A DNA stretch of 59,784 nucleotides. It comes from an uncultured Alphaproteobacteria bacterium (GTDB lineage: Bacteria > Pseudomonadota > Alphaproteobacteria > Caedimonadales > UBA9215). The notes under the pieces are model-generated. The model was not told the DNA's origin. It did no database searches and saw only the letters and a list, made by a program, of their open reading frames with translations. Of the stretch, positions 1 through 59,784 are shown in pieces (the first letter of the stretch is position 1; the number at the start of each line of letters is the position of its first letter). A program made the position numbers and the translations under genes. The stretch is taken from positions 1-59,784 of the forward strand of contig CAXBEY010000002.1 of the NCBI GenBank assembly GCA_963974885.1. The letters are read 5' to 3'.

Positions 1-72
1 CTTGTTTACTGTTGCTAATGGGCGGAATCCAGGGCTTAAACGCCTGTTTTAATAAGAGAGAGAAAGTGGTTA

Positions 73-663
73 ATGTTAACATTGCATCTTAAAAATTTGA
101 GGTTTTCCCATGAAAAGGGCGGGAGAACTTTTGACTATGACCACGTGTTCGCGAGTGATAAACCCATCGCTTTGCGGGGAGAAAGTGGCACTGGTAAAAC
201 AACCCTTTTAGAGTTGATTGCGGGTTTTCTAACGCCCCATCATGGAGAGGTTTTTGTGGAAAAGAAAGGCGCAAAAAAGTCTGTTAGGGACCTTTCTTAT
301 TTACGGCAAGAGGCGCCTCTTTTTGAGGGCTTGAGCGTGCAAAAAAATATCGCCTTTAGTCGAGCGTCCTTAAAAGAGATTTATGACATTTCTGAAACTT
401 TAGGGATTTCTAATCTTTTGGAAAAACGGGCAGGGGCGCTTTCTGGAGGGCAAAGTCAACGGGTCTTGTTGGCGCAAACTCTGCTGCAAAAAAGGCCTCT
501 TTTGCTGTTGGATGAACCTTTTAAAGGATTGGATCAAGACAATAAAAATAAGGTCATTTCTTTGATAAAGAAGGCGGCTTCCCGCGAGAATAACATGGTG
601 ATTTTCACGACTCACGACCCGCGGGATGTAGACGCACTTGGGGCACGGGAAATCATTTTATAA
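73..663 (+). CDS. ABC transporter ATP-binding protein (short, ThiQ-like)
   Basis: Walker [13 protein letters not shown] signature LSGGQSQRV, Walker B LLLLDEP. The stretch [11 protein letters not shown] resembles thiamine-importer ThiQ. The substrate cannot be proven from sequence. Confidence 0.8.
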
Positions 664-1776
664 GGATTGAATCCAGCCGCCACCAAGGACTCTTGATCCT
701 TGATAAAAGACGCAAGCTTGTCCACCGGAAACACCGTATTCAGGTGTCTCAAGGGTAATGACTCCCGTGGCTTTGCCGGTAAATTTGAGGGTTGCTGGAA
801 GGGGCGCTTGGGTGGATCTAATTTTAACAGAAATGTCGTAGGTCTCAGCTTGTTCAGCTTCATAACCCAGCCAAGTCATACTTGCAATATCGATTTCTTT
901 CCGGGCGAGGGCTTCTTTTGGTCCAACGATCACGTCGTGGGTTTCAGGATTTAACCGGATGACATACAAAGCTGATCCATCGGTTGTGGCAATGCCAAGG
1001 CCTCGGCGCTGGCCGATGGTATAGTTAATAATACCCTCATGGCGGCCCAAAATGGCGCCATCAAGATCAAGAATATTACCCGCTTCAAGGGCTCCTGGGC
1101 GGAGTTTCTCTACAATTTTGGCGTAGTTGCCATCGGGTACAAAGCAAATGTCTTGACTGTCAGGCTTGTCCGCAACGGTGAGACCATGGCGATGGGCGTG
1201 GTCTCTCGTTTCGCTTTTGGGCATGCCTCCTAAGGGGAAACGTAAAAAGGTAAGCTGCTCTTTCGTCGTGGAAAAGAGGAAATAGCTTTGATCCCGAGCA
1301 CTGTCATTAGCCCCATGAAGTTCTGGGCCATGCGCGCCATCAAGGCGTTTAACATAGTGCCCCGTTGCCAAACAATCGGCACCAAGATCTTTGGCCATTT
1401 GAAACATGTCGCGGAATTTGACGGTCTCGTTGCATCGCACACAGGGGATGGGGGTTTCGCCTTTAAGGTAAGTATCAGCAAAATCTTCCATGACGGATTC
1501 TTTGAATTTGCTCTCAAAGTTTAAAACATAATGGGGGATACCAATTTTGTCGGCTACGTTTTTAGCATCATAAATATCAATACCAGCACAGCATGCTTTT
1601 TTAGCAACAACTTCTCCATGGTCATAAAGCTGCATGGTCATGCCAATGACATCGTAGCCGGCTTCTTTGAGGAGGGCTGCGGTAACAGAGCTATCAACAC
1701 CACCGGACATGGCAACAACGACCCGGGTCTCAGAGCGTGGTTTGTCAAAGCCAAGGTCTAAATTTAAATCGGTCAT
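658..1776 (-). CDS. mnmA: tRNA 2-thiouridine(34) synthase MnmA
   Basis: PP-loop [13 protein letters not shown], catalytic Cys context PCVRCN, typical length of 372 aa. Starts 6 nt after the rsm22-like stop on the same strand. Confidence 0.95.
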
Positions 1777-1782
1777 ACTGAA

Positions 1783-2751
1783 TTACTTTTCACTATCAAG
1801 GCAATCGCCCCATTTTAATTTTTGTGCCTCTTTATAAAGAGCTTTATCTTTTTTCGAGAGCGTTTCTTGTTGTAACCCATTTTCTGTACAAAGGTCAAAT
1901 ATTACGTGGCCAGGACGTTTGCGTGGCTTTTTGATAATGCGGGGAACGGAAGGTGTTTTTTGCACACCTTTGAGCGCAATGAGGTAGGAAAATTTTTCGT
2001 CCTCATAGGGGAGGGTTGCGTCTTTGATGTATTTATGAAGAGTGGTGCGTTCGAGACGTACGGAGAAATGGCACCAGTCATTATCGCTTAAGGGGCAAGC
2101 CTTGTCATGGGGGCAAGGGGCTAGGATATGGGCGCCATAATCGATGAGTTCTTGGCGTCGTTTCTTAAGGCCTTTAAAGGCTTTAGACGTGCCGGGTTCA
2201 ACGATAATGAGGGCAGATTTTGTAGCAAGCCATGCGTTGTGAAGGGTATGACTCGCAGATTTTTCGCTGAGTTCATTCAGGGAATAGGAGAAGATAACTA
2301 AATCGGTGGGAGGGAATTTTGAGACAGTTGAGATGTCTGTTAATTCATAAAGGGGATCAGTGTGATTGGCATTTTTGAGAAACGATTCTGCAAAAATTTT
2401 GAAGTCTTTGTCCTGATCCATGAGGGTGATTTTCTCGAGCTCAGGGAAGATATATTTTGCGCAAATGGAGGCTGTTCCAGGCCCCGCACCCAGATCAAGA
2501 AGGGAGGAAAACTCAAAGTCATATTGGGCAAGGCGACCAAGAACCTCTTCGCAAACGGCATAGGTTGCAGGAACGCGGGTTGCCAGATAGGAGAGGCGTT
2601 GGTGAGTATTTTGAATGCGTCTTTTGAGATTAGCTTTTTCTTGATCGCTATAGGTTTGTGTTAAATGATAGCGCTCGTTTCTCACCGTTAGCTTATTGGT
2701 TGTCTCGAAAGAGTCTTCAAGTGTTTTTAACAGAGAACTGGGAAGGGGCAT
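1783..2751 (-). CDS. Rsm22/METTL17-family SAM-dependent methyltransferase
   Basis: SAM motif LLDLGAGPGTAS, followed by the Cys cluster APCPHDKACPLSDNDWCHF plus a distal Cys (FDLCTENG). 9 nt downstream of iscX. Confidence 0.8.
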   Translation of the reverse strand: MPLPSSLLKTLEDSFETTNKLTVRNERYHLTQTYSDQEKANLKRRIQNTHQRLSYLATRVPATYAVCEEVLGRLAQYDFEFSSLLDLGAGPGTASICAKYIFPELEKITLMDQDKDFKIFAESFLKNANHTDPLYELTDISTVSKFPPTDLVIFSYSLNELSEKSASHTLHNAWLATKSALIIVEPGTSKAFKGLKKRRQELIDYGAHILAPCPHDKACPLSDNDWCHFSVRLERTTLHKYIKDATLPYEDEKFSYLIALKGVQKTPSVPRIIKKPRKRPGHVIFDLCTENGLQQETLSKKDKALYKEAQKLKWGDCLDSEK

Positions 2752-2760
2752 GGTGACTCC

Positions 2761-2961
2761 TTAGTCTCGCTCATCAAGCCAAGCGGCCTGAATGGCTTCT
2801 AGGATTTTTTCACTACTGGTGTTGGGATCATCGCTAAAGGTTTCAAGGTCGAGAACCTTTTGCCATAAATCCGTAAAGGCAATACGCGCAACATCAACAT
2901 GAGGGTGGGCGTCCTCAAGGTCTATGGCAATGTCATAAATATCCACCCACTTAAGTGCCAT
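2761..2961 (-). CDS. iscX: Fe-S assembly protein IscX
   Basis: 66-aa acidic protein (MALKWVDIYDIAIDLEDAHPHVD...) in the canonical position directly after fdx. Confidence 0.8.
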   Translation of the reverse strand: MALKWVDIYDIAIDLEDAHPHVDVARIAFTDLWQKVLDLETFSDDPNTSSEKILEAIQAAWLDERD

Positions 2962-2962
2962 T

Positions 2963-3295
2963 TTAATCTACCATCATGTTGCGTGTGGTCGCGGGAAGAC
3001 GCACAACAATACCGTCAAGTTCAGGGCACATGATGATTTGACAACCAAGGCGTGACGTCCTGGTTAATCCAAAAGCAAGGTCCAGCATATCTTCTTCGTC
3101 TTCTGAGGCTTCTTCAAGTTTATCAAACCACTCTTGATCAACAATCACGTGACAGGTTGAACAGGCAAGAGACCCTTCACAAGCCCCCTCAAGATCAATA
3201 TCGTTTTGATGAGCAATTTCCATGATGGAAAGTCCCTCAGGTGCGTCAATTTCGAGGCGCTTTTCATCAGGGGTAATAAATGTAATTTTTGGCAT
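2963..3295 (-). CDS. fdx: ISC-type [2Fe-2S] ferredoxin
   Basis: Adrenodoxin-type Cys pattern [11 protein letters not shown] plus a distal LGCQI. 110 aa, located between hscA and iscX. Confidence 0.9.
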
Positions 3296-3318
3296 GGTCT
3301 ATCTTTCCTACTTAAATC

Positions 3319-5136
3319 CTATAAGGCCTTTTCTACAGCACTTAGGGCCTTTCCTTCAAGAGCTTTTTTTATGCTGCGACCCATGCGGCGTTCTGCAAAG
3401 ATTTGAGTGACAGCTTCAAGGGCTTTGGAGCCTTGAACAATTGCCTCCCGTTGATTAGTCTTTAAAGCCTCATCTAAGACATCCATCTGCTCTAAAATGT
3501 CTTCATATTCTGTGTCATTGAGGAGGGCGCGGTCCGAGGCTAAGGCCGGCAAAAGAGACTCTAAGAAGCGATTGGCTTCGACCTTGGATTCCGCCAATAA
3601 ACGAGCGTGAACGTCTTCTTCTGCATTTTCAAGGCTAGCCATAATCATGGTGCGCATCTCATCTTCCCCTAAACCATAGGCGGGCTTGACTTCAATATGT
3701 TGTGAAATACCCGTAGTTTCTTCCCTGGCACTCACCGTTAAAAGGCCATCGCTATCCACTTGGAAGGTGACCTCAATGCGGGCAGCACCCGCCACCATGG
3801 GGGGGATGCCGGTGAGTTTAAACTGGGCAAGGGAACGGCAGTGGATGGCCATGTCCCGTTCCCCTTGAACCACATGGAGCAAGAGTCCTGTTTGCCCATC
3901 TTTGTAGGTGGTAAAGTTTTTGGCTTTGCGAATAGGGAGGGGAGAGTTGCGCTCAATGAGGGAATCAACCATACCGCCCATAATTTCAAGACCAAGGGAA
4001 AGGGGCGTGACATCCATCAAAAGAGTATCCGAGCCATGGGTGAGGGCATGGGCTTGGAGAGCAGCCCCTTGGGCCACAATTGTTAGGGGATCAGTGTTTG
4101 TTAAAACCGGTTGTTGGAAAAGTTTTTCAACGTTGCGGCGTACGAGAGGAATGCGGGTGGACCCCCCAACCATAACGATGCCTTGAATAGGGTTAAGGTC
4201 GATATTCGCATAGGTTAAGGTCTCACGGCACACCGTCAAAGCGCGCTCAACAAGAGGCTGTGCAAGGGTCTCAAAATCCTGGCGAGACAGGACATGCTTG
4301 TGATTTCCAAGGGTGATGGTGACAGCATCTTGGGTGCTTAACTCTTCTTTGGCGCCTTTAATAATTTGCAAAGCCTGTCTGAAATCAAAACCCTTTAGGG
4401 GAAGACTTTTCAACAAAGCCTGGTCAAAATCATCTCCCCCAAGGTGGGCGTCCCCATTGGAGGCAATAACTTGAAACACACCTTTTTGTAACTTTAAAAG
4501 AGAAAAGTCAAAGGTGCCTCCCCCCAGATCAAAAACGGCATAAAGGCCTTCTGATCCTTGGTCAAGACCATAGGCGAGGGCAGCGGCCGTTGGCTCATTC
4601 ACAAGGCGCAACACCTCGAGTCCGGCAAGTCGCGCGGCATTTTTGGTGGCGGCCCTCGCACCATCGTCAAAGTAGGCAGGTACGGTGATCACCGCGTGAG
4701 TCACCGATTCTTTGAGGGCTTTTTCGGCTTGTTTTTTGAGCTCTTTTAAAATATCGCTGGAAATTTCAAGGGGAGAAAGATGTTGCCCTTTGATATCGAG
4801 GGTTAAGGCCCCTTTAGCATCCTTTGAAAGGGGATACACCTTTTCATCCACCGTCCCTTTGATATCGCTCAAACTCTTTCCCATGAGGCGCTTGATAGAG
4901 GTGATAACGCACTGGGGCGTCTCTTTAAGATCACAGAGCGCGCGCTCTCCCACAAGGGGAGTATCGCCCTTATAAGAGACAACAGACGGGAGGATATCTG
5001 ATAGGATGCGCACCTCTTCAGTGCCTTTTTTATAGGCGGCTAAAGAGTGAGTGGTTCCTAAATCAATACCAATGGCAACGGGAATTTTGCTTGGCTTTGG
5101 AGAGGATTGGTTGGGTTCTTTAAGCTGTAGAAGCAT
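3319..5136 (-). CDS. hscA: Fe-S cluster assembly chaperone HscA (Hsp70 family)
   Basis: Hsp70 motifs [26 protein letters not shown]. 605 aa, overlaps the hscB stop by 17 nt. Confidence 0.95.
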
Positions 5137-5656
5137 TGTCTTTTAACTTTTCACTTAACTGTGTTTTGGCATCGCTCATGAGTTTATCGTAATAGCGATA
5201 GCGGTATAAATTTAAACGCGCTTGGGTAAGATTTCTATGGTCAAAATCCTTTTCAACCTTAAGAAGAATCGAGGCTTTTTTAGCTTGCCCCGTCTCTAAA
5301 AGAGGTTCGATATCTTGAGGCGTTTTCGCCAAGGAAAGAGCCTCTTGGTTTTCATAGGCTTCAAGCAAAAGGTCAGGGTCTTTGACTGTTTTGTCTTGGT
5401 CAGTTTCCCCATTGGGATCAAGAAGCTTGAGAAGGTAATACCCTCGCTTTAAGGGGGTCTTGAGGGTCTCATAGGCTTCATTGATTTGAGCTGTCAAAAG
5501 GGTTGCTTCTAACTTCTCTCGGGAACTCCCTTGGGACACAACATCGGGATGAAACTGTTGGTTGAGTTTACGGTAAAAAGCCTCAAGGCGCTCAAGGTCA
5601 ACACTGAAAGCGGGGGATAAATCAAACAAGTCAAAATGGTTTTTATCTTTAAACAT
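5120..5656 (-). CDS. hscB: Fe-S co-chaperone HscB (J-domain)
   Basis: J-domain HPD motif (QQFHPDV) and a helical C-terminal domain. Start set at ATG 5656 ([11 protein letters not shown]), 4 nt after the iscA stop. The longer ORF to 5692 would overlap iscA by 44 nt. Confidence 0.85.
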
Positions 5657-5990
5657 GGAAAGATTCTCCACAACCACAACGACCTTTTTCATTGGGGTTC
5701 ATAAAGGAAAAACCAGACTCAAGTTTGTCTTCTTTGTAATCCATTTCCGTTCCAATAACAAAGAGAACAGCTTTCGGGTCGATGAAGATGCGAAGGTCGT
5801 CCACCTTGACAATTTCGTCCAAAGGATTCATTTCATCGGCATATTCCAGGGTATAGGAATTCCCAGAGCAGCCCCGTTGGCGCACGCCAATTCGGATGCC
5901 AAGGGAGGGTTTCCCACGGCCCTCGAGAAGAACTTTTATTTGATTCCGCGCAGGCTCTGTTACGGTGAAAATAGATTTGGTTTGTGTCAT
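5649..5990 (-). CDS. iscA: A-type Fe-S carrier IscA
   Basis: RGCSG and C-terminal CGCGESF Cys ligand motifs. Start set at ATG 5990 (MTQTKSIF), 10 nt after the iscU stop. The ORF-track extension to 6071 overlaps iscU. Confidence 0.9.
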   Translation of the reverse strand: MTQTKSIFTVTEPARNQIKVLLEGRGKPSLGIRIGVRQRGCSGNSYTLEYADEMNPLDEIVKVDDLRIFIDPKAVLFVIGTEMDYKEDKLESGFSFMNPNEKGRCGCGESFHV

Positions 5991-6000
5991 TGTTTTACTC

Positions 6001-6405
6001 TCAAGCAGCGTGCTCAGAATCCTTTTCTGTTTGTTTATTTTTGTAATCTTGAATGGCTTCACGAATAGCATCTTCTGCCAAAACCGAACAGTGAATTTTC
6101 ACAGGGGGCAAGCAAAGCTCTTCAGCAATATCAGAATTCTTAAGCAGAGCGGCATCATCAAGGCTCTTGCCTTTGATCCATTCTGTCACAAGGGAACTAG
6201 AGGCAATGGCGGACAAACATCCAAATGTTTTGAATTTTGCTTCTTCAATGATCCCGTCATCTCTTACTTGAATTTGAAGTTTCATCACATCACCACAAGC
6301 AGGCGCACCCACAAGGCCTGTGCCAACGGTTGTACTTTCTTTATCAAGGGACCCAACGTTGCGCGGGTTCTCAAAATGATCAATTACTTTTTTATCATAT
6401 GCCAT
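6001..6405 (-). CDS. iscU: Fe-S scaffold IscU
   Basis: GAPACGDVMKL, FKTFGC and HCSVLAEDA Cys ligands, plus the LPPVK HscA-binding motif. Confidence 0.95.
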   Translation of the reverse strand: MAYDKKVIDHFENPRNVGSLDKESTTVGTGLVGAPACGDVMKLQIQVRDDGIIEEAKFKTFGCLSAIASSSLVTEWIKGKSLDDAALLKNSDIAEELCLPPVKIHCSVLAEDAIREAIQDYKNKQTEKDSEHAA

Positions 6406-6440
6406 TTTTTTATGGTCCTTATGTTTTTGAAATTAGATTT

Positions 6441-7667
6441 TTAGTGGCCAGCCCACTGTATTTTTGTTATATCAATTCCTTCTTGAACCATCTCCCAAAG
6501 GGGGCTTAATTCACGGAGTTTTTTAACGGCTCGGATGATTTTTTGGGTCGTGTAGGTAATTTCCGCTTGGGTTGTAAAGCGGCCAAATCCAATGCGTAAA
6601 GACGTATGAGCTAGCTCAACACTTACCCCAAGAGCTCGTAAAACATAGGAGGGTTCAAGGGAGGCAGATGTACAAGCAGATCCCGATGAAAGGGCAATGT
6701 TGCTGAGATGACCCAAGAGGCTTTCTCCCTCAACATAGGCAAAGCTCAGGTTGAGATTCCCATAAAAGCGGTGGTCTTTATCTCCGTTCAGATAAACATC
6801 GGGGAGCTCTTTTGTTAGGGTGCTATACATCTCGTTCCAGAAAGCCTTGAACTTTTGGTTATCCCACTCCATTTCTTCTTTTGAAAGGGCGCAGGCCTCT
6901 CCAAACCCAACACAAAGAGCAGGAGAAAGCGTGCCGGAACGCATGCCGCGTTCTTGGCCGCCTCCATTCATTTGGGCAATGACACGCACCCGTGGCTTAC
7001 GACGCACATAAAGGGCGCCAATACCTTTGGGACCATATAGTTTGTGGCTAGAAATGCTGAGAAGATCGATGTTCATCTCATTCACATCTATCTCTATTTT
7101 CCCCGCCGCTTGTGCGGCATCCGTATGAAAAAAGACACCTTTACTGCGACAAAGCTCGCCAATTTTCTTCAAGGGTTGAATAACGCCAATTTCATTGTTA
7201 ATGGCCATAATAGAAACAAGAGCTGTTTTATCGGTGATGGCTTTTTCAAGGGTGGTTAGGTCAATAAGGCCATTTTCTTGCACAGGAAGATAGGTCACTT
7301 TAAACCCTTTTTGTTCCAAATGACGGCAGGTATCCAGGATACATTTATGTTCTGTGACACAAGTGATAATGTGATTTTTTTCATCGCCATAAAAATCCAT
7401 AACACCTTTTAAGGCCAAGTTATTGGACTCCGTTGCCCCAGAGGTAAAAACGATTTCCTTAGGATTAGCAGAAATTAAGTCAGCAATTTGGGCGCGCGCA
7501 TCTTCACAAGCTTTTTCGGCGGTCCAACCAATGGCATGGTTTCTTGAATGAGGGTTGCCATAATGTTCACTAAAATAGGGAAGCATTTTTTCGAGGGCAC
7601 GTGGATCACAAGGTGTTGTGGCCTGGTAATCTAAATAAATCATACGCGGTTCTTTTTCTATAGTCAT
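6441..7667 (-). CDS. iscS: cysteine desulfurase IscS
   Basis: PLP-Lys motif [12 protein letters not shown] and active-site loop SSGSACTS. Start set at ATG 7667 ([19 protein letters not shown]), 2 nt after the upstream stop. Confidence 0.95.
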
Positions 7668-7669
7668 GG

Positions 7670-8812
7670 TTATGAAACTCTTTTTTCTAAAGTGGATGTG
7701 GCTCTGTTGTAAATGCTTTTCCATAGTGTGAAAAAACGGTCGGTCTCTTTTTGTGTTGCTGTAGGCCCCATGGAAACCCGGATGGTTTCAAGGGCTTTTG
7801 TTGGCGTCACGCGCATGGCGCTTAAAACCGGCGAGGGGGAAATTTTTCCCGAAGAGCAAGCGGACCCAGCACTCACGGCAATACCCTCAAGATCAAAGGC
7901 CATAAGCTGGGTCATGTTTGGCACACCGGGCATATGAATAGAGCTTGTGTTAGCAACACGGGGCGCGTCCTTTGCCCAGATTGTTGCCTTGGGGCAGAAG
8001 TCTAAAATATTTTTCTCAAGGGCGTTGCGAAGGGACTCAACAGTGCTCCAGTCTTGATTGCGGGCAATATCAAGGGCTGCGCCAAAGGCGGCAGCACCAA
8101 GGGTGTTTGAGGTGCCGGAGCGCTTCTCTTTTTCTTGACCGCCCCCTAAGATAAGAGGTGTGTAAGGAGACTTTGCCTTAACATAAAGGGCGCCAAAACC
8201 TGTGCATCCTCCAATCTTATGGCCGGAAAAAGTCATGTAGTCGACGGGGTAGAGATCTAGGGTAACAGGAATGCGCCCAAGGGCTTGCACCGCGTCACTG
8301 TGCACATAGGCATTATGTTTTTTTGCGATTTTAATAACATCTTGGAGGGGTTGAATGACGCCGGTTTCATTATTGACCAGCATAACTGATACAAGAATAG
8401 GACGGCTTTGATCGCACTGTGAGAGGGCCTCATTAAGCCAGTTGAGGTCAATAATACCGTTTTGATCAACGGGAATATGTTGGGCCTTTTTGCCTATCGT
8501 GCGAACACAAGCGTGCTCAATGGCAGAGACAAAAAGGGCGGCTCCTTGGTTTTCAAAGGTTTTTAAAATGGTGTTGTTGCCCTCTGTGCCCCCACTATTA
8601 AAAACAATTGCATCGGGATATTCAATCCCAAGGGTCTCAGTAAGGACTTGCCGTGCTGATTCAAGCTTTTGGCGCATTTGTCGGCCGAACAGATGGGGGG
8701 AGGCGGGATTTCCCACCCTATCCATAACGTCTAGCATGGCTTGCTTTGCCTCGCGCCGTAAAGGAGCCGTTGCGTTATAATCAAAAAAGAGAGGGGAATG
8801 ATCAAGAGGCAT
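7670..8812 (-). CDS. second cysteine desulfurase (NifS/IscS-like paralogue)
   Basis: Class V aminotransferase with PLP-Lys motif FSGHKIGG and Cys loop SAGSACSSG. 380 aa, between iscR and iscS. Confidence 0.9.
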
Positions 8813-9326
8813 TTTTCATATTTCCGTCTTGTTTGGCTTCTTGTTTAATAGGGCTCTTTGGGGTTGTCTCTTGGGGCCTTGTCATAACCGTAAAAGGCAT
8901 TGGGCGTTGCGTCATGACATCGTTTAGAGTCACAGAAGTAAGGTAAGCGCGAATGCTGGTTTCCAATCCCACCCAAAGGGGGTGCGCAAGGCATTTTGAT
9001 TGTTTACCTTGGCAGCCAAGCTGAGAATTCGGATCACATTTTGTTGATTTAATGGGCTCCTCAACGGCATCAACAATCTGAGATATACACAGGTCCGTTG
9101 GGGGAATTGCTAAAAAATATCCACCATTTTGACCGCGAACGCTTTGAACAACGCCGGATTTTCTAAGTTTGCTAAAAAGCTGTTCTAAGTATTGTTGAGA
9201 GATGTTTTGGCGCTGTGAGATATCTATTAAAGAAATAGGCTTCATTTTCCCCTTAATTTTCTTGCCATGTAGGGCAAGATCAACAAGGGCTAAAACGGCA
9301 TAGCGGGCTTTTGTGCTGAGTTTCAT
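8802..9326 (-). CDS. iscR: Rrf2-family Fe-S regulator IscR
   Basis: N-terminal wHTH (MKLSTKARYAVLALVDLA) and a C-x7-C-x6-C-x2-H cluster-ligand pattern (KCDPNSQLGCQGKQSKCLAH). First gene of the isc run. Confidence 0.85.
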   Translation of the reverse strand: MKLSTKARYAVLALVDLALHGKKIKGKMKPISLIDISQRQNISQQYLEQLFSKLRKSGVVQSVRGQNGGYFLAIPPTDLCISQIVDAVEEPIKSTKCDPNSQLGCQGKQSKCLAHPLWVGLETSIRAYLTSVTLNDVMTQRPMPFTVMTRPQETTPKSPIKQEAKQDGNMKNAS

Positions 9327-9359
9327 GGAAAAATATACCTCTATATGCTAGCAGTATAG

Positions 9360-9384
9360 TATCCCGAGTGGAATAGTCAAGATT
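9360..9384. promoter_or_regulatory. putative IscR type-1-like operator in the iscR / trhO divergent promoter region
   Basis: tatcccGAGTggaatAGTCaagatt resembles the remembered consensus ATASYYGACTRWWWYAGTCRRSTAT, with several mismatches. A GCTAGC-centred imperfect palindrome lies just upstream (9341-9359). Confidence 0.3.
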
Positions 9385-9498
9385 AAATAGGGGGAATCTA
9401 TTATCTTATTAATGATCCTACAGGAAAAAGCGTGCAATGGTCGAGTATTTTTGCTAAAAAGGGGGTGAAATAATACTTTTATATTAAAGGAGTTAAAA

Positions 9499-10410
9499 GT
9501 GTCCTCTGAAATCGTTGTTGCAGCCCTTTATAAATTTGTTTCCCTTGAAGATTTTAAGGAAATTCAGCCCTGTTTGCTTGAAAAATGCCAAGAAGTCGGC
9601 GCCAAGGGGACGTTACTTTTGGCCCGTGAAGGCATCAACGGCACCATTGCGGGCTCCCGCCAGGCCATCGATCAAGTGCTTGATTATTTGCGTTCAGATA
9701 AGCGTCTGGCCGATTTGGATTGGAAAGAATCCTATTGTGATGAGAATCCTTTTTACCGCATGAAAGTACGTTTGAAAAAAGAGATCGTTACCTTGGGCAT
9801 TCCCACCGTTGACCCAAATCGGGTTGTGGGAACCTATGTGAATCCGCAGGATTGGAATGATCTTATTTCAGATCCCGAGACGACTGTTGTGGATACGCGG
9901 AATGATTACGAGTATGAAATTGGGACGTTTAAAGGGGCGCACGACCCGCAGACAGAAACTTTTCGCGAATTTCCTGATTATATTAAAAAAAATCTCGATC
10001 CCAAAAAACATAAGAAAGTGGCTATGTTTTGCACCGGCGGCATTCGCTGTGAAAAAGCTTCAGCCTATATGTTGGATGAGGGATTTGAAGAGGTGTATCA
10101 CCTAAAAGGTGGCATCCTAAAATACTTGGAAGAAGTCCCTAAAGAAGAAAGCCTATGGGAAGGGGATTGCTTTGTGTTTGATGGTCGGGTTGGCGTGACC
10201 CATGGCCTTGAAGTCAGTGACTATGACCAATGTTATGGCTGCCGTCACCCCATTACCCAAGAAGAGAAAGACTCTGAAAAGTATATGCTGGGTGTTTGTT
10301 GTCCCAAGTGTTTTGATAAAACAACGGACGATCAGAAAAAGCGTTTTGCCGACCGTCAATATCAAATGAAACTGGCAAAAGAACGGGGCGAAAAACACAT
10401 CGCCCGCTAA
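9499..10410 (+). CDS. trhO: rhodanese-domain tRNA uridine(34) hydroxylase TrhO (YceA/UPF0176)
   Basis: Rhodanese active-site loop [10 protein letters not shown] and a C-terminal Cys4 cluster (CYGC...CCPKC). GTG start preceded by AAGGAG. Confidence 0.85.
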
Positions 10411-10585
10411 ATATAGCCTTCCCCCAAAACCCTCTTTGAAAAAATTATGAAAAAGCGTGACCCGTGGTTAGAAAACCGTGGAGAAAATCCCATACCAACT
10501 CAGGTGCTTTTTTCTTAATTTTTCAAAAAGCCGAAATACATCTTGCATTAAAAAGAACGGTGGGTTATAAAGCATTATTCCTTGG

Positions 10586-10662
<77 letters not shown>

Positions 10663-10751
10663 AAGAGATTAAAAAAGTAAAGAAGCTCAAAGGCATTGTC
10701 TTTTGGGTCTTTTTTGTGCTAAAAATAAGGAAAAAAATAGGAGGCTCTCTT

Positions 10752-11483
10752 TTGCCGCATGCTGCTAGTACCTTTGAGACCCTATCGGATTTAAAAGAGT
10801 ATATTCAAGCCGATGAGAGTTTGGCTGCAATTCGTCGTTTTGCTAAGGAAAAATTGGGAAGTACCAATGATCCTGGCCATGATATTTCCCACTGCTTAAG
10901 GGTTGCCATTTTTGCCCTTCGCTTTGCCCAAGGAAAGTGCGAGGTGAGAAATGTTATTGCGGCGGCTCTTTTGCATGATGTTATCAACCTGCCAAAAGAC
11001 GATCCAAATTCAAAAAATGCAAGTGAGCTCTCTGCCCAAGTCGCCAGAGATTTTCTGGCTCCCCTCGAGTTTTCACAGAGTGACATAGAGGATATTGCTT
11101 GTGCTGTGCGGGATCATAGTTATAGTCGTGGTGCAAAACCTGCGTCGCTTTTAGGAGAAGTCATTCAAGATGCAGATCGTATCGAGGCTTTGGGAATGCT
11201 CGGTATTTTCCGCTCTATATCCGTTGGTACACAATTAACAGCCTCGTTTTTTCATCCCCATGACCCTTGGGCAGAGAGACGAGAGTTGGATGATAAAAAA
11301 TACAGTATTGACCATTTTTTTGTAAAGCTTTCCAAGTTGCCTGAGCAGATGAATACGGACATGGCAAAACGCTTGGCCTATGAACGGTGTGCGTCTATGG
11401 TTTGGATGTTTGAACATTTGGGTGAGGAAATTGGCCATTCTTGGCCTTATGATCCCCACCAAATTTACCTTAGCAAAAGTTAG
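10752..11483 (+). CDS. HD-domain metal-dependent phosphohydrolase
   Basis: His and HD motifs (HDISHCLRV, LLHDV, DADRIEALG). Start set at TTG 10752, 7 nt after AGGAGG (10739-10744). The ORF-track N-terminus (from 10464) reads through the tRNA and is spurious. Confidence 0.7.
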   Translation: MPHAASTFETLSDLKEYIQADESLAAIRRFAKEKLGSTNDPGHDISHCLRVAIFALRFAQGKCEVRNVIAAALLHDVINLPKDDPNSKNASELSAQVARDFLAPLEFSQSDIEDIACAVRDHSYSRGAKPASLLGEVIQDADRIEALGMLGIFRSISVGTQLTASFFHPHDPWAERRELDDKKYSIDHFFVKLSKLPEQMNTDMAKRLAYERCASMVWMFEHLGEEIGHSWPYDPHQIYLSKS

Positions 11484-11488
11484 CCGCT

Positions 11489-12619
11489 CTATTTTCTTTC
11501 AGCTTTTTCCAAAGCGTCCAGCAGGACATAAACAGCTTTTGATTTAATGCCTTTGTCCATGAGTTTATTGAGGGCATCATGGGCAGGACCCCATAATTGC
11601 GCCTTGGTAGCGTAGGTAGCTGTTGCCAGATAACTCTCAGGATGATCCGGAGCAAAGCTCACAAGATTTTGAATGGATTTGAATTTCTCAAGGTCCGTCT
11701 TCGTGCCTTTGATATCTAAATAAACTTGCAAATAACTATCTTGAGGGCCTGTTTGCCAGGCTTTTTCAAGGGCTTTTGCCGCGGCCCTTTCTTTACCTAC
11801 ATCTCGAAGTAATTTAATATGCAGTGATACTAAATCCTGTTGGTCCGGCGTAATTTTAAGAGCTTGCTCTGTAAATTCAAGGGCTTGGCGATGGTTATTT
11901 TTACTGCGTTCCTCTTGGGCAAGGTGGTAGAGGGCGATACTTTTCTTTTTCATGAGGGAAACAGAGTGGGGATTTTTTTTCAAAAGAAGCGTGATTTCTC
12001 TGAGAGCTCGTCCATAGTTTTGTGTTTCAAGGGAGAGGTTAGCAATTTTTTTCCGAATAGGGAGGGCTTCGGGATTTTGAGCCAAAGCAAGGTCTCCATA
12101 AACAATAGCTTTAGGCAAATCTTGTTGGGTTAGGGCAAGGCGCATGAGGCCATAATAACCTGCAAAAGCCATGGAATCATGCTGTGTCAGGGTTTTAAAA
12201 AGAGCACTGGCCTTTGGATAATCTTGGTTTAAAAGGGCTGCTTCTCCTCGAAAGAAAAAATTGAGAGGACTTATTTTTAAAAAAGACCCAACATATTTCC
12301 CCGTTTTCTTTAAGAGTTTTGAGTCTTGCGCAAGATAGGCAACTAGACTGTCCTCAATGGCATGAACCCCCCGCATTTGATTATATTTTGCATAGCGCGC
12401 TCTAAAGAAAGCGGGGAGATGGAAAATATTTAAAATAAACCGGACAAGGGTATAAAAAAGGGCAACCAAGAGGCTGGTTAACAGTAAGAAAATTGCAATG
12501 CTCATTTCAAGGCGATAGCCTAGCCAGTCAATTCGGAGGTCACCAGGATTTTGTTGATACCAAAAGGCCAAAAGAGTAAAAAGGGCAACTTGGATAAGAA
12601 TAAAGAGAAGTGTGCGCAT
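11489..12619 (-). CDS. HemY-like membrane TPR protein (HemY_N domain)
   Basis: Two N-terminal TM helices followed by TPR-like repeats. Last gene of the hemC-hemD-mic60-hemY-like arrangement. Confidence 0.75.
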   Translation of the reverse strand: MRTLLFILIQVALFTLLAFWYQQNPGDLRIDWLGYRLEMSIAIFLLLTSLLVALFYTLVRFILNIFHLPAFFRARYAKYNQMRGVHAIEDSLVAYLAQDSKLLKKTGKYVGSFLKISPLNFFFRGEAALLNQDYPKASALFKTLTQHDSMAFAGYYGLMRLALTQQDLPKAIVYGDLALAQNPEALPIRKKIANLSLETQNYGRALREITLLLKKNPHSVSLMKKKSIALYHLAQEERSKNNHRQALEFTEQALKITPDQQDLVSLHIKLLRDVGKERAAAKALEKAWQTGPQDSYLQVYLDIKGTKTDLEKFKSIQNLVSFAPDHPESYLATATYATKAQLWGPAHDALNKLMDKGIKSKAVYVLLDALEKAERK

Positions 12620-12633
12620 GACAAAGGCCTATT

Positions 12634-13707
12634 TTAGAGGTTATGTTGAAACAAGGCTTGTTTAGTTTTGGAGATAATCTTGTGAGATGAGTCGTAGGCC
12701 TTTGCATGTGAAAGCCATGAGGTGACTATGTCATCTTTGTTTTGCAGGTCATCAATTTCTTTAATGACGCTTTCTACATCGCCCTTTCTAAGGCGTGCTC
12801 TATAAGGTTTTATGTCTGTTTCATTGTCCAGCCCTTGAGTCTCGGGGCTCATTTTTTCGATATGGACAAGCTGCCCTAAAAAGGCCTGGCTTCTTTCAAG
12901 AAAGGTTTTAGAATTTTTAAAGGCTTCCCTTTGTTTTAAAAGACGTTCAACTTCTTTAAAATTTTTAATAAGGTAGGAAAGATTAGGCACACCAACGGGC
13001 GCGTATTCCTCTAAAATGGCATAGTCTTCCGTGGACAGAATATCTTTGAGTGTAGAGAGCTCTTTGACAAAGGGAAGACCTTGGTAGAAACGACCTTGCA
13101 GATCCTGTAGGTTACTAAGGGCGTATAAAAGACGCTTATTCCCAGGGGATACTCCTGTATTTTCTCTCTTCTCAGTTTCAGCCAGGGGGGAAAGTTCACT
13201 GAGCTTTTCCTCTAAGGCTTTCATCCTCTCTTGGAGATTTTTTAGAGCCTCACTTTCAGGCACTGATGGGTCAGGTTTCGTTGCAATAGGTAAAGAGGAT
13301 CCATAGGCATCTGATGTTGGAGAAGGGGCTTCTTGGGAGGTAGGTGGTATTGGGTCATTTTGCTTTTCACCTTTATCACTACTGCTAGCAGGTGTTCCAG
13401 CGTTATAATTCCCGAGAGTTTCTGAAAAGTTTTCCGGGTCATCTTGAGGAATATCCACCGTTGCATCAAGGGGGCTTTGGTCCGTAAATGTTGTTTTGAC
13501 AAAGGGATAATATTTTGTGATATATCCTTTTTGATACAGGTAAATACCTCCGACAATGATTAATAGAATCACAACCATAAAAAGATTAACTGTTTTACGG
13601 GGAGATGTTTTAGGAGGCGTTGTTTTATTTTTTTCAGTCGTAGGAGGAACGCTTTTTTCTTCTGGGTGAGAGGTATTTTTCTGTGGATTATTTTTCTTCT
13701 GGGTCAT
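12634..13707 (-). CDS. alphaproteobacterial Mic60 (mitofilin-domain) homologue
   Basis: N-terminal TM helix (LFMVVILLIIVGGIYLY), a Pro/Ser-rich linker, a coiled coil (LKNLQERMKALEEKLSEL) and a C-terminal mitofilin-like block (RLRKGDVESVIKEIDDL...WLSHAKAY). Diagnostic synteny between hemD and the hemY-like gene. Confidence 0.65.
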   Translation of the reverse strand: MTQKKNNPQKNTSHPEEKSVPPTTEKNKTTPPKTSPRKTVNLFMVVILLIIVGGIYLYQKGYITKYYPFVKTTFTDQSPLDATVDIPQDDPENFSETLGNYNAGTPASSSDKGEKQNDPIPPTSQEAPSPTSDAYGSSLPIATKPDPSVPESEALKNLQERMKALEEKLSELSPLAETEKRENTGVSPGNKRLLYALSNLQDLQGRFYQGLPFVKELSTLKDILSTEDYAILEEYAPVGVPNLSYLIKNFKEVERLLKQREAFKNSKTFLERSQAFLGQLVHIEKMSPETQGLDNETDIKPYRARLRKGDVESVIKEIDDLQNKDDIVTSWLSHAKAYDSSHKIISKTKQALFQHNL

Positions 13708-14371
13708 TTTTGTATCCTACAAGTAAGTTAAGCAAGCTTTGGTGTGTTGGGTCCGCTGCTATTAAAATCTCTTTAAAATCAAAAGCTTCTGCCTGTTTAG
13801 CTATATCTTGGCTGAGGGCAAGCAGTATTATATTTTTAAAGTCTATCTTATTTTTCATTAAAAGTTGATTTAAAATTTTAATAGACCGCTCAGAATAAAG
13901 AGGAATATGTGTAATATGTTTTTCTTGAAGGGCTTTTAGGGCGTTTGAAGAGAAGGTTTTCTGGGCAATAGCTTCATAGCAAATCAATTTATGGCAAGAG
14001 GATAAGTGCTCTGAAAAATCAAGACTTGAGACGTTTCCCGCAAGATAGAGTAAGTTTTTAAAAGGGTTTTCTATGCGCAGTTTTTCTAAAAGTTGTCTGG
14101 CGGTGGGGGCTGTTGTAACGTTACAAAATCCACGGTCTTTCAGGGACTCTAATGTATGGGAGCCCACACAATAAATCGGTGTGTTTTTGGAAACATTTTT
14201 AAGGGCTGGAAGGGCATTTTTGCTACTAAAACAAAGGGCGTCGTGCTTTGGTAAAACAATAGGATGGGGGATGATTTTAAGAACAGGAGAGATCATCACC
14301 TGGTAACCTAAATTTTGGAAATCAGGCGCAACGCGTTTTGAGTCAGGCTCTGGCCGTGTTAAGAGAATCAT
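13688..14371 (-). CDS. hemD: uroporphyrinogen-III synthase
   Basis: 227 aa, starts 1 nt after the hemC stop. The call rests mainly on size and conserved hemC-hemD synteny; the family has weak motifs. Confidence 0.7.
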   Translation of the reverse strand: MILLTRPEPDSKRVAPDFQNLGYQVMISPVLKIIPHPIVLPKHDALCFSSKNALPALKNVSKNTPIYCVGSHTLESLKDRGFCNVTTAPTARQLLEKLRIENPFKNLLYLAGNVSSLDFSEHLSSCHKLICYEAIAQKTFSSNALKALQEKHITHIPLYSERSIKILNQLLMKNKIDFKNIILLALSQDIAKQAEAFDFKEILIAADPTHQSLLNLLVGYKNDPEEK

Positions 14372-14372
14372 G

Positions 14373-15341
14373 CTAAAGACCGTGTTGATTGAGCCATTTC
14401 TTCATTTCTTGGCCAAGTCGAGAAATGTCTTGGGGGGCAGTTTTTTTTGTAAGAGATAAATTTTCCCGCCAGAGGTGCTTGCCATCAAGGGTTGCGACAC
14501 AAGCAACAAAGTCAACATGGTCTTGGTTAAAGGTTACAAGGGCCCCAACGGGCGTCCCGCAATGACCATCAATATGCTCTAAAAATGTGCGTTCTAACTG
14601 CACGGTCTCGAAACTTAGTTTATGGTTGAGCCGTTGAAGAAGCTCAACAGTCGGGGCGTTTTCCTTGAGACACACCGTACCAATAGCGCCTTGGGCAGCA
14701 CAAGGTGTGATCTCTTGGGGAGAAAAAATCTGGCAGGCCTTTTGTTCTAAACCCATACGGTTTAACCCTGCAAGAGCAAGCATTGTTGCTGTGGCCTCCT
14801 TTGTTTCAATCTTTTTAAGGCGGGTTTGTATATTGCCTCGAAAAAGTGTTGTTTGAAGGTCAGGGCGCAGATGCAACAGTTGGGACGTACGCCGCAAAGA
14901 ACAGGTGCCAAAAAGGGACTTTGGGGGGAGGTTATCTAAGGTTTGATTGCCCTGACTAATGAGGGCATCTCGGGGGTCTTCCCGCTCTAAAATAGCGGCC
15001 AGTTGAAAGGCAGGAGGGAGCCACGTTTCACAGTCTTTCATGGAATGCACCGCAATATCAATGCGACCATCCACAAGGGCTAGGTCGATTTCCTTTGTAA
15101 AAAGAGCTTTGCCACCGACCTCACTGAGGCGCCGGTCAAGGATTTTATCACCGGTTGTTTTGATTTTTATAATCTCAAATTCATAGGGTGCACCCAGGCT
15201 TTGGGCATCCTGTGCCAGGAGATTTTGCACAAGGTGGGCTTGATAGAGGGCAAGGGCGCTTTCTCTGGTACCAATCTTTAGAATCTGTGACCCCCTTTTT
15301 TTGCCCTGTATATCCTGTTTTAAGTTTTCTTCTGAAGCCAT
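14373..15341 (-). CDS. hemC: hydroxymethylbilane synthase (porphobilinogen deaminase)
   Basis: LKIGTRESALALYQA N-terminal motif and the dipyrromethane Cys region. Start set at ATG 15341 (MASEEN). The ORF extension to 15422 would leave only 9 nt to the divergent tsaD. Confidence 0.9.
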   Translation of the reverse strand: MASEENLKQDIQGKKRGSQILKIGTRESALALYQAHLVQNLLAQDAQSLGAPYEFEIIKIKTTGDKILDRRLSEVGGKALFTKEIDLALVDGRIDIAVHSMKDCETWLPPAFQLAAILEREDPRDALISQGNQTLDNLPPKSLFGTCSLRRTSQLLHLRPDLQTTLFRGNIQTRLKKIETKEATATMLALAGLNRMGLEQKACQIFSPQEITPCAAQGAIGTVCLKENAPTVELLQRLNHKLSFETVQLERTFLEHIDGHCGTPVGALVTFNQDHVDFVACVATLDGKHLWRENLSLTKKTAPQDISRLGQEMKKWLNQHGL

Positions 15342-15431
15342 TTTTTCTATGGTTTTTCTTTTTTTTATATCGCGTCCCTTATAAAATGCTTTATTAATGA
15401 AGAAAATAAAAGAGAAAACCATAGATCGAAG

Positions 15432-16466
15432 ATGATTATTTTAGGAATTGAGACAAGTTGTGATGAAACGGCCGTTGCCCTTGTCAGTGATGATCGGCGC
15501 ATTTTAGCCCATCGTGTTTTTACTCAATTGGAAGAACATGAGGCTTTTGGGGGTGTTGTCCCCGAGGTCGCGGCCAGAGCACACTTACAATTATTAGACC
15601 CTCTCCTAAGGCAAACTTTGAAGGATGCTGATTTGAGTTTGATTGATATCGATGGCGTAGCGGTGACTTGTGGCCCTGGTTTAATCGGGGGGGTTATGGT
15701 TGGTGTGATGATGGGAAAAAGTATTGCGGCGGTTCATAATAAGCCCTTTTTAGCTATCAATCACCTAGCAGGCCATGCTCTTGTGCCTCGCTTGAGCCAT
15801 GATTTATCTTTTCCCTACTTGTTGCTTCTTGTTTCTGGGGGGCATTGTCAGATTGTCATTGTGAAATCTGCCCTTGATTTTGATGTATTGGGATCAACCC
15901 AAGATGATGCGGTGGGGGAGTGTTTTGATAAGTGTGCCAAGATGATGGGTTTGCCTTATCCTGGTGGCCCTAACGTTGAAAAAGCCGCTCTAACCGGTGA
16001 TCAAAAGCGTTTTCAACTCCCTCGCCCTTTAAAGGGCCGGATTAAGGACGGGATGGCCTGCCAATTTTCTTTTTCAGGATTGAAATCAGCTGTGCGGCGT
16101 GAAATTGAGAAAGTAGGGGATTCTTTCTCTCCCCAAGATGCTTCTGATTTAAGTGCAAGCTTGCAACTGGCGATCTCAGATACTTTACGGGATCGTTTAA
16201 AAAATGCCCTAAAACAATGTAAGGAAGGGTCTCAAGAATTGACCGCCCTTGTTGTGTCAGGTGGGGTTGCGGCCAATGAATTTCTGCGCGACAATCTCAA
16301 GGAACTTGCCCAGGATTTTGGGTTGCCTTTTGTGGCACCGCCCCTTAACTTATGTACAGATAATGGGGTGATGATTGCTTGGGCTGGTGTTGAGAAAATG
16401 CAACAGGGTTCCGTGGATCAACTGGATTTTAAACCTCGCCCCCGTTGGCCTTTAAATGAGCTTTAA
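15432..16466 (+). CDS. tsaD: tRNA N6-adenosine threonylcarbamoyltransferase TsaD
   Basis: GIETSCDET N-terminus and metal-site His pair (NHLAGHAL). Kae1/Gcp family, 344 aa. Confidence 0.95.
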   Translation: MIILGIETSCDETAVALVSDDRRILAHRVFTQLEEHEAFGGVVPEVAARAHLQLLDPLLRQTLKDADLSLIDIDGVAVTCGPGLIGGVMVGVMMGKSIAAVHNKPFLAINHLAGHALVPRLSHDLSFPYLLLLVSGGHCQIVIVKSALDFDVLGSTQDDAVGECFDKCAKMMGLPYPGGPNVEKAALTGDQKRFQLPRPLKGRIKDGMACQFSFSGLKSAVRREIEKVGDSFSPQDASDLSASLQLAISDTLRDRLKNALKQCKEGSQELTALVVSGGVAANEFLRDNLKELAQDFGLPFVAPPLNLCTDNGVMIAWAGVEKMQQGSVDQLDFKPRPRWPLNEL

Positions 16467-16481
16467 CAGGAGAAAACAGTA

Positions 16482-17477
16482 ATGACAAAGAAAGTGACGG
16501 TTTTAGGGGCAGGCGCCTGGGGAACAGCCCTTGCCTTGCAAGCTCATTATGCCGATAATGATGTAACCCTATGGGCTTATTTAAAGGAAGAAAAAGAGGA
16601 AATTGAGCAATATGGTGAGAACAAAAGTCGTCTTCCTGGTGTAAAAATTCCCCAAGAAATTTCTGTGACCTGTGATTTGGCCAAAGCTGCCCAAGGGGAT
16701 ATTTTATTGGTGGTTACACCAGCTCAGGCCATTCGAGGTTTTTTAACGGACTTGAAAGCTCATTTAAAACCAGAGACCCTTGTTGTTTTTTGCTCCAAGG
16801 GCATAGAGATTTCATCGGGAGACCTTATTAGCGAGGTTTGTGCCGATGCTATTCCAACAACCTCCATTGCTATTTTATCGGGCCCTAACTTTGCAAAAGA
16901 AATTGCAACGGGGGCTCCTGGAGCTGCAACTCTGGCGGCTGCAACGCTGAGAGAGGCAAGGGAGTTGGCAGATATTTTGAGTTCTCCAACCTTTCGCATT
17001 TATCCCAGTGATGATATTATGGGGACTCAGGTGGGAGGCGCTCTCAAAAACGTTGTCGCCATTGCCTCTGGGATGGTTAGCGGTGCCGGTTTTGGTGAAA
17101 ACCTAAGGGCTGCACTCATCACCCGAGGTTTAGAAGAAATGGCTCGTTTTGGAGAGGTAAAAGGGGCCAAGCGGGAAACATTTATGGGACTTTCTGGCAT
17201 GGGAGATTTGATTTTGTGCTCGATGTCACAGACGTCTCGGAATATGAATTTTGGGTTTGATATAGGAAAGGGCGGCAGCTCAAAGGCCTTATTGGACAAG
17301 GGACAAGTCCTCACAGAAGGCGCCCACACAGTAAAAGCGGTGCGTCAACTCACCCGCGGTCAAAATATTGATATGCCCATTTGTGAGGCCGTTTATCGGG
17401 TTCTTTATGAAGACAAGAGCATTAAAGGCGAGTTGGCAACATTGTTAATGCGCCCCTCTGTCCCTGAGATTGTTTAG
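16482..17477 (+). CDS. gpsA: NAD(P)H-dependent glycerol-3-phosphate dehydrogenase
   Basis: Rossmann motif LGAGAWGTALA, GGALKNV motif, 331 aa. Confidence 0.95.
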   Translation: MTKKVTVLGAGAWGTALALQAHYADNDVTLWAYLKEEKEEIEQYGENKSRLPGVKIPQEISVTCDLAKAAQGDILLVVTPAQAIRGFLTDLKAHLKPETLVVFCSKGIEISSGDLISEVCADAIPTTSIAILSGPNFAKEIATGAPGAATLAAATLREARELADILSSPTFRIYPSDDIMGTQVGGALKNVVAIASGMVSGAGFGENLRAALITRGLEEMARFGEVKGAKRETFMGLSGMGDLILCSMSQTSRNMNFGFDIGKGGSSKALLDKGQVLTEGAHTVKAVRQLTRGQNIDMPICEAVYRVLYEDKSIKGELATLLMRPSVPEIV

Positions 17478-17506
17478 TCCTTTATTTTAAGAGAGAGCAA
17501 AAAAAT

Positions 17507-17917
17507 ATGAATTATTGGTTGATTAAATCAGAGCCTAATACGTGGTCTTGGGCAGATCAAAAACGTGTTGGGACTGAACCCTGGGATGGGGTGCGTAATT
17601 ATCAAGCGGCCAATAATATGAAAGCCATGAAAAAGGGGGATTTAGCTTTTTTTTACCACTCGGTTAAAGAACGGAAAATTGTTGGTATTGTTGAAGTCGT
17701 TAAAGAATACTATCCTGACCCAACGGATGACACAGGGCGCTTTGGCATGGTAGATTTTAAAGCTCTGGAAGATGTAAAATATCAAGTGACTCTCCAAGAG
17801 ATAAAGGATGATCCACGCTTGACCCATTTGGCCTTGGTGAAACAATCAAGGCTGTCGGTTTCTCCCGTGGACCAAGAGGCATGGCGCATTATATATAACA
17901 AGGCTCAAGAACGATAA
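17507..17917 (+). CDS. EVE (PUA-like) domain protein
   Basis: MNYWLIKSEPNTWSW... and GDLAFFYHS are typical of the EVE domain family. 136 aa. Confidence 0.8.
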   Translation: MNYWLIKSEPNTWSWADQKRVGTEPWDGVRNYQAANNMKAMKKGDLAFFYHSVKERKIVGIVEVVKEYYPDPTDDTGRFGMVDFKALEDVKYQVTLQEIKDDPRLTHLALVKQSRLSVSPVDQEAWRIIYNKAQER

Positions 17918-17931
17918 TTGTGAGGTTTTAA

Positions 17932-19701
17932 GTGAATATCCCCCTAAAAAAGTTACCCCTAGAAAAATTGAAGAATTTGAAAAACAAGGGAAAGGAGCTT
18001 ACGCCCCACCTTGCTAAAATTGATAAGCGGTTTTTGATTTTTACCCACGATGTCATCGCTCTTTTTGCGGCCATGCAACTTGCTATGTGGTTTGTGATGA
18101 GGGATGATTTATCTCTTTTATCCTATGGGTTTATTTTTAAGCAGTCCCTTATTTTTGCCCTTATCTCGAGTGGTTTCTTTTTATGGTTCCAAACCTATAA
18201 AGGCGTTTGGCGGTATGTTTCTTGGCGCCAATCTGCCTTAATTATCGGTGTTTTAGGCTTTGCATCATTGATTTTCTTTCCTTTGATGACTAAAGCCCAT
18301 ATGCAGCCGATTTCGATTCCTAATTTGGTTGTTTTAGTTAATTGGGTGATGGCCAGTACGTTGCTCATCGGCTCTCGGGTTTTCTTTCGTATTTTTTACG
18401 AGCGTTGGTTGACCGGCGACGATAGCGCCCTTGCCGATACCCCTGTTTCCCGGATTATTTTGGTGGGAGCAGGGCCTTCAACAAATAATTTTTTGACTGA
18501 GCTTAAGCATAAAAAACAGTACCTGTATGACGTGATCGGCATCGTTGAGAGTGACCCCAAAGTGGGAGCTTCTCTTCACGGTGTTGACATTTTAGGGTCT
18601 TTAGCAGACTTGCCAGATTTAATTGAGAATTTTAATTCAGAAGGGATGCACCCTCATCATATTGTCATAACAGACTCTTCTTATTTAGGCTCAAAGGTGC
18701 GGTCTCTTTTGTCAAATCTAGCCTCCTTTAAAGTGGATTTTATGACATTATCTGAGGATAAAAGCGCCTTAGTTCCCCTCGCAATTGAAGATGTTTTTTA
18801 TGAAGACCAAAAAGCCTTTTCCTCAGGAAATTTCTCAGAAAAGTGCATTCTGATTTATGGAGTGACCTGTGCTTTAGGGCAAGAATTTGTGAAACTTCTT
18901 TCTAAAAATTCAAAGGTAAAGATCATTTTGTGGGATCAAAATGTGCAAGCCCTTCTTGATCTTAAAAAACGTCTTGGTGTAAAAGGTCAGCAAAATCCGG
19001 TCACTTTTTTATCAAAAGCGTCTTACAGTAAAGAACAGCTTACCTCTTATTTAAAACAACAAAAAGTTGATGTGTTCATTAACCTAAAAGCTTTTTCAGC
19101 AGCGGCAGCCGAACCCCTTGATTCGTCGCTTTCTTTTGAGGTGTACGTGGAAGAAAATGAACACTTCTCAAAAATTGCTCAAGAGGCAGGTGTGAAAAAT
19201 TACTTCTTTATGACGCAGAAAGCGCCCCACTGTCACCTTGCAACGCGCCTCATGTTCCTAAGTAACCACATCTTAAAAGCGCGTTCAACCCAGTCAAAAT
19301 TGTCTTGTGCTATGATTAATCTGCCTTATATTCTTCATGGAGGAGACCATTTGTTCCAGGGTCGAGGACATTATCAACTCCCTCAAGACTCACTCTCTGT
19401 CACAACGCCAGCCTACGGCGCTTATATGATGGGGTGTATTGTCGAAGCTATTTTAGGAAAAGAGTCCCAAAGCACCCACGGCATTAAAAGCGATTTTAAG
19501 ATGGAAACCGTTTCTTATGAGGTTCTTGCCCAGTTTTTTTCTCTTCTGAATCATCAGGCTCCTATGCCAACGTACAGTACTGAGCCAAAGGGAGCGCCGT
19601 CTATTTCTTGGAATGATAAAGCTTACAGAGAGCTACAAGGTGCCCTTTCCTTAATGGATTATGGAGAGGCCAGCGAGTGCCTGGAAAAATTTTATGTTTA
19701 A
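17932..19701 (+). CDS. membrane CapD/PglF/WbpM-like protein with degenerate dehydratase domain
   Basis: N-terminal TM bundle with the YKGVWRYVSW motif, a first Rossmann-like ILVGAGPS, then a C-terminal domain colinear with Polysacc_synt_2 but with altered cofactor and catalytic motifs. GTG start. Confidence 0.65.
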   Translation: MNIPLKKLPLEKLKNLKNKGKELTPHLAKIDKRFLIFTHDVIALFAAMQLAMWFVMRDDLSLLSYGFIFKQSLIFALISSGFFLWFQTYKGVWRYVSWRQSALIIGVLGFASLIFFPLMTKAHMQPISIPNLVVLVNWVMASTLLIGSRVFFRIFYERWLTGDDSALADTPVSRIILVGAGPSTNNFLTELKHKKQYLYDVIGIVESDPKVGASLHGVDILGSLADLPDLIENFNSEGMHPHHIVITDSSYLGSKVRSLLSNLASFKVDFMTLSEDKSALVPLAIEDVFYEDQKAFSSGNFSEKCILIYGVTCALGQEFVKLLSKNSKVKIILWDQNVQALLDLKKRLGVKGQQNPVTFLSKASYSKEQLTSYLKQQKVDVFINLKAFSAAAAEPLDSSLSFEVYVEENEHFSKIAQEAGVKNYFFMTQKAPHCHLATRLMFLSNHILKARSTQSKLSCAMINLPYILHGGDHLFQGRGHYQLPQDSLSVTTPAYGAYMMGCIVEAILGKESQSTHGIKSDFKMETVSYEVLAQFFSLLNHQAPMPTYSTEPKGAPSISWNDKAYRELQGALSLMDYGEASECLEKFYV

Positions 19702-19718
19702 GGTAAGAGAGCTGTGTC

Positions 19719-20273
19719 ATGGTTGTCCCCGCGTTTAAAACAAAGCGCCTTATTTTAAAACCTATCACATTGGATGATGTACAAGCTTATGAAAAAGGAT
19801 TTGTAGATTATGAGGTTATCCGCCATTTAGCGGCTCATGTGCCGTGGCCCTATCCTAAGGGGGGAGTGCATGAGTTTCTTGCACATCATATTTTGCCTGC
19901 ACAAGGAAAAAGCAATTGGTGTTGGGGACTATTCTTAAAAGCAAACTCTAAAGACCTCATAGGTAGTCTTGAAATTCGCTTGAGCAAAACTGATAATCGA
20001 GGTTTTTGGCTTGCTAAGCAGCATTGGGGAAAAGGCTATATGAGCGAAGCCGTTGAGCCTGTCATGACCTATGCCTTTGAAGAGCTAAATTTTGAGAAAA
20101 TGATTTTTACCAATGCAAAAGGTAATCAACGCTCGAGGCGTATTAAGGAAAAAACAGGGGCAAAATTTATGAGCCTGAAACCGGTACAATTTATCGATCC
20201 CCAATATACTGAATCCGAGATTTGGGAGCTCACAAAGGCAGAGTGGACGGCCCATAAAAGTAAAGAAGATTAG
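19719..20273 (+). CDS. GNAT family N-acetyltransferase (RimJ/RimL-like)
   Basis: 184 aa with the acetyl-CoA region QHWGKGYMSEA and a typical GNAT beta-alpha layout. Confidence 0.8.
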   Translation: MVVPAFKTKRLILKPITLDDVQAYEKGFVDYEVIRHLAAHVPWPYPKGGVHEFLAHHILPAQGKSNWCWGLFLKANSKDLIGSLEIRLSKTDNRGFWLAKQHWGKGYMSEAVEPVMTYAFEELNFEKMIFTNAKGNQRSRRIKEKTGAKFMSLKPVQFIDPQYTESEIWELTKAEWTAHKSKED

Positions 20274-20278
20274 AGGAG

Positions 20279-20365
20279 AGCGCTCTTAAAACGTTCTCAC
20301 AGTTAAAACGCTCTTACAATTTCCTCACACATTTTCTTTGCATCACCAAAAAGCATCATGGTGTT
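20279..20365 (-). repeat. left copy of the pntB 3'-end direct repeat (24-nt mini-copy plus 63-nt copy)
   Basis: 20303-20365 matches 25555-25617 at 55/63 nt. 20279-20302 matches 25548-25571 at 19/24 nt. Both were aligned by hand. Confidence 0.85.
20303..20365 (-). pseudogene. pntB: orphan pntB 3' fragment (last 20 codons plus stop)
   Basis: The minus-strand translation NTMMLFGDAKKMCEEIVRAF-stop is identical to the C-terminus of the intact PntB (25555-26952). Upstream of it the frame is broken by indels and an in-frame TAA. Confidence 0.85.
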
Positions 20366-20386
20366 TTACGAAGAGAAAATCGCTTC

Positions 20387-23300
20387 TCAAATGATGCACT
20401 TCACCTGTGAAGGGGCTTCTTTAATAGCCCAGCGCTCAATGGCCTTGATAAGCTTGTCTTTTCGAAGGGGCTTGTTTAAATAATCATCCATTCCGGCGGC
20501 AAGACATTTATCTTTATCACCCTGCATTGCATTGGCTGTTAAGGCAACAATAGGACACTGTTGTTTTGAAAGGATTTTTCGGATACACTTTGTTGCGTCG
20601 AAGCCATCCATTTCTGGCATCTGGCAATCCATAAAAATTAAATCATAATCATTTTTCTTAAATTGTTCGACGGCCTCTTTTCCATTGACGGCCGTTGAAA
20701 CAGTCACACCCATTTTTTTCAATATCGTGCTTAATAGAACCATGTTTGCTTTCATATCTTCAACAATAAGGATATGTACACCTCTGAATCTTTGGGATTG
20801 GTCAATAACAGGTCCGTCTGTTCCTTGGATTAGAGCGTCAACAAGAGCTGGGTTTAAAGCGCGTTTAACAAAAGTACTATCGTTAAGGGACTGCTTTAGA
20901 ATTTTCAAACAATTTTCTAGCATATGAAGTTGCAGAGGCTTTGTTAATTGCGCATCAAGATAGGGTAAAATCTCTTTCTCGTCGATCATGTAAAGGGCAT
21001 TAACTAAGTGAATTTTAAAGGATTTTTCCGTCCCCTTGATGTCTTTTAATTTATGACCAAAGATAATTGGGTCGTTATCAATTAACTTTGAATTTATAAA
21101 AATATAGTTATAGGAAAAATCTTTTTTAGATTTTTCTGTTAAGTGTTGTATGAACTCTTCCTCTGAAGAAACAAAGTGTGTGGAAATAGATAGGTGAGTC
21201 AGATATTGATTTATGGCTTCTCCCCCAAGACCCTCTTCTTCTAGAATAAGAGCACTTTGTCCCTCAAAGGCGATGTCCTTATACTTTTCAACACACTTTT
21301 CTGTTAGGTCGTTGTGTTTTTTTAAGGCCAATTGAAAAAAGAATGTACTTCCTTCCCCAAATTCACTTTTCACCCCTATGTTTCCTCCCATAAGTTCAAC
21401 TAATTTTTCACAAATCGAGAGTCCTAGACCTGTTCCGCCAAATTGCCTAGAAGTAGACTCCTCAGCTTGGGAGAAATTATGAAAAATGTAATCTATCTTA
21501 TCTTTTTGTATGCCAATTCCCGTATCTTCCACTGCAAATTTAAGCTGGGTGGAATGTTTGAGGTCTTGTATGACGGAGATCCTAAGAGCAACATGGCCAG
21601 ACTTTGTAAACTTAATAGCATTCCCAATGAGGTTAATAATCACTTGACGAATACGCCCAGGGTCTCCAATAAGTCCCGATGGTACATCAGGCTCAATAAT
21701 GGAGTAAATTTCGATGCCTTGTGCTAAAGCTCTGACACGAATGAGCTCAAAAATTTCTTCAATAACTTTATGAATATTAAAATTGATGGATTCCAGAAGG
21801 AGTTCATGGGCTTCAATTTTGGAAAAATCTAGAATATCGTTAATAATATCTAGAAGAGAGTCCCCAGATGTTTTAATGGTCTTGGCCCAATAACGTTGTT
21901 CCGCTTTTAACTCAGACTCAAGAATAAGGTCAACCATGCCGAGTACAGCGTTGAGGGGCGTTCTAATTTCGTGGCTCATATTGGCTAAGAAGTTACCTTT
22001 TGCATAGGTTGCGGCTTCTGCTTTTTCTTTTTCTAAACGTAAATCCTCTTCGATTTTTATACGTTGAATAGAGATACCCAGTTGATTAAAGATATTCTCA
22101 ATGGTTTCAGTTAAGCCTTTATCAAATTTAAATTCATTGGTTGAAAAAAACTCTGCCACACCAAAAAATCTATTCCCTGCACGAATAGGATATGCATAAA
22201 CTGCTTTAATACCTGCTTTTCTTAAAAGTGTTCCCCGAATCAACATCTCATGGTTATCCATGTTTTTAATATAATCTGGTTTATTGATACTCATGACCTT
22301 CCCAGGCAGTCCTTCTCCCAGTCGAAAAACCATTTTTGATAGGTCATATTTGAGGTCTTCATCCCCTTCACCGGACCATATGTTAGTGCTTTCTAACTCC
22401 CTTGTTTTAGGATTTAAAACATACATATGTCCACATGTCCAACAGGCATAAGTTGTAATGAGCCTTAAACAGGCAGCAACGGCATCTTCGAAATTCTCCG
22501 CATTATTCGCTGCAGAGCTGCCTTGATAAAGCATGTTCATTAATAGGTTTTCACGGGATTTACTGTTTTTCAGAGAAATCATCTTGTCCTTAAAGATGCT
22601 AAGAGCCTTACCCATTTCAGCGACTTCATCCATGCCCGTACTGGGAATGACCGTATCAAGGTTTCCCGCTGAAACTTCCATCATGCTGCCTTTTAATTCC
22701 TCTAAGCGCCGCGTAATGTTTTTGCCAACAATCCACCACCCCACAAAAAAAGAAATAACAATGGAAAGAAAGGCAATTGTAAAAATGACAGCCTTTCCGA
22801 AAACAATCTCACTTTCAGCGCCATCTTGAATGTCGGTTACCTGCTGTTTTATGTTTTTTTTAAGGCGTAATAAATGAGTAGAAATATCATTTGTAGAATG
22901 CCAAATAGCATCTTTCAATTCTATCAATCGCTTTTCGTTCAAGAGCTGAGCCCGTTTTATTTCAAAAATATTATTCTTTCCGAGGCCACTATTGATTAAC
23001 TCTGCCACAGATTTCTCTAGATCTTTTGCAGAGGGGGTCTGTTTTTTACCTGTCTCTAATAAACCAGCCATATAATTTTTTATTTTGATTTGGCTTGCAT
23101 TAAATCTTTCTTGCAAAGGAGCGAGGTTCTCGATATTTACTAGGTTTTTAGTGAGATTTAAAATGCCAAAGAGCAAGTTTCCCTCAGACTTTAATTCTAG
23201 GGCATATGAAAGGGCTCTCGAGTTTTCTCCTAGAAAGTCTAATGAAAGATTTTTTTTATCTATGGTAGAAAGTCCATAAAGGGCATCATCGGATATAGGC

Positions 23301-23797
23301 GTAATGAAAATAATAAAGTTATTTTGAATTTTTTGCAGTTTAGTGGAAAAATCTAGCAGCATTTTTCTATATTCGATGCGCTCCAAAACAGATGAGTTAA
23401 TATGACCAGCAATATTTTCAATTTCTGATAATTTTTTATTTATGGAGCTTATTTTTAAATCTTTAACTGTTAGAGATTGAATATAATTCAGTGATAAACG
23501 CATTCGTGCGACATGAGTAATCATTTCTATAAAAATATTGGATAACTCATCTTTATTACGAGAAGCAAGCGCTTTATTCACATCAAAATTAAGATCCATA
23601 GAAAATAGATCAAGATCTGATGCGGCGGCAGAAATGGGGGTACTTTCACGGGTGATAATATATAAGGTTTTTGAAAAAGTTTGAAAAAGAGCCCATGAGA
23701 CTAAGGCAAGTATAAAAGCAAAGAGTGTAACTGTTCCAATGACAGCATAGATTTTTGATCTAATGCTAATAAATAAAGGTATGTTTTTGTGAACCAT
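20387..23797 (-). CDS. hybrid sensor histidine kinase / response regulator (TM-sensor-TM-HAMP-GAF-HisKA-HATPase-pseudoREC-REC)
   Basis: Two TM helices flank a ~300-aa helical extracytoplasmic region, followed by HAMP and a GAF-like segment. H-box is FLANMSHEIRTPLN (His codon 21971-21973). N-box is NLIGNAIKFT, G-boxes are DTGIGI and GGTGLGLSI. The C-terminal receiver reads ILIVEDM...LIFMDCQMPEMDG...LNKP. Confidence 0.9.
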   Translation of the reverse strand: MVHKNIPLFISIRSKIYAVIGTVTLFAFILALVSWALFQTFSKTLYIITRESTPISAAASDLDLFSMDLNFDVNKALASRNKDELSNIFIEMITHVARMRLSLNYIQSLTVKDLKISSINKKLSEIENIAGHINSSVLERIEYRKMLLDFSTKLQKIQNNFIIFITPISDDALYGLSTIDKKNLSLDFLGENSRALSYALELKSEGNLLFGILNLTKNLVNIENLAPLQERFNASQIKIKNYMAGLLETGKKQTPSAKDLEKSVAELINSGLGKNNIFEIKRAQLLNEKRLIELKDAIWHSTNDISTHLLRLKKNIKQQVTDIQDGAESEIVFGKAVIFTIAFLSIVISFFVGWWIVGKNITRRLEELKGSMMEVSAGNLDTVIPSTGMDEVAEMGKALSIFKDKMISLKNSKSRENLLMNMLYQGSSAANNAENFEDAVAACLRLITTYACWTCGHMYVLNPKTRELESTNIWSGEGDEDLKYDLSKMVFRLGEGLPGKVMSINKPDYIKNMDNHEMLIRGTLLRKAGIKAVYAYPIRAGNRFFGVAEFFSTNEFKFDKGLTETIENIFNQLGISIQRIKIEEDLRLEKEKAEAATYAKGNFLANMSHEIRTPLNAVLGMVDLILESELKAEQRYWAKTIKTSGDSLLDIINDILDFSKIEAHELLLESINFNIHKVIEEIFELIRVRALAQGIEIYSIIEPDVPSGLIGDPGRIRQVIINLIGNAIKFTKSGHVALRISVIQDLKHSTQLKFAVEDTGIGIQKDKIDYIFHNFSQAEESTSRQFGGTGLGLSICEKLVELMGGNIGVKSEFGEGSTFFFQLALKKHNDLTEKCVEKYKDIAFEGQSALILEEEGLGGEAINQYLTHLSISTHFVSSEEEFIQHLTEKSKKDFSYNYIFINSKLIDNDPIIFGHKLKDIKGTEKSFKIHLVNALYMIDEKEILPYLDAQLTKPLQLHMLENCLKILKQSLNDSTFVKRALNPALVDALIQGTDGPVIDQSQRFRGVHILIVEDMKANMVLLSTILKKMGVTVSTAVNGKEAVEQFKKNDYDLIFMDCQMPEMDGFDATKCIRKILSKQQCPIVALTANAMQGDKDKCLAAGMDDYLNKPLRKDKLIKAIERWAIKEAPSQVKCII

Positions 23798-23945
23798 TTC
23801 TTTGCAGCCTTTTATTTCATTTATTTGTTTTTTTTAAAAAATATTTATTATGTTTGAATTACCATTTATCCATCATTTTTATTCTTTAGGTCATTTGTTA
23901 ATAATTTATTAATTTCTTTCTACAATTATAAATATAGGAAATTAT

Positions 23946-24875
23946 TTGATTGTTCATATTATGAGAATTTTTGAAGATGCCGTGGGATCAGAAATATTAA
24001 GTGAATTTGAAGAAAATCGCCGTACAAAAACCTCTTGTTTTTGTCTCTTATTTCATCTATCTAACCTTGATGCTCCTTTAGAGGCAAGGAATAGAGAGCT
24101 AATCCAAAATTTTATTAAAAATGAGTTTTCAGATTCCTCGGGACTTATCTTTATTATGAACACATCGGACATCATTTTTTTTCTTCCACAAATGAATGCA
24201 AGAGCCATAGAAAAAATCAAAATCAATATGAGCTATTGTTTATCGGATATATTATATGGATCAAAATCAACAGATATAGAGCAATATATTAGCCAATATG
24301 ATCTAGGAACATGTTATGCGGAATGCTACTTAATCCTCAAAGCTCTTGCAGAAAAGCCTCAAAATACTGAACAGACTCATTCAAATATAAAAAATAATGA
24401 TGATACTCAATTAAACAAGGTCACAAAAAAAGACCCAATGTTTCTACAATTTGTTTTAAACAAAAGCTATAATAAGGACATTTTTGTTCCTTTATTAAGA
24501 TCCCGACCTAATCGTTCTAAAAAAATTATCCTCATCATTGAAGACCAAGTCTTTTCCCAGAAAATTTTAAGAAATTGCATAGTCGGTAATTATATTGTAG
24601 AAAGTGCTGAAAATGCGATTATGGGTTTAAGGATGTATCTCAAGCTGGTTCCCGATATTGTCTTTCTCGATTGGCATCTCCCAGATATTAATGGCATTGA
24701 ATTTTTGAAACAAATAACGAAAATAGATTCTGGAGCTTACATTGTTATGTCCACGGCGAACAATACAAGCAATTGTGTTAATGCTGCTCTTTCTAATGGA
24801 GCAAAAGGCTACATTACAAAGCCATATAATAAAGAAAAAATTAATAAAAATCTTTATGCATTTGAGAAACGATAA
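23946..24875 (+). CDS. response regulator with C-terminal receiver and unassigned ~190-aa N-terminal domain
   Basis: Receiver motifs are LIIEDQ, VFLDWHLPDINGIEF, IVMSTA and YITKPY. The TTG start at 23946 lies 5 nt after AGGAA; an alternative ATG is at 23961. The N-terminal domain was not recognised. Confidence 0.8.
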   Translation: MIVHIMRIFEDAVGSEILSEFEENRRTKTSCFCLLFHLSNLDAPLEARNRELIQNFIKNEFSDSSGLIFIMNTSDIIFFLPQMNARAIEKIKINMSYCLSDILYGSKSTDIEQYISQYDLGTCYAECYLILKALAEKPQNTEQTHSNIKNNDDTQLNKVTKKDPMFLQFVLNKSYNKDIFVPLLRSRPNRSKKIILIIEDQVFSQKILRNCIVGNYIVESAENAIMGLRMYLKLVPDIVFLDWHLPDINGIEFLKQITKIDSGAYIVMSTANNTSNCVNAALSNGAKGYITKPYNKEKINKNLYAFEKR

Positions 24876-24893
24876 TAAAATTAGGAAAAAGTC

Positions 24894-25214
24894 ATGGAAA
24901 ATGAATTTGACTTAGAGCAACTTGAAGAAATGACAGACGGGGACCCTGAATTGAAAAAGGAGATTATTGAAGCCTTTTTTGAGTGTGGGGACGAGTGCCT
25001 TACAGACCTAGAACAAAGTATTACAGGGGAAAATTTAGCCTGGAAGGAAAAAGCACATGCTCTTAAAGGAATTGCGCTTAATTTTGGGGCAACGAGGGTA
25101 GCAGAATTAAGCGCCTCCGCAGAAGAGGCCTGGGAAATAAGTATTGAAGAAAAAGGGAAACTTTTTATCGAAATTCAAACTGCTTATAATTCTGCTAGGG
25201 CGTATTTTTCGTAG
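24894..25214 (+). CDS. Hpt (histidine phosphotransfer) domain protein
   Basis: 106-aa four-helix-type protein with the Hpt signature KAHALKGIALNFGA. Begins 18 nt after the response regulator gene. Confidence 0.8.
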   Translation: MENEFDLEQLEEMTDGDPELKKEIIEAFFECGDECLTDLEQSITGENLAWKEKAHALKGIALNFGATRVAELSASAEEAWEISIEEKGKLFIEIQTAYNSARAYFS

Positions 25215-25483
25215 TTTTTTTGGCTCTATACAGCAGGTGAAACCTTTTTGGAATCACTATACAGTCACTTATCTTTGCACTGAACGTTTGTTGTTGCGCT
25301 TCAGTTTAGAAGATGGGTATGCAAAAATAGATACTATTCCCCTCTCTCCTAAATATTATACTTCTTTTCCGTGGATCGGGAGCTACCAAACTTATGTTAT
25401 TCAAAAAGCAAACTCGGCCGTTAGATATTTCTTAACAATATCAGAGGTTTTAAGTAAGTAGCATCCCTCCTTTATGGATGATG

Positions 25484-25516
25484 AAAAAAACCACGAGGTA
25501 ATTCTCGTGGTTTTTT
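25484..25516. terminator. bidirectional rho-independent terminator between the Hpt gene and pntB
   Basis: aaaaaaa-ccacgag-gtaatt-ctcgtgg-tttttt. The 7-bp GC-containing stem can be extended by A/T pairing, and there are T-runs on both strands. Confidence 0.7.
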
Positions 25517-25547
25517 GTTTTCAAAAAAGTTTTGAATAAAAGGGAAC

Positions 25548-25617
25548 AGCGCTTTTAAAATGCTCTCACGATCTCCTCACACATCTTTTTAGCATCGCCA
25601 AAAAGCATCATGGTGTT
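25548..25617 (-). repeat. right copy of the pntB 3'-end direct repeat (part of the intact gene)
   Basis: See the left copy. The identical 20-nt core ccaaaaagcatcatggtgtt lies at 25598-25617 and 20346-20365. Confidence 0.85.
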
Positions 25618-26952
25618 GTCTCTGTAGAAGAGCTCATTATCAACACCGGAATACCCAGGGCTAAGGGAGCGTTTCACAAAGAGAACGGTTTTGGCATTTT
25701 CCACATCCAAAATGGGCATGCCATAAATAGGGCTCTTGGGATCTGTTTTAGCAATAGGGTTTGTCACATCGTTGGCGCCAATCACAAAAGCGACATCGGT
25801 TTGAGAAAAGTCACGGTTGATTTCGTCCAGTTCCAGTACATCTTCATAGGGAATATTAGCCTCTGCCAATAAAACATTCATGTGACCGGGCATGCGGCCT
25901 GCTACAGGATGAATGGCATAACGGACTTTGATCCCTTTTCCTTTGAGAGCATCGGTCATCTCACGCAGTGCATGTTGAGCTTGGGCAACGGCCATCCCAT
26001 ATCCTGGGACAATAATCACAGATTCGGCATTCTCGAGGATATACGCCGCATCATCGGCACTGCCCGATTTATGGGAGCGATCGCCTTGGGCAGCACTTCC
26101 TGAAGGTGCAGCTGCTGAGTCACCTCCCCCAAATCCACCTAAGACCACATTGAAAATAGAACGGTTCATGCCTTTACACATGATGTAACTTAGGATGGCA
26201 CCGGATGCCCCTACGAGGGCACCTGTGATAATAAGCAAGTGGTTGTTGAGGGTAAAACCAATACCAGCCGCCGCCCAACCTGAATAGGAATTCAGCATGG
26301 AGACAATGACCGGCATATCAGCCCCACCAATGGGGAGGATGAGCAAGAATCCAAGAAGAAGGCTCACCGTTACAACGAGGGCGAAAATGGCATAGGACTC
26401 TGATTGCACAAAGAAGAACGTAAGGGCAATGAGGCTCAAGCCAAGGGCAGCATTTAACCAGTGCTGTCCTGAAAAGGTAAGGGGCGTACCAGTAACCAAG
26501 CCTTGGAGTTTACCAAAGGCTACAAGGGATCCCGTAAAGGTGATCGCCCCAATGGCAACACCAATGGACATCTCAATGAGGCTGGCATCTGCGATGTGAC
26601 CAACGGTGCCAATGCCAAAGGCAGCAGGGTTTAACAAAGCAGAGGTCGCGACGCACACCGCGGCCAATCCAACAAGGCTGTGAAAGGCTGCGACCAATTG
26701 GGGGAGGGCTGTCATCTCAATCTTTTTGGCAATGACCGTTCCAATAGCACCACCAACGGCAATACCAAGGAGAATAAGGAAATAGCTGTTCACATCTCGG
26801 GAAAAGACCGTTGCTGAGATCGCAAGGATCATACCGATCATGCCGTAGGCATTACCGCCTCTCGCTGTTTTTGGAGACGATAAACCGCGCAATGCCATAA
26901 TAAAGCAGACAGAGGCGATGAGGTAAAGGATGGCTTGAAGATTATCAGTCAT
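25555..26952 (-). CDS. pntB: NAD(P) transhydrogenase subunit beta
   Basis: N-terminal multi-TM domain plus the C-terminal NADP(H)-binding dIII domain (VIIVPGYGMAVAQAQ, GANDVTNP). 465 aa. Confidence 0.95.
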   Translation of the reverse strand: MTDNLQAILYLIASVCFIMALRGLSSPKTARGGNAYGMIGMILAISATVFSRDVNSYFLILLGIAVGGAIGTVIAKKIEMTALPQLVAAFHSLVGLAAVCVATSALLNPAAFGIGTVGHIADASLIEMSIGVAIGAITFTGSLVAFGKLQGLVTGTPLTFSGQHWLNAALGLSLIALTFFFVQSESYAIFALVVTVSLLLGFLLILPIGGADMPVIVSMLNSYSGWAAAGIGFTLNNHLLIITGALVGASGAILSYIMCKGMNRSIFNVVLGGFGGGDSAAAPSGSAAQGDRSHKSGSADDAAYILENAESVIIVPGYGMAVAQAQHALREMTDALKGKGIKVRYAIHPVAGRMPGHMNVLLAEANIPYEDVLELDEINRDFSQTDVAFVIGANDVTNPIAKTDPKSPIYGMPILDVENAKTVLFVKRSLSPGYSGVDNELFYRDNTMMLFGDAKKMCEEIVRAF

Positions 26953-26965
26953 GGGATAGGGGCCT

Positions 26966-27397
26966 TTATTTTTTCTTTTTATTAGAAGAGAACATGGAGA
27001 GCATGCGTTGTGTCACAATAAAGCCACCAAAAATATTAATGGAAGCAAGGGTGACGGCCACAAAGCCCATGACGGATGCAAAGTTAAAGTCTGAAAGACC
27101 AGCTGCCATAAGGGCGCCAACGATGATCACACTGGAAACCGCATTAGTGATCGCCATGAGGGGCGAGTGCAAGGCTGGTGTGACTTTCCAAACAACATAG
27201 TACCCCACAAAAGCCGCGAGGATAAAAATGGTAAGGCCCATAATAAGGGGAGATACTCCCAAGGTGGCGGCCTCTTGGGCAGCAGCTGCATTAACGGCAT
27301 CTTGCGCCATGCGTTGGAGTTCCGTTGATTTTTCAGCAAGGGCAAGGGCCTTATTTGAAATCTCTTTTGCGTTTTGAACGACAGTATCTAAACTCAT
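26966..27397 (-). CDS. pntAB: NAD(P) transhydrogenase subunit alpha part 2 (membrane)
   Basis: 143-aa protein with about 3 TM helices, located between pntAA and pntB. This is the split-alpha arrangement typical of alphaproteobacteria. Confidence 0.9.
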
Positions 27398-27400
27398 TTT

Positions 27401-28627
27401 TTAGACCTTTTTCTTTGTGGCTGTTTTGGGAGGCGCCTTTTTTAGGGGGGCTTTTTTAGGGCCAGTAAGATTCTTAAAATTTGGGTGGATAATCGCCCCA
27501 CCATGGGTCAAGATTGAGCCTTTAAGAATGTCATCACCCAAGTTAATATTTAATTTTTTAGCTTCTTTGTCCCATAGAAGAACCAGAAGGTTATAAATAT
27601 TACGAGAGTAAAGGGTGCTGGATTCCGCAGCAAGGCGCCCGGGAAGGTTGCCATAGCCAATGATTTTTACGCCTTTTTTCTCAACAACTTTTTCAGGCTG
27701 TGAGCCGTCAACATTGCCACCGGCTTCAACGGCCATGTCCACGATCACGCTCCCAGACTTCATAGAGCCAACCATGGCAGCAGAAATGAGTTTTGGCGCG
27801 GGCTTTCCGGGAATAAGCGCTGTTGTAATAATGATATCCGAGGCAGCGACAGTCTCGGCAATTTTTTCAGCCTGACGCTTTTTGTACTCAGCACTCATTT
27901 CCTTGGCGTATCCACCGGTGGTTTCGGCGTCTTGGGTTTCATCGTTAGTCTCATCATAGGCAACTTCGACGAACTTTGCGCCTAAGCTCTGGACTTGTTC
28001 TTTAACGGCAGGACGTACATCAAAAGCCGAGACAACAGCGCCGAGACGCTTTGCTGTGGCGATGGCCTGAAGACCGGCAACACCGGCTCCCAGAATAAGG
28101 ACTTTTGCTGGCGGCACGGTGCCAGCCGCCGTCATCATCATGGGGAAAGAAGCGCCGTAATGATAAAGGGCCTCAATAACAGCGCGATAGCCGCCAAGGT
28201 TGGCTTGGGAGGATAAAATATCCATGCTTTGAGCACGGGTAATACGGGGAATCATCTCGAGGCTAATGGCCGTAATCCCGTTTTTGCCATAGGCCTTAAT
28301 GCCCTCATCATTAGAAAAGGGGGCAAGGGTCGAGATCAAGAGAGCGCCTTTTTTGAGGGGACTGAGCTCGTCAATTTTTCCCTCACCCTTCATCAAAGGG
28401 TGACGCACTTTCAAAAGAATGTCTGTATTTTTAGACGCCGCTTCCGCAGTCGCGGCAAGGGTTGCGCCGGCTTCTTTATAAGCCTCGTCGGTGAAAGAAG
28501 CCTGTAAGCCGGCTCCTTTTTCAACGTGCACATTGAATCCAAGAGCCGCCATTTTTTTGACTGTCTCTGGGGTTGCCGCAACCCGCGTTTCATTTTGGCG
28601 GCGCTCTTTTAGAACGGTAATTTTCAT
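27401..28627 (-). CDS. pntAA: NAD(P) transhydrogenase subunit alpha part 1 (dI, NAD(H)-binding)
   Basis: AlaDH/PNT fold with the Rossmann motif VLILGAGVAGLQAIATAKRLGA. It carries an extra Lys/Pro-rich C-terminal tail. Confidence 0.95.
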   Translation of the reverse strand: MKITVLKERRQNETRVAATPETVKKMAALGFNVHVEKGAGLQASFTDEAYKEAGATLAATAEAASKNTDILLKVRHPLMKGEGKIDELSPLKKGALLISTLAPFSNDEGIKAYGKNGITAISLEMIPRITRAQSMDILSSQANLGGYRAVIEALYHYGASFPMMMTAAGTVPPAKVLILGAGVAGLQAIATAKRLGAVVSAFDVRPAVKEQVQSLGAKFVEVAYDETNDETQDAETTGGYAKEMSAEYKKRQAEKIAETVAASDIIITTALIPGKPAPKLISAAMVGSMKSGSVIVDMAVEAGGNVDGSQPEKVVEKKGVKIIGYGNLPGRLAAESSTLYSRNIYNLLVLLWDKEAKKLNINLGDDILKGSILTHGGAIIHPNFKNLTGPKKAPLKKAPPKTATKKKV

Positions 28628-28771
28628 GGAAAAAGCCTTTTATATTTTCCTTTATTTTTATCATGAAATAGGGACGGTTGTAAGCCCTTCCTCTTAAAAA
28701 TAATTCATTGATGTCGAAAATTTATGTTAAATTAGAAATAGTATAAGAATTTTAATGAATGCAGGGCGAAA

Positions 28772-29221
28772 ATGAAAATAGACCTTAGAGGGCTTTTGGG
28801 AGCGTTAAGTATGGGTGGCGCCGTTATTTTGTCGAGCTGTAATGGCGAGGGGCTCGGTTCATCTGAGCGTATTATTAGCTCGGGCTGGGCACGGGTTTCC
28901 AATGAAGATGCCGAGGGACAAGCACCGGTATATTGCTATAAAACTCTTGCAGCTCCCGATTGTTACACAACACCTGATCCAAAACGCAGCGCCCAACTTG
29001 TCAGCGTTTACCCTGCAAAGAACACAGCCCGCCCCATTGGCATTGAAAAAATTATCAAAGCTGTTATTGGCGATGACGATGAGGAAAATGAAAATGCCAT
29101 CAAAGAGCGAGAGCTAGATAAAGTTCGTTACTACCCTACCCCCGAAGAAAAAGAGCTCTCAAGGAACCTGGAAGCCGCACGGCGTGGTAAAGAAGTCGGC
29201 GGCCCTTTTAATCTGAAATAG
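28772..29221 (+). CDS. hypothetical lipoprotein
   Basis: Signal peptide with lipobox ILSSC (Cys23). 149 aa with an acidic C-terminal half. No recognisable family. Confidence 0.6.
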   Translation: MKIDLRGLLGALSMGGAVILSSCNGEGLGSSERIISSGWARVSNEDAEGQAPVYCYKTLAAPDCYTTPDPKRSAQLVSVYPAKNTARPIGIEKIIKAVIGDDDEENENAIKERELDKVRYYPTPEEKELSRNLEAARRGKEVGGPFNLK

Positions 29222-29227
29222 GGGAGG

Positions 29228-29719
29228 CTAAGTTTGGACAACACTTCTAAAGTCACTTAGCATTGTCACAATGCAGCCATTTCCCATAGGTTTCATATAC
29301 ATTGTTCCACCCTTATCATGCAGGAACTCTGTGAAATCTGCACACTCACCACTAACCTTATAACCTTTTATTTTGCCTAAGCAAGAAAGACAAGATTTAG
29401 AAGAAGTCATTATAGCTGTAACATTTGCTATACATTTATCATTTAATTTCCTTAGGAATACATCAGTCATCATGGAATCTCCCTTTCTTCCATGTGTGAC
29501 AGTTATTTTAAGAGCATTTTTTTCACCTGGCATTACACTTGTGTTTACTCTCACATCATCATTTTTTCCTTGAAATATATCGGAAATAACCTTTCTACAG
29601 CCGTGCATCCCTCTTTTTTCAATCATTTTGTTAATAAAGTTAACACTATTTTCTGAGGTGGAACCTTGGGCTGTAACGGAAAGCCCTAGCGTTGCTAATA
29701 AGACATAAAATATTTTCAT
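29228..29719 (-). CDS. hypothetical secreted Cys-containing protein
   Basis: Signal peptide MKIFYVLLATLGLSVTAQG, 163 aa, 8 Cys residues, AT-rich codon usage. No recognisable family. Confidence 0.55.
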   Translation of the reverse strand: MKIFYVLLATLGLSVTAQGSTSENSVNFINKMIEKRGMHGCRKVISDIFQGKNDDVRVNTSVMPGEKNALKITVTHGRKGDSMMTDVFLRKLNDKCIANVTAIMTSSKSCLSCLGKIKGYKVSGECADFTEFLHDKGGTMYMKPMGNGCIVTMLSDFRSVVQT

Positions 29720-29876
29720 AAAAAAAATCCTTAAATTTTGAAATAATATTTAAAGAAAAAATACACCTTAAATAGAGGAGTGTCCACTCAATAGGTCAGA
29801 AAAAAGGTTTAATTTTTGAGGCAACGGGGGATGGGTTGAAGCATGCTGCTTTTCAAACGCTCTTTTAGGGGGACTT

Positions 29877-31109
29877 TTAAGAATCGGCGCGTGGATCCAG
29901 TTCCGCTGCGATGGGGGTTGTGTTGGGCATGGGAACAAAGTTATGTTGTTCGTCGGACGTGTGGGGTTTTTGCATAAAGAGGCGGCTGAAAAGGTAAAGA
30001 CCTAAGCCAAGGCAAGCCACATTGAAATATATAAAAATACCGGTGTAGCCGAAAACCAATTGAAATACAGGGGCGATCAGGGGGCCAAAAATAGCGCCTA
30101 CACCATAGGCCAGCATAAGGCCTTGTGTGGCAGAGACAATAGCATTAGGGTCGAGGACGTCACAGGTATGGCTCATGCTAACGGGGTATAATGAAAAGGA
30201 CGCACCGCCAAACAAGAACATGAGAGCATATAAAAAGAGACCAGATTGCTGGGGTATGGTAACTAAAGCGCACCCAATGGCAATGATAACGGCACATAGA
30301 ATTATCAGCATCTTCCGACGGTCAAATTGGTCCGATAACCAGCCCACGGGGTATTGCAATAAAACGCCTCCCATCAAAACCAAAAACATCACAAAGGCCG
30401 TTTCTGATAAATCTGCTAGTACGGCTCGAAGGTATAAGGGCACGAAAGCTGAAATAGCACCGAACATTAAACCCGAGCATGTACAAGACACCAAGCCCGA
30501 GGGAGAAAGCCTAAAAAGGTCTAAGACATTTAACGCAGATGGTTCTTCGATCACGGGGTTTCCTGCGCGGGTTGTGGCAAGGGGAACAATGGACAGAGCT
30601 GCCAAAATAGCTGCGATGGTAAACAAAAGAGAGGATGTTGCACTTCCAATGTTTAAAAGAAATTGACCCGATGCTGAGGCTCCATAAATGGCAATCATAT
30701 ATAGGGCAAGAAAGACGCCTCGTGTTTTAACGGTGCTTTCTTTTAGAATCCAGCTTTCAATAACAATGTATAAACCGGCTAAGCAGTAGCCTGACAAAGC
30801 TCGTAATAGACACCAAAGTATTAAAGAATAAGAGAGCCCCATGGAGAGAATCGCAACTGTGATGAGGGCTGCAAAGGCTGAAAAGGCCCTGATGTGACCA
30901 ATTCGTAAAATAAGATTTGCGTTACGAAAAGCCCCAAGAGCCATACCCAAATAATAGGCACCCGTAATGATACCAACGTCAAAAGCGCTTCCGCCGCCCG
31001 CATTAATTTGGATGGGAATAAAGGTTGCCAAAGCACCAAGGCCATTGATGAGGATAAATATGCTCAACAAGGGGGCTGCGATTTTTAAGAGTGTCTTTGT
31101 TTGAATCAT
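29877..31109 (-). CDS. MFS transporter
   Basis: About 12 predicted TM helices and a loop 2-3-like motif (SDQFDRRKML). 410 aa. Confidence 0.85.
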   Translation of the reverse strand: MIQTKTLLKIAAPLLSIFILINGLGALATFIPIQINAGGGSAFDVGIITGAYYLGMALGAFRNANLILRIGHIRAFSAFAALITVAILSMGLSYSLILWCLLRALSGYCLAGLYIVIESWILKESTVKTRGVFLALYMIAIYGASASGQFLLNIGSATSSLLFTIAAILAALSIVPLATTRAGNPVIEEPSALNVLDLFRLSPSGLVSCTCSGLMFGAISAFVPLYLRAVLADLSETAFVMFLVLMGGVLLQYPVGWLSDQFDRRKMLIILCAVIIAIGCALVTIPQQSGLFLYALMFLFGGASFSLYPVSMSHTCDVLDPNAIVSATQGLMLAYGVGAIFGPLIAPVFQLVFGYTGIFIYFNVACLGLGLYLFSRLFMQKPHTSDEQHNFVPMPNTTPIAAELDPRADS

Positions 31110-31243
31110 GGTTATTCACGGAGCTCGTTTTTTTCAGTTTATCACTATTTTTATGCTTTATGGAATTTACAATACGGAGAAAGGGTATTGAACGTATCCA
31201 TTAAAGCTACGGAGAAAACACAAAGGGGGTGGAGGGGAAACTT

Positions 31244-32029
31244 TTACATAAAGTGCGTAACTAAGCTGATAACTACCTCCATGGCAATGAGTAAGACAAT
31301 GATGCTTTCAATAATAAAGGAGTGTCGATTTTTGAGCTCGTCTCCTAAAACATGAAAGAGGTCCTGCACAATATCAAGGCGTTTATTTAAAACTTGAACA
31401 CGGGTAGGGAGGTCTTGATCATTAATGGTTTGATGGTAAAGGGGGGTAAATTTATCATTTTCCCATAAGAAGTCAGGAGAATCCAGCATATCTGAGTGAA
31501 GATTAATGGTGTGCTTTGCCATGATAAGGGAGCCAATATTTTTGTTAATCTCCTTATTGCTCATGGAAATCTTTCCCTTTTCTTGAAGACTTTTTGGGAT
31601 ATGACTGGTTTTTTTGATCATGGCCATAAGGTCCGTTTCAAAGACGGAAAGTTTCAATGATTGGGCGATACCATAGGATATAGTGAGAAGCTGCAAGTTC
31701 AGTGACTTATCTTTGACAAGAGTAATCGCCTCATTGAAAACGTTTGATTCCTTGCCATAGCTATAAGGACAAGATTCTTCCAATGCTTCATAAGGCTTAG
31801 AGGCGCACTGGGCTAACTTTTGTAAAATATCTTGTCGCTTTGCCTGTGAAATATCCCAAAAAACGGCACAACCAAATCCAAAAATAAGAATGTGCCCACC
31901 TTCAGACTCTAAAAGTAGCGCATCCCTTTCGTGCTCAAAACTTTGAACTTCCGGTAAAAATGTTTTAACTTTATCCAGTTCATATCTTTTGGCATTGGTT
32001 ATAGAAACACAAGTCATCGTAGCCGGCAT
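31244..32029 (-). CDS. RMD1/DUF155 family protein (RMND1 homologue)
   Basis: HILIFGFGCAVFWDI core motif of DUF155 and a single C-terminal TM helix (IIVLLIAMEVVISLV). 261 aa. Confidence 0.7.
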   Translation of the reverse strand: MPATMTCVSITNAKRYELDKVKTFLPEVQSFEHERDALLLESEGGHILIFGFGCAVFWDISQAKRQDILQKLAQCASKPYEALEESCPYSYGKESNVFNEAITLVKDKSLNLQLLTISYGIAQSLKLSVFETDLMAMIKKTSHIPKSLQEKGKISMSNKEINKNIGSLIMAKHTINLHSDMLDSPDFLWENDKFTPLYHQTINDQDLPTRVQVLNKRLDIVQDLFHVLGDELKNRHSFIIESIIVLLIAMEVVISLVTHFM

Positions 32030-32152
32030 AGAATTTCCCTTAAGGCATTGAAGTCAATAGACTAACGCCCACAATTCAGTTTTTTTTAATTTAGCACAAT
32101 TTGCATGCCTGATGATGGAAAAAGATCGCTGAAGATAAATTTTTTGAGGATT

Positions 32153-32671
32153 TTAAAGGGAGTTTTCTAACTCAGCCTTCTTCTTGATGATTGTCTCCCT
32201 ATAAGCAGAAATATCGGCCTGATTATCATCCCAGAATTCTTTAGAAATTGTCTTGTTACAGACGGGAAATTCTGTTGATGATTTTTCGAAATAAGCTAAT
32301 GCTTTTAAGGCTTGCCCATAGTAATGAAGAGCCAATGAGGTTTTATCAACTGCCTCTAACCCTCTGGCTGCTCGCAATAGTAATAATGTTGGTTTTAGTT
32401 TTGTTTTAAGAATAGGAATATCCATATTTTCTGGAATAAAATTATGTTTATTTGGTTGGTTGCGCAAAAAAGAGTTGAGTTGTTTTGTGCCACGTTGACC
32501 CATTTTTATATATTTTTCTGATTTATCTTGACTTAGATTGGGAAAAACAAAATTTGTCTCATCAAGATCGCTGGCACAGGCTTGCGAGATTATTGAAAAA
32601 AATAACAGGGATGAGAAGACCCTTATTAGGGCCTTGTCTCGCTTTAAACGTATGCAAATAGTCTGCATCAA
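32153..32671 (-). CDS. hypothetical exported protein
   Basis: Hydrophobic N-terminal signal-like segment (VFSSLLFFSIISQACA). 172 aa, AT-rich, 40 nt downstream of lpdA on the same strand. Confidence 0.5.
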   Translation of the reverse strand: MMQTICIRLKRDKALIRVFSSLLFFSIISQACASDLDETNFVFPNLSQDKSEKYIKMGQRGTKQLNSFLRNQPNKHNFIPENMDIPILKTKLKPTLLLLRAARGLEAVDKTSLALHYYGQALKALAYFEKSSTEFPVCNKTISKEFWDDNQADISAYRETIIKKKAELENSL

Positions 32672-32711
32672 AGCTCCCCTTTATATGTTTAACTATTCCT
32701 TTACACCTGCC

Positions 32712-34109
32712 CTAAGCGTGAATAGCTTTACCGTAGGCAGCAAGGGCAGCTTCTTTGATAGCCTCGCTAACGGTGGGGTGGGCATGGCAAGTGCGGGCGA
32801 TGTCTTCGGAAGAGGCTCTATATTCAAGGGCCAAGACACACTCGGCGATCATTGTGCCAGCCTCATTGTGCATGATGTGAACCCCAAGGACCTCATCGCT
32901 TTCTTTGTGACTTAGAATTTTGACCATGCCAACGGTTTCCCCATTGGCTCTGGCGCGGGAATTTGCCATAAAAGGGAATTTCCCGACCTTATAAGAGACA
33001 CCGGCCTCTTTCAGCTCTTCTTCTGTTTTACCAACGGTAGCGACTTCGGGGTGGGTGTAGACAACCCCTGGAATGGCATCGTAGTTAACATGAGGGTGTT
33101 GTCCTGTCAAAAGCTCAGCAACGGCAACGCCTTCTTCCTCTGCTTTGTGGGCCAACATGGGGCCATCAATCACGTCTCCAATGGCAAAAATAGTGGGCAC
33201 AGATGTTTGAAAAGCACCATTAATGTTCACTCGACCTCTCTCGTCAAGCTCAACACCGATCGCCTCTAATCCAAGGCCGCCGGTATAGGGTTTGCGACCT
33301 GCACACGACAATAAAATGTCGCATTTAAGGGTTTCGGTTTTACCTCCAGCCGCGGGTTCAAGGGTGACCGTTAAGCCCGGTTTCTCTTTCTTGACGGTGG
33401 TAACTTTTGTTGAAAGTTTAAAGTCAAGACCTTGCTTTTTTAGCTCTTTGTGAAGGGCATTGCCTATCTCATGATCCATAGCTGGCACAATGCGATCGGC
33501 AAATTCCACAACGGTCACTTGAGCCCCCAAGCGGCGCCAAACCGTTCCTAATTCAAGGCCAATATAGCCGCCCCCAATAACCACGAGGTGCTTTGGAACC
33601 TGAGAGAGTTCAAGGGCACCCGTTGAGCTAACAATCTGTTTTTCGTCAATTTTAATGCCGGGTAAGGCGACGACCTCAGAGCCCGTTGCAATGACAAAAT
33701 TCTTGGCTGAGTAGACTTTTTTACCGTTAACTTTGACTTCCGTTGTCGAGATAAATTCAGCCTTGCCATTAATGAAATCAATCTTGTTTTTCTTGAACAA
33801 GAATTCGATACCCTTGGCCAAATCATCGACCACATTGTTTTTACGATCAAGGAGCTTTTTAAGATTCAACTTTACCCCAGAAACCTCAATGCCATGGTCA
33901 CCCAAGTGATACTGAGCCTCTTCAAATTTTTGAGATGAATGGAGAAGGACTTTGGAGGGAATACAGCCCACATTCAAACAGGCCCCTCCAAGGGCACGAC
34001 GCATTTCGATGCAAGCCACTTTCAGGCCTAATTGGGCTGCTTTGATGGCACAGACATAACCGCCTGGTCCGCCGCCAATAATGATTAAGTCGTAGGATTT
34101 TTCACTCAT
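32712..34109 (-). CDS. lpdA: dihydrolipoyl dehydrogenase (E3)
   Basis: FAD motif IIIGGGPGGYVCAIKAAQLG, redox disulfide CLNVGCIPSK, C-terminal HAHPT. Confidence 0.95.
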   Translation of the reverse strand: MSEKSYDLIIIGGGPGGYVCAIKAAQLGLKVACIEMRRALGGACLNVGCIPSKVLLHSSQKFEEAQYHLGDHGIEVSGVKLNLKKLLDRKNNVVDDLAKGIEFLFKKNKIDFINGKAEFISTTEVKVNGKKVYSAKNFVIATGSEVVALPGIKIDEKQIVSSTGALELSQVPKHLVVIGGGYIGLELGTVWRRLGAQVTVVEFADRIVPAMDHEIGNALHKELKKQGLDFKLSTKVTTVKKEKPGLTVTLEPAAGGKTETLKCDILLSCAGRKPYTGGLGLEAIGVELDERGRVNINGAFQTSVPTIFAIGDVIDGPMLAHKAEEEGVAVAELLTGQHPHVNYDAIPGVVYTHPEVATVGKTEEELKEAGVSYKVGKFPFMANSRARANGETVGMVKILSHKESDEVLGVHIMHNEAGTMIAECVLALEYRASSEDIARTCHAHPTVSEAIKEAALAAYGKAIHA

Positions 34110-34145
34110 TTTATGCTTACCTGTTTTTTTATGTCGTCATCTTAT

Positions 34146-35417
34146 TTAAATATCAAATAAAATCCGCTCTGGATTTTCGATGCATTCCTTTACCCGCACG
34201 AGGAATGTCACGGCTTCACGGCCATCAATGACCCGGTGGTCATAGGTAAGGGCTAAGTACATCATAGGGCAGACTTCTATTTTACCATTCACAACCATGG
34301 GGCGCTCTTGGATTTTATGCATCCCTAGAATGCCCGATTGGGGAGGGTTCAAAATGGGTGTGGACATCAGGGATCCAAAGGTCCCCCCATTAGTGATGGT
34401 AAAGGTCCCCCCCATGAGTTGTTGCATGGAAAGCTTGCCATCACGGCCCCGCTTACCAAGGTCTCCAATTGTTTTTTCTACATCGGAAAAGCTCAAGAGA
34501 TCAGCATCCCGTACCACAGGCACCACAAGGCCGTTGGGGGTTGAAACGGCAACACCAATATCGTAGTGGTTTTTATAAACCAGATCATCTCCATCAATTT
34601 CAGCATTAACAGCGGGAATTTCTTTCAAAGCCACAAGGGCGGCTTTGACAAAAAAGGACATGAAGCCAAGTTTAACACCGTGTTTTTTTACAAAGTGATC
34701 CTGGTACTTTTTGCGAGCTGCCATGACATTTGTCATATCAACCTCGTTAAAGGTGGTCAACATAGCAGCTGTGTTTTGAGCTTCTTTCAAGCGGGTCGCA
34801 ATTGTTTTGCGCAGCCTTGTCATCTTAACGCGCTCTTCTTTTGGCGTTTCTTGAGGGTCAGTTTCCCTTTGAGGAGCAGGGGCCACTGAAGACAGATCAA
34901 GGGCAATTTGAGGGGCAGAAGCTCCCCCACTCCCCGATGATCCTCTAGCTGAAAAAGCGAGCAGGTCGCCCTTTAAAACACGTCCATCTTTTCCAGAGCC
35001 TTGGACTTGTGCCACATTAATATTTTGCTCAGACGCCATTTTAGAAACAGATGGGGCGAGCTTATCATGGGCAGAGGTTTGTGGCGCAGGGGCAGGCATG
35101 GTTGAAGGGGCGGGGGTAGATGCGGTTTTTGGCGTGGGTTCTTTTTTGGCTGGCGCAGAGTCAGAAGGAGACGCTGTGGCGCCTTCTTCAATCACACCCA
35201 AGAGATCACCCATTTCAACGGTATCTCCTTCGGCAGCACTCAATTCTCCCAAAACCCCTGACACAGGTGCATTAACTTCCAGGGTAACTTTATCTGTTTC
35301 AAGTTCAATCAGGGTTTCATCCATTTGAACGGCGTCCCCTGGTTTTTTTAACCACGAAGCGACGGTGGCTTCACTAACGGATTCGCCCAAGGCTGGAACT
35401 TTAATTTTTGTTGTCAT
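34146..35417 (-). CDS. sucB: 2-oxoglutarate dehydrogenase E2 (dihydrolipoyllysine succinyltransferase)
   Basis: Lipoyl domain [11 protein letters not shown], Ala/Pro linker, catalytic DHRVIDG. Confidence 0.95.
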
Positions 35418-35455
35418 CGTGCTTTTTTTCCTTAAGTTTCTTATTTTAAGAGCCC

Positions 35456-38362
35456 TTATAAGTTTAAGGCCTCTTTAACTAAAATTTCTTGTTCACGGAG
35501 GTGTGTTTTTGCAAAACCCGTTGCCGTTGAGGCGGAAGGGGGTCTGCCCACATAAAGGGGTCGGGTTGCTTTTTTCACGGAGGCCTCTCCCATGGCAGCT
35601 TCAAGGCGACGATCGATAAAGGTCCAAGCTCCCATATTTTCAGATTCTTCCTGACACCAGACAACATCAGCCTTTGCCGCATATTTCTTTAATTCTGTCA
35701 CAATCAGTTCGTGGGGGAAAGGGTACAATTGCTCGAGGCGGATAATCGCTACATTTTTAAGATTATTTGCGTCCCGCGTTTCAAGGAGATCATAATAAAC
35801 CTTACCAGAACAAAGAATAACCCTCGTTACCTCTTTAACTTTGAGGCTGTCATCAGCTTCAGGTAGAACGGGCCGGAAATGGGTTTTTCCTTCAAAATCG
35901 CTCAGTTTAGAAATCGCTTTTTTATGACGGAGGAGGGATTTTGGGGTCATGATGATGAGGGGTTTTCGCGTTTCGCTGTGCATTTGACGGCGCAAAATAT
36001 GATAATAGCTCGCTGGTGTTGTGCAGTTGGCGACAAACATGTTCTCTTCAGCACAAAGCTGTAAATATCTTTCTAAGCGGGCAGAAGAATGCTCAGGGCC
36101 TTGGCCTTCATATCCGTGGGGTAAGAGCATCACAAGGGCGCTCATACGGGACCACTTTGCTTCACCGGCGGCAATAAATTGGTCAATGATCATTTGAGCC
36201 CCATTGGCAAAATCACCAAATTGTGCCTCCCAGAGTACCAAAATATTGGGATCAGCTAAGCTGTATCCATGTTCGAATCCCAAAACGGCTACTTCTGACA
36301 AAGGACTATCAACGACTTCAATTTCCCGTTGACCTCGACCAATGTTATTCAAAGGAACGTAAGGGGCCGCATTTTTCTGATCATATATCATGGCATGACG
36401 TTGTGAAAAGGTCCCCCGTCCAACGTCTTGACCGCTCAAGCGCACGGGATAGCCTTCAAGTAAAAGCGTTCCAAAGGCAAGGGCTTCACCGGTCGCCCAA
36501 TCAATGTGCTCGCCTGTTTTAAGGGCAGCTGCCTTTGTCTCAAGTTGCTTGGCGAGGCGTTTATGAATCTCGAAAGTTTTGGGATAGGAGGTGAGTGCCT
36601 TTGCCACTTTTTCAAGGATCTCATGCTCGGCACCCGTCATCACAGGTTTGTGAAGGTCAACGGAGTGACGCATGCTGGACCACACGCCCTCTAGCCAATC
36701 ATTTCGGCTGCCGTGATGTTCCTTTGCCTCTTCAAAAGCTTTTTGAAGTTTTTGGTGGAAGGTGTCCGTGAGCTCCTTGGCCGCTTCTTCGCTGATGACT
36801 TTCTCATCAATAAGGAATTGAGTGTAAATGTTGCGGGTTGTTTCATGGGAACGAATTTTACGGTACATCACAGGTTGGGTAAAAGAAGGTTCATCAATTT
36901 CATTGTGACCATGGCGACGATAACAATAGAGGTCGATAACAATATCTTTTTTAAATTTATAACGAAATTCAGAAGCCATATGGGCGACCCGCGCAACGGC
37001 ATCTACGTCATCGCCGTTGACATGGAAGACGGGAGCCTGAATGCCTTTAACAACATCAGAGCAATAGGGCGATGACCTTGAAAAGTGAGGGGATGTTGTA
37101 AAGCCAATTTGGTTATTAATAATAACATGAATGGTGCCCCCTACTTTATATCCCCGAAGCTCTGACATCTCGAGGGTTTCAGCAACTAAGCCTTGTCCTG
37201 CAAAAGCCGCATCTCCGTGAATCAGTATGCCCAAAACTTTGTTTCTTGCATCATCTTTCAAGCGTGTTTGCTTGGCCCGTACTTTTCCAATAACAACAGG
37301 GTTCACAGCCTCTAGGTGAGAGGGGTTAGCTGTTAAAGAGAGGTGAACTTTGTGCCCTGCGATCACACGATCCGTTGAAACACCCAAGTGGTACTTCACA
37401 TCGCCGGACCCTTGCACCTGTTCTGCCTCTTCTTGGGTTGGCTCATTGCCTTGAAATTCAGAGAAAATCGCTTTGTAGGGCTTTTCCATAATGTTTGCTA
37501 GAACATTTAAGCGCCCTCGGTGAGCCATGCCCAGAATGACTTCACTAACACCACGGCGTGCTGAATCTTCTAGGATAACTTCTAGGGCGGGAATAAAGCT
37601 CTCACCGCCCTCAAGGCCGAAACGTTTGGCCCCTGGGTATTTGACAGCTAGAAATCTCTCAAAGGCATCGGCACGGTTAAGATAATCAAGGGCATGAATG
37701 CGCTCTTCTTTTGTGGTGCCGTTTTGATAGTTTTCCATTTGCATTTGAATCCAAGACTTTTGATCGGGGTCTTGAATATGCATGAACTCAACGCCAATGG
37801 TCCCGCAATAGGTGCGCTGCAAAATCGCAAGGATTTCTCGCAAGGTTGCTTTTTCAAGGCCAAGGCTTCCCCCAAGGTAAATGGCACGGTCATAATCTTT
37901 ATCCGTAAAGCCATAGCTCGTGGGGTCAAGTTCTGGGTGAAGTTTTTTATTTTGTATGCCAAGGGGGTCAAGATTAGAATTCAAGTGACCTCGAACACGA
38001 TAAACACGAATGAGCATTGAGGCCCGTAAGGCATCAAGGGTTGTCTGATTAATGGCGGTAATGGTGGCGCCTTGCTCTTTTTGTTGCGGCATTTCAGGAG
38101 CTGAGGTCTCGGTTTTTTGTGGGGTCTCTTCAACTTCACCATAACGACCATAAACAAGGCTTTGCTCACCAACACGAGGGGACCAGCTGGCCCCAACGGC
38201 CTCTTGGAGTACCGCATGGACATCGTCCCCAAGGCTGGCAAAAAATTGCACCCAGGACGGGTCAACGGAAGCGGGGTCTTTTACATAGGCAGAGTAAGTT
38301 TGCTCTAGGAATAGGGCATTGCTTCCGGATAAAAAACTCGAGAGTTCAATGTCACGTGTCAT
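35456..38362 (-). CDS. sucA: 2-oxoglutarate dehydrogenase E1
   Basis: About 970-aa ThDP enzyme ([28 protein letters not shown]). Start set at ATG 38362 ([13 protein letters not shown]). Confidence 0.95.
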
Positions 38363-38553
38363 AAGAGAGAGACCTTTATTTATAATTGAATGTTTCAGAA
38401 GAACATGCAAACCGTTAAAAAACTATTTAAATTGTAGTTTTTTTTATGCTTTTTGTGAAGGGGAGAACGTGAAAGCCTTCTAATAAAAAAAGGACTTCGT
38501 GAAGAGGGTCTTTTAGGGGATGATGGACAGGTTACATTTTACAGGAGATTTCT

Positions 38554-38931
38554 ATGGCCGTTACCGCTTTTTATGCAGCCCTTCTTGCGCTGCTTTACCT
38601 TGCCCTTTCTGCAAATGTAAGCCGTTTGCGGCTGAAACACCGAATTTCTCTGGGGGTTGGTGATCTACCAAAGTTAGAACGTGCCATGAGAGCCCACGGC
38701 AATTTTGTTGAATATGTCCCCTTTATTTTAATTCTTATGGGTCTCTTAGAATCCTTGGGAGGCCCTGTCATAGCCCTGCATCTTATGGGAAGCCTCTTGT
38801 TGATCGCACGGTTCTCCCATGCTTATTGCTTATGTATCAAATACATTGCCATCATGAGGCAAGCTGGCGCTTTGATAACCTATACTCTTTTGTTTGTAGG
38901 GGCGGTTATGGTGTTGATACAGTATTTTTAA
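38554..38931 (+). CDS. MAPEG family membrane protein
   Basis: 125 aa with 4 TM helices. RLRLKHRISLGVGD...LERAMRAHGNFVEYVP is typical of bacterial MAPEG. Confidence 0.8.
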   Translation: MAVTAFYAALLALLYLALSANVSRLRLKHRISLGVGDLPKLERAMRAHGNFVEYVPFILILMGLLESLGGPVIALHLMGSLLLIARFSHAYCLCIKYIAIMRQAGALITYTLLFVGAVMVLIQYF

Positions 38932-38933
38932 AG

Positions 38934-38966
38934 AAAAACCGAGGAATGACCCTCGGTTTTATTTTT
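38934..38966. terminator. bidirectional rho-independent terminator (MAPEG gene / tlc)
   Basis: aaaaa-ccgagg-aatgac-cctcgg-tttt-attttt, between convergent genes. Confidence 0.65.
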
Positions 38967-38984
38967 GATAATAGTCACGTTGAG

Positions 38985-40556
38985 TTAAACAGCAGGCGCC
39001 TCTTTTCCTGAGATCGTTTGAGACTTTTCCTCTGTGTCTTTAGAGGAGCAAGCACGGTTATAGCGCACGGCTAAGGCACCAACACCAATGACCCAGGCGA
39101 GAACAATACCAGCAATAATAACGGCCAAATAAGGGGTGACAATCATAATATCTTGCACGGCAAAGACCGTGAAAATACCAAGAATTGTCCAGCCACCGGC
39201 TGCTTTACCAAGGCGCCCCCCAATAACATCAACAGCGGCTTTACCCTTTGTTTTAAGGTCTTGATCCAAGGGGATATAGGCCATTTCTTTTGTCGGATCA
39301 AAGAGCGCATATTTCGTGCCTTTTGTGAGGATGTTTTGCAACGCCCCAACTAAGACCGCCATATAAGTTGCGGTAAATCCGAGACCCATGACAATAGGAT
39401 TCAGTTGCTCACTAAACAAGACAAGGGCAAAGAAAAGCCCACCGGTAATGGCTAGAACGAGAGGGGTGATAACCGCGCCTGTGAACCAACCAAAACGCCC
39501 AACAATTCCCTTTGTGAGGAAAATGATGCTGATGGTAGCCGCACCGGTTACACGGGAGAAGTTCCCCATAAAGGTATTATAACCATTGGGGTCACCGCTA
39601 AATTGAAGGGAAAGTTGTTTTTTCCAAATCACTTCGATGAGGTTAATGGACATACCATAGCTTAAAACCAAAAGAGCAATAAGGCCAATATAGGGAGAAG
39701 AGAAAAGATACTTAAAGCTCTCCATGACACCCAACTTTGCTTTCTTCTTCTTTGGGGCTTTTGGTGAGGCTGCATCATAATACAAAGGATTTGTCAGCAC
39801 ATTTTTATGCATCCAACGATAGATATACATGGCAATGGAGCCCGCAACCACAATGGTAACACCGAGGTATTTCAAAGACACGCCCCATGCGTCAACATCT
39901 GCTGGAAGGGAGTGGCGAATATCTGAAAACATCACAACAGCAGTCCCAGAAAGCATCAAGGCAATGTTACCAATGAGGACGAATAAGGGATAAAAGCGTT
40001 TTGCCTCAGTAGAGCGTACAATTTCGTTAGCAAACTGCCAAAACAAAAGAGAAATCATGACGCTGCCCCAAAGTTCGGACATCACATAGAATAAAGAATA
40101 AGTCCATACAGCCCAAACAGAGAGCAAGAACTTTACACGAGGAAATTCAGTCTGTAATTCATGGACTCGGCTAATATCAGGATGCAGCATGTCAATGTTA
40201 GGATAAAGGACAAAGGAAAAGATGCCAAAAAAGACAAGGAAACTGGTTACAATACCGTAAAAAAGCTTTTCAGATGAGAACATATTTGTGAGCTTTGTAT
40301 ATAAAACCACAAAGGACATAGCCCCGATCATCACAAAAATTGCCTTCAGGTAAGGAATGGCTTCGGGGCCAGCACCGGGAGCTGTTGCGATCAACGAATC
40401 TTTCGTATCTCGTAGAATTGTGTAATTAAAAAGAACACATAGCATGATCAATGCCAGGGGCAAAAACTTTTTGATTTCAATGGTGTGGATTGGAAAAATA
40501 GCGGCTCGAACCTTGCTAAATGTTGGTTCCGGTGCGCCTGCTTTCACAGTGGACAT
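38985..40556 (-). CDS. tlc: ATP/ADP translocase (Tlc/NTT nucleotide transporter)
   Basis: 523 aa, about 12 TM helices. N-terminal signature FLPLALIMLCVLFNYTILRDTKDSL is typical of rickettsial/chlamydial Tlc proteins. Confidence 0.9.
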   Translation of the reverse strand: MSTVKAGAPEPTFSKVRAAIFPIHTIEIKKFLPLALIMLCVLFNYTILRDTKDSLIATAPGAGPEAIPYLKAIFVMIGAMSFVVLYTKLTNMFSSEKLFYGIVTSFLVFFGIFSFVLYPNIDMLHPDISRVHELQTEFPRVKFLLSVWAVWTYSLFYVMSELWGSVMISLLFWQFANEIVRSTEAKRFYPLFVLIGNIALMLSGTAVVMFSDIRHSLPADVDAWGVSLKYLGVTIVVAGSIAMYIYRWMHKNVLTNPLYYDAASPKAPKKKKAKLGVMESFKYLFSSPYIGLIALLVLSYGMSINLIEVIWKKQLSLQFSGDPNGYNTFMGNFSRVTGAATISIIFLTKGIVGRFGWFTGAVITPLVLAITGGLFFALVLFSEQLNPIVMGLGFTATYMAVLVGALQNILTKGTKYALFDPTKEMAYIPLDQDLKTKGKAAVDVIGGRLGKAAGGWTILGIFTVFAVQDIMIVTPYLAVIIAGIVLAWVIGVGALAVRYNRACSSKDTEEKSQTISGKEAPAV

Positions 40557-40872
40557 AATGAGACTCCCTTATTTCTATTGCTTTTTATGAAGTGCTTTTC
40601 AAAAAGTGAAAAGTCCCCACATGGAATCTTTTTATACACCCTCATGTTAAAAAATCAATAGCACTCATGAAATAAAAAAGAATAATAAAAACAATAAGTT
40701 GAACTAATAGTCATTATTTTATTGACAAAACAATAGACAATTATTATTAATTAATGTATTAAAAATTCTGTCATATTTTACCAAATTTGATGGAAAAAAG
40801 AAAAAGGATATTTTGTTATTTTTTTATAAAAAAAGTATGTTTCGGGACAAAAGAAAGGCTAAGATTCTTTTT

Positions 40873-41286
40873 CTATCCCAATCGCTTTTTAAGGCGTGAG
40901 GCGATTTCATCGATGTTTTTCTGATCTTTATCACTTTGTTCTTTGATTTGTTTCTTGTGCTGCTCGTCTTGGTAAATTTCCAGTACTTTTTTTTCCTTAA
41001 AGAGGACAGCAAGGCGGTCTTGTTCTCGGATGAGGCGTTTTTTATTCTCTTCAAAAGTGACCATGATACTTGCTATTTGGCTTTCAACTTGTTGAGAGTA
41101 ACGACCATATTGCGCGGCTAGCATAGAGTCTTGGGTGGCCCGTTCTAATTCAAATCTTAAATTCTCCCGAAGAGTCACTATGGATTGTTTAAGCTCTTGG
41201 TCTTTCTTTTCAAATTCCACAAGGCGCAAGCGCTGATTATTGAGGCGTTGCTGGGCTAATTTGATGAGTGTGGGGAGGGATTTCAT
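40873..41286 (-). CDS. FliJ-like coiled-coil protein (tentative)
   Basis: 137-aa all-helical charged protein. MKSLPTLIKLAQQRLNNQRLRL... and the C-terminal KKVLEIYQDE... resemble alphaproteobacterial FliJ. Start set at ATG 41286. There are no flagellar neighbours. Confidence 0.45.
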   Translation of the reverse strand: MKSLPTLIKLAQQRLNNQRLRLVEFEKKDQELKQSIVTLRENLRFELERATQDSMLAAQYGRYSQQVESQIASIMVTFEENKKRLIREQDRLAVLFKEKKVLEIYQDEQHKKQIKEQSDKDQKNIDEIASRLKKRLG

Positions 41287-41342
41287 CCAGAATGTACCTT
41301 GGTGTGTATAAAACACCTTTAGTATGCACCCTAATAAGGCAT

Positions 41343-41371
41343 AAAAAAAGCCCTCCGTTGGGAGAGCTTTT
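41343..41371 (-). terminator. rho-independent terminator downstream of the 41388-41936 gene
   Basis: On the minus strand: gctctcc-caac-ggagggc followed by ttttttt, with one mismatch in a 7-bp stem. Confidence 0.55.
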
Positions 41372-41387
41372 CATAAGATTTATCAAT

Positions 41388-41936
41388 TTATTTTGCCAGG
41401 TATTGGTTAAAACCACTGTACAATTCAGTGCCGCCGGCAACAATTTTTGGCGCGCCATTGATAAAGTGCTGTGCCGTGTTGGGGATATTCACTAGGCCCG
41501 CTTTAACATCTTCGTAACCATAAGATACGTTTTTGTAACCTGCATTTGTCCAGCTTTTACCATTTTCAAAGAAAGCAGCATCTGCCCTTGTGCAGGTTCC
41601 ATAAGCATTGTGGGCCGCGCCATAAAACACTTCACCAGCACCAAAAGCCATTTCGCCAAGGCCTTTTGCAGTCATACCAAGGGTATATCCAGTATTTCCA
41701 ATGCCATATCCAAGATCAATAAGGCCAGCTCCTAAGGTGTATCCACCATTTGTTATACTTGACCACCAAGACTGAGCCTCTTCTTGGGCAATTGCCTTAG
41801 GGAGAGCGACGTTTGCTTTTTTTGCATCATCGGCTTCGTAATTAAAGTCTACAGGAACCAGTTGAGTTGCATGAGCTTGAGCAAGAGTTGTTATAAGAGC
41901 TGCACTCAACAAAGTTGTTTTTAAAAATTTATTCAT
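41388..41936 (-). CDS. hypothetical secreted Gly/Tyr-rich protein
   Basis: Signal peptide MNKFLKTTLLSAALITTLAQAHA. Repeated GYTLG/GYG units. 182 aa. Confidence 0.6.
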   Translation of the reverse strand: MNKFLKTTLLSAALITTLAQAHATQLVPVDFNYEADDAKKANVALPKAIAQEEAQSWWSSITNGGYTLGAGLIDLGYGIGNTGYTLGMTAKGLGEMAFGAGEVFYGAAHNAYGTCTRADAAFFENGKSWTNAGYKNVSYGYEDVKAGLVNIPNTAQHFINGAPKIVAGGTELYSGFNQYLAK

Positions 41937-42199
41937 AATTCAATCCTTTGTCTATATAAGTTTTTGTATTTATTTTTTTTGTTTTTTAGTTTCTATAACT
42001 TATATAGGTATTTTTTGACAATATGTCGAATAATTATAAGGAAAGGCAGAATTGCGTTTTCTGCATGGGGGCTTCTATATAGGGTGTGGAGGGCCTACTG
42101 AAAATCCAATAGGGAAACAGGAGAATAGGGGGATAGGCGTAGGAGGGATTTTGCGCTAAAGTTTAGCTGTTCAGATTTAAGATAAAGCGGCACTCTAAT

Positions 42200-42955
42200 A
42201 TGGCCCACAAAAATATGGCCCACAAAATCCTCCGAGTTTCTTTTTACCATTGGTTGCGCCGGTGGACTCTACCTACGGCAAGCCTTCTTGCGGCTTTATG
42301 TCTTGGAGGGGCCTTTTATTTAGCCTTTTTTAGCTCTCCCCTTGATTATCAACAAAAAGAAACCGTGCGTATTATGTATGTCCATGTGCCGGCCTCTTGG
42401 CTTGCCATGATGATTTATGGTTTTATGGGACTTTGTGCCATTGGGGGATTTATTTGGCGCCATAGCCTTGCTTTTGTCTATGCACGGGCGGCGGCTCCTA
42501 TTGGTCTTAGCTTTGCGATGATTTCCCTTGTCACAGGCTCTATCTGGGGAAAGCCCATGTGGGGCACGTGGTGGGTATGGGATGCACGCTTAACGTCTAT
42601 GTTAGTTTTGGCCTTTTTGTATCTGGGTTACATGCTTTTTGTGCAGGCTTTTTCAGGGCAAGAAAAGGCCAGTCGCATGGGCGCTTTTTTATTGATTCTA
42701 GGCCTTATTAATTTACCCATTATTAAATATTCCGTTGAGTGGTGGAGCACATTGCACCAACCGGCCAGTGTTTTTAAAACAGGGGGATCCAGTATTGATG
42801 CGGCTATGTTGTGGCCTTTGGGTCTTGCAGCTGTGGGCTTTTTACTGTTTGGATACGTTTTGGGTTTGTTAAGGGTTGAAACACTGTTGCTTGTTCAAAA
42901 ACTCAAACGGCAAATGATTCTTGAGTCAAGGAAGGAGCTTTATCATGCAGCCTGA
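42200..42955 (+). CDS. ccmC: heme exporter protein CcmC
   Basis: WWD motif WGKPMWGTWWVWDARLTS, 6 TM helices. The start is ambiguous between the duplicated ATGs at 42200 and 42215. Confidence 0.9.
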   Translation: MAHKNMAHKILRVSFYHWLRRWTLPTASLLAALCLGGAFYLAFFSSPLDYQQKETVRIMYVHVPASWLAMMIYGFMGLCAIGGFIWRHSLAFVYARAAAPIGLSFAMISLVTGSIWGKPMWGTWWVWDARLTSMLVLAFLYLGYMLFVQAFSGQEKASRMGAFLLILGLINLPIIKYSVEWWSTLHQPASVFKTGGSSIDAAMLWPLGLAAVGFLLFGYVLGLLRVETLLLVQKLKRQMILESRKELYHAA

Positions 42956-43109
42956 TTTATCTGAATTTTACCACCATGGGATGGATTATGGGGCCTATGT
43001 TTGGCTTGCCTACGGCTTTTCTTTTGTTATTCTAGCCCTGTTATCTGTCGCTATTTCTTTAAAGCGCCGTCGCCTGCAAAAAAAACTTAATAGTCTTGAG
43101 ACTCAATAA
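42945..43109 (+). CDS. ccmD: heme exporter protein CcmD
   Basis: 54-aa single-TM protein (YVWLAYGFSFVILALL followed by KRRRLQKK). ATG 42945 follows GGAAGGAG and overlaps the ccmC end. Confidence 0.7.
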   Translation: MQPDLSEFYHHGMDYGAYVWLAYGFSFVILALLSVAISLKRRRLQKKLNSLETQ

Positions 43110-43112
43110 CAC

Positions 43113-43595
43113 ATGAAAAAAACCGTTGCCCGCCGTCTATCTGTCACCATTGCCCTTGTTGCTTTATTAAGTGGGACCCTTTATCTTGTCCTGCAGAATT
43201 TTAGGGATAACCTTGTGTTCTTTTTCTCGCCAACGGAGATTTTAGAAAACCCTGGCAAAGCGTCTAAGAGAGCAAGGCTTGGGGGGATGATTAAAAAAGG
43301 CAGTGTGAAAATTATTTCTCAAAGAGATCATCGTTTGCGTTTTGTGGTGAGTGATTTCAATAAAGAGGTCAGTATTGAATACCAAGGATTTTTGCCGGAT
43401 CTTTTTCGAGAAGGACAAGGGCTTGTGGCAGAAGGCTATTTTGATCAACGTCGCCAAGTTTTTATTGCCCGAACCATCCTTGCAAAACATGATGAGACTT
43501 ATATGCCCCCCCAACTTGAACGGGCTATCAATAAACGCCATGGGCAAAAATCCCTTGCTCTAGGTCCTCAAGGGGAGAGTCTCAATGATCGTTGA
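43113..43595 (+). CDS. ccmE: cytochrome c maturation heme chaperone CcmE
   Basis: N-terminal TM anchor, OB-fold region, heme-binding H-x3-Y (LAKHDETYMP). Confidence 0.9.
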   Translation: MKKTVARRLSVTIALVALLSGTLYLVLQNFRDNLVFFFSPTEILENPGKASKRARLGGMIKKGSVKIISQRDHRLRFVVSDFNKEVSIEYQGFLPDLFREGQGLVAEGYFDQRRQVFIARTILAKHDETYMPPQLERAINKRHGQKSLALGPQGESLNDR

Positions 43596-45471
43596 TCTTG
43601 GACATAGCATGTTACTGGCGGCTTTTATTGTAGCGGCCATCGGCACAATTGTGCCCCTTCTTATTGCCCGTCGCTCAACGTTGCTTGGCCTGCGCTTTGC
43701 ACAAATTAATGGCGGCTTTTTACTCTTCCTTCTTCTAGGGGCTTTTGCGGCCCTTGCCTATGCCTTTGTCACATCGGACTTTTCCTTAAAAATTGTGACC
43801 CTCAATTCCGAAGCTTCTGAGACACTGATGTATCGATTGGTGGCCCTTTGGGGAAATCATGAAGGGTCTTTGCTGCTGTGGATTGTAACATTAACCCTAT
43901 ATATTGTGCTGTTTTCTTTTTCAGGGCGCGGCATTGTAACCCACCAAGATCGCACCCGCATGCTGTCGGTTCTCAGTGCTATTTTGTGGGGCTTTCTTTT
44001 ATTTATGCTGTGGACATCAAATCCCTTTGAAACATTAAAGGTCACGCCCCACAAGGGCCTTGGTTTGAATCCTATTTTGCAAGATCCCTCCATGACCTTT
44101 CATCCACCCACCTTGTATTTTGGGTATATCGGATTCGTCATTCCCTTTGCCATGGCCGTTGGCTTTTTATGGCGCGGGCATTTCAAAAGAGAGCATGCTA
44201 GTTGGCTGCGTCTGTGGACCTTAATTCCATGGGTCTTTTTGACCTTTGGGGTGGCTGCGGGCAGTTTATGGGCTTATTACGAGCTTGGTTGGGGAGGCTG
44301 GTGGTCTTGGGATCCCGTTGAAAATGCGTCTCTTTTACCATGGCTGGCCTCAACGGCGTTGCTCCATGCCATTGGGTCCTATCGGCGAACGGGCACCTTG
44401 AAATTATGGTGTCTTTTTCTAGGGCTGCTCACCTACTTGACGAGTTTGTTGGGAACCTATATTACCCGCTCTGGGGTTGTGGCGTCTGTTCATGGTTTTG
44501 CAAAGGATGAACAAAGAGGCCTCTATCTCTTGATTTTCACAGGTTTATTAGCGTTTTCTTCCCTCCTTTTATTTGCGGTGAGAGCCCCTAAAATGCGGGT
44601 AAAAACACCAGTAATTTACCCTGCTCTATCAGGCTTCATTAATTTGCATATCTATGGCTTTCTCTTTGTTATTGCCGTGCTTGTTGTGGGAACTCTTTAT
44701 CCTGTGTTTGGAGAGGCAACGGTCACTGAATCTTTCTTTAATACAAGCATCAACCCTCTGGCTTTGGGGGCTCTTTTCCTTATGGGTCTTGCAACCTTTG
44801 TGGGGTGGCAGCCGGCGCCTTTGTGGTCTTTGTTGCGAAAACACTTGTTGCCTCTCAATCTCGGGCTTCTTGTGATCGCGGTGTTAATATATCAAGAGAC
44901 AATTGAGAAAAATGCAGAAAACTTGATTGCTATCTTTGCCCTTGGCCTTAGCCTTTGGGTTCTCGTTGCCAGTGCCATCGCGTGGGTGAAAAAGCGGTCC
45001 CATGCCATGATGCTGGCCCACATTGGCTTTGCTGTTTGTGTGATGGGAATGAGTAGTGATGCGTTATTCAAGGAAGAAGGGAACCTCTGGCTCTTACCGG
45101 GAGAGAGCGAAACCTTTGCTGGGTACACTTTTGTATTTGAAAACCTTCAGTATGAAAAGTCCCCAAACTACATTAATGAAGTAGCAACCGTTGGGGTCTT
45201 TAACTTTAAGGGAGACTCTGTCGCAACCCTCAAACCTGAGACGCGGTTTTATGGGACAAAGGGGGCTCTTGTCTCTAAAACAGCCATCATCCAGAGATAT
45301 TGGGCACACCTCTATGTTGTGTTGGGGCCAATGCTTGAGACGGGGCAGCGCTCTTTGCGCGTCTTTTACCACCCTCTTGTGGTGCTTATTTGGCTTGGGG
45401 GGGCGCTCATGAGTCTTGCCGGTGGTGTTGCCTTATTGGGATATCTAAGGCGCCGTCGGTTAACCCGTTAA
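43585..45471 (+). CDS. ccmF: cytochrome c-type biogenesis protein CcmF
   Basis: 628-aa polytopic protein with the WWD motif GWGGWWSWDPVENASLLPWL. Overlaps the ccmE end. Confidence 0.95.
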   Translation: MIVDLGHSMLLAAFIVAAIGTIVPLLIARRSTLLGLRFAQINGGFLLFLLLGAFAALAYAFVTSDFSLKIVTLNSEASETLMYRLVALWGNHEGSLLLWIVTLTLYIVLFSFSGRGIVTHQDRTRMLSVLSAILWGFLLFMLWTSNPFETLKVTPHKGLGLNPILQDPSMTFHPPTLYFGYIGFVIPFAMAVGFLWRGHFKREHASWLRLWTLIPWVFLTFGVAAGSLWAYYELGWGGWWSWDPVENASLLPWLASTALLHAIGSYRRTGTLKLWCLFLGLLTYLTSLLGTYITRSGVVASVHGFAKDEQRGLYLLIFTGLLAFSSLLLFAVRAPKMRVKTPVIYPALSGFINLHIYGFLFVIAVLVVGTLYPVFGEATVTESFFNTSINPLALGALFLMGLATFVGWQPAPLWSLLRKHLLPLNLGLLVIAVLIYQETIEKNAENLIAIFALGLSLWVLVASAIAWVKKRSHAMMLAHIGFAVCVMGMSSDALFKEEGNLWLLPGESETFAGYTFVFENLQYEKSPNYINEVATVGVFNFKGDSVATLKPETRFYGTKGALVSKTAIIQRYWAHLYVVLGPMLETGQRSLRVFYHPLVVLIWLGGALMSLAGGVALLGYLRRRRLTR

Positions 45472-45479
45472 AACGTTAT

Positions 45480-46022
45480 CTACTCACGATCAAGTAAACC
45501 CCAGACTTGAGTCTTTGGAATCCAACCTTTACTACCAAGGACTTCAACGGGGCAGCGTTCCGATTTGCAGTCTTTAACCTTAACGGATAAAAGGGTAAGG
45601 GGGGCTAATTTTGCTATGCTATGGGCATCGCGGTTAGCGGATGAGAGAAGACGGCATTTTTCAGGGATAACCATCAGGGTGCGTTTTCCTGTTAAGAGAC
45701 TTTGGTGAATCCAGCCCGATGTGCCATCGTGGCATTTGACTTGACGCCACGTATCATATTCGGCAATCACTTTGACAGGAAGGCCTTTTCTCTGTAGAAC
45801 CCACTTTACAGGGTATTCGCGACCGGGCCCGACACGCATTTTAATTTCATTGGAACGCAAACTGACAAAACGAGGGACCGGAAGTTTCGTCGCTCCATAA
45901 AGAAAATTAGGGGACAATAAAAAGCCTGTTAATACGCTCAGGAGAATAAAAAGACCAAGAGAGGGTCTTTTATAGCTTTTTTGTCTATTGTTTGGGCTTT
46001 TTTTCATTTTTAGAGCTTGCAA
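45480..46022 (-). CDS. SH3-like (DUF1058) domain protein
   Basis: N-terminal TM/signal segment, then two bacterial SH3-like segments (PRFVSLRSNEIKMRVGPGREYPVKWVL...GWIHQSLL). The start may instead be the second Met (MKKSPNN). Confidence 0.75.
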   Translation of the reverse strand: MQALKMKKSPNNRQKSYKRPSLGLFILLSVLTGFLLSPNFLYGATKLPVPRFVSLRSNEIKMRVGPGREYPVKWVLQRKGLPVKVIAEYDTWRQVKCHDGTSGWIHQSLLTGKRTLMVIPEKCRLLSSANRDAHSIAKLAPLTLLSVKVKDCKSERCPVEVLGSKGWIPKTQVWGLLDRE

Positions 46023-46076
46023 TTTTTAGGTGTCGATCACATATAGTATAGTACAGAGATACGAAAAAGGTAACAC

Positions 46077-46742
46077 ATGTTTGATTTTGATTTTGCTCTT
46101 TATATAAATAGCTTTCTCGCCATTGCGTCCATTCATACCGCGGCAGTAATTAGCCCCGGACCTGATGTGGCTTTAACCATGCGAAATAGTTTATTGCATT
46201 CTCGTAAGGTGGGCATTTTTGGTGCCCTTGGGACCACCACAGGCATGTGCATTCACTTGACCTATACGGTTTTTGGTGTTGGTTACCTTGTTGTGAATAT
46301 GCCGTGGCTCATGGTGGCAATTCAATTAGCAGGGGCCGGTTATTTGCTCTATCTTGGTTATCAATCCTTTAAGCCTCATGCAAGCCCCATGAAAGATATC
46401 GTACCATCCGATGAAACGGGGCCAAAGGAGGTGTTGACGCCTTTTCAGGCTTATCGTATTGGCGTGATTAATAACTTGTTGAATCCCATCGTGATCCTGC
46501 TTTTTATCAGTATTTTGTCAGCTTACATTACAACTGAAACCCCCTTTGTTATTCAGGGACTGTATGGTGTTTTAATGATTAGCATTACATTTGCCTGGTT
46601 TGCTTTTGTGGCGATTTTCTTTTCCGTTGATAAAATTCGCTTGCGCTTCTTGAAGCTCGGTAAATGGTTAGAGCGCCTCACAGGAGGCGCCCTCATAGCC
46701 TTTGGTTTGAAAATAGCTTATGTTGTTTTTCGTACTTTTTAG
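46077..46742 (+). CDS. LysE/RhtB family amino-acid exporter
   Basis: 221 aa with 6 TM helices. N-terminal SPGPDVALTMRNSL motif is typical of the LysE family. Confidence 0.85.
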   Translation: MFDFDFALYINSFLAIASIHTAAVISPGPDVALTMRNSLLHSRKVGIFGALGTTTGMCIHLTYTVFGVGYLVVNMPWLMVAIQLAGAGYLLYLGYQSFKPHASPMKDIVPSDETGPKEVLTPFQAYRIGVINNLLNPIVILLFISILSAYITTETPFVIQGLYGVLMISITFAWFAFVAIFFSVDKIRLRFLKLGKWLERLTGGALIAFGLKIAYVVFRTF

Positions 46743-46749
46743 AAATTGA

Positions 46750-47178
46750 TTAAAAACCACCGCCGAAATAAGTCATTTCCTCTTCATACCGTACGACTTT
46801 AAGGGATCGTGAGTACCCATAGGTTTGGGGGATAAGGGCAACAGTATTAACTCTTTCATCAAGGTCTTGGTTTGCATGTACTTGGTTTGCATATACTAAG
46901 GCTGGCGCAGAAGGGTGCGCAAAGCTTTCCTCATCTAGGATATCTCTTTTTTGTTTGTGATTTGCCCTATGGCGTTTGACAAAGTGAATGATGTCTTTTG
47001 CCCCTTTTTTAATAGTCTTGTAAGCCATCTTCACCAGAGGTTTCGCGGCAACAGCAACAGCTGTCGCGATCTGAAGGCCTACGATAATCTCGCCTATGGG
47101 GACATAGGCTTTTGCTTGATTAGGGGTTGCCAGTAAACTTGCGCTTAAAATAAGGGATAGAAATAATGTTTTTAACAT
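46750..47178 (-). CDS. hypothetical secreted protein
   Basis: Signal peptide MLKTLFLSLILSASLLATPNQAKA, a second hydrophobic segment, a basic middle region. 142 aa, no recognisable family. Confidence 0.5.
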   Translation of the reverse strand: MLKTLFLSLILSASLLATPNQAKAYVPIGEIIVGLQIATAVAVAAKPLVKMAYKTIKKGAKDIIHFVKRHRANHKQKRDILDEESFAHPSAPALVYANQVHANQDLDERVNTVALIPQTYGYSRSLKVVRYEEEMTYFGGGF

Positions 47179-47212
47179 GGTCGTTCTCCTTTGCTCTGTT
47201 CATTTAGGGTTT

Positions 47213-47632
47213 TTATCGAGTGAGTGTTGCTGCGCCTCCGTATGCTGTTATAACGAGGTCAGGGGCATGAACCGCTTTTGCATAAAACAGCGGAGTCCTA
47301 GGTCGTTTTTGCGCTTTCTTTGCAAGTTTTGCCAGGCGTTTTCCTTCTTTGTGGTCGATGCCTAAAAGGCGGTTAACATATTTATCACCCCCAAGCCTAT
47401 GACCCTGACCTTGGAACTTGCTTTCTTGTTCTTGTTTCGCTTGCTCTTTTTTAATTTTTTTAAGAAAATTAGGGTCTGTTCTTAAAAGATGTCTTTCATG
47501 GGCGGCTGCTCTTTGAGCCTGACGTTCTGCTTCATGTATGTCATCAAGGGTATGCACTTTGTTGGCAAATGCGTTTCCGTTAAGGGCCAGTGTTGTGAGG
47601 GCTGCTAGTGTAAGAGTTGTTAGTGTTTTCAT
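47213..47632 (-). CDS. hypothetical secreted basic protein
   Basis: Signal peptide MKTLTTLTLAALTTLALNGNAFA followed by a Lys/Gln/Glu-rich helical sequence. 139 aa, no recognisable family. Confidence 0.5.
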   Translation of the reverse strand: MKTLTTLTLAALTTLALNGNAFANKVHTLDDIHEAERQAQRAAAHERHLLRTDPNFLKKIKKEQAKQEQESKFQGQGHRLGGDKYVNRLLGIDHKEGKRLAKLAKKAQKRPRTPLFYAKAVHAPDLVITAYGGAATLTR

Positions 47633-47821
47633 GGTGGTCTCCTTTACTCGTTATCTAGTATCATATTGTCAATTACAAATAAAAGGTTCTTAAAATAAGT
47701 ATTTAAAAACAAAAAAGCAATAATATATTATTTATTTACATACTTTTATTTTCTATTTATTTTTTCTTAAGAAAAGTTAAAAGTTGATCTATTTTGAGGT
47801 TTGGGGTGCCAGAAACCCAGG

Positions 47822-47853
47822 GATAAAGAAAAACCCTCTAAAAACAGAGGGTT
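47822..47853 (-). terminator. candidate rho-independent terminator downstream of the zeta-subunit gene
   Basis: On the minus strand: aaccctct-gttttt-agagggtt followed by tttctttat. About 90 nt after the stop codon. Confidence 0.45.
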
Positions 47854-47941
47854 AAAATCATCTTTTTTATGTTTTAATTTTTTAGGTTATTTTTTTATAG
47901 GAAGCTGACAAAGGGCTATTGAAATCAGCAAACTTCACATT

Positions 47942-48274
47942 TTAAACAGCAATGCCAGATTTAATCTCTTGTTGAGCATCGTTTTGAAAGTAGATCAGTT
48001 GTTTTTCAATTTGATGCTTCGTGAAGGTGACATTATTTTCTTGGAAGTCATCAAAAATTTTTTCTATTAAAGAGGATTCCGTTGGATTGCGAATGCTATG
48101 GTTGATGATTTTGGCCGCATAGCTTTCCAGCTCTGTGCCTTCGAGTTTTAATTGTTCACCGGCCCAGCGGCCAAAGAGTCGGTTTCGACGTGCTTTGACC
48201 TTAAACTGTATTTCAGTGTCATGCTGAAATTTTCTTTCAATGGCTTCCTCTCGTTCGACAAAACCTGAACGCAT
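47942..48274 (-). CDS. DUF1476 protein (zeta-type inhibitor of F1Fo-ATPase)
   Basis: FVEREEAIERKFQHDTEIQFKVKARRNRLFGRWAGEQL matches the conserved N-terminal inhibitory region of alphaproteobacterial zeta subunits. 110 aa. Confidence 0.8.
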   Translation of the reverse strand: MRSGFVEREEAIERKFQHDTEIQFKVKARRNRLFGRWAGEQLKLEGTELESYAAKIINHSIRNPTESSLIEKIFDDFQENNVTFTKHQIEKQLIYFQNDAQQEIKSGIAV

Positions 48275-48424
48275 ACTTATTTACTCCCTGTTTATAGAAA
48301 GGTAGCACACCCCGTTAATGAAAGTTTTTTTCTTAAAGGGCCGAACTTTATTATTTTTCTTTTCTTTCTCCTTAAAATATGGCACGAAAAGCATGAAGAA
48401 ACAATTAAGTTGCGAAAAAAAAAG

Positions 48425-48673
48425 ATGGCTATTGAATCCAAAAAGTTGAAAAAAATTCTAGAACATGCCTTTCCTGATGCTACATTCCAGTTGGATGATA
48501 TGTTAGGAGATGCAGATCATTATGGGTTAACGATTACCTCAAACGCTTTTGAGGGTCTTAATCGGGTTAAACGCCACCAAGCGGTTTATAAAGTTCTTGG
48601 GACTCTTATGGGAAATGAGCTCCATGCTCTTTCCATTCGCGCCTATACACCACAGGAAAAAAAGGAACTATAG
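48425..48673 (+). CDS. bolA: BolA family protein
   Basis: ...[17 protein letters not shown]...[14 protein letters not shown], the BolA fold signature. Start set at ATG 48425. Directly upstream of grxD. Confidence 0.85.
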
Positions 48674-48675
48674 AA

Positions 48676-49023
48676 ATGACGACTACCGAGATTATTCAGA
48701 AAAAAATTAAGGACCATGATGTTGTTTTATTCATGAAAGGCACAGCTACTTTTCCCCAATGTGGGTTTTCTGGTTTTGTGGTGCAAGTGCTTCAAAGTTT
48801 AGAGGTGGACTTTACAGATGTAAATGTGTTGGAAGACCCTGAGTTGCGCCAAGGCATTAAAGACTTTTCTAGCTGGCCAACGATTCCTCAACTTTATGTA
48901 AAGGGTGAATTCGTTGGTGGTGCTGATATTATTAAAGAAATGATGCAGTCCGGCGAGTTGAAAGACCTCTTTCAGCATTGTAGTCTTTCCAAAACAATCC
49001 CAGACGTCGTCAATCTCTCCTAA
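48676..49023 (+). CDS. grxD: monothiol glutaredoxin (Grx4/GrxD family)
   Basis: CGFS active site (PQCGFSG), [16 protein letters not shown], 115 aa. Confidence 0.95.
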
Positions 49024-49044
49024 ACTACAAGGGGTAGTCGTCGG

Positions 49045-49956
49045 TCACTCTTTCCTAGACTGGGACCTTTTTGGAAAGACTATAGAATTAAGAAGAGCGT
49101 TCGCTAAAAGCGGCGCGATGCTAATTTGTCGAATTTTGGGATGGTCCTGTGTTTCCTCTGATCTGAGGAGACTATCGGTTATAATCAGGTGTTGGAGGGA
49201 AGACTCTTTGAGCCGTTGGTGAGAATCCTTTGATAAAACACCGTGTGTTGCATAGGCGCTTATGCCTTTTGCTCCGTGCTCTTTTAAAGTTTGGGCTGCG
49301 TTGCAAAGGGTTTTAGCCGTATCTACGATGTCATCTAAAATAAGACAGTCTTTGCCTGCGACATCACCTATAAAGCCTATCACATGGGGCTCTCCCTTAT
49401 GATCTCGGCGCTTTTGAAAGTGCGCCAGGGAAAGATTAAGTCTCCTTGCCATCTCTTTAGTACGGGGGAGGGCGCCTTGATCTGGAGCAACGAGCACACT
49501 GTTGCTCAGGTCAAAGTGTTGGCGGATATCTTCCTCTATTAGGGATGTCGGTTGTAAGTTTTGGACCGGAATGTCGAAAAAAGGCTCTATGTCTTTTGAG
49601 TGTAAGTCTAAGGTGATTATTTCAGTGGCCCCCGATTCTTGAAAAAGTTTTGAAATCGTTTGTGCTAGGGAATTCTGGCGAGCATAGTAAAAATAAGGCA
49701 AAACAGCGACGATATGTTGCGCCCCTTTTTGCCGAGCGTGATCAAGGATTAAGAAAAGTTCCATCAGGCTCTGGTGCGCTGAAATTGAGGTTGTTTGAAG
49801 GGCCGCAACGTACTCCCCTTGAAGAGAGTCTTGAATTTTAATCATTATTTCGCCATTTGGGAAATATTTTATTTCCTCATGGACAACCTCGGTTCCCAAA
49901 ACCTTTGCTACACTGTTAGACAGAGCTTTATTGCTATTGCCAGAAAGCAGAATCAT
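49045..49956 (-). CDS. prs: ribose-phosphate pyrophosphokinase
   Basis: N-terminal LLSGNSNKALS...YFPNGEI and PRPP-binding loop LILDDIVDTAKTL. 303 aa. Confidence 0.9.
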   Translation of the reverse strand: MILLSGNSNKALSNSVAKVLGTEVVHEEIKYFPNGEIMIKIQDSLQGEYVAALQTTSISAHQSLMELFLILDHARQKGAQHIVAVLPYFYYARQNSLAQTISKLFQESGATEIITLDLHSKDIEPFFDIPVQNLQPTSLIEEDIRQHFDLSNSVLVAPDQGALPRTKEMARRLNLSLAHFQKRRDHKGEPHVIGFIGDVAGKDCLILDDIVDTAKTLCNAAQTLKEHGAKGISAYATHGVLSKDSHQRLKESSLQHLIITDSLLRSEETQDHPKIRQISIAPLLANALLNSIVFPKRSQSRKE

Positions 49957-50084
49957 TGTTAATCTTAACCCTATGGTGAACTATTTTTTACCTTATCAAC
50001 TCTCCTAAATGATGTAAATGCATTGGATAAGGAGAGATGTTTAGAAATTTTAATGACTGATAAAAATGGTAGGATAATACTTTA

Positions 50085-50885
50085 ATGCATGTGTCGTTCC
50101 TTAAAAAATTTACTTTTTTCCTCTGCCTTGTTGGCGGTTTTTTTCTCATGGGGTGCTCAGATGAACAAACTTCATCCGTCGATAAGGAGGGGAAAATTAT
50201 TGAAATCGTTATGGGAACGTCTGCCGATATGCCTCCATTTGAGTTCTATGAGGCCTCTGAAATTGTCGGTTACGATATTGATATTGCAAAGGCGATTGCC
50301 AAGGAAATGGGCTTTAAGCTTCAGGTGCGGGATATGGACTTTAGTGCCTTGATCCCGGCCCTTCAATCTGGGCGTGTTGACTTTGTTATGGCCTCCATGA
50401 CCCCAACGCCAGAACGTGAAAAGAGCATTGATTTTTCCGAGCCCTATTTAACATTGCCTTTGGCTGCCATGACCCTTGAGCAAGATGCGGTTACAACTCA
50501 AAAAGGATTGAGCAAAAAAAGGGTGGGCGTGCAACTAGGCTCAACACATGAACAGTTTGCAAGGGATGTTGCTAGTCGTGATAAAACCGTAAAAGTTCGG
50601 TCCCTTAATAAACTTTCAGAGCTTGTCCAAGAATTGATTTCAGGGCGTTTAGATGTGTTAATCATGGAAACAAAGACGGCCAAGGCCTTTCAACAAGTCA
50701 ACCCTAATCTAAAAGTTGCCGCCTTGGAAGACAACACGGTTTCTTTTGCACTTGCTTTTCCTAAGGATTCAAAGTGGCGGGAAAAATTTAATGTAGCCAT
50801 AGAAAAACTACAGATTTCAGGGCGTTTGGATGAAATTAGGGCTGCTTGGTTTTCCGACTATAAAAATAAATTAAAGGGCCTATGA
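50085..50885 (+). CDS. amino-acid ABC transporter substrate-binding lipoprotein
   Basis: Lipobox LMGCS and a family-3 SBP layout (GYDIDIAKAIAKEMG, DFVMASMTPTPER). Confidence 0.85.
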   Translation: MHVSFLKKFTFFLCLVGGFFLMGCSDEQTSSVDKEGKIIEIVMGTSADMPPFEFYEASEIVGYDIDIAKAIAKEMGFKLQVRDMDFSALIPALQSGRVDFVMASMTPTPEREKSIDFSEPYLTLPLAAMTLEQDAVTTQKGLSKKRVGVQLGSTHEQFARDVASRDKTVKVRSLNKLSELVQELISGRLDVLIMETKTAKAFQQVNPNLKVAALEDNTVSFALAFPKDSKWREKFNVAIEKLQISGRLDEIRAAWFSDYKNKLKGL

Positions 50886-51541
50886 TTTTTCATTTTGACC
50901 GCATTGTTGACCATATCCCTTTTATCTTAAAGGGGACTTTTGTCACGCTTCAATACACTATTTTGGCCCTCTCCATTGGCCTTGTGCTAGGGGCGGTTTT
51001 TGCCCTGATGAAGTTGTCCAAATCAGGTGTTTTGAGATCTTTTGCAACCTTTTATATCTCTATTTTTCGAGGAACACCTTTGTTGGTGCAACTCTCGTTG
51101 ATATACTTTGCAACACCTCAACTTATTGGCTATCAAATCACAGCTCTTGAAGCCGGTTTATTGGCCTTTTCCTTAAATTCAACCGCCTATGTTTCTGAAA
51201 TTATTCGAGCAGGCATTCAGGCCGTTGATAAAGGACAATTTGAAGCAGCAGAATCGTTGGCCATCCCTTACCACAAAGCGATGCTTTGCATTATTATGCC
51301 CCAAGCCATTCGCAATATTCTCCCAGCACTGGTCAATGAAGCCATTAACCTTTTAAAAGAATCAGCGCTGGTTTCCGTCATTGGTGAGATGGATTTGCTG
51401 CGTCGAGCAAACATTGTTTCTTCACAGACTTTTTTATATTTTGAACCTCTTTTATTTGTGGCTGTAGTTTACTATCTATTGGTTTCGATTTTATCGCAGC
51501 TCTCAAAACTCCTTGAAAAAAGGTTAAAGCGCAGTGATTGA
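50882..51541 (+). CDS. amino-acid ABC transporter permease (HisM/GlnP type)
   Basis: 5 TM helices and an EAA-like loop ([23 protein letters not shown]). Overlaps the neighbouring genes by 4 and 8 nt. Confidence 0.9.
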
Positions 51542-52256
51542 ATTCAAAAACTTAACAAAAATCTTTTCCGGCCAAAAAGTGCTTAATGGCGTTGAAGGGC
51601 ATGTGGGAGAGGGCGCTATTGTGGCGCTTTTAGGGCCGTCTGGTTCTGGAAAGTCAACATTGTTGCGGTGTATGAATCTCCTTGATCGGCCAGAGGGGGG
51701 AGAGGTCTTTATTTCACAAGCGAACATTTTGGATCAAAAGTGTGATATTCGCCATGTCCGTGAAAATATTGGGATGGTTTTTCAGCACTTTCACTTGTTT
51801 CCCAATATGACCGTCCTTGAGAATATTGCCTTTGCGCCCCAACAGGTTCTTCATAAATCCCAAGCAGAAGCCCATGGCATTGCTGTTGATTTGTTAGAAC
51901 GTGTTGGTTTATCTGAAAAGGCTGATGCTTATCCGGCACGTCTTTCAGGGGGGCAAAAACAGCGGGTAGCCATTGCAAGATCTTTGGCCATGAATCCCAA
52001 AGTCATGCTTTTTGATGAACCAACCTCTGCCCTTGATCCTGAAATGGTGAAGGAGGTCCTTGATGTTATCCAAAGCCTTGCAAAGGATAATATGACCATG
52101 CTGATCGTTACTCATGAAATGCAGTTTGCCCGAGAAATAGCTGATGAGATCTGGTTTCTTGATGAGGGAGATATTGTCGAACGTGCGCCCCCTGAGCTTT
52201 TTTTCACAAACCCGTCTTCAAAAAGAGCCAAAGCTTTTTTAGATAAAGTTTTGTAA
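51534..52256 (+). CDS. amino-acid ABC transporter ATP-binding protein (GlnQ-like)
   Basis: Walker [10 protein letters not shown], signature LSGGQKQRV, Walker [13 protein letters not shown]-loop VTHEM. Confidence 0.95.
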
Positions 52257-52406
52257 TTTTTAAAAAATCTTGTTCTTTTCCTAGTAAAGAGGTATAAAAA
52301 ATTTGTTTTTGCATGCTGTCAAAGTAGGCGAAAAAATAGAAACCTTTAAAAAAAATGTGTGCCCTTGTCTTCTTTTACATTTTCTATGCCCCTTGCAAAA
52401 AGCAAA

Positions 52407-53117
52407 ATGACAGACAGCTTAAAAAAGAATGTTTTTATTACTGCAGGGAATCGTGGTATTGGCTATGCTCTTGTTGAGGCCTATCTAAAGAAAGGCTATT
52501 GCGTTTATACGACTTTTCGCAGTGTTCAGAAATCTTCACTGCTCCTGCAGAACAATCATCCCCACCTCTACAAGATTCAACTGGATATAAAAAACTCTGA
52601 TTCCTTAAGGGATATTAAGTCTTTTTTGAGTGACAGCCCCATTGACATTATGATTCATAATGCCTGTAGTTTTGGATATCAGGCCAATGAGTTAAACACT
52701 CTACAATCAGAAGAGTGGCAAGATAGCTTCTACGTTAATACTATTTTTCCGATCCAACTATCGGTGATGCTTAAGGAAAATATAAAGGGATCTCAAGATA
52801 AAAAGGTTGTTTTTATTTCTAGCCGTCGCGGTAGCAATACTGTGAATATTACCGATGCTTATAAAGGGCGCTATGCTTATCGGTCCTCAAAAGCAGCCCT
52901 TAACTCAGCGGCTTTGGCGCTTTCCCAGGATTTTTCTGATGATGAAATTTCAGTTTTAATTTTACATCCAGGGCGTGTTGCGACAGAGGTGACAAATTAT
53001 GATAGCATCTCACCGTTTAAAAGCGCGCGTCACATCGTTAAGTTGGTTGAAAAGTTAACCGTTGAAGGGACAGGACAATTTCTTTCGGCAGATAGTGGAA
53101 AAAAAATCGCGTGGTAA
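52407..53117 (+). CDS. SDR family oxidoreductase
   Basis: Cofactor motif ITAGNRGIG, NAC motif, catalytic YRSSKAALN (Y-x3-K). Start set at ATG 52407 (MTDSLKKN). Confidence 0.8.
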   Translation: MTDSLKKNVFITAGNRGIGYALVEAYLKKGYCVYTTFRSVQKSSLLLQNNHPHLYKIQLDIKNSDSLRDIKSFLSDSPIDIMIHNACSFGYQANELNTLQSEEWQDSFYVNTIFPIQLSVMLKENIKGSQDKKVVFISSRRGSNTVNITDAYKGRYAYRSSKAALNSAALALSQDFSDDEISVLILHPGRVATEVTNYDSISPFKSARHIVKLVEKLTVEGTGQFLSADSGKKIAW

Positions 53118-53219
53118 TTTATAGCCCTTTCTCTTAATGCCAAAGAAAGCGTTAGGAAAAATGTAAAATTTCCCTTGCCAAAAGGCATATTTTTTCTTAT
53201 GGTAAGATCATCCAAATGT

Positions 53220-53295
53220 GGGGCCATAGCTCAGCTGGGAGAGCGCTACAGTGGCACTGTAGAGGTCAGGAGTTCGATCCTCCTTGGCTCCACCA
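53220..53295 (+). tRNA. tRNA-Ala (GGC)
   Basis: 76-nt cloverleaf GGGGCCATAGCTCAGCTGGGAGAGCG... Anticodon loop is GTGGCAC, the G3:U70 identity pair is present and CCA is encoded. Confidence 0.9.
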
Positions 53296-53601
53296 TTTTT
53301 ACCATTTCCCAATATTTTCAATTGAAATTAAACGCCCTTCTTGCTTTGCATGGTGAGTTCTTCTGCCCGACAAAAAAGGCTCAATTCATTTCTTTTGTTC
53401 ATATTTTCTTAAACCACTTTTTATCATAGGTAGATGATCTCTTAATCACGATCGCCTAGCTTTATTTTTGCCAAAATGAAGCCCATCCTATCTCTTTAAT
53501 ATCAGCGCCTTGGGGCATTTATTTGCCGCGGGGGTGGGATTTTTGTCAAGTAATTTATATAAATCATAAATAAGTTATTTGTCTTTTTATCGTTATTTTT
53601 A

Positions 53602-53630
53602 TTGACATATATCAAGAGGTTTTGTTTATT
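53602..53630 (+). promoter_or_regulatory. candidate sigma70-type promoter upstream of the giant ORF
   Basis: TTGACA (53602-53607), a 17-nt spacer, then TTTATT (53625-53630). This implies a 5' leader of about 155 nt. It is a pattern match only. Confidence 0.25.
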
Positions 53631-53790
53631 AGTTTTGTCTTCAGGGGCAAAAATTCTGGTTTAGGGTCAAAGACTTTTAACGCAGATAAGGGAGGCCCTG
53701 ATGGATTAAGCCCAGAAAGGTAAAACCACCAGAAGAGTAACAAAAATACCAAAGGGTATTTTTAAAAAATTAAATAGGAAGTAGCGTAAA

Positions 53791-56700
53791 ATGCGTAATA
53801 TATCGTTGTCAAAATATCTCTCTAAATCTGTTCACCTTTTTACCATTTTCGTTTATCTTTTTACCTTCCTTGGTCCAAGCCTTGCTCTGGCAAGCCATGC
53901 CCCTACCTATGCGGAAACCGTCAATGGAGAGTCTGAAAAACCTCGCGCTAAAACCACCCCCTCCACGCCGCCAAAAAGCGCCTTTACGGGAAAATCGCAC
54001 ACCTTCGATGACCTTCCCTCAGCCCTTCAAGACACCTATCATCGCTTTACTTTAAAGGTTTCTCAAGATCCTTTAAGTGGGGGCATTCACTTCCGCCTAC
54101 GAGATTTTGAAGGCACAAGGAACCTTTTCCATCACGTGCTGCCCAATGATAAAAAGGACTCTCCTTTTACGCCCCTCCTAGAAGACGGAACCCACACAGG
54201 CTTTACCGTAGATGTGCCCGATGTTGGACAGATTCAATGCGATTGGCAAGGGAACTTAAAGCTGGTCGGTCTCCATAGGATCTCCCCTGAAACGGCTCCC
54301 CTTGCTTTGCTCTTAGCCACCGATGGCAGCGTTGATTTTTCAGATATTACCTTTAAAAATTTAGCCCTCCATGCCAAGAACGTAACCTTTGTGCAGGGTA
54401 TTAAAATCCAAGAAGAGTCTGTTTTTGATATTGACGTCCTTGACCTAGCTGAGTCTGGTTTTGAAAACACAAAGTTGATGAGTTTTCTATCAAAAACACG
54501 GTTTATTTCTAAGAAACGTTGGCGTAACAAAGGGAAAATTGTGGGGGAAAAATCCCTTGATTTTGATCGCTGTATGTTTTCAAATCCGGGGATTGTTTAT
54601 GGCAAAGACCATTTAACTCTTTCCTCCGGTTTCTTTGATAATGATGGAGGCGCCTTTCATGGAGAGAAGGGGACCAGCCTTAACCTAACGCGTTATTTTT
54701 ATAACAAGAGAGGCGGAAAGGTTTCCTCTGGCAAGGTCACCCATGTTCATTTTCATAAAAAACAAGAGGGTGATCTTGGAGACATCCACGGAGAAGAAGT
54801 TGTTTTAGAGGATTTATCTGGGGGGTTTCATTTTTCTTTGCAAAAGGGCCGCGTTGAAGCCACCCACAGCACCACACTGATCGGCAAACATCCAAGCACA
54901 AAAGGCGTTGATTTTGTGACCCCTCAGTTGATTTTGGATGCCCCTGATTTTTCTTTAGGCAAACAAAAGCATGTTGAGCGCACCGTTGTTAAGCGCTCTA
55001 AAGGTCAATTTTTTACGTTGACCAGCCCTTATAAAACCGCCGGCACCTTGGAGTTCTGGCAAAAAGACCTCACCACACGAAAAGCCGTTCAAGCTGCCAT
55101 GTTGGCCCGCTTTGGCGATGAAAAAGGCAAGATGCCTGCACCCCATGGGAAGATCAGTTTACAATCTTCTGTGAAGGCCGCTGGAGGACTGAAATTCTTC
55201 ACCCCCCATGCCAAAGTCTCCTTGGGCGACGAGACAAAAGAAGCTCTCCTTGAGTTTTTCCATAAACAAGGATGGCTCGAAGCTTATGCCACAGAGTTTG
55301 ACCTTGAAAAAGGCACCCTTGTTGCCGAAAATGCCTATATCCACGCCCCGGGCAGTATTAAAATGGGGCGTTTGGTGAAAGACGAAAACGAGGATCTCTT
55401 TTCCCAAAAACTTTATAAGAAAAATGGCAGCACCGTTCTCGTTCGGGGCACCACAACCTTACGGGGCCCGTGGCACCACCGAGCCGATTTTTTAACGTCT
55501 TTCCTTATTCTAAATTCCCCAAAGGATCATCTCTTTGAAGCGGGCTCTGCCCGAGTACTGAAAGATTGCACACTCAAAGGCGGCGGTGATTTAGACTTAA
55601 TGCGCAAAAGGACAGAAATATTTATATTGCGTCCAAACCTTTCTAGCGGCCATGGAACCAGGGAACGTCTAATTTCTTTTATCAGCGGAGCACCTGCAGA
55701 ATTTTTGGTTGGAAATTATTTTAATAATGATGGTCAGGTGAATAACCATTCCTCTATTATGCATGCCTATAACGTGAAAGAGGCGCACAAAATTAAAAAC
55801 ATTGATATAGAGGCCTGTAATACTAATCTCAATTCACAACATATAAAATACCAGTTTAATTATTTTAATTCTTATTTTCCGATTAGTTTTAAAGAAATGG
55901 TGACTGACCCCTTTCATAATTTTAAGGGTTTTTCTTTCAAACAAAGCAGGGGCTTAGATCAATACATTGGTTCCGGTCTTTTTTCCGGCATGATGTTGGG
56001 GGTATTTGCAGCCCTACAGGAAGGCTTGAATGGCAATGGAGCCGTCACCTACCCCGCCCAGACAAGCTTTGGCGAAGGGGTAACCGTCTCCCCCAATGAA
56101 GAGGGCAAGACAACCCTTGGAGGGAACTTCCAAGCGCCGGCCACCATTGTCCTCATTCCCACAGGAAGTGCCGAGATTGGCACGAGGCCCAGTGCCACAC
56201 TTCAAAAGGTTCATACCCACAGCCCCTTGCAATCTCTGGTGCCCGAGGCCTTTAACCTTCATACCCTCACCATGGCGGAGCACCTCCGCGACCTTATGGC
56301 GGAACAACCAGAGGTGGAGACCTTCTTTAAGTTCCATCCGCGCTTTTGGTTCGAGGCTGATAAAGCTCAACAATTCCATAATAAACTCCGCCCTTATGTG
56401 CGGGCTCAACGTCCCCAGGGTGGCTTTTATACCCCTGAAGGACAGGTGCTTTTCACCATTAGCCCCGACATGCTCATAAGCCAAGTTCAAGACCAAGCCC
56501 TTAAGGTTTTTGGCCGCGGCACCATTGAGGACAATCGTAAAATCGATGAAGAACAAATCCTTGAATTACATCAAAACTTTGTTAATTATTTGAAGGAACT
56601 TGAGGAAGTCTATGACCCTGAAACCGGCAAGAAAATCACCCTCCCCGTTGGCCCTCTTTCCTTAGCATCTTTGGGCCAACATAACAGCCGTCCTGCCCCC

Positions 56701-59700
56701 AAAAAGCCTTGTATTGCTTATGCGGCGGCCATGAATGAGGAAGGAATCCTCGAGCTTTCTCCGATGATTTGGATGCCAAAGAAAATGCATGCTAAGCATG
56801 GCATTACAACTCAGCTGCTCTTGAGCATTCCCCAGGGCATGAGGTTCAAAGACTTTTTAGCTTATGCCATGAGAAACCCCCTGCTCGCTGCTGGGACTGA
56901 GAAACTCATCACCGATCACCCCCATATGATCTCCCAATTGGATGAAGCCGCTGAGCGTTATCGCGACGAAAATAAAATTAGCGAAGACGATGAACTGCCC
57001 AAAGCTGGGCCCGTGACCTTTGAAGGAGACATTGACGCAAAGACGTTCATGGGCTTCAACACGGGAGACGTTATTTCTCACGCGGACATTACAGCGGAGG
57101 ATGCGTCTTTAGTTTCTCTTTTTGGCAGTGTGATCATGAGCTCTCTTGTGGGGCGTGAGGGGTCTGGGGATCATTTTCACGATAAAATTGTGGCCCAAGC
57201 CCGTATCAAAGCGGACAAGCTCATCAACATATTCGCCGGCCAAGATATTATCTTCCAAGGGGCTGAAACCATTTCAGAGGTCTCGACCCACATTTTGGCT
57301 CTGGCGAATCTTATTGACGTTCCAGCGGTCCTCATCAGCCAACGCACACAACAACTCAGCGGCAAATACAAAGGCTCAGAAACCTGGATACACGTCCACA
57401 ACCATGTCTCAAAACACAGCTCCGGGGGCGAATACGATCAACAAACCCTTGGCGCCCAAGATCTTCATGGTGTGGAATACGATGCAGGGAAATTGAAAAT
57501 CACCGGCAAGGGTAAAGTAAACTTTGCGGCTGTTTTTGAGCAACTTATCCACAGCTCTCAGGGGACGAAAAAGTCCCGTTTCAAAACCAAAAACCGCCAA
57601 GAAACCACCAGCACATCAACGTCAAAGGGGGGCGTTATTGGCTCTCGTGATGCGGCAGCTGAAATCACCAGCGAGGACAGCGATTTGATCTTTGAGGCTA
57701 TTGCCTTTAAGGGGAAATACGGCGCCATTATTAAAGCCCTCAAAGGGCGGGTTGAGTTTCTCTTGGGTCATAATACCAAAAATGTGTCCTCCATGAGCAG
57801 CTCTAGCGATCCGATGTGGATGAAGAGCACGCAAAAAACAGAAGAGCACCTCACCTTTACCATACCCACAACGGAAGGACCCATTAAGGTTCATTCCCTA
57901 GAAACTCTTCTCCAATCCGTTGATGGCCAGCACCTTGCGTTCTTGGATGACCTCGATCTGACGGAAGGGGGATCCTTGATCAGCCAAGTCATCAAAGAAA
58001 TCCACGAAAGCCATTCAAAAACAGTCCAAGGCCCCGGTATGGCTTTGGCGGTTATCGTTGCCGTTGTTGTGACCTGCTGCACCGGTGGTGCTGGGGGGCC
58101 TATTGCGGGCGCCCTTGCCAATGCCCTTGGAGGATTCATGAGTGCTGCCCTAGCACAGGCTTTATCCGTGGCCTTCGTGGCGGCTCTTGATACAGCTCTT
58201 ACAAATCTAACCCTAGACACCATGTCCAATGGGGGCAATGTTGGCAAGGGCCTTAAGCAAATGGGCAGCAAGAAAAACCTTAAAGCCATGGGAACGGCTG
58301 CGTTAAAATCTGGTGGCGGTAAGGCTAATACGGCCATAGGGGCTGTTGGTGAAAAAATCGTGCAATCTGCTATGAATGCTGGCATAGATACGGCCATTAA
58401 TGGCGGTAAATTTGGCAAACATTTTACAACAAACCTGAAATATGCTGGCGCCTCGTTGTTTGTGGATGGCGTTATTGATGAAGTTTCAGGGAGTGCAAGC
58501 AACGATAACAAGGCCCAACAAGGCCCACCTCTTGATTTTGGTGAGCGCGCTCAGGAATTCATTGGAAGTGCAGCCTTAAACGTCGGGCGTCAATTTGCGG
58601 TGAATAGCCTGGCGGGAGAAGACCCCAAGGATGCGTTTATCAAAGCTGCAGCGGCTTTCGCGGCTCACGTTGCTTGCTTCGGTATTGCCTCTGGCTTCGA
58701 TGGCCTTAAGGGCTTTTTTGCCAACGATAACGATGCAGAAGACAACCATAAATCCCGCGGTGCGTCTTCTTCCGAGGGGCGTCCTCAAACGCCAGAAGAA
58801 CGCGCTCAAGAAGAACGAGAACGCCGCGACCAATCTCTCCACGACATCATCGATGGCATCGACTATGAGGAAGAAAGCACCCGCGAGGGTGATGGCCCCC
58901 GCAAAGGAAAAACCCGCCAAGATGGAAAAACAAAACCTTCTTCTACGAGGCCTACAAAAGGTGACGATATACCTTTTGATTTTTCCTTTGCAACAAGTCA
59001 AAGTGTGTGGGATGGCATTGTCGATGAAGAAGAAAAAATTCAGGATGATAGCGGCATTAGTTACCGTTTTTCAGGTGAGAAGCGTGGGCGTTCCAGTGAA
59101 CGTGTAGAGACTTCTTCACGCTCAAGAAGCTATAGCCCACCACGTATAAAAGATACCTACTATGAAGAAGGCACAGATTGGTTCAGCTTAAAAGTACGAA
59201 GTGCTTATGAAGCAAAAGAGCGTATTAGCATTGAGAATTTTGATCCCAATGATCTTTTGCCGGCCTTTGGGGCTCTGAGCATTGATGGTGTTATTTTAGT
59301 CAATGACGGCCTTGATAAGGTGACTCTTGGCGGTTGGTCTACCGTTACCGAGTTTTTAGATAAGGTCGCCAATGGAGCAAGAACTTATACACGTCGAGGG
59401 TCTCGTTTTGTTTCAGGAGATCAGCGGTCTGCTCAAAACCTCGGGGACGGTGTTTATGTTGTCCTAAGCGTTGTTGGTGGAAAAGGCCTTAAATCGATCA
59501 AGCTCTTCAAAAAAATGGGCAATGCAGTAAAAAACCTGAGAAAAGCTAAAACAGCGGAAGCGGCTAGATTTTGGGATAAAAAACCTATAAATTTTAAGGG
59601 AAACAAGATTTTTCAACGTGATGATTTAATTAGGCCAGATTTTCTTACTGGAACAAAAGGACTTACGAATTTAGACAGAATGAAATTAGGAAGGGCTCCG

Positions 59701-59757
59701 CTTAGTTTAGATGGTAATCCTATTAACTTGGTAAGCGACTCAGGAAGCCCACCCTGA
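53791..59757 (+). CDS. giant secreted CdiA/FhaB-like polymorphic-toxin-type protein (1988 aa)
   Basis: Single uninterrupted ORF with signal peptide ...LGPSLALA/SH. The N-terminal half is long and predicted to be beta-rich. A Gly/Ala-rich DUF637-like block follows (GPGMALAVIVAVVVTCCTGGAGG...NGGNVGKGLKQMGSKKNLKAMGTAALKSGG), then a charged linker and a C-terminal nuclease-toxin-like lead-in. The coding call is confident; the function is inferred. Confidence 0.85.
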   Translation: MRNISLSKYLSKSVHLFTIFVYLFTFLGPSLALASHAPTYAETVNGESEKPRAKTTPSTPPKSAFTGKSHTFDDLPSALQDTYHRFTLKVSQDPLSGGIHFRLRDFEGTRNLFHHVLPNDKKDSPFTPLLEDGTHTGFTVDVPDVGQIQCDWQGNLKLVGLHRISPETAPLALLLATDGSVDFSDITFKNLALHAKNVTFVQGIKIQEESVFDIDVLDLAESGFENTKLMSFLSKTRFISKKRWRNKGKIVGEKSLDFDRCMFSNPGIVYGKDHLTLSSGFFDNDGGAFHGEKGTSLNLTRYFYNKRGGKVSSGKVTHVHFHKKQEGDLGDIHGEEVVLEDLSGGFHFSLQKGRVEATHSTTLIGKHPSTKGVDFVTPQLILDAPDFSLGKQKHVERTVVKRSKGQFFTLTSPYKTAGTLEFWQKDLTTRKAVQAAMLARFGDEKGKMPAPHGKISLQSSVKAAGGLKFFTPHAKVSLGDETKEALLEFFHKQGWLEAYATEFDLEKGTLVAENAYIHAPGSIKMGRLVKDENEDLFSQKLYKKNGSTVLVRGTTTLRGPWHHRADFLTSFLILNSPKDHLFEAGSARVLKDCTLKGGGDLDLMRKRTEIFILRPNLSSGHGTRERLISFISGAPAEFLVGNYFNNDGQVNNHSSIMHAYNVKEAHKIKNIDIEACNTNLNSQHIKYQFNYFNSYFPISFKEMVTDPFHNFKGFSFKQSRGLDQYIGSGLFSGMMLGVFAALQEGLNGNGAVTYPAQTSFGEGVTVSPNEEGKTTLGGNFQAPATIVLIPTGSAEIGTRPSATLQKVHTHSPLQSLVPEAFNLHTLTMAEHLRDLMAEQPEVETFFKFHPRFWFEADKAQQFHNKLRPYVRAQRPQGGFYTPEGQVLFTISPDMLISQVQDQALKVFGRGTIEDNRKIDEEQILELHQNFVNYLKELEEVYDPETGKKITLPVGPLSLASLGQHNSRPAPKKPCIAYAAAMNEEGILELSPMIWMPKKMHAKHGITTQLLLSIPQGMRFKDFLAYAMRNPLLAAGTEKLITDHPHMISQLDEAAERYRDENKISEDDELPKAGPVTFEGDIDAKTFMGFNTGDVISHADITAEDASLVSLFGSVIMSSLVGREGSGDHFHDKIVAQARIKADKLINIFAGQDIIFQGAETISEVSTHILALANLIDVPAVLISQRTQQLSGKYKGSETWIHVHNHVSKHSSGGEYDQQTLGAQDLHGVEYDAGKLKITGKGKVNFAAVFEQLIHSSQGTKKSRFKTKNRQETTSTSTSKGGVIGSRDAAAEITSEDSDLIFEAIAFKGKYGAIIKALKGRVEFLLGHNTKNVSSMSSSSDPMWMKSTQKTEEHLTFTIPTTEGPIKVHSLETLLQSVDGQHLAFLDDLDLTEGGSLISQVIKEIHESHSKTVQGPGMALAVIVAVVVTCCTGGAGGPIAGALANALGGFMSAALAQALSVAFVAALDTALTNLTLDTMSNGGNVGKGLKQMGSKKNLKAMGTAALKSGGGKANTAIGAVGEKIVQSAMNAGIDTAINGGKFGKHFTTNLKYAGASLFVDGVIDEVSGSASNDNKAQQGPPLDFGERAQEFIGSAALNVGRQFAVNSLAGEDPKDAFIKAAAAFAAHVACFGIASGFDGLKGFFANDNDAEDNHKSRGASSSEGRPQTPEERAQEERERRDQSLHDIIDGIDYEEESTREGDGPRKGKTRQDGKTKPSSTRPTKGDDIPFDFSFATSQSVWDGIVDEEEKIQDDSGISYRFSGEKRGRSSERVETSSRSRSYSPPRIKDTYYEEGTDWFSLKVRSAYEAKERISIENFDPNDLLPAFGALSIDGVILVNDGLDKVTLGGWSTVTEFLDKVANGARTYTRRGSRFVSGDQRSAQNLGDGVYVVLSVVGGKGLKSIKLFKKMGNAVKNLRKAKTAEAARFWDKKPINFKGNKIFQRDDLIRPDFLTGTKGLTNLDRMKLGRAPLSLDGNPINLVSDSGSPP

Positions 59758-59784
59758 TGGCACAAAAAAAGCCCCGAGCCTTTA

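Follow-up and report, generated by a model that had tools for sequence, protein, structure and literature searches.

The end of the transhydrogenase gene pntB occurs twice in the genome of an uncultured Alphaproteobacteria bacterium – once on the intact gene and once, about 5.25 kb away, as an orphan fragment of 63 nt – and this repeat is a real recombination scar. We give roughly even chances to the explanation that we favour, in which the orphan once ended an older or different pntB allele and was displaced by general recombination that was anchored in conserved pntB and closed by an illegitimate joint at the far end. Nothing shows an integrase-driven mobile island to be the maker of the scar, whose kind is ordinary – it follows the known "3′-end displacement" pattern – while the gene is unusual.

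Sequences and comparison set

The stretch analysed (the window) comprises 59.8 kb and was read on one strand; its host is probably an intracellular bacterium, as are its relatives, which are marine alphaproteobacteria. A protein search followed by context look-ups yielded six informative relative loci (pntB 94–95% identical in amino acids), and a PntB scan of reference genomes gave only relatives of at most 75% identity, all without synteny. The pntB genes of the available relatives lie at roughly equal distance from the resident gene (83–88% nucleotide identity).

Two further sequences match the window almost exactly: the Tara scaffold L094 matches 20033–21575 at 100% identity, a region which covers GNAT, the orphan and the end of the kinase gene, and L081, at 99.97% identity, spans 23397–30733. 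As L094 is independent and has the identical orphan junction, an assembly artefact is unlikely. Further assemblies of the strain were sought through exact matches to its GNAT protein, and none is on record.

Two diverged ends of one gene

The repeat consists of the following parts:

25555..26952, minus strand: intact resident pntB (Pfam PNTB, E = 1e-198; upstream synteny with relatives)
25555-25617, minus strand: gene-borne repeat copy, the last 63 nt of pntB (alignment)
20303..20365, minus strand: orphan, the final 20 codons and stop of pntB (alignment, 55/63 against the resident end)

Upstream of the resident gene stand pntA2, pntA1, o149 and MFS, a synteny common to L082 and L084. Machine alignment of 20303–20365 with 25555–25617, at a spacing of 5252 nt, reproduces what the first-pass annotation had counted by hand: 55 of 63 bases (87%) are identical, and all eight differences fall on third codon positions (P = 5.3e-5 under random placement) and are synonymous, with no non-synonymous change among them, so that both copies have the same translation, NTMMLFGDAKKMCEEIVRAF*. 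It is the longest direct repeat within the window. Across the 20 repeat codons pS is 0.77, against 0.57–0.58 for whole-gene pntB between species; although these counts rest on 63 nt, the exclusively synonymous differences and the high pS imply that two alleles diverged under selection, roughly as pntB does between species, which upholds the earlier view that both ends were once functional coding alleles.

The orphan shares 60/63 bases with L092 and 59/63 with both L082 and L085, and nearly every relative is nearer to it than to the resident end, L084 being a tie; it therefore looks like the clade consensus and indicates no donor. When the eight differences are polarised with five outgroups, three are placed on the resident copy and one on the orphan, four being ambiguous. 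Sliding identity along pntB is flat (0.76–0.89), with no mosaic boundary seen, and as the relatives are all equidistant, neither the native end nor donor and recipient alleles can be assigned.

The orphan had been thought to continue beyond its 63 nt and to decay there through indels. Instead, its pntB homology stops abruptly at −63: no homology was detected upstream when the sequence was locally aligned with the resident pntB and with three relatives (shuffle P 0.16–0.55). A 20-nt core had also been proposed at the gene-proximal edge of the repeat; its identity is complete (20/20, chance P about 0.02), but the same 20 nt occur in L082 and L092, both without the insertion, and conservation of the NTMMLFG codons is explanation enough. 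At the boundaries of the interval, terminal inverted repeats were not above chance and no target-site duplication was found. A degenerate pattern for GDAKKMCEEIVRAF* had four matches in metagenomes, one of them an independent copy of the present junction, and no new orphans.

The junction at GNAT

Between the kinase gene and GNAT, the junction is built as follows:

20366..20386, minus strand: 21-nt spacer from the kinase stop to the orphan (read from the sequence; in-frame TAA at its end)
20274..20302, minus strand: nested second remnant: 2-nt linker, then the pntB stop region copied over 15 nt, then about 12 nt of post-stop-like sequence (abuts the GNAT stop codon)
19719..20273, plus strand: GNAT acetyltransferase gene (Pfam Acetyltransf_3; synteny with L082, L084, L085 and L096)

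Relatives, too, have GNAT conserved as the gene downstream of the pntB interval; here its stop lies only 29 nt from the orphan, whose reading frame is undisturbed. Past the orphan, the minus strand runs ...TAA CT GTGAGAACGTTTTAA G AGCGCTCTCCTC and then into the GNAT stop. The mini-copy within it (20286–20300, 15 nt) encodes VRTF*, and the flank that follows it resembles the flank after the intact pntB stop, both as first described; it is 13/15 identical to either pntB end and is not a fresh slippage duplication, given that the 17-nt units are just 13/17 alike. No homology was found between the 21-nt spacer and the sequence upstream in pntB.

A signalling module that changes its place

Most of the bracketed DNA is taken up by three genes:

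24894..25214, plus strand: Hpt phosphotransfer protein gene (Pfam Hpt; orthologues adjoin the kinase in L086, L087 and L097)
23946..24875, plus strand: response-regulator gene (Pfam Response_reg at residues 195–302; module homology to L086 and L087)
20387..23797, minus strand: hybrid sensor histidine kinase, HAMP-GAF-HisKA-HATPase-receiver (Pfam; orthologues of 73–82% amino-acid identity at other loci)

By its domains and orthologues, the module is a chromosomal gene set for a predicted phosphorelay, conserved in the clade. The response regulator has a C-terminal receiver, its initial ~190 residues being without a family match, and the final ~10 codons of the kinase are found in the present genome alone, nucleotide homology to its orthologues stopping at ~20417; more generally, homology of the module to relatives ends at the gene ends. 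The stop regions of kinase and regulator hold an inverted repeat of 15 nt with one mismatch; by our estimate, chance alone should give roughly one pair of this quality in 8 kb.

In relatives, the module stands at four other loci (L086, L087/L088, L097), a different one in every lineage examined – so that its relocation appears to be frequent – and in none of the relatives examined does it occupy the present position, where vertical conservation across the clade would have spoken against an insertion. Neither pntB-like DNA nor a pntB-like peptide was found beside it in L086, L087, L088 or L097, and an attP equivalent is thus lacking. Windowed GC agrees with the reported AT-richness (27–35% at 23000–25000 vs 49–52% in pntB). 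Yet the module is also AT-richer than its neighbours in L086, in L087 and, slightly, in L088; with AT-richness intrinsic to the module genes in these three other genomes measured, low GC is not a mark of foreign origin.

Native DNA beside pntB

The interval adjoining pntB holds two further features:

25483..25554, minus strand: native pntB downstream region (read from the sequence; BLAST against L085)
25144..25461, plus strand: ORF105 (protein alignment with L082 ORF127 and L084 ORF129; nucleotide match 25328–25410)

With an AT-rich hairpin at 25520–25536 and a G+C hairpin at 25484–25516 between runs of A and T, the first of these looks like a bidirectional intrinsic terminator. Its tract 25501–25544 is identical to L085 2893–2936 at 42 of 44 positions (95.5%, BLAST), so few differences being improbable (P ≤ 0.004) given a pntB synonymous divergence of 0.57; within ~10 nt of the resident stop, this L085-like tract is a separate sign of exchange between lineages. 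ORF105, to judge from its alignments, is a remodelled or 5′-truncated member of the small ORF127/129 family, a gene of which stands between pntB and GNAT in relatives: its C-terminal ~45 residues are conserved with ORF127 and ORF129, the native signal-peptide part is missing, and the new N-terminus overlaps the 3′ end of Hpt.

The gene order in relatives is pntB–terminator–ORF127–GNAT. At all six relative loci pntB has a single end, and neither the kinase module nor the orphan is present, so that no relative without the module carries the orphan, an occurrence that would have told against the insertion. The bracketed insertion first described thus stands as regards the module, which is absent from the relatives' locus, but the interval is not wholly foreign: ~340 nt adjoining pntB are native, about 25270–25554 (terminator and ORF105) being orthologous to the terminator and ORF127/129 of the orphan-free relatives. 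L085 has the sole apparent adjacency of pntB and GNAT; a scaffold gap of 10 N lies between them, for which reason it was rejected as a true empty site.

Proposed displacement of an older pntB end

In the explanation that we favour, an incoming segment would have comprised a complete pntB end, a terminator, part of the small gene and the Hpt/response-regulator/hybrid-kinase module, and would have been joined into the pntB–GNAT interval by general recombination rather than by a site-specific integrase. The conserved pntB gene would have served as the homologous anchor, and the far end would have been joined illegitimately, 63 nt ahead of the stop codon, in the pntB copy already present. The route could have been homology-facilitated illegitimate recombination (HFIR), or else a fragment could have circularised and entered by a Campbell-type single crossover; in both cases the old pntB end would have been displaced 5.25 kb downstream, against GNAT, with the gene kept intact, and the nested 15-nt mini-copy would record one or more later events at this spot. 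The repeat with its purely synonymous divergence, the relatives without orphan or module, the other loci of the module, the native DNA in the interval and the lack of recombinase or transposon features are observations, whereas the anchoring mechanism, the age of either copy, the donor, and how many events there were and in which order are what we infer. What is seen at the locus is the pattern of such an event: a segment of the anchor is duplicated around the insert, with one copy completing the gene, and homology is lost abruptly without inverted repeats or target-site duplication. The polarised differences, most of them on the resident copy, and the L085-like tract beside the resident stop also speak for it.

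Several points weigh against this explanation. A single anchored event predicts the recipient's terminator and ORF127 after the orphan; as the orphan lies just 29 nt from the GNAT stop, the recipient either was without them or lost them in a later deletion. L085 might be an example of such a recipient, a state that its 10-N gap hides. Moreover, in a sparse sampling that reached down to 87% amino-acid identity for pntB homologues and to 53% for kinase homologues, no donor lineage with the module already linked to pntB was found. The lack of a visible mosaic boundary in pntB, with all available relatives about equally distant, and the shortness of the compared ends (63 nt) also tell against it.

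For such recombination, duplication or displacement of the end of its anchor is known from other work. Single crossovers in E. coli conjugation produced duplications of 109–950 bp of the homologous locus (PMC3240628), and HFIR has been proposed to account for effector genes whose 3′ ends were displaced and for 3′ regions orphaned in strings (PMC5361080, which for HFIR and Campbell-type integration cites de Vries & Wackernagel 2002, Prudhomme et al. 2002 and Meier & Wackernagel 2003). As in these cases, one homologous anchor and a non-homologous joint would insert DNA without a dedicated recombinase, the insert can come to lie between direct repeats of some of the anchor locus, and homology ends abruptly. 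Unlike in them, the process is here deduced from the natural genome of an uncultured bacterium rather than observed, the duplicate measures 63 nt and its copies are diverged alleles, and at least one further event is needed to account for the mini-copy and for the terminator and ORF127 missing after the orphan.

The C-terminal displacement described for Rhs, CDI and T6SS effector loci (PMC5361080; Jackson et al. 2009, as cited therein) is similar in that a segment anchored in the conserved 5′ part brings its own 3′ end, so that the old one is shifted downstream, orphaned 3′ fragments remaining in series. There, however, the displaced ends are different toxins with their immunity genes, in adaptive turnover, whereas the present gene, instead of a toxin with a variable C-terminus, is PntB – a housekeeping transhydrogenase with the same peptide from both ends and a signalling cargo – no immunity-like gene was found at the locus, and the displaced end looks like a by-product.

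Other readings of the locus

That the whole rearrangement took place within one genome, the module coming from another chromosomal site, is rather unlikely. In one complex step of illegitimate recombination, for instance by template switching, the move would also have copied ~90 nt of the pntB end as junction filler, and the resident end would have changed later, by synonymous drift or by allelic replacement through homologous recombination. Such mobility suits a module that is vertically conserved yet stands at a different locus in each lineage examined, and both junctions are untidy, with 51 nt unassigned at the kinase end and, at the Hpt end, a 20-nt motif inverted relative to L087; the ~12 nt that follow a stop on the orphan side are also as expected of a templated patch. 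A neutral copy, however, should gain more changes than the resident gene, and at all codon positions, whereas the changes found are synonymous only and, where polarised, mostly on the resident copy – a poor fit (P = 0.01 to 0.09) to neutral drift of a copy made recently within the genome – and the additional allelic replacement is an unobserved step.

Integrase islands that enter and restore gene 3′ ends are well known, among them the islands in tRNA and tmRNA genes and SCCmec in rlmH/orfX. The first-pass annotation saw here a decayed or trans-mobilised element of this kind that supplied a replacement end; the pntB 3′ end would be attB, the two 63-nt copies would be attL and attR, and their identical 20-nt stretch would be the crossover core. 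We now hold this to be improbable. The likeness is real as far as it goes: direct repeats derived from the 3′ end of the target surround DNA that relatives lack, the gene is intact, in module-free relatives pntB ends once and the orphan is absent, an identical block lies at the gene-proximal edge, and the mini-copy is compatible with repeated use of one site, tandem or nested remnants being possible in such islands. Nevertheless, the interval contains no recombinase or transposase – as had been suspected, its genes are the kinase, the response regulator, Hpt and ORF105 (Pfam) – and none was found among the 30 window ORFs outside 11490–36980 (Pfam), most of that stretch itself being judged recombinase-free from collinearity with the relatives' core genes alone. 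No tRNA was found near the interval, nor were hallmarks of a transposon or insertion sequence (transposase, terminal inverted repeats, short target-site duplication) at the locus. The bracketed DNA is partly native, its terminator and ORF127-family gene having orthologues in orphan-free relatives, so that the whole interval is not what an empty site lacks; the cargo is a conserved chromosomal module without a pntB-like attP in its four other contexts; the supposed core is equally identical in L082 and L092; and no other orphan pntB end was found at any relative's locus.

A small probability attaches to a third reading, in which a second pnt gene or operon, formerly complete, lay downstream of the kinase and was deleted except for its last 63 nt, the orphan. 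Purely synonymous divergence does require that both ends once belonged to functional genes, but redundant copies would have had to coexist for long, no relative has two copies of pntB at the locus, and the resident operon keeps the upstream and the orphan the downstream synteny, which fits better with one locus split by insertion. It is a speculative and very improbable idea that the pntB stop region is a recurrent, sequence-specific insertion hot spot at which a recombinase encoded elsewhere moves chromosomal modules devoid of mobility genes; were it true, the 63-nt remnant, the 15-nt remnant and the L085-like tract, ~10 nt after the stop, would be three separate uses. Finally, we can hardly credit that the orphan is kept for a function, for example as a terminator or RNA structure for the convergent kinase and GNAT genes, or is an assembly chimera: its region folds somewhat better than shuffled sequence (z = −2.15) and its frame is undisrupted, but it has neither an Rfam match nor a terminator-like T run and is missing from all relatives, and the scaffold L094 speaks against a chimera.

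Meaning of the orphan end

The locus reveals no new kind of system. For island prediction it carries two cautions, namely that 3′-end direct repeats around AT-rich DNA can arise without an integrase and that a low GC content may be a property of the bracketed genes themselves. For the lineage itself, the orphan is a dated molecular fossil that keeps a second pntB allele, and the locus shows a signalling module that changed its chromosomal position while a housekeeping gene stayed intact. With closer relatives sequenced, it could show how genomes are reshuffled in uncultured intracellular bacteria.

Two copies of the pntB 3′ end

The locus is organised as follows:
19719-20273, +, GNAT acetyltransferase
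20387-23797, -, hybrid histidine kinase (HAMP, GAF, HisKA, HATPase, receiver)
23946-24875, +, response regulator
24894-25214, +, Hpt
25144-25461, +, ORF105, without a Pfam family
25555-26952, -, pntB
26966-27397, -, pntA2
27401-28627, -, pntA1

The last 20 codons and stop of pntB (the resident end, 25555-25617, minus strand) recur on the same strand as a displaced copy (the orphan, 20303-20365), and this pair is the longest direct repeat of the entire window. As the first-pass annotation had stated, 55 of 63 bases are identical and all eight differences are synonymous and on third codon positions, both copies translating to NTMMLFGDAKKMCEEIVRAF-stop; the alignment is ungapped, and under random placement all eight would hit third positions with P = 5.3e-5. 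The orphan was also said to lose frame through indels further upstream; no homology is detectable 5′ of the 63 nt, and the copy therefore ends abruptly. The 20 gene-proximal bases are indeed identical in both copies but are not specific to the pair: encoding the highly conserved NTMMLFG, two Met codons included, they are equally identical in the relatives L082 and L092.

On its 3′ side, the orphan is followed by CT, by a 15-nt copy of the stop region (the mini-copy, 20286-20300; GTGAGAACGTTTTAA, encoding VRTF-stop) matching either pntB end at 13 of 15 positions, and by about 12 nt (G AGCGCTCTCCTC) similar to the sequence 3′ of the intact pntB stop – a tail directly adjoined by the GNAT stop codon. 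This tandem remnant and its flank had been recognised in the first reading. As the orphan-side and mini-copy repeat units are only 13/17 alike, it is not a fresh slippage product, and it shows, as then suspected, that more than one event took place at the orphan site. Against an assembly artefact at the orphan junction stands the Tara scaffold L094 (100% identity to window 20033-21575); L081 (99.97% identity) spans 23397-30733.

The pntB locus in relatives

Similarity among PntB homologues is graded; those of L082/L083, L095/L096 and L092 have 94% amino acid identity to the window, and those of L084 and L085 95%. All of these loci but L085 show pntB followed by a terminator, a small opposite-strand gene (ORF127/129), GNAT and then the window's genes, and the upstream side of pntB matches as well; L085 reads pntB, terminator, a 10-N scaffold gap and GNAT. 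None of these pntB loci carries the kinase module (the Hpt, response-regulator and hybrid-kinase genes), nor a second pntB end at the DNA or peptide level; module and orphan therefore co-occur, only in the window's strain. Thus, no relative's locus examined retains the orphan without the module, and the module is not vertically kept beside pntB.

A palindromic MITE/REP-like element of ~104 nt, forming one long hairpin (z = -4.6), lies at 48981-49084 and is 85.6% identical to a copy in L084 (4772-4875) between GNAT and the next gene; a 37-nt partial copy in L084 (4179-4215), between ORF129 and the GNAT stop, occupies the same interval as the window's insertion.

The 5.2-kb bracket was described as inserted DNA, which holds for the module but not for the whole: the relatives' terminator and ORF127/129 have orthologous counterparts here, in the terminator that follows the resident pntB and in the C-terminal portion of ORF105. 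Of that family, ORF105 retains the conserved C-terminal half but not the signal-peptide end; its new N-terminus, lysine-rich and hydrophobic, overlaps Hpt, being read from the Hpt 3′ end in a different frame. The insertion point on the pntB side is therefore just past the Hpt stop, within the small gene and not at the pntB stop; ORF105 itself may have become a pseudogene, or be a gene with a replaced head.

Divergence of the two ends

Across the whole gene, the window's pntB differs from those of relatives with a pS of 0.57-0.58 (dS about 1.1). Of the 10.3 synonymous sites in the last 20 codons, 8 separate the resident end from the orphan, and only 3-4 separate the orphan from L092, L082 and L085. 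Nearly every relative, the more distant L090 included, is closer to the orphan than to the resident end, L084 being a tie, and the orphan looks like the clade consensus; comparison with relatives names no donor for the alleles. Polarised against five outgroups, three differences fall on the resident end and one on the orphan, four being ambiguous. A neutral copy would be expected to drift at all 63 sites, with most changes on the orphan and at any codon position; a recent in-genome copy of this kind yields P = 0.01 on resolved sites and 0.09 when all ambiguous sites are assigned to the orphan. Synonymous-only divergence and a polarisation unfavourable to a neutral in-genome copy thus support, within the limits of 63 nt, the earlier proposal that both ends evolved under selection as working gene ends.

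Just 3′ of the resident stop, 25501-25544 is 42/44 identical to L085 (2893-2936), and to this relative alone: 57% of pntB synonymous sites differ between the two, and the L082 and L084 terminators are quite unlike the window's. Such similarity (P 0.004 to 2e-6 if neutral sites differ at a rate of 0.2-0.35) suggests either unusually strong constraint in these two lineages alone or recent exchange, whose breakpoint would then lie within about 10 nt of the pntB stop codon. Four junctions cluster at the pntB stop region: the orphan boundary (-63), the joint to the mini-copy (+2/-15), the joint to GNAT (+13) and the start of the L085-like tract.

The kinase module elsewhere

The closest kinase homologues (82% amino acid identity over a partial sequence, then 74%, 73% and 53%) all lie within the same module at different chromosomal sites: between rpmH-rnpA-yidC and an RND pump (L086), beside tamA-tamB and flagellar genes (L087, L088) or beside flagellin genes (L097). 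In the assembly containing L086, pntB sits on a separate contig in another context (L091). Nucleotide homology between modules ends at the gene ends (window 20417-25220), and no pntB-like fragment adjoins the module at the other loci. Present at these other loci with no such fragment beside it, the module is a chromosomal gene set that is conserved, at positions that vary by lineage, and not island-type cargo.

Of four genomes measured, three show lower GC in the module genes than in the neighbouring ones (31-40% vs 41-49% in the window, 32-40% vs 40-46% in L086, 35-40% vs 39-44% in L087); in L088, kinase GC is only slightly under that of its two neighbours. The GC dip noted earlier is therefore real, but is a property of the genes and not a sign of recent foreign origin.

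A 20-nt motif just 3′ of Hpt (AACCTTTTTGGAATCACTAT, 25241-25260, +) has a 19/20 match 3′ of Hpt in L087 (17-36), in the opposite orientation with respect to the module; identity between the two sets of module genes is only 71-76%. The motif may serve in regulation, or else be a rearrangement relic. A periplasmic-binding-protein gene separates regulator and kinase in L086 (8806-9996) and L097 (1249-2394) and is absent in the window (23798-23945) and L087, and the sensing input may differ accordingly between lineages. In the response regulator, ~190 N-terminal residues ahead of the receiver (23946-24515) have no Pfam match.

Wider neighbourhood

The host is an uncultured marine alphaproteobacterium with assemblies in NCBI, ENA and Tara. 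A TLC ATP/ADP translocase gene (38985-40556, E = 1e-177), of a kind characteristic of obligately intracellular bacteria, suggests an intracellular lifestyle. A 1988-residue ORF (53791-59757), whose sole Pfam match is a weak one to DUF637 (haemagglutinin-like), may encode a large secreted or adhesin-type protein.

Origin of the scar

The reading we favour, at about even odds, is that an older pntB end was displaced by a segment which brought along, besides the module, its own pntB end with terminator and a part of ORF127. Recombination would have been anchored in the conserved pntB, the far joint being illegitimate, and the pattern agrees with this. [quoted passage not shown] This reading is weakest in one respect: after a single event, the terminator and ORF127 of the recipient should follow the orphan, and both are absent there; the recipient may have lacked them, or a later deletion may have removed them. 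The main rival, though unlikely, is relocation within the genome in which the joint was patched with the pntB end as template and the resident allele changed afterwards.

A decayed or trans-mobilised integrative element at the pntB 3′ end, as first proposed, is quite improbable: several defining features of an integrase-type island were sought and are missing. The bracketed interval contains no recombinase, as already noted in the first reading, and no transposase, and none was found in 30 further window ORFs scanned, all outside 11490-36980; apart from the insertion, 11490-36980 is collinear with relatives, whose annotated genes there are core genes, and both tRNA genes of the window are >9 kb distant. 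Even less probable is that the orphan is left over from a second pnt copy, and it is hardly credible as a functional element or as a chimera of the assembly.

The recombination scar is real and easily read: on the favoured account, the 3′ end of a housekeeping gene was displaced in connection with the move of a phosphorelay module – a further example, at pntB, of a type of event already known.

Follow-up and report, generated by a model that had tools for sequence, protein, structure and literature searches.

The window analysed here, a 59,784-nt stretch of DNA, closes with a giant open reading frame (53791-59757, + strand, 1988 aa) whose stop codon lies 27 nt before the window end and which follows a tRNA-Ala(GGC) gene (53220-53295, + strand; ARAGORN; Rfam tRNA, 60.2 bits). 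A sequence-only reading had described the product as a two-partner-secretion (TPS) or contact-dependent-inhibition (CDI) toxin encoded in an island at a tRNA gene, which raises the question of what this protein is, how its gene came to lie here and whether it is still intact. Both the reading frame and the adjacent tRNA gene proved to be real (ORF calling; ARAGORN). We consider it probable that the gene was acquired horizontally and is by now a damaged copy of a rare CdiA-like polymorphic nuclease toxin family found in alphaproteobacterial MAGs, with a tip truncated by an insertion sequence. The host of the window is a Holosporales-type endosymbiont, that is, an intracellular alphaproteobacterium. 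SucA of the window showed 84-91% identity to Holosporales/alphaproteobacterial MAGs, and the host also encodes an NTP/NDP exchange transporter.

The spacer between tRNA-Ala and the reading frame, previously described as AT-rich and about 500 bp long, measures 495 bp and has a GC content of 33.9% versus 43.5% for the window. Upstream lies an SDR gene, itself preceded by an amino-acid ABC transporter, and, as had been stated before, no Omp85/TpsB gene is present there. Synteny with the closest relative breaks at position 53304, 9 nt past the 3' end of tRNA-Ala: L179, L180 and L182 showed 93% identity to the window across 53164-53304 and no match downstream (blastn). In L180 the tRNA-Ala gene is followed by an EamA gene, and the tRNA-Ala site of the nearest relative is empty of a toxin gene, this relative keeping its own family copy beside infC-thrS. 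The gene is not shared in synteny with relatives; it sits at a synteny break, and the position of this break right after tRNA-Ala supports a putative genomic island. Neither an integrase ORF nor a second copy of the tRNA-Ala 3' end, which had been suggested as an island border, was found. Between the break and the onset of cassette homology lies a locus-specific spacer (53305-53549, no strand assigned; GC 38%) without homology to the tRNA-Ala loci of relatives or to other family loci. It is followed by a conserved promoter/leader (53550-53790, + strand) with a TTGACA block, a GATAAGGGAGGCCCTGATG motif and an RBS. The leader matched no Rfam family and was homologous at the DNA level to sequence upstream of the gene in L001, L082, L084 and L165, being kept across five unrelated genomic contexts. 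As judged from these DNA comparisons, the cassette travels with its own promoter and leader, and the toxin gene appears to have been horizontally acquired. Other family loci with ParA, a resolvase or T4SS/plasmid genes nearby likewise point to mobility.

The second half of the protein carries the resemblance to CdiA. Residues 1080-1691 (57028-58863, + strand) form a predicted CdiA-type delivery module consisting of an FHA-2-like region and a Gly/Ala-rich DUF637, the latter scoring 29.3 bits against a Pfam cut-off of 26.6. The family profile of these residues matched residues 1223-1877 of the canonical TPS-type CdiA P0005 (E = 1.6e-61), which agrees with the earlier claim of collinearity with the pre-DUF637 part of CdiA, and a phmmer search with the delivery module matched eight family members. 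DUF637, DUF637-N and PT-VENN have been listed as CDI/T5SS pre-toxin domains (Zhang et al. 2012); unlike CdiA, the window copy has no VENN motif. As in CdiA, the sequence switches sharply to a variable C-terminal part (aa 1674-1980; 58810-59730, + strand), which breaks off within the first third of an LHH (HNH/EndoVII) nuclease domain. The closest homologue, P0001, is 50% identical to the window protein over residues 1-1673 (BLASTP), and identity stops at residue ~1673 with unrelated sequence beyond, as expected from the modular C-terminus that had been proposed. The tips of the homologues differ, being LHH or other putative nucleases, followed, again as in CdiA, by immunity genes (Imm26 or SUKH) or orphan CT/immunity cassettes. 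Imm26 follows P0001 (28.2 bits versus a cut-off of 23.3), two orphan DUF637-CT modules and a SUKH/SMI1 ORF follow P0004, and the small ORFs behind P0002 and P0003 are 75% identical to one another. P0024 combines DUF637, PT-VENN and LHH, and P0031 carries LHH. The prediction of a polymorphic toxin that joins a CdiA-type delivery half to a variable C-terminal nuclease is thereby supported. No immunity gene is visible for the window copy because the window ends inside an inserted element, described below.

The N-terminal half is more unusual. A Sec-type signal peptide (aa 1-34; 53791-53892, + strand) ending in ALA|S is readable from the sequence, as had been claimed, and residues 6-35 form a helix in the AF2 model. 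In alignments it is unusually conserved (consensus MRxxSLSKYLSKxVHxFTxFVYLFTFLGPSLAxA), with P29 conserved at 95% and FxFQTLWPSxxFA in the wider subfamily. What had been called a Pro-rich segment amounts to only 4 Pro within ~30 residues. Residues ~80-225 (54028-54465, + strand; AF2 pLDDT ~65-88) make up a family-defining beta module that is rare, with 58 matches in 1.84 billion proteins in an exhaustive profile search; a word-index search for the family returned only 5. All genomic family loci lie in alphaproteobacterial MAGs labelled Holosporales, Paracaedibacteraceae, 'Rickettsia typhi' or unclassified, several of them assigned to Holosporales, Paracaedibacteraceae or Rickettsiales, and this restriction, with endosymbiont orders included, sets the family apart from CdiA. 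A beta-helix of ~19-residue hydrophobic-x-N-x-G coils follows (aa ~228-420; 54472-55050, + strand; pLDDT 85-95), in which N246, N265, N284 and N305 of four consecutive coils are conserved across the family at spacings of 19, 19 and 21 residues. The AF2 model bears out the long beta-rich stretch ascribed earlier to the 1988-aa protein. The string FSNPGIVYG, once interpreted as an NPNGI-like relic, was rejected as such: it is one of these four family-conserved coils, and the closest homologue reads FSNLSIVHS in its place. Profile positions 214-431 matched internal repeats of P0036, the N-terminus of which looks like a TPS domain when read by eye. The ~19-residue coils with conserved Asn/Gly resemble those of FhaB/TpsA adhesins, and relatives reach the Pfam Fil_haemagg_2 threshold; unlike these adhesins, the window protein matches none of the Fil_haemagg models that had been suggested for a search, has no detectable TPS domain and bears a toxin tip. 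The central region (aa ~421-1079; 55051-57027, + strand) is conserved with P0001 and contains a 16-bp indel site (55521-55536).

Of the architecture proposed before, the CDI-type delivery half was confirmed while membership in the TPS class was not. TPS/Haemagg_act was absent from the window protein even at E <= 10 (Pfam), a search of the PDB with the family profile found no TPS domain, the N-terminal module had no Pfam or PDB sequence matches, and hhalign gave a probability of 0.6% between the family and a TPS profile. NPNL and NPNGI motifs are absent from the family N-terminus in alignments and, unlike in CdiA, no Omp85/TpsB (cdiB) gene adjoins the family gene at any of seven independent loci. 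The front of the protein is a rare family-specific module, probably in place of the usual TPS domain, and this module together with the conserved signal peptide distinguishes it from CdiA. A realistic possibility, albeit one that we rather doubt, is that the protein is an ordinary T5bSS CdiA with a highly divergent TPS domain as N-terminal module and its cognate TpsB/CdiB encoded elsewhere in the genome. For residues 1-440, part of the N-terminal 700 aa for which a structure prediction had been recommended, the AF2 model showed a beta-helix, and five of its six best Foldseek matches in the PDB were TPS secretion domains, namely HMW1 2odl (E = 0.07, probability 0.51), EtpA 8cpk (two chains), HpmA 6q0p and HxuA 4i84; none of these was significant, with E > 0.001, TM of 0.2-0.26 and rmsd of 13 Å throughout. 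The FHA-style coils after the N-terminal module, the relatives that pass Fil_haemagg_2 and the description of DUF637 and PT-VENN only in T5SS toxins (Zhang et al. 2012) likewise speak for a divergent TPS domain, whereas the negative profile searches, the missing motifs, the seven loci without an adjoining TpsB gene and the reported scarcity of CdiB homologues in Rickettsiales (PMC9111745) speak against it.

Export might alternatively depend on a conjugative-type T4SS or plasmid, of which the protein would be cargo or an accessory, serving at the surface as an adhesin or toxin that VirB-like machinery helps to export or display. A Sec-exported periplasmic toxin can indeed leave the cell via a T4SS, with Bordetella Ptl as precedent, P0003 lies directly upstream of genes for TrbL/VirB6, VirB8, VirB9, VirB10 and VirB11, and ParA and a resolvase adjoin P0001, resolvases recurring in two loci. 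We nevertheless regard this explanation as very unlikely: T4SS genes occur at only one of the seven loci, and there the VirB4-type ATPase is reduced to a C-terminal P-loop fragment, which suggests that the cassette landed in a transfer region that was degraded. Furthermore, the window, L165, L168 and L171 copies are set among housekeeping genes, and the family loci share no conserved flanking partner gene.

The C-terminus of the window copy is incomplete. Its homology to LHH nuclease domains stops precisely at residue 1980 (nt 59730). In P0024 and P0031 the N-terminal part and upstream flank of the LHH domain can be aligned with residues ~1920-1980 of the window protein as far as 'NPINL', after which both continue 'HH...'; unlike complete Tox-LHH nucleases (PF14411, HNH/EndoVII fold), the window protein covers profile positions 1-22 of 76 only and has neither the catalytic LHH motif nor the remainder of the domain. 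A 54-nt segment (59731-59784, + strand) with an IS66-type GTAAGCG end contributes the final 8 codons and the stop. The same 44-47 nt end five TARA scaffolds with an identical boundary and five unrelated flanks, and in L174 they interrupt a thiolase ORF ahead of its catalytic motif. IS66 inverted repeats begin with GTAAGCG (PMC11946415, PMC12888890), and the presence in multiple copies and the interruption of coding sequences are further likenesses to this family; unlike for full IS66 elements, a transposase (tnpA/B/C), a mate end and an 8-bp target duplication were not observed in the 54 nt visible. The end of a multicopy IS66-type element has apparently truncated the LHH domain behind residue 1980; the assignment to IS66 refers to the 7-nt terminal signature and the multicopy behaviour only. 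Element and truncation were both missed by the sequence-only reading.

It is hardly probable that the segment is a technical or assembly artefact rather than a mobile element, the gene being merely cut by the contig end. Such an origin would fit with all five additional copies coming from one TARA metagenome sample, with every copy lying no more than 47 nt from the end of its scaffold and facing outward in the same orientation, and with no copy being found in 185,579 representative genomes. However, the segment opens with the IS66 signature, holds a natural-looking A-run and GC stem, and meets six flanks, unrelated to one another, at exactly the same base, the interrupted thiolase among them. 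De Bruijn assemblers are inferred to end contigs 44-54 nt into multicopy repeats, and the scaffolds bearing the segment resemble the window in GC content (40-45%). The sister assembly L166 (99.5% identical) lacks 55521-55536, a 16-bp deletion with a frameshift leading to a 584-aa product, which at the low coverage of this contig (4.9x) could be an assembly error.

The family shares with CdiA (CdiB/CdiA/CdiI, type Vb) the plan of a giant Sec-exported beta-helical protein. Large toxins of intracellular Alphaproteobacteria without known N-terminal homology, tipped by nucleases, accompanied by immunity genes and orphan modules and from lineages in which cdiB is absent or scarce, have been described for 'Ca. 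Bodocaedibacter vickermanii', a Paracaedibacter-like symbiont of Bodo saltans with large novel polymorphic toxins (Midha et al. 2021, PMC8163844), and for the Rickettsia CRCT/CRCA modules (Verhoeve et al. 2022), the likeness being one of description. The N-terminal module, the conserved signal peptide and the CdiA-type FHA-2 homology are absent from both descriptions.

For an intact family member we propose that Sec would carry the protein into the periplasm and that, purely by conjecture, a transporter encoded away from the gene would take it across the outer membrane, with the conserved N-terminal module determining export and anchoring. The displayed protein would form a beta-helical filament and on contact bring its C-terminal nuclease into a neighbouring Gram-negative cell by means of the FHA-2/DUF637 module, while sibling cells would be shielded by the cognate immunity protein. 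Few neighbouring bacteria are available as targets to an obligate intracellular bacterium, which counts against our main reading. That the family aims at the eukaryotic host instead, as a host-addiction or host-manipulation toxin, seems unlikely to us, even with obligate intracellular groups among its host lineages and host addiction proposed for Holosporales symbiont toxins by Midha et al. Systems for antagonism between bacteria typically have dedicated immunity genes and orphan cassettes, and no eukaryote-like domain was detected in the 1988-aa protein with Pfam. The delivery half is moreover homologous to the FHA-2/DUF637 module of CdiA, which reportedly acts on Gram-negative target cells in CDI. 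Within the preferred reading of a CdiA-like nuclease toxin family, the window copy would no longer be able to act as a nuclease toxin since the catalytic LHH motif is missing, and it may be in decay or kept solely for a role as a surface protein.

A giant open reading frame had been recognized beside a tRNA-Ala(GGC) gene from the sequence alone, and both features were recovered in our analysis. The gene encodes a protein of 1988 aa at positions 53791-59757 on the forward strand and follows the tRNA gene (53220-53295; Rfam 60.2 bits) after an AT-rich spacer of 495 bp, which has 33.9% GC compared to 43.5% in the window and 47.1% in the gene. Its start codon was confirmed by aligning the DNA of five homologous loci, where RBS and ATGCGT were found to be conserved. 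The upstream neighbours are genes for a PRPP synthetase, an amino-acid ABC transporter (SBP, permease, ATPase), an SDR and tRNA-Ala. As the sequence-only reading had claimed, there was no Omp85/TpsB gene among these upstream neighbours, the nearest protein gene is that of the SDR, and only 27 nt of the window remain past the stop codon. Neither the giant protein nor two start variants of the SDR had an exact database match. For the ABC-transporter ATPase (51534-52256) the best matches in a genome scan came from Firmicutes and cyanobacteria, with about 57-64% identity, and not from alphaproteobacteria, which may be an effect of the scan's pattern choice or may reflect a foreign transporter operon. 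This ATPase was dropped as a synteny anchor since the scan gave generic ABC ATPases alone, mostly from Firmicutes.

SucA encoded in the window showed 91, 90 and 84% identity to three MAGs, with Holosporales UBA9215 closest, and judged by sequence similarity the host is a Holosporales-type alphaproteobacterium. NTP/NDP exchange transporters are a hallmark of energy-parasitic intracellular bacteria; the one encoded at 38985-40556 on the reverse strand (ATP/ADP translocase type, 541.8 bits) fits an intracellular lifestyle of this host. The minimum GC content of the window (30-38%) was found at 20387-24875, where a hybrid sensor kinase of 1136 aa (BarA/LetS-like) is encoded next to a response-regulator protein of 309 aa.

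The position of the giant gene had been described as typical for an island at a tRNA, and comparison with relatives agreed with this description. Three loci of the UBA9215 lineage (L179, L180 and L182) are collinear with the window at about 45.5-53.3 kb, including the SDR and tRNA-Ala genes, and represent the empty site. Identity amounts to 93% over positions 53164-53304, and homology ends at 53304, 9 nt past the tRNA; in L180 tRNA-Ala is followed by a gene for an EamA transporter. This break in synteny and the EamA gene in L180 support an insertion at the 3' end of tRNA-Ala, as read from the alignments. No integrase ORF was found between the tRNA and the giant gene. A repeated tRNA-Ala 3' end had been suggested as a mark of the island border; no second copy was found within the window, beyond which the far border lies. 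One UBA9215 relative keeps its own copy of the family at another locus.

Pfam returned just two matches for the window protein, DUF637 and a partial LHH. Several profile searches had been proposed for this protein, among which DUF637 reached 29.3 bits against a cut-off of 26.6, and Fil_haemagg, Fil_haemagg_2 and PT-VENN gave no match even at E <= 10. Among its relatives Fil_haemagg_2 was passed, as was PT-VENN by P0024 and by the protein encoded at L168. DUF637, DUF637-N and PT-VENN are pre-toxin domains of T5SS toxins (Zhang et al. 2012, PMC3482391). The whole window protein had no match in NCBIfam or among PDB sequences, and a word-indexed search of 5.8 billion proteins recovered just five homologues. 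P0001 (2054 aa) is 50% identical across residues 1-1673 and unrelated beyond, P0002 and P0003 have the first ~200 residues and the DUF637 region in common with the window protein, and P0004 has residues 1104-1530 in common. The fifth homologue, P0005, is a canonical CdiA with TPS, Fil_haemagg_2 and DUF637 domains and shares residues 1401-1545 in BLAST. A family profile built from residues 1080-1691 matched residues 1223-1877 of P0005 (E = 1.6e-61), and because this match runs collinear, the proposed collinearity with the part of CdiA proteins that precedes DUF637 proved correct. The rear half of the protein carries the FHA-2/DUF637 module.

The C-terminus had been called modular, and the window protein and P0001 indeed diverge at a defined point, around residue 1673. 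A conserved body with C-terminal tips that differ between close homologues is what characterizes polymorphic toxins, and this was found here. No Pfam toxin model matched the tips of P0001, P0002/P0003 and P0004; P0024 and P0031 end in full LHH domains and the window protein in a partial one. Its match to Tox-LHH (PF14411) covers residues 1959-1980, corresponding to profile positions 1-22 of 76, with 14.4 bits against a cut-off of 23.3. The LHH domains of P0024 and P0031, together with a conserved stretch just before them, could be aligned to residues 1920-1980 of the window protein; the alignment stops at NPINL, one residue short of the HH of these relatives, which run 58-70 residues further. 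A complete Tox-LHH domain with its catalytic LHH motif was thus not found in the window protein, and since the motif is missing, this copy would be incapable of acting as a nuclease toxin. Candidate immunity genes and orphan modules accompany the homologues: Imm26 lies directly 3' of P0001, P0004 is followed by two orphan DUF637-CT modules and a SUKH/SMI1 ORF, and conserved small ORFs overlap the stop codons of P0002 and P0003. Downstream of the window gene the sequence ends inside an inserted element.

This element starts with GTAAGCGACTCAGG at nt 59731, from where the window reads GTAAGCGACTCAGGAAGCCCACCCTGATGGCACAAAAAAAGCCCCGAGCCTTTA, and it supplies eight foreign codons and the stop codon to the window ORF. 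The same sequence forms the end of five TARA scaffolds, all from one sample, with a boundary identical to the base and five unrelated flanks; GC is 40-45% in these scaffolds, on which housekeeping genes are found. IS66-family inverted repeats begin with GTAAGCG (PMC11946415, PMC12888890). An IS66 element is recognized by a multicopy terminal inverted repeat of 20-30 bp starting with this motif, by tnpA/tnpB/tnpC, by a mate repeat and by an 8-bp target duplication. The terminal signature and the multicopy occurrence were both found; the window shows 54 nt of the element and the TARA scaffolds show 44-47 nt. Within the window neither a mate end nor a transposase of the element was seen, and the terminal 27-mer had no match in GTDB representative genomes. 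Contigs extending 44-54 nt into a repeat would be the usual output of de Bruijn assemblers. That the 54-nt end is an artefact seems very unlikely to us, and we infer that the C-terminus of the window gene is cut by a multicopy IS66-type element. In one of the element-bearing loci (L174:1-60, TARA_R110002095_G_scaffold207634_1) a thiolase ORF breaks off at '...CTTINK', right ahead of its catalytic Cys motif, and active disruption of genes by the element seems to be under way in that population.

A putative second lesion was found in the sister assembly L166 (ENA ERZ3421850 NODE_3518), which is 99.5% identical over window positions 49531-55915. This low-coverage contig (4.9x) is without 16 bp at window positions 55521-55536, resulting in a frameshift and a 584-aa product. 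It further lacks 9 bp of the ABC-transporter ATPase gene (window 51817-51825), which leaves the frame intact. The window copy is disarmed, truncated and probably decaying, and for this reason its direct value is limited.

The N-terminal half of the protein begins with a Sec signal peptide, which has the sequence MRxxSLSKYLSKxVHxFTxFVYLFTFLGPSLAxA in common in four proteins and the motif FxFQTLWPSxxFA in a wider subfamily. An exhaustive search of 1.84 billion representatives with a profile of residues 1-450 gave only 58 matches, most of which begin at the matching protein's own N-terminus. Among the 18 long family members DUF637 was present in seven, a full LHH domain in three, Fil_haemagg and Fil_haemagg_2 in two each, and PT-VENN and TPS in one each. 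In P0036, whose N-terminus is TPS-like by eye, the N-terminal profile matches internal repeats alone (profile positions 214-431).

Polymorphic toxins of the CdiA type are well described, and what defines CdiA is its export via a CdiB partner of its own, which recognizes a TPS domain. The TPS model (Haemagg_act, PF05860), also among the profiles proposed for this protein, had no match in it at E <= 10; the family profile found no TPS chains in the PDB, and hhalign of the family against a profile made from three genuine TPS domains gave a probability of 0.6%. The segment FSNPGIVYG, previously taken for an NPNGI remnant, turned out to be a generic beta-helix coil motif, for which P0001 has FSNLSIVHS. 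Four consecutive hydrophobic-x-N-x-G coils are conserved in the family (N246, N265, N284 and N305, with a spacing of 19, 19 and 21 residues), and the segment is best read from these comparisons as a beta-helix repeat motif and no TPS relic. Because Pfam, the PDB profile search, hhalign and the NPNGI motif were all negative, the family does not qualify as TPS by sequence.

Structure prediction of the N-terminal part, which had been suggested, bore out the predicted beta-rich region. AF2 with a 21-sequence alignment gave an all-beta helix with a pLDDT of 74.8, rising to a confident 85-95 at residues 240-420; it superseded an earlier model from five sequences, which was discarded because of its low pLDDT (54.6) and a fold search that yielded noise. 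Five of the best six Foldseek matches in the PDB were TPS secretion domains, i.e. HMW1 (2odl), EtpA (8cpk, two chains), HpmA (6q0p) and HxuA (4i84). All were non-significant (best E = 0.07, probability 0.51, TM ~0.25, rmsd 13 Å), so that TPS domains top the fold ranking without significance. A divergent TPS domain served by an unlinked TpsB might underlie this ranking and is possible, if somewhat doubtful, next to the uniformly negative sequence comparisons. More tentatively, and as a rather unlikely reading in its own right, the signal peptide and N-terminal beta module might constitute an undescribed outer-membrane export and anchoring route for filamentous CdiA-like toxins without a cognate co-encoded TpsB.

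No TpsB gene adjoins the toxin gene at any of seven independent family loci (the window, where the upstream side was viewed, L001, L082, L083, L165, L168 and L171). At L001, which encodes P0001, ParA and a resolvase lie upstream and Imm26 downstream. The locus of P0003, L082, has a resolvase and a toxin-antitoxin pair upstream, and on its downstream side an ORF of 269 aa that overlaps the stop codon, then two lipoproteins and a VirB-type cluster. At L083, the locus of P0004, two orphan DUF637-CT modules are interleaved with small ORFs, one of them SUKH/SMI1. The copy at L165 (UBA9215) lies downstream of infC and thrS, that at L168 (Paracaedibacteraceae MAG) is found with ClpX, trigger factor, a transposase, PhzF and YmdB, and that at L171 with UvrB, aconitase and a polyprenyl synthetase. 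When all flanking ORFs from 12 loci were clustered, no partner gene was seen repeatedly; recurrence was limited to resolvases, immunity candidates and orphan modules.

All genomic hits were alphaproteobacterial MAGs, labelled Holosporales, Paracaedibacteraceae or 'Rickettsia typhi', or unclassified. The last label belongs to a lake MAG with two family copies (L169 and L172, CAMDPW010000067/68), and for an environmental MAG it looks implausible. In the MAG carrying P0004 (JAIEPD01) the array of orphan modules and small ORFs spans L083:17544-24366, and a second family copy is located on another contig (L170), followed by an ORF that shares 49% identity with one of these orphans.

The VirB-type cluster raises the question of whether export of the family depends on a T4SS. 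We judge this dependence improbable because the linkage is limited to a single locus (L082) and lies beside a truncated VirB4-type gene. The cluster (L082:11673-19826) opens with the C-terminal P-loop half alone of a VirB4/TraG-type ATPase and also encodes a Cys-rich secreted protein of 865 aa without family assignment; at this locus the toxin cassette seems to have landed in a degraded transfer region.

The promoter/leader DNA was conserved over about 230 bp in five loci with unrelated surroundings (window 53550-53790; L001:2960-3170; L082:3300-3533; L084:380-606; L165:4390-4729). The conserved blocks are TTGACA, GCAGTGGCAAAAT and a near-invariant GATAAGGGAGGCCCTGATG about 90 nt upstream of the start codon. 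No Rfam family matched the leader, which could be a regulatory element. The conservation of the leader amid unrelated surroundings shows that the gene travels as a cassette and brings its own expression signals along.

An intact member of the family would be exported by Sec via its signal peptide, would cross the outer membrane through an unlinked transporter recognizing the conserved N-terminal module, and would end up as a filament on the surface. Upon contact, a nuclease would be delivered into a neighbouring Gram-negative cell by the FHA-2/DUF637 module, while siblings would be spared by the immunity protein. Contact-dependent delivery into Gram-negative cells has reportedly been established for CdiA (Ruhe et al. 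2018). The alternative of a eukaryotic host as target, as put forward for a Paracaedibacter-like symbiont (PMC8163844), we regard as unlikely for this family. A Holosporales symbiont has been described as having novel polymorphic toxin systems (PMC8163844), intracellular alphaproteobacteria have been noted to carry large haemagglutinin-like toxins that come without cdiB, and CdiB is reported to be scarce in Rickettsiales (PMC9111745).

Like CdiA, the family retains the delivery half and the polymorphic toxin/immunity logic. Unlike CdiA, its front end is a rare module with a strikingly conserved signal peptide, and a transporter gene is never adjacent. In the literature we found no description of this N-terminal module, conserved signal peptide included, in front of a demonstrably CdiA-homologous delivery half, nor of the consistent absence of a linked transporter in this family. 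The family raises a real secretion question. If the proposed export route were true, endosymbiont-type alphaproteobacteria would have joined the FHA-2/DUF637 delivery machine of CdiA to a different secretion entry point. Were the module an independent export determinant, the toxin-translocation apparatus of CdiA would be portable between secretion routes. It would then also offer a handle on giant surface toxins in largely CdiB-less bacteria (Rickettsiales, Holosporales), and would bear on whether the polymorphic toxins of obligate endosymbionts serve bacterial competition or host addiction.

Follow-up and report, generated by a model that had tools for sequence, protein, structure and literature searches.

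Probable disarming of an LHH polymorphic toxin by an IS66-type insertion in a marine Holosporales-like bacterium

The window analysed here is the whole 59,784-nucleotide stretch corresponding to positions 5768-65551 of scaffold_272 (65551 nt), and its end is the end of the scaffold. It comes from a Tara Oceans metagenome (assembly ERZ2783029), and the host is a marine Holosporales-like alphaproteobacterium, probably intracellular. The 3' part of the window is occupied by a long open reading frame (ORF) on the plus strand, with a tRNA-Ala, an SDR gene and an amino-acid ABC transporter as upstream neighbours. The same bacterium also has an ATP/ADP translocase. The features of this region are listed below; L002-L006 are other Tara scaffolds, L008 is a contig that bears the other junction, and L010 is the locus of a related element in a Desulforhopalus MAG.

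53791-59757, plus strand: toxin ORF, 1988 aa (ORF list and translation)
53791-59730, plus strand: native part of the giant toxin gene, aa 1-1980 (ORF translation, Pfam, homologues)
58318-58467, plus strand: best DUF637 (PF04830) stretch, aa 1510-1559 (Pfam)
59083-59538, plus strand: pre-toxin module RGRSSER...YYEEGTDWF...VYVVLSVVGGKGLKSIK...VKNL (common to the small proteins P0006-P0008)
59566-59730, plus strand: N-terminal half of an LHH (HNH/EndoVII) nuclease toxin domain, aa 1926-1980 (Pfam, phmmer, alignment)
59665-59730, plus strand: part within the Pfam LHH model PF14411, profile positions 1-22 of 76
59723-59730, no strand assigned: 8-bp target site TTAACTTG (exact second copy at L008 38-45)
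59731-59784, no strand assigned: terminal 54 nt of an IS66-family-type element (shared terminus on five scaffolds; inverted-repeat comparisons)
59731-59753, no strand assigned: imperfect inverted repeat of about 23 bp that begins with GTAAGCG (match to the L008 and L010 ends)
59731-59757, plus strand: eight IS-encoded codons, VSDSGSPP, and TGA (same VSDSGSPP* reading at the ends of L002-L006)
59764-59780, minus strand: A-run (59764-59770) and gccccgagcc arm (59771-59780) (sequence; orientation inferred from L010)

The translated product begins with a hydrophobic leader. DUF637 scores 29.3 bits against a Pfam cut-off of 26.6, and its best stretch is Gly/Ala-rich and hydrophobic, of a type seen in CdiA/FhaB-like proteins. 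The homologues P0001-P0005 are giant proteins of 2054-2712 aa that also contain DUF637, and the three whose sequences were read (P0001-P0003) carry other C-terminal tips. The pre-toxin module recurs in P0006-P0008, where WHH/colicin-DNase tips follow it instead; its identity to the window is 65% in P0006 and 46% in P0007, the likeness ends at VKNL, and the tips beyond differ. An exact look-up found no identical record for the 1988-aa product, which was also absent from the homology results. Judged from its sequence, the window gene is a giant secreted polymorphic toxin with an LHH-type HNH/EndoVII nuclease tip.

This organization recalls the CdiA/FhaB-type toxins of two-partner secretion, with which the locus shares a giant protein, DUF637, a modular pre-toxin region followed by a variable tip, and downstream immunity genes. 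A Pfam search of the ORF gave no match to the TPS domain PF05860, a motif search found no VENN motif, and FHA repeats were not detected in it. No TpsB/CdiB gene adjoins the toxin gene on the upstream side, which the window covers, the far downstream side lying beyond the sequence. By analogy, the toxin gene may work like a CdiA-type carrier, with neither the TPS domain nor the TpsB/CdiB gene that characterize this class having been found.

LHH (PF14411) domains are reportedly HNH/EndoVII-fold nuclease tips of bacterial polymorphic toxins, as classified by Zhang, Aravind and colleagues. As in other members of the family, the window domain has the lead-in FQRDDLI...TNL..M..GRAP...DG.PINL, lies at the extreme C-terminus of a large, leader-bearing secreted carrier of 1988 aa, and is associated with SUKH genes downstream, here beyond the detached half described below. 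In contrast to them, it breaks off at position 22 of the profile, ahead of the LHH histidines, and is devoid of every catalytic residue. PF14411 aligns with aa 1959-1980 over profile positions 1-22 of 76 at 14.4-19.2 bits, which does not reach the gathering score of 23.3 because the match is cut off early. With an E-value limit of 1e-3, a phmmer search with aa 1905-1980 retrieved 291 relatives, whose matches stop about 56-60 residues short of their own C-termini. The similarity of the window tip to LHH, as measured by these sequence comparisons, is beyond chance. The last native residues of the ORF read ...RFWDKKPINFKGNKIFQRDDLIRPDFLTGTKGLTNLDRMKLGRAPLSLDGNPINL (...DGNPINL), ending at Leu1980, the L of LHH. 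They are followed by VSDSGSPP and a TGA at 59755-59757, and the conserved L-H-H motif and the downstream His/Asn core are missing from the ORF. Exactly at this point the relatives proceed ...PINLHH...FH...IHIN (alignment A1), running on for some 57-60 residues. The first-pass annotation had placed the ORF end, the TGA, the A-run and the gccccgagcc arm correctly, had recognized the N-terminal half of an LHH-type HNH/EndoVII nuclease, as borne out by the profile and phmmer matches, and had expected the His-His pair exactly at the break, where the relatives indeed have it. Its reservation about the motif itself proved unnecessary, since the relatives proceed PINLHH.

The sequence that replaces the catalytic half, GTAAGCGACTCAGG..., starts at 59731. 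A search with the 24-mer from this position showed that five other Tara scaffolds (L002-L006) also finish in this terminus, which has an identical boundary in each. These five copies have unrelated flanks and each lies at a different site, one within a thiolase coding sequence (L002) and the others between genes, making six distinct left junctions with that of the window. Runs X1-X4 contain L003 along with the window lineage, and relatives in these runs have an empty site at the L003 locus too. The six sites probably belong to a single genome. The metagenome scan gave scaffold ends only, with no scaffold holding both terminus and interior; the tail 24-mer had no match in GTDB genomes or in viral contigs, and blastn of the tail against plasmids gave chance-level matches only. 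As the element is multi-copy, the short-read assembler could not pass it, and the window stops at 59784, 54 nt into the element. An adapter or other artefact as the source of this tail at contig ends was ruled out, since the ends are inverted and start with GTAAGCG, 8 bp are duplicated and the element has relatives in IS66. The first-pass annotation had also noted a likeness to the first half of a terminator after the stop codon. The A-run and GC-rich arm are present as described; they are not the gene's own 3' end, and a genuine terminator of the toxin gene was ruled out, the sequence being IS-internal and shared without change by five unrelated loci. On the minus strand, 59764-59780 reads GGCTCGGGGC followed by T7, which would fit a terminator downstream of an IS transposase gene, with its 3' arm and T-tract in the window and the other arm beyond it.

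The other junction was found on L008, a 1262-nt contig of assembly ERZ3421850. It reads ...GGCGCTTAC, then TTAACTTG, then CACCAC..., i.e. an inverted GTAAGCG end, the 8-bp copy and the His-His codons, a junction that had been predicted in advance. The duplication of TTAACTTG is thus read across two assemblies, from strains about 99.5% identical, and not on one molecule. The end of the window, GTAAGCGACTCAGGAAGCCCACC, agrees with the reverse complement of the L008 end, GTAAGCGCCTCATAAACCCCATC, at 18 of 23 positions. Behind the duplication L008 carries the rest of the LHH domain (HH...DFIG), followed by two full-length, intact SUKH/SMI1_KNR4 genes. This detached half, with the HH and the catalytic core, is read as P0220 (67 aa, MRRLLNLHHLLQTAKGP...), an ORF whose ATG start codon lies within the IS end. 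The profile coverage of the two halves is complementary (PF14411 positions 1-22 for the window, 20-76 for P0220), and when joined they match positions 1-76 of 76 with 90.4 bits. This indicates that the ancestral gene was an LHH member, of which the present ORF is a fragment. A sequence search of the PDB with the joined tip gave no match. Contigs from the runs X1, X2 and X3, which belong to three different studies, are about 93-96% identical to the window and fit it up to 59730, past which they continue with CACCACCTTCTACAAACGGCAAAAGGGCCA, encoding HHLLQTAKGP: the site is empty and the gene intact there. These empty-site relatives have a single copy of TTAACTTG followed by CACCAC, and their continuation matches the detached half at 30 of 30 nt. 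Relatives with 93-96% identity are without the element at both sites tested. The search for sequencing runs brought up relatives of this kind and no run with the source strain itself. The search for an HH core and an immunity gene downstream, which the first-pass annotation had proposed, thus found both, with two SUKH genes. Its proposed comparison with homologous giant proteins showed other tips in P0001-P0003, and the relatives from X1-X3 have a gene that is intact through HH.

The element has the hallmarks of the IS66 family. IS66 terminal inverted repeats are 20-30 bp long and start with GTAAGCG (PMC11946415), and the family rule associates these repeats with 8-bp direct repeats (PMC11946415, PMC12888890). 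GTAAGCG inverted repeats, an 8-bp target-site duplication and several insertion sites were all found here. The closest element with both ends matching is that of L010, where identity to the two ends read in this study is 29/30 and 19/24. The L010 ends lie 2474 bp apart and enclose TnpB_IS66 (2e-37) and DDE_Tnp_IS66 (4e-95) in a full tnpA-tnpB-tnpC IS66 element; no 8-bp direct repeat was found at L010's own copy. The 19/24 match is between the window end and the tnpC-distal inverted repeat of L010. From this comparison, the window terminus is probably the tnpC-distal end, with transposase genes on the minus strand beyond the window. The interior, bounded by the 54 nt and 37 nt of ends read here, would accordingly carry tnpA, tnpB and tnpC. 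Like IS66, ISPsko1 and ISPa75, the element has GTAAGCG at both ends, imperfect inverted repeats of about 23 bp, an 8-bp duplication and multiple copies; it differs in that its host is a Holosporales-like marine MAG and that it is known here from its ends. Proteobacteria are the source of most known IS66 members, and a number of others were found in Bacteroidetes/Chlorobi and Firmicutes (PMC11946415).

With both junctions, the 8-bp duplication, an element in multiple copies, relatives with empty sites and complementary LHH halves observed, we conclude with a probability of about 0.88 that an IS66-type insertion disarmed this toxin. An IS66-family element would have transposed into the toxin tip between the Leu1980 codon and the catalytic His-His, duplicating the 8 bp TTAACTTG. 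The upstream ORF now runs eight codons into the IS end and stops. Its predicted product would retain everything from the leader through the carrier body and pre-toxin module to the middle of the toxin domain, and lack the catalytic half, i.e. the 60 residues starting with His-His. As this half is missing, the product is expected to be nuclease-dead, and nuclease activity has presumably been lost. The detached 3' piece (HH...DFIG) and the two SUKH-type immunity genes are still intact beyond the IS, and the immunity genes are presumably still expressed. The first-pass annotation had considered a truncated or disarmed tip; the effect was as it supposed, while the cause, an IS66-type insertion from 59731, was not foreseen.

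The element could instead be a short non-autonomous MITE with IS66-type ends, mobilised in trans, and the toxin gene would be affected in the same way. The ends read here measure only 54 nt and 37 nt, and the recovery of scaffold ends alone in the metagenome scan fits an element below the collection's length cut-off as well as an unassembled one. However, full-length multi-copy IS elements often fail to assemble too, L010 as the closest element with both matching ends is a full three-gene IS66, and the window tail on the minus strand resembles the terminator end behind a gene; we therefore regard a MITE as unlikely. A composite or larger insertion would be expected to show the same two junctions. 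In another reading the tip has been displaced by recombination, as in the orphan-cassette switching considered by the first-pass annotation, or deleted, the catalytic half being gone from the locus. The modularity of the family, with WHH/colicin-DNase tips behind the same pre-toxin module in P0006-P0008 and other tips in P0001-P0003, speaks for such an exchange. Yet divergence begins within the toxin domain and not at the module boundary VKNL, and the catalytic half lies directly behind the other IS end and the target duplication, followed by the immunity genes. L008 refutes displacement unless it should derive from another locus, and we give this reading very little weight.

The divergent tail measures just 54 nt and stops where its short-read scaffold stops, which could point to an assembly chimera, the real gene being intact. 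Chimeras do not, however, produce a complementary junction in a second assembly that combines an inverted GTAAGCG end with an 8-bp duplication exact in every base, and the same terminus and boundary occur at five other loci; this explanation is largely refuted and highly improbable. A self-splicing intron, whose removal would restore an intact LHH toxin in the mature mRNA, came to mind because of the GTAAG... start. The insert lies at a codon boundary, and the L002 position in the thiolase gene would fit a split codon. Against this stand the terminal inverted repeats and 8-bp target duplication, the copies in intergenic DNA and the IS66 transposase genes flanked by relatives of the ends; a comparison of the junctions with Rfam revealed neither an intron nor any other RNA family, and an intron is barely conceivable. 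Within the preferred reading, insertion of an IS66-type element, the locus could, instead of simply decaying, represent a selected state in which the cell is disarmed but stays immune, the giant carrier or surface protein and two SUKH genes having been kept and the nuclease lost. The SUKH genes might then be driven by the IS end, P0220 might yield a separate fragment with the LHH core, or the toxin might be re-activated if the IS were precisely excised. That the immunity genes and the detached half are intact is the one observation in favour of such a state, which we consider very doubtful.

The annotation of a truncated toxin would accordingly be corrected to that of an IS-disrupted pseudogene at a scaffold break: neither a new toxin architecture nor cassette switching, but a real and ordinary gene disruption. 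For a marine Holosporales-like bacterium, the locus provides a record of an LHH polymorphic toxin that has two SUKH immunity genes, and the window lineage has an IS66-type element at no fewer than six sites. A sister assembly has a second inactivating lesion in the same toxin gene. IS expansion and loss of competition weaponry are expected in host-restricted bacteria. The many IS sites, the empty sites in relatives and the second lesion fit a recent IS expansion and a loss of competition weaponry in this lineage.

The last open reading frame of the window encodes a giant toxin that ends in ...RFWDKKPINFKGNKIFQRDDLIRPDFLTGTKGLTNLDRMKLGRAPLSLDGNPINL, followed by VSDSGSPP and a TGA codon (59755-59757). 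Between the stop and the window end at 59784 lie an A7 run (59764-59770) and the arm gccccgagcc (59771-59780). All these features, described in a first-pass annotation, are present in the assembled sequence. The window features considered here are:

53791-59757, forward strand: giant toxin ORF, the last of the window, 1988 aa
59083-59538 (aa 1765-1916): pre-toxin module, RGRSSER...VYVVLSVVGGKGLKSIK...VKNL
38985-40556, reverse strand: ORF for a TLC ATP/ADP translocase (PF03219, 592 bits)

In Pfam, residues 1959-1980 align to positions 1-22 of the 76-position LHH nuclease model (PF14411). The truncation of this match keeps its score (14-19 bits) under the 23.3-bit cut-off. Full-sensitivity phmmer with residues 1905-1980 against 1.84 billion representative proteins returned 291 matches at E<=1e-3, among which the alignment stops about 56-60 residues short of the subject C-terminus. 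The aligned relatives read ...DGKPINLHHMTQ..G.IAEVTQTFH....IHIN....PSGI.R..F..WR..YW..RA.DF. The window therefore diverges at the very point at which His-His is expected, and the LHH motif given in the annotation was correct. By these alignments, the tip is an LHH domain by ancestry and a fragment as now encoded. The 1988-aa product was not found in a collection of 15 billion proteins, where its closest entry, P0001, is only 50% identical; that collection does include neighbours of the gene from its scaffold.

An exact match to a gene at the start of the window places it at positions 5768-65551 of ena:ERZ2783029:TARA_SAMEA4397255_METAG-scaffold_272 (65551 nt; offset 5767 nt), so that window and scaffold share their final base. 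In each of three public metagenome runs, from three studies (X1, X2 and X3), a contig resembles the window end at about 93-96% identity. These contigs match through 59730 and then read CACCACCTTCTACAAACGGCAAAAGGGCCA, encoding HHLLQTAKGP, which shows that the window lineage departs from its relatives from 59731, one codon before His-His. None of them contains the last 54 nt of the window.

The first 24 nt of this tail had no match in GTDB representative genomes or viral contigs. They were found at the extreme ends of five scaffolds of one Tara metagenome assembly (L002-L006), each identical to the window over the 43-47 nt of tail present. The flanking DNA differs in each, while the boundary is constant (...|GTAAGCGACTCAGG...). 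On L002 (TARA_R110002095_G_scaffold207634_1), the junction lies 45 nt from the end, after ...GLPQTTHCTTINK, inside a thiolase-like CDS (...TTINK|), which appears to be another gene interrupted by the element. One of the five junctions overlaps a stop codon, those on L005 and L006 are intergenic, and no ORF reads into that on L004. L003 and the window lineage occur together in the same runs, at similar word shares, and the L003 site is empty there. Since the same end caps five differing flanks and one site is found empty, the tail is, judged from sequence, the terminus of a multi-copy mobile element, a multiplicity that explains why assemblers stopped there.

IS66-family inverted repeats begin GTAAGCG. 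From this rule we predicted the sequence of the far junction before searching for it: ...CGCTTAC | TTAACTTG | CACCAC.... A query in which the tip half encoded by the window was extended with HHLLQTAKGP from the relatives and with a homologue's C-terminal part retrieved, from NCBI and ENA, the protein P0220 (MRRLLNLHHLLQTAKGPIAEVTHKFHNQYRKALHINYGSKIPSGIDRTVFEKWKRAYWKNRAKDFIG), encoded on the 1262-nt contig L008 (ena:ERZ3421850:NODE_40265):

L008 25-228: P0220 ORF, 67 aa, annotated by gene callers, predicted only

L008 starts with AAATATTAAAAAAAGATGGGGTTTATGAGGCGCTTAC|TTAACTTG|CACCACCTTCTACAAACGGCAAAAGGGCCA...; its end, reverse-complemented, is GTAAGCGCCTCATAAACCCCATC and agrees with the window tail at 18/23 positions. 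An exact copy of window 59723-59730 follows the inverted end, and the HH codons come next, identical at 30/30 nt to the continuation in X1-X3. The start codon of the P0220 ORF, an ATG, lies within the IS end, and the ORF reads in one frame with the detached HH half. The same sample yielded a contig, L001 (ena:ERZ3421850 NODE_3518), that is 99.5% identical to window 49531-55915, indicating that L008 comes from a strain near-identical to that of the window. P0220 covers LHH positions 20-76 (63 bits), and fusing the window half with L008 46-228 gives a match to positions 1-76 at 90.4 bits. The two are thus complementary halves of one LHH domain, and the uninterrupted toxin would be 2040 aa long. 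Two intact SUKH-type genes follow on L008, encoding 138 aa (SUKH_5, 110.6 bits) and 154 aa (SMI1_KNR4, 60.8 bits); immunity to polymorphic toxins of this sort is usually conferred by SUKH proteins. The final ~150 nt of L008 (1109-1262; …ggcgggaggaaaaccgcgcctctcgcgctcctttgcgcgggccc…), after the second SUKH gene, have a G+C content unusually high for this genome and match neither the window nor the other loci; they could represent a further repeat or the terminus of a different mobile element.

Read together, the two junctions show an IS66-type element between Leu1980 and His-His, flanked by an 8-bp duplication. An assembly chimera and a deletion of the catalytic half are both contradicted by L008. 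So is the cassette displacement envisaged in the first-pass annotation, as the catalytic half lies just beyond the IS end and the target copy. The inverted ends, target duplication and intergenic copies contradict an intron, and Rfam gave no match in its favour. Of the earlier interpretation, the disarmed tip stands; its cause, an IS revealed by the L008 junction and the element ends, had not been foreseen.

Scanning GTDB genomes for a degenerate consensus built from both ends gave three matches. On L010, a Desulforhopalus MAG contig, the matched end is identical to the L008 end at 29/30 positions. Inward of it lie a 123-aa ORF, a 115-aa TnpB_IS66 protein (2e-37) and a 521-aa transposase with DDE_Tnp_IS66 (4e-95), LZ, zinc-finger and C-terminal IS66 domains. 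The opposite end (GTAAGCGTTTCACAAAGCACACCC), with the two ends 2474 bp apart, is identical to the window tail at 19/24 positions. By this comparison the tail would be the tnpC-distal end of the element, with the IS genes lying past the window end on the minus strand. On that strand the A-run and GC arm read GGCTCGGGGC then T7, and would be the tail of a terminator behind tnpC. On L009, a Marinamargulisbacteria MAG contig, positions 1355-1381 form an IS66-type end identical to that of L008 at 27/27 positions; the sequence is then interrupted by a transposase gene of the ISL3 family (87-1325; DDE_Tnp_ISL3, 200.7 bits). This arrangement suggests that IS elements are nested here and that another phylum has the same IS66-type end. 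The element of the window agrees with the IS66 family in every feature that its termini show: the ends, the 8-bp duplication and the copy number. A MITE with IS66-type ends is a less likely reading of the same termini.

The carrier resembles CdiA/FhaB in its DUF637 domain and modular tip. It differs from CdiA in that no TPS domain, VENN motif or adjoining TpsB gene was found in it or its neighbourhood, and for this reason we did not assign it to CdiA. The pre-toxin module also occurs in P0006, P0007 and P0008 (~480-490 aa), which end in WHH/colicin-DNase tips; P0007 carries a signal peptide. One delivery module thus seems common to the giant carrier and small proteins. The toxin family is modular, yet modular exchange is not the event at this locus. 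Several window proteins have cluster mates named as Holosporales or Alphaproteobacteria MAG; the TLC translocase, a hallmark of intracellular bacteria and typical of obligate ones, fits the Holosporales naming.

In L001 (5984), a contig with only ~4.9x coverage, 16 nt of the giant toxin gene (window 55521-55536; AAAGGATCATCTCTTT) are absent, and the resulting frameshift leaves a 584-aa product. This deletion would be a second, independent inactivating lesion and, on a contig of only ~5x, agrees with ongoing decay of the gene. L001 and the window also differ by a 9-nt in-frame indel (TTGAGAATA) in an ABC-transporter ATPase gene (window 51817-51825).

The tip and the element both belong to already known kinds, LHH toxin and IS66-type, and the tip would be a toxin disarmed by an IS. 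The insertion splits the domain and is flanked by the 8-bp duplication; the upstream ORF gains 8 IS-encoded codons and a stop, and the catalytic half and the immunity genes are intact past the element. The truncated product is probably still made and exported, and would be unable to cut DNA because every residue of the LHH catalytic half is missing. Against kin with an intact toxin, the cell may remain protected by the immunity genes.
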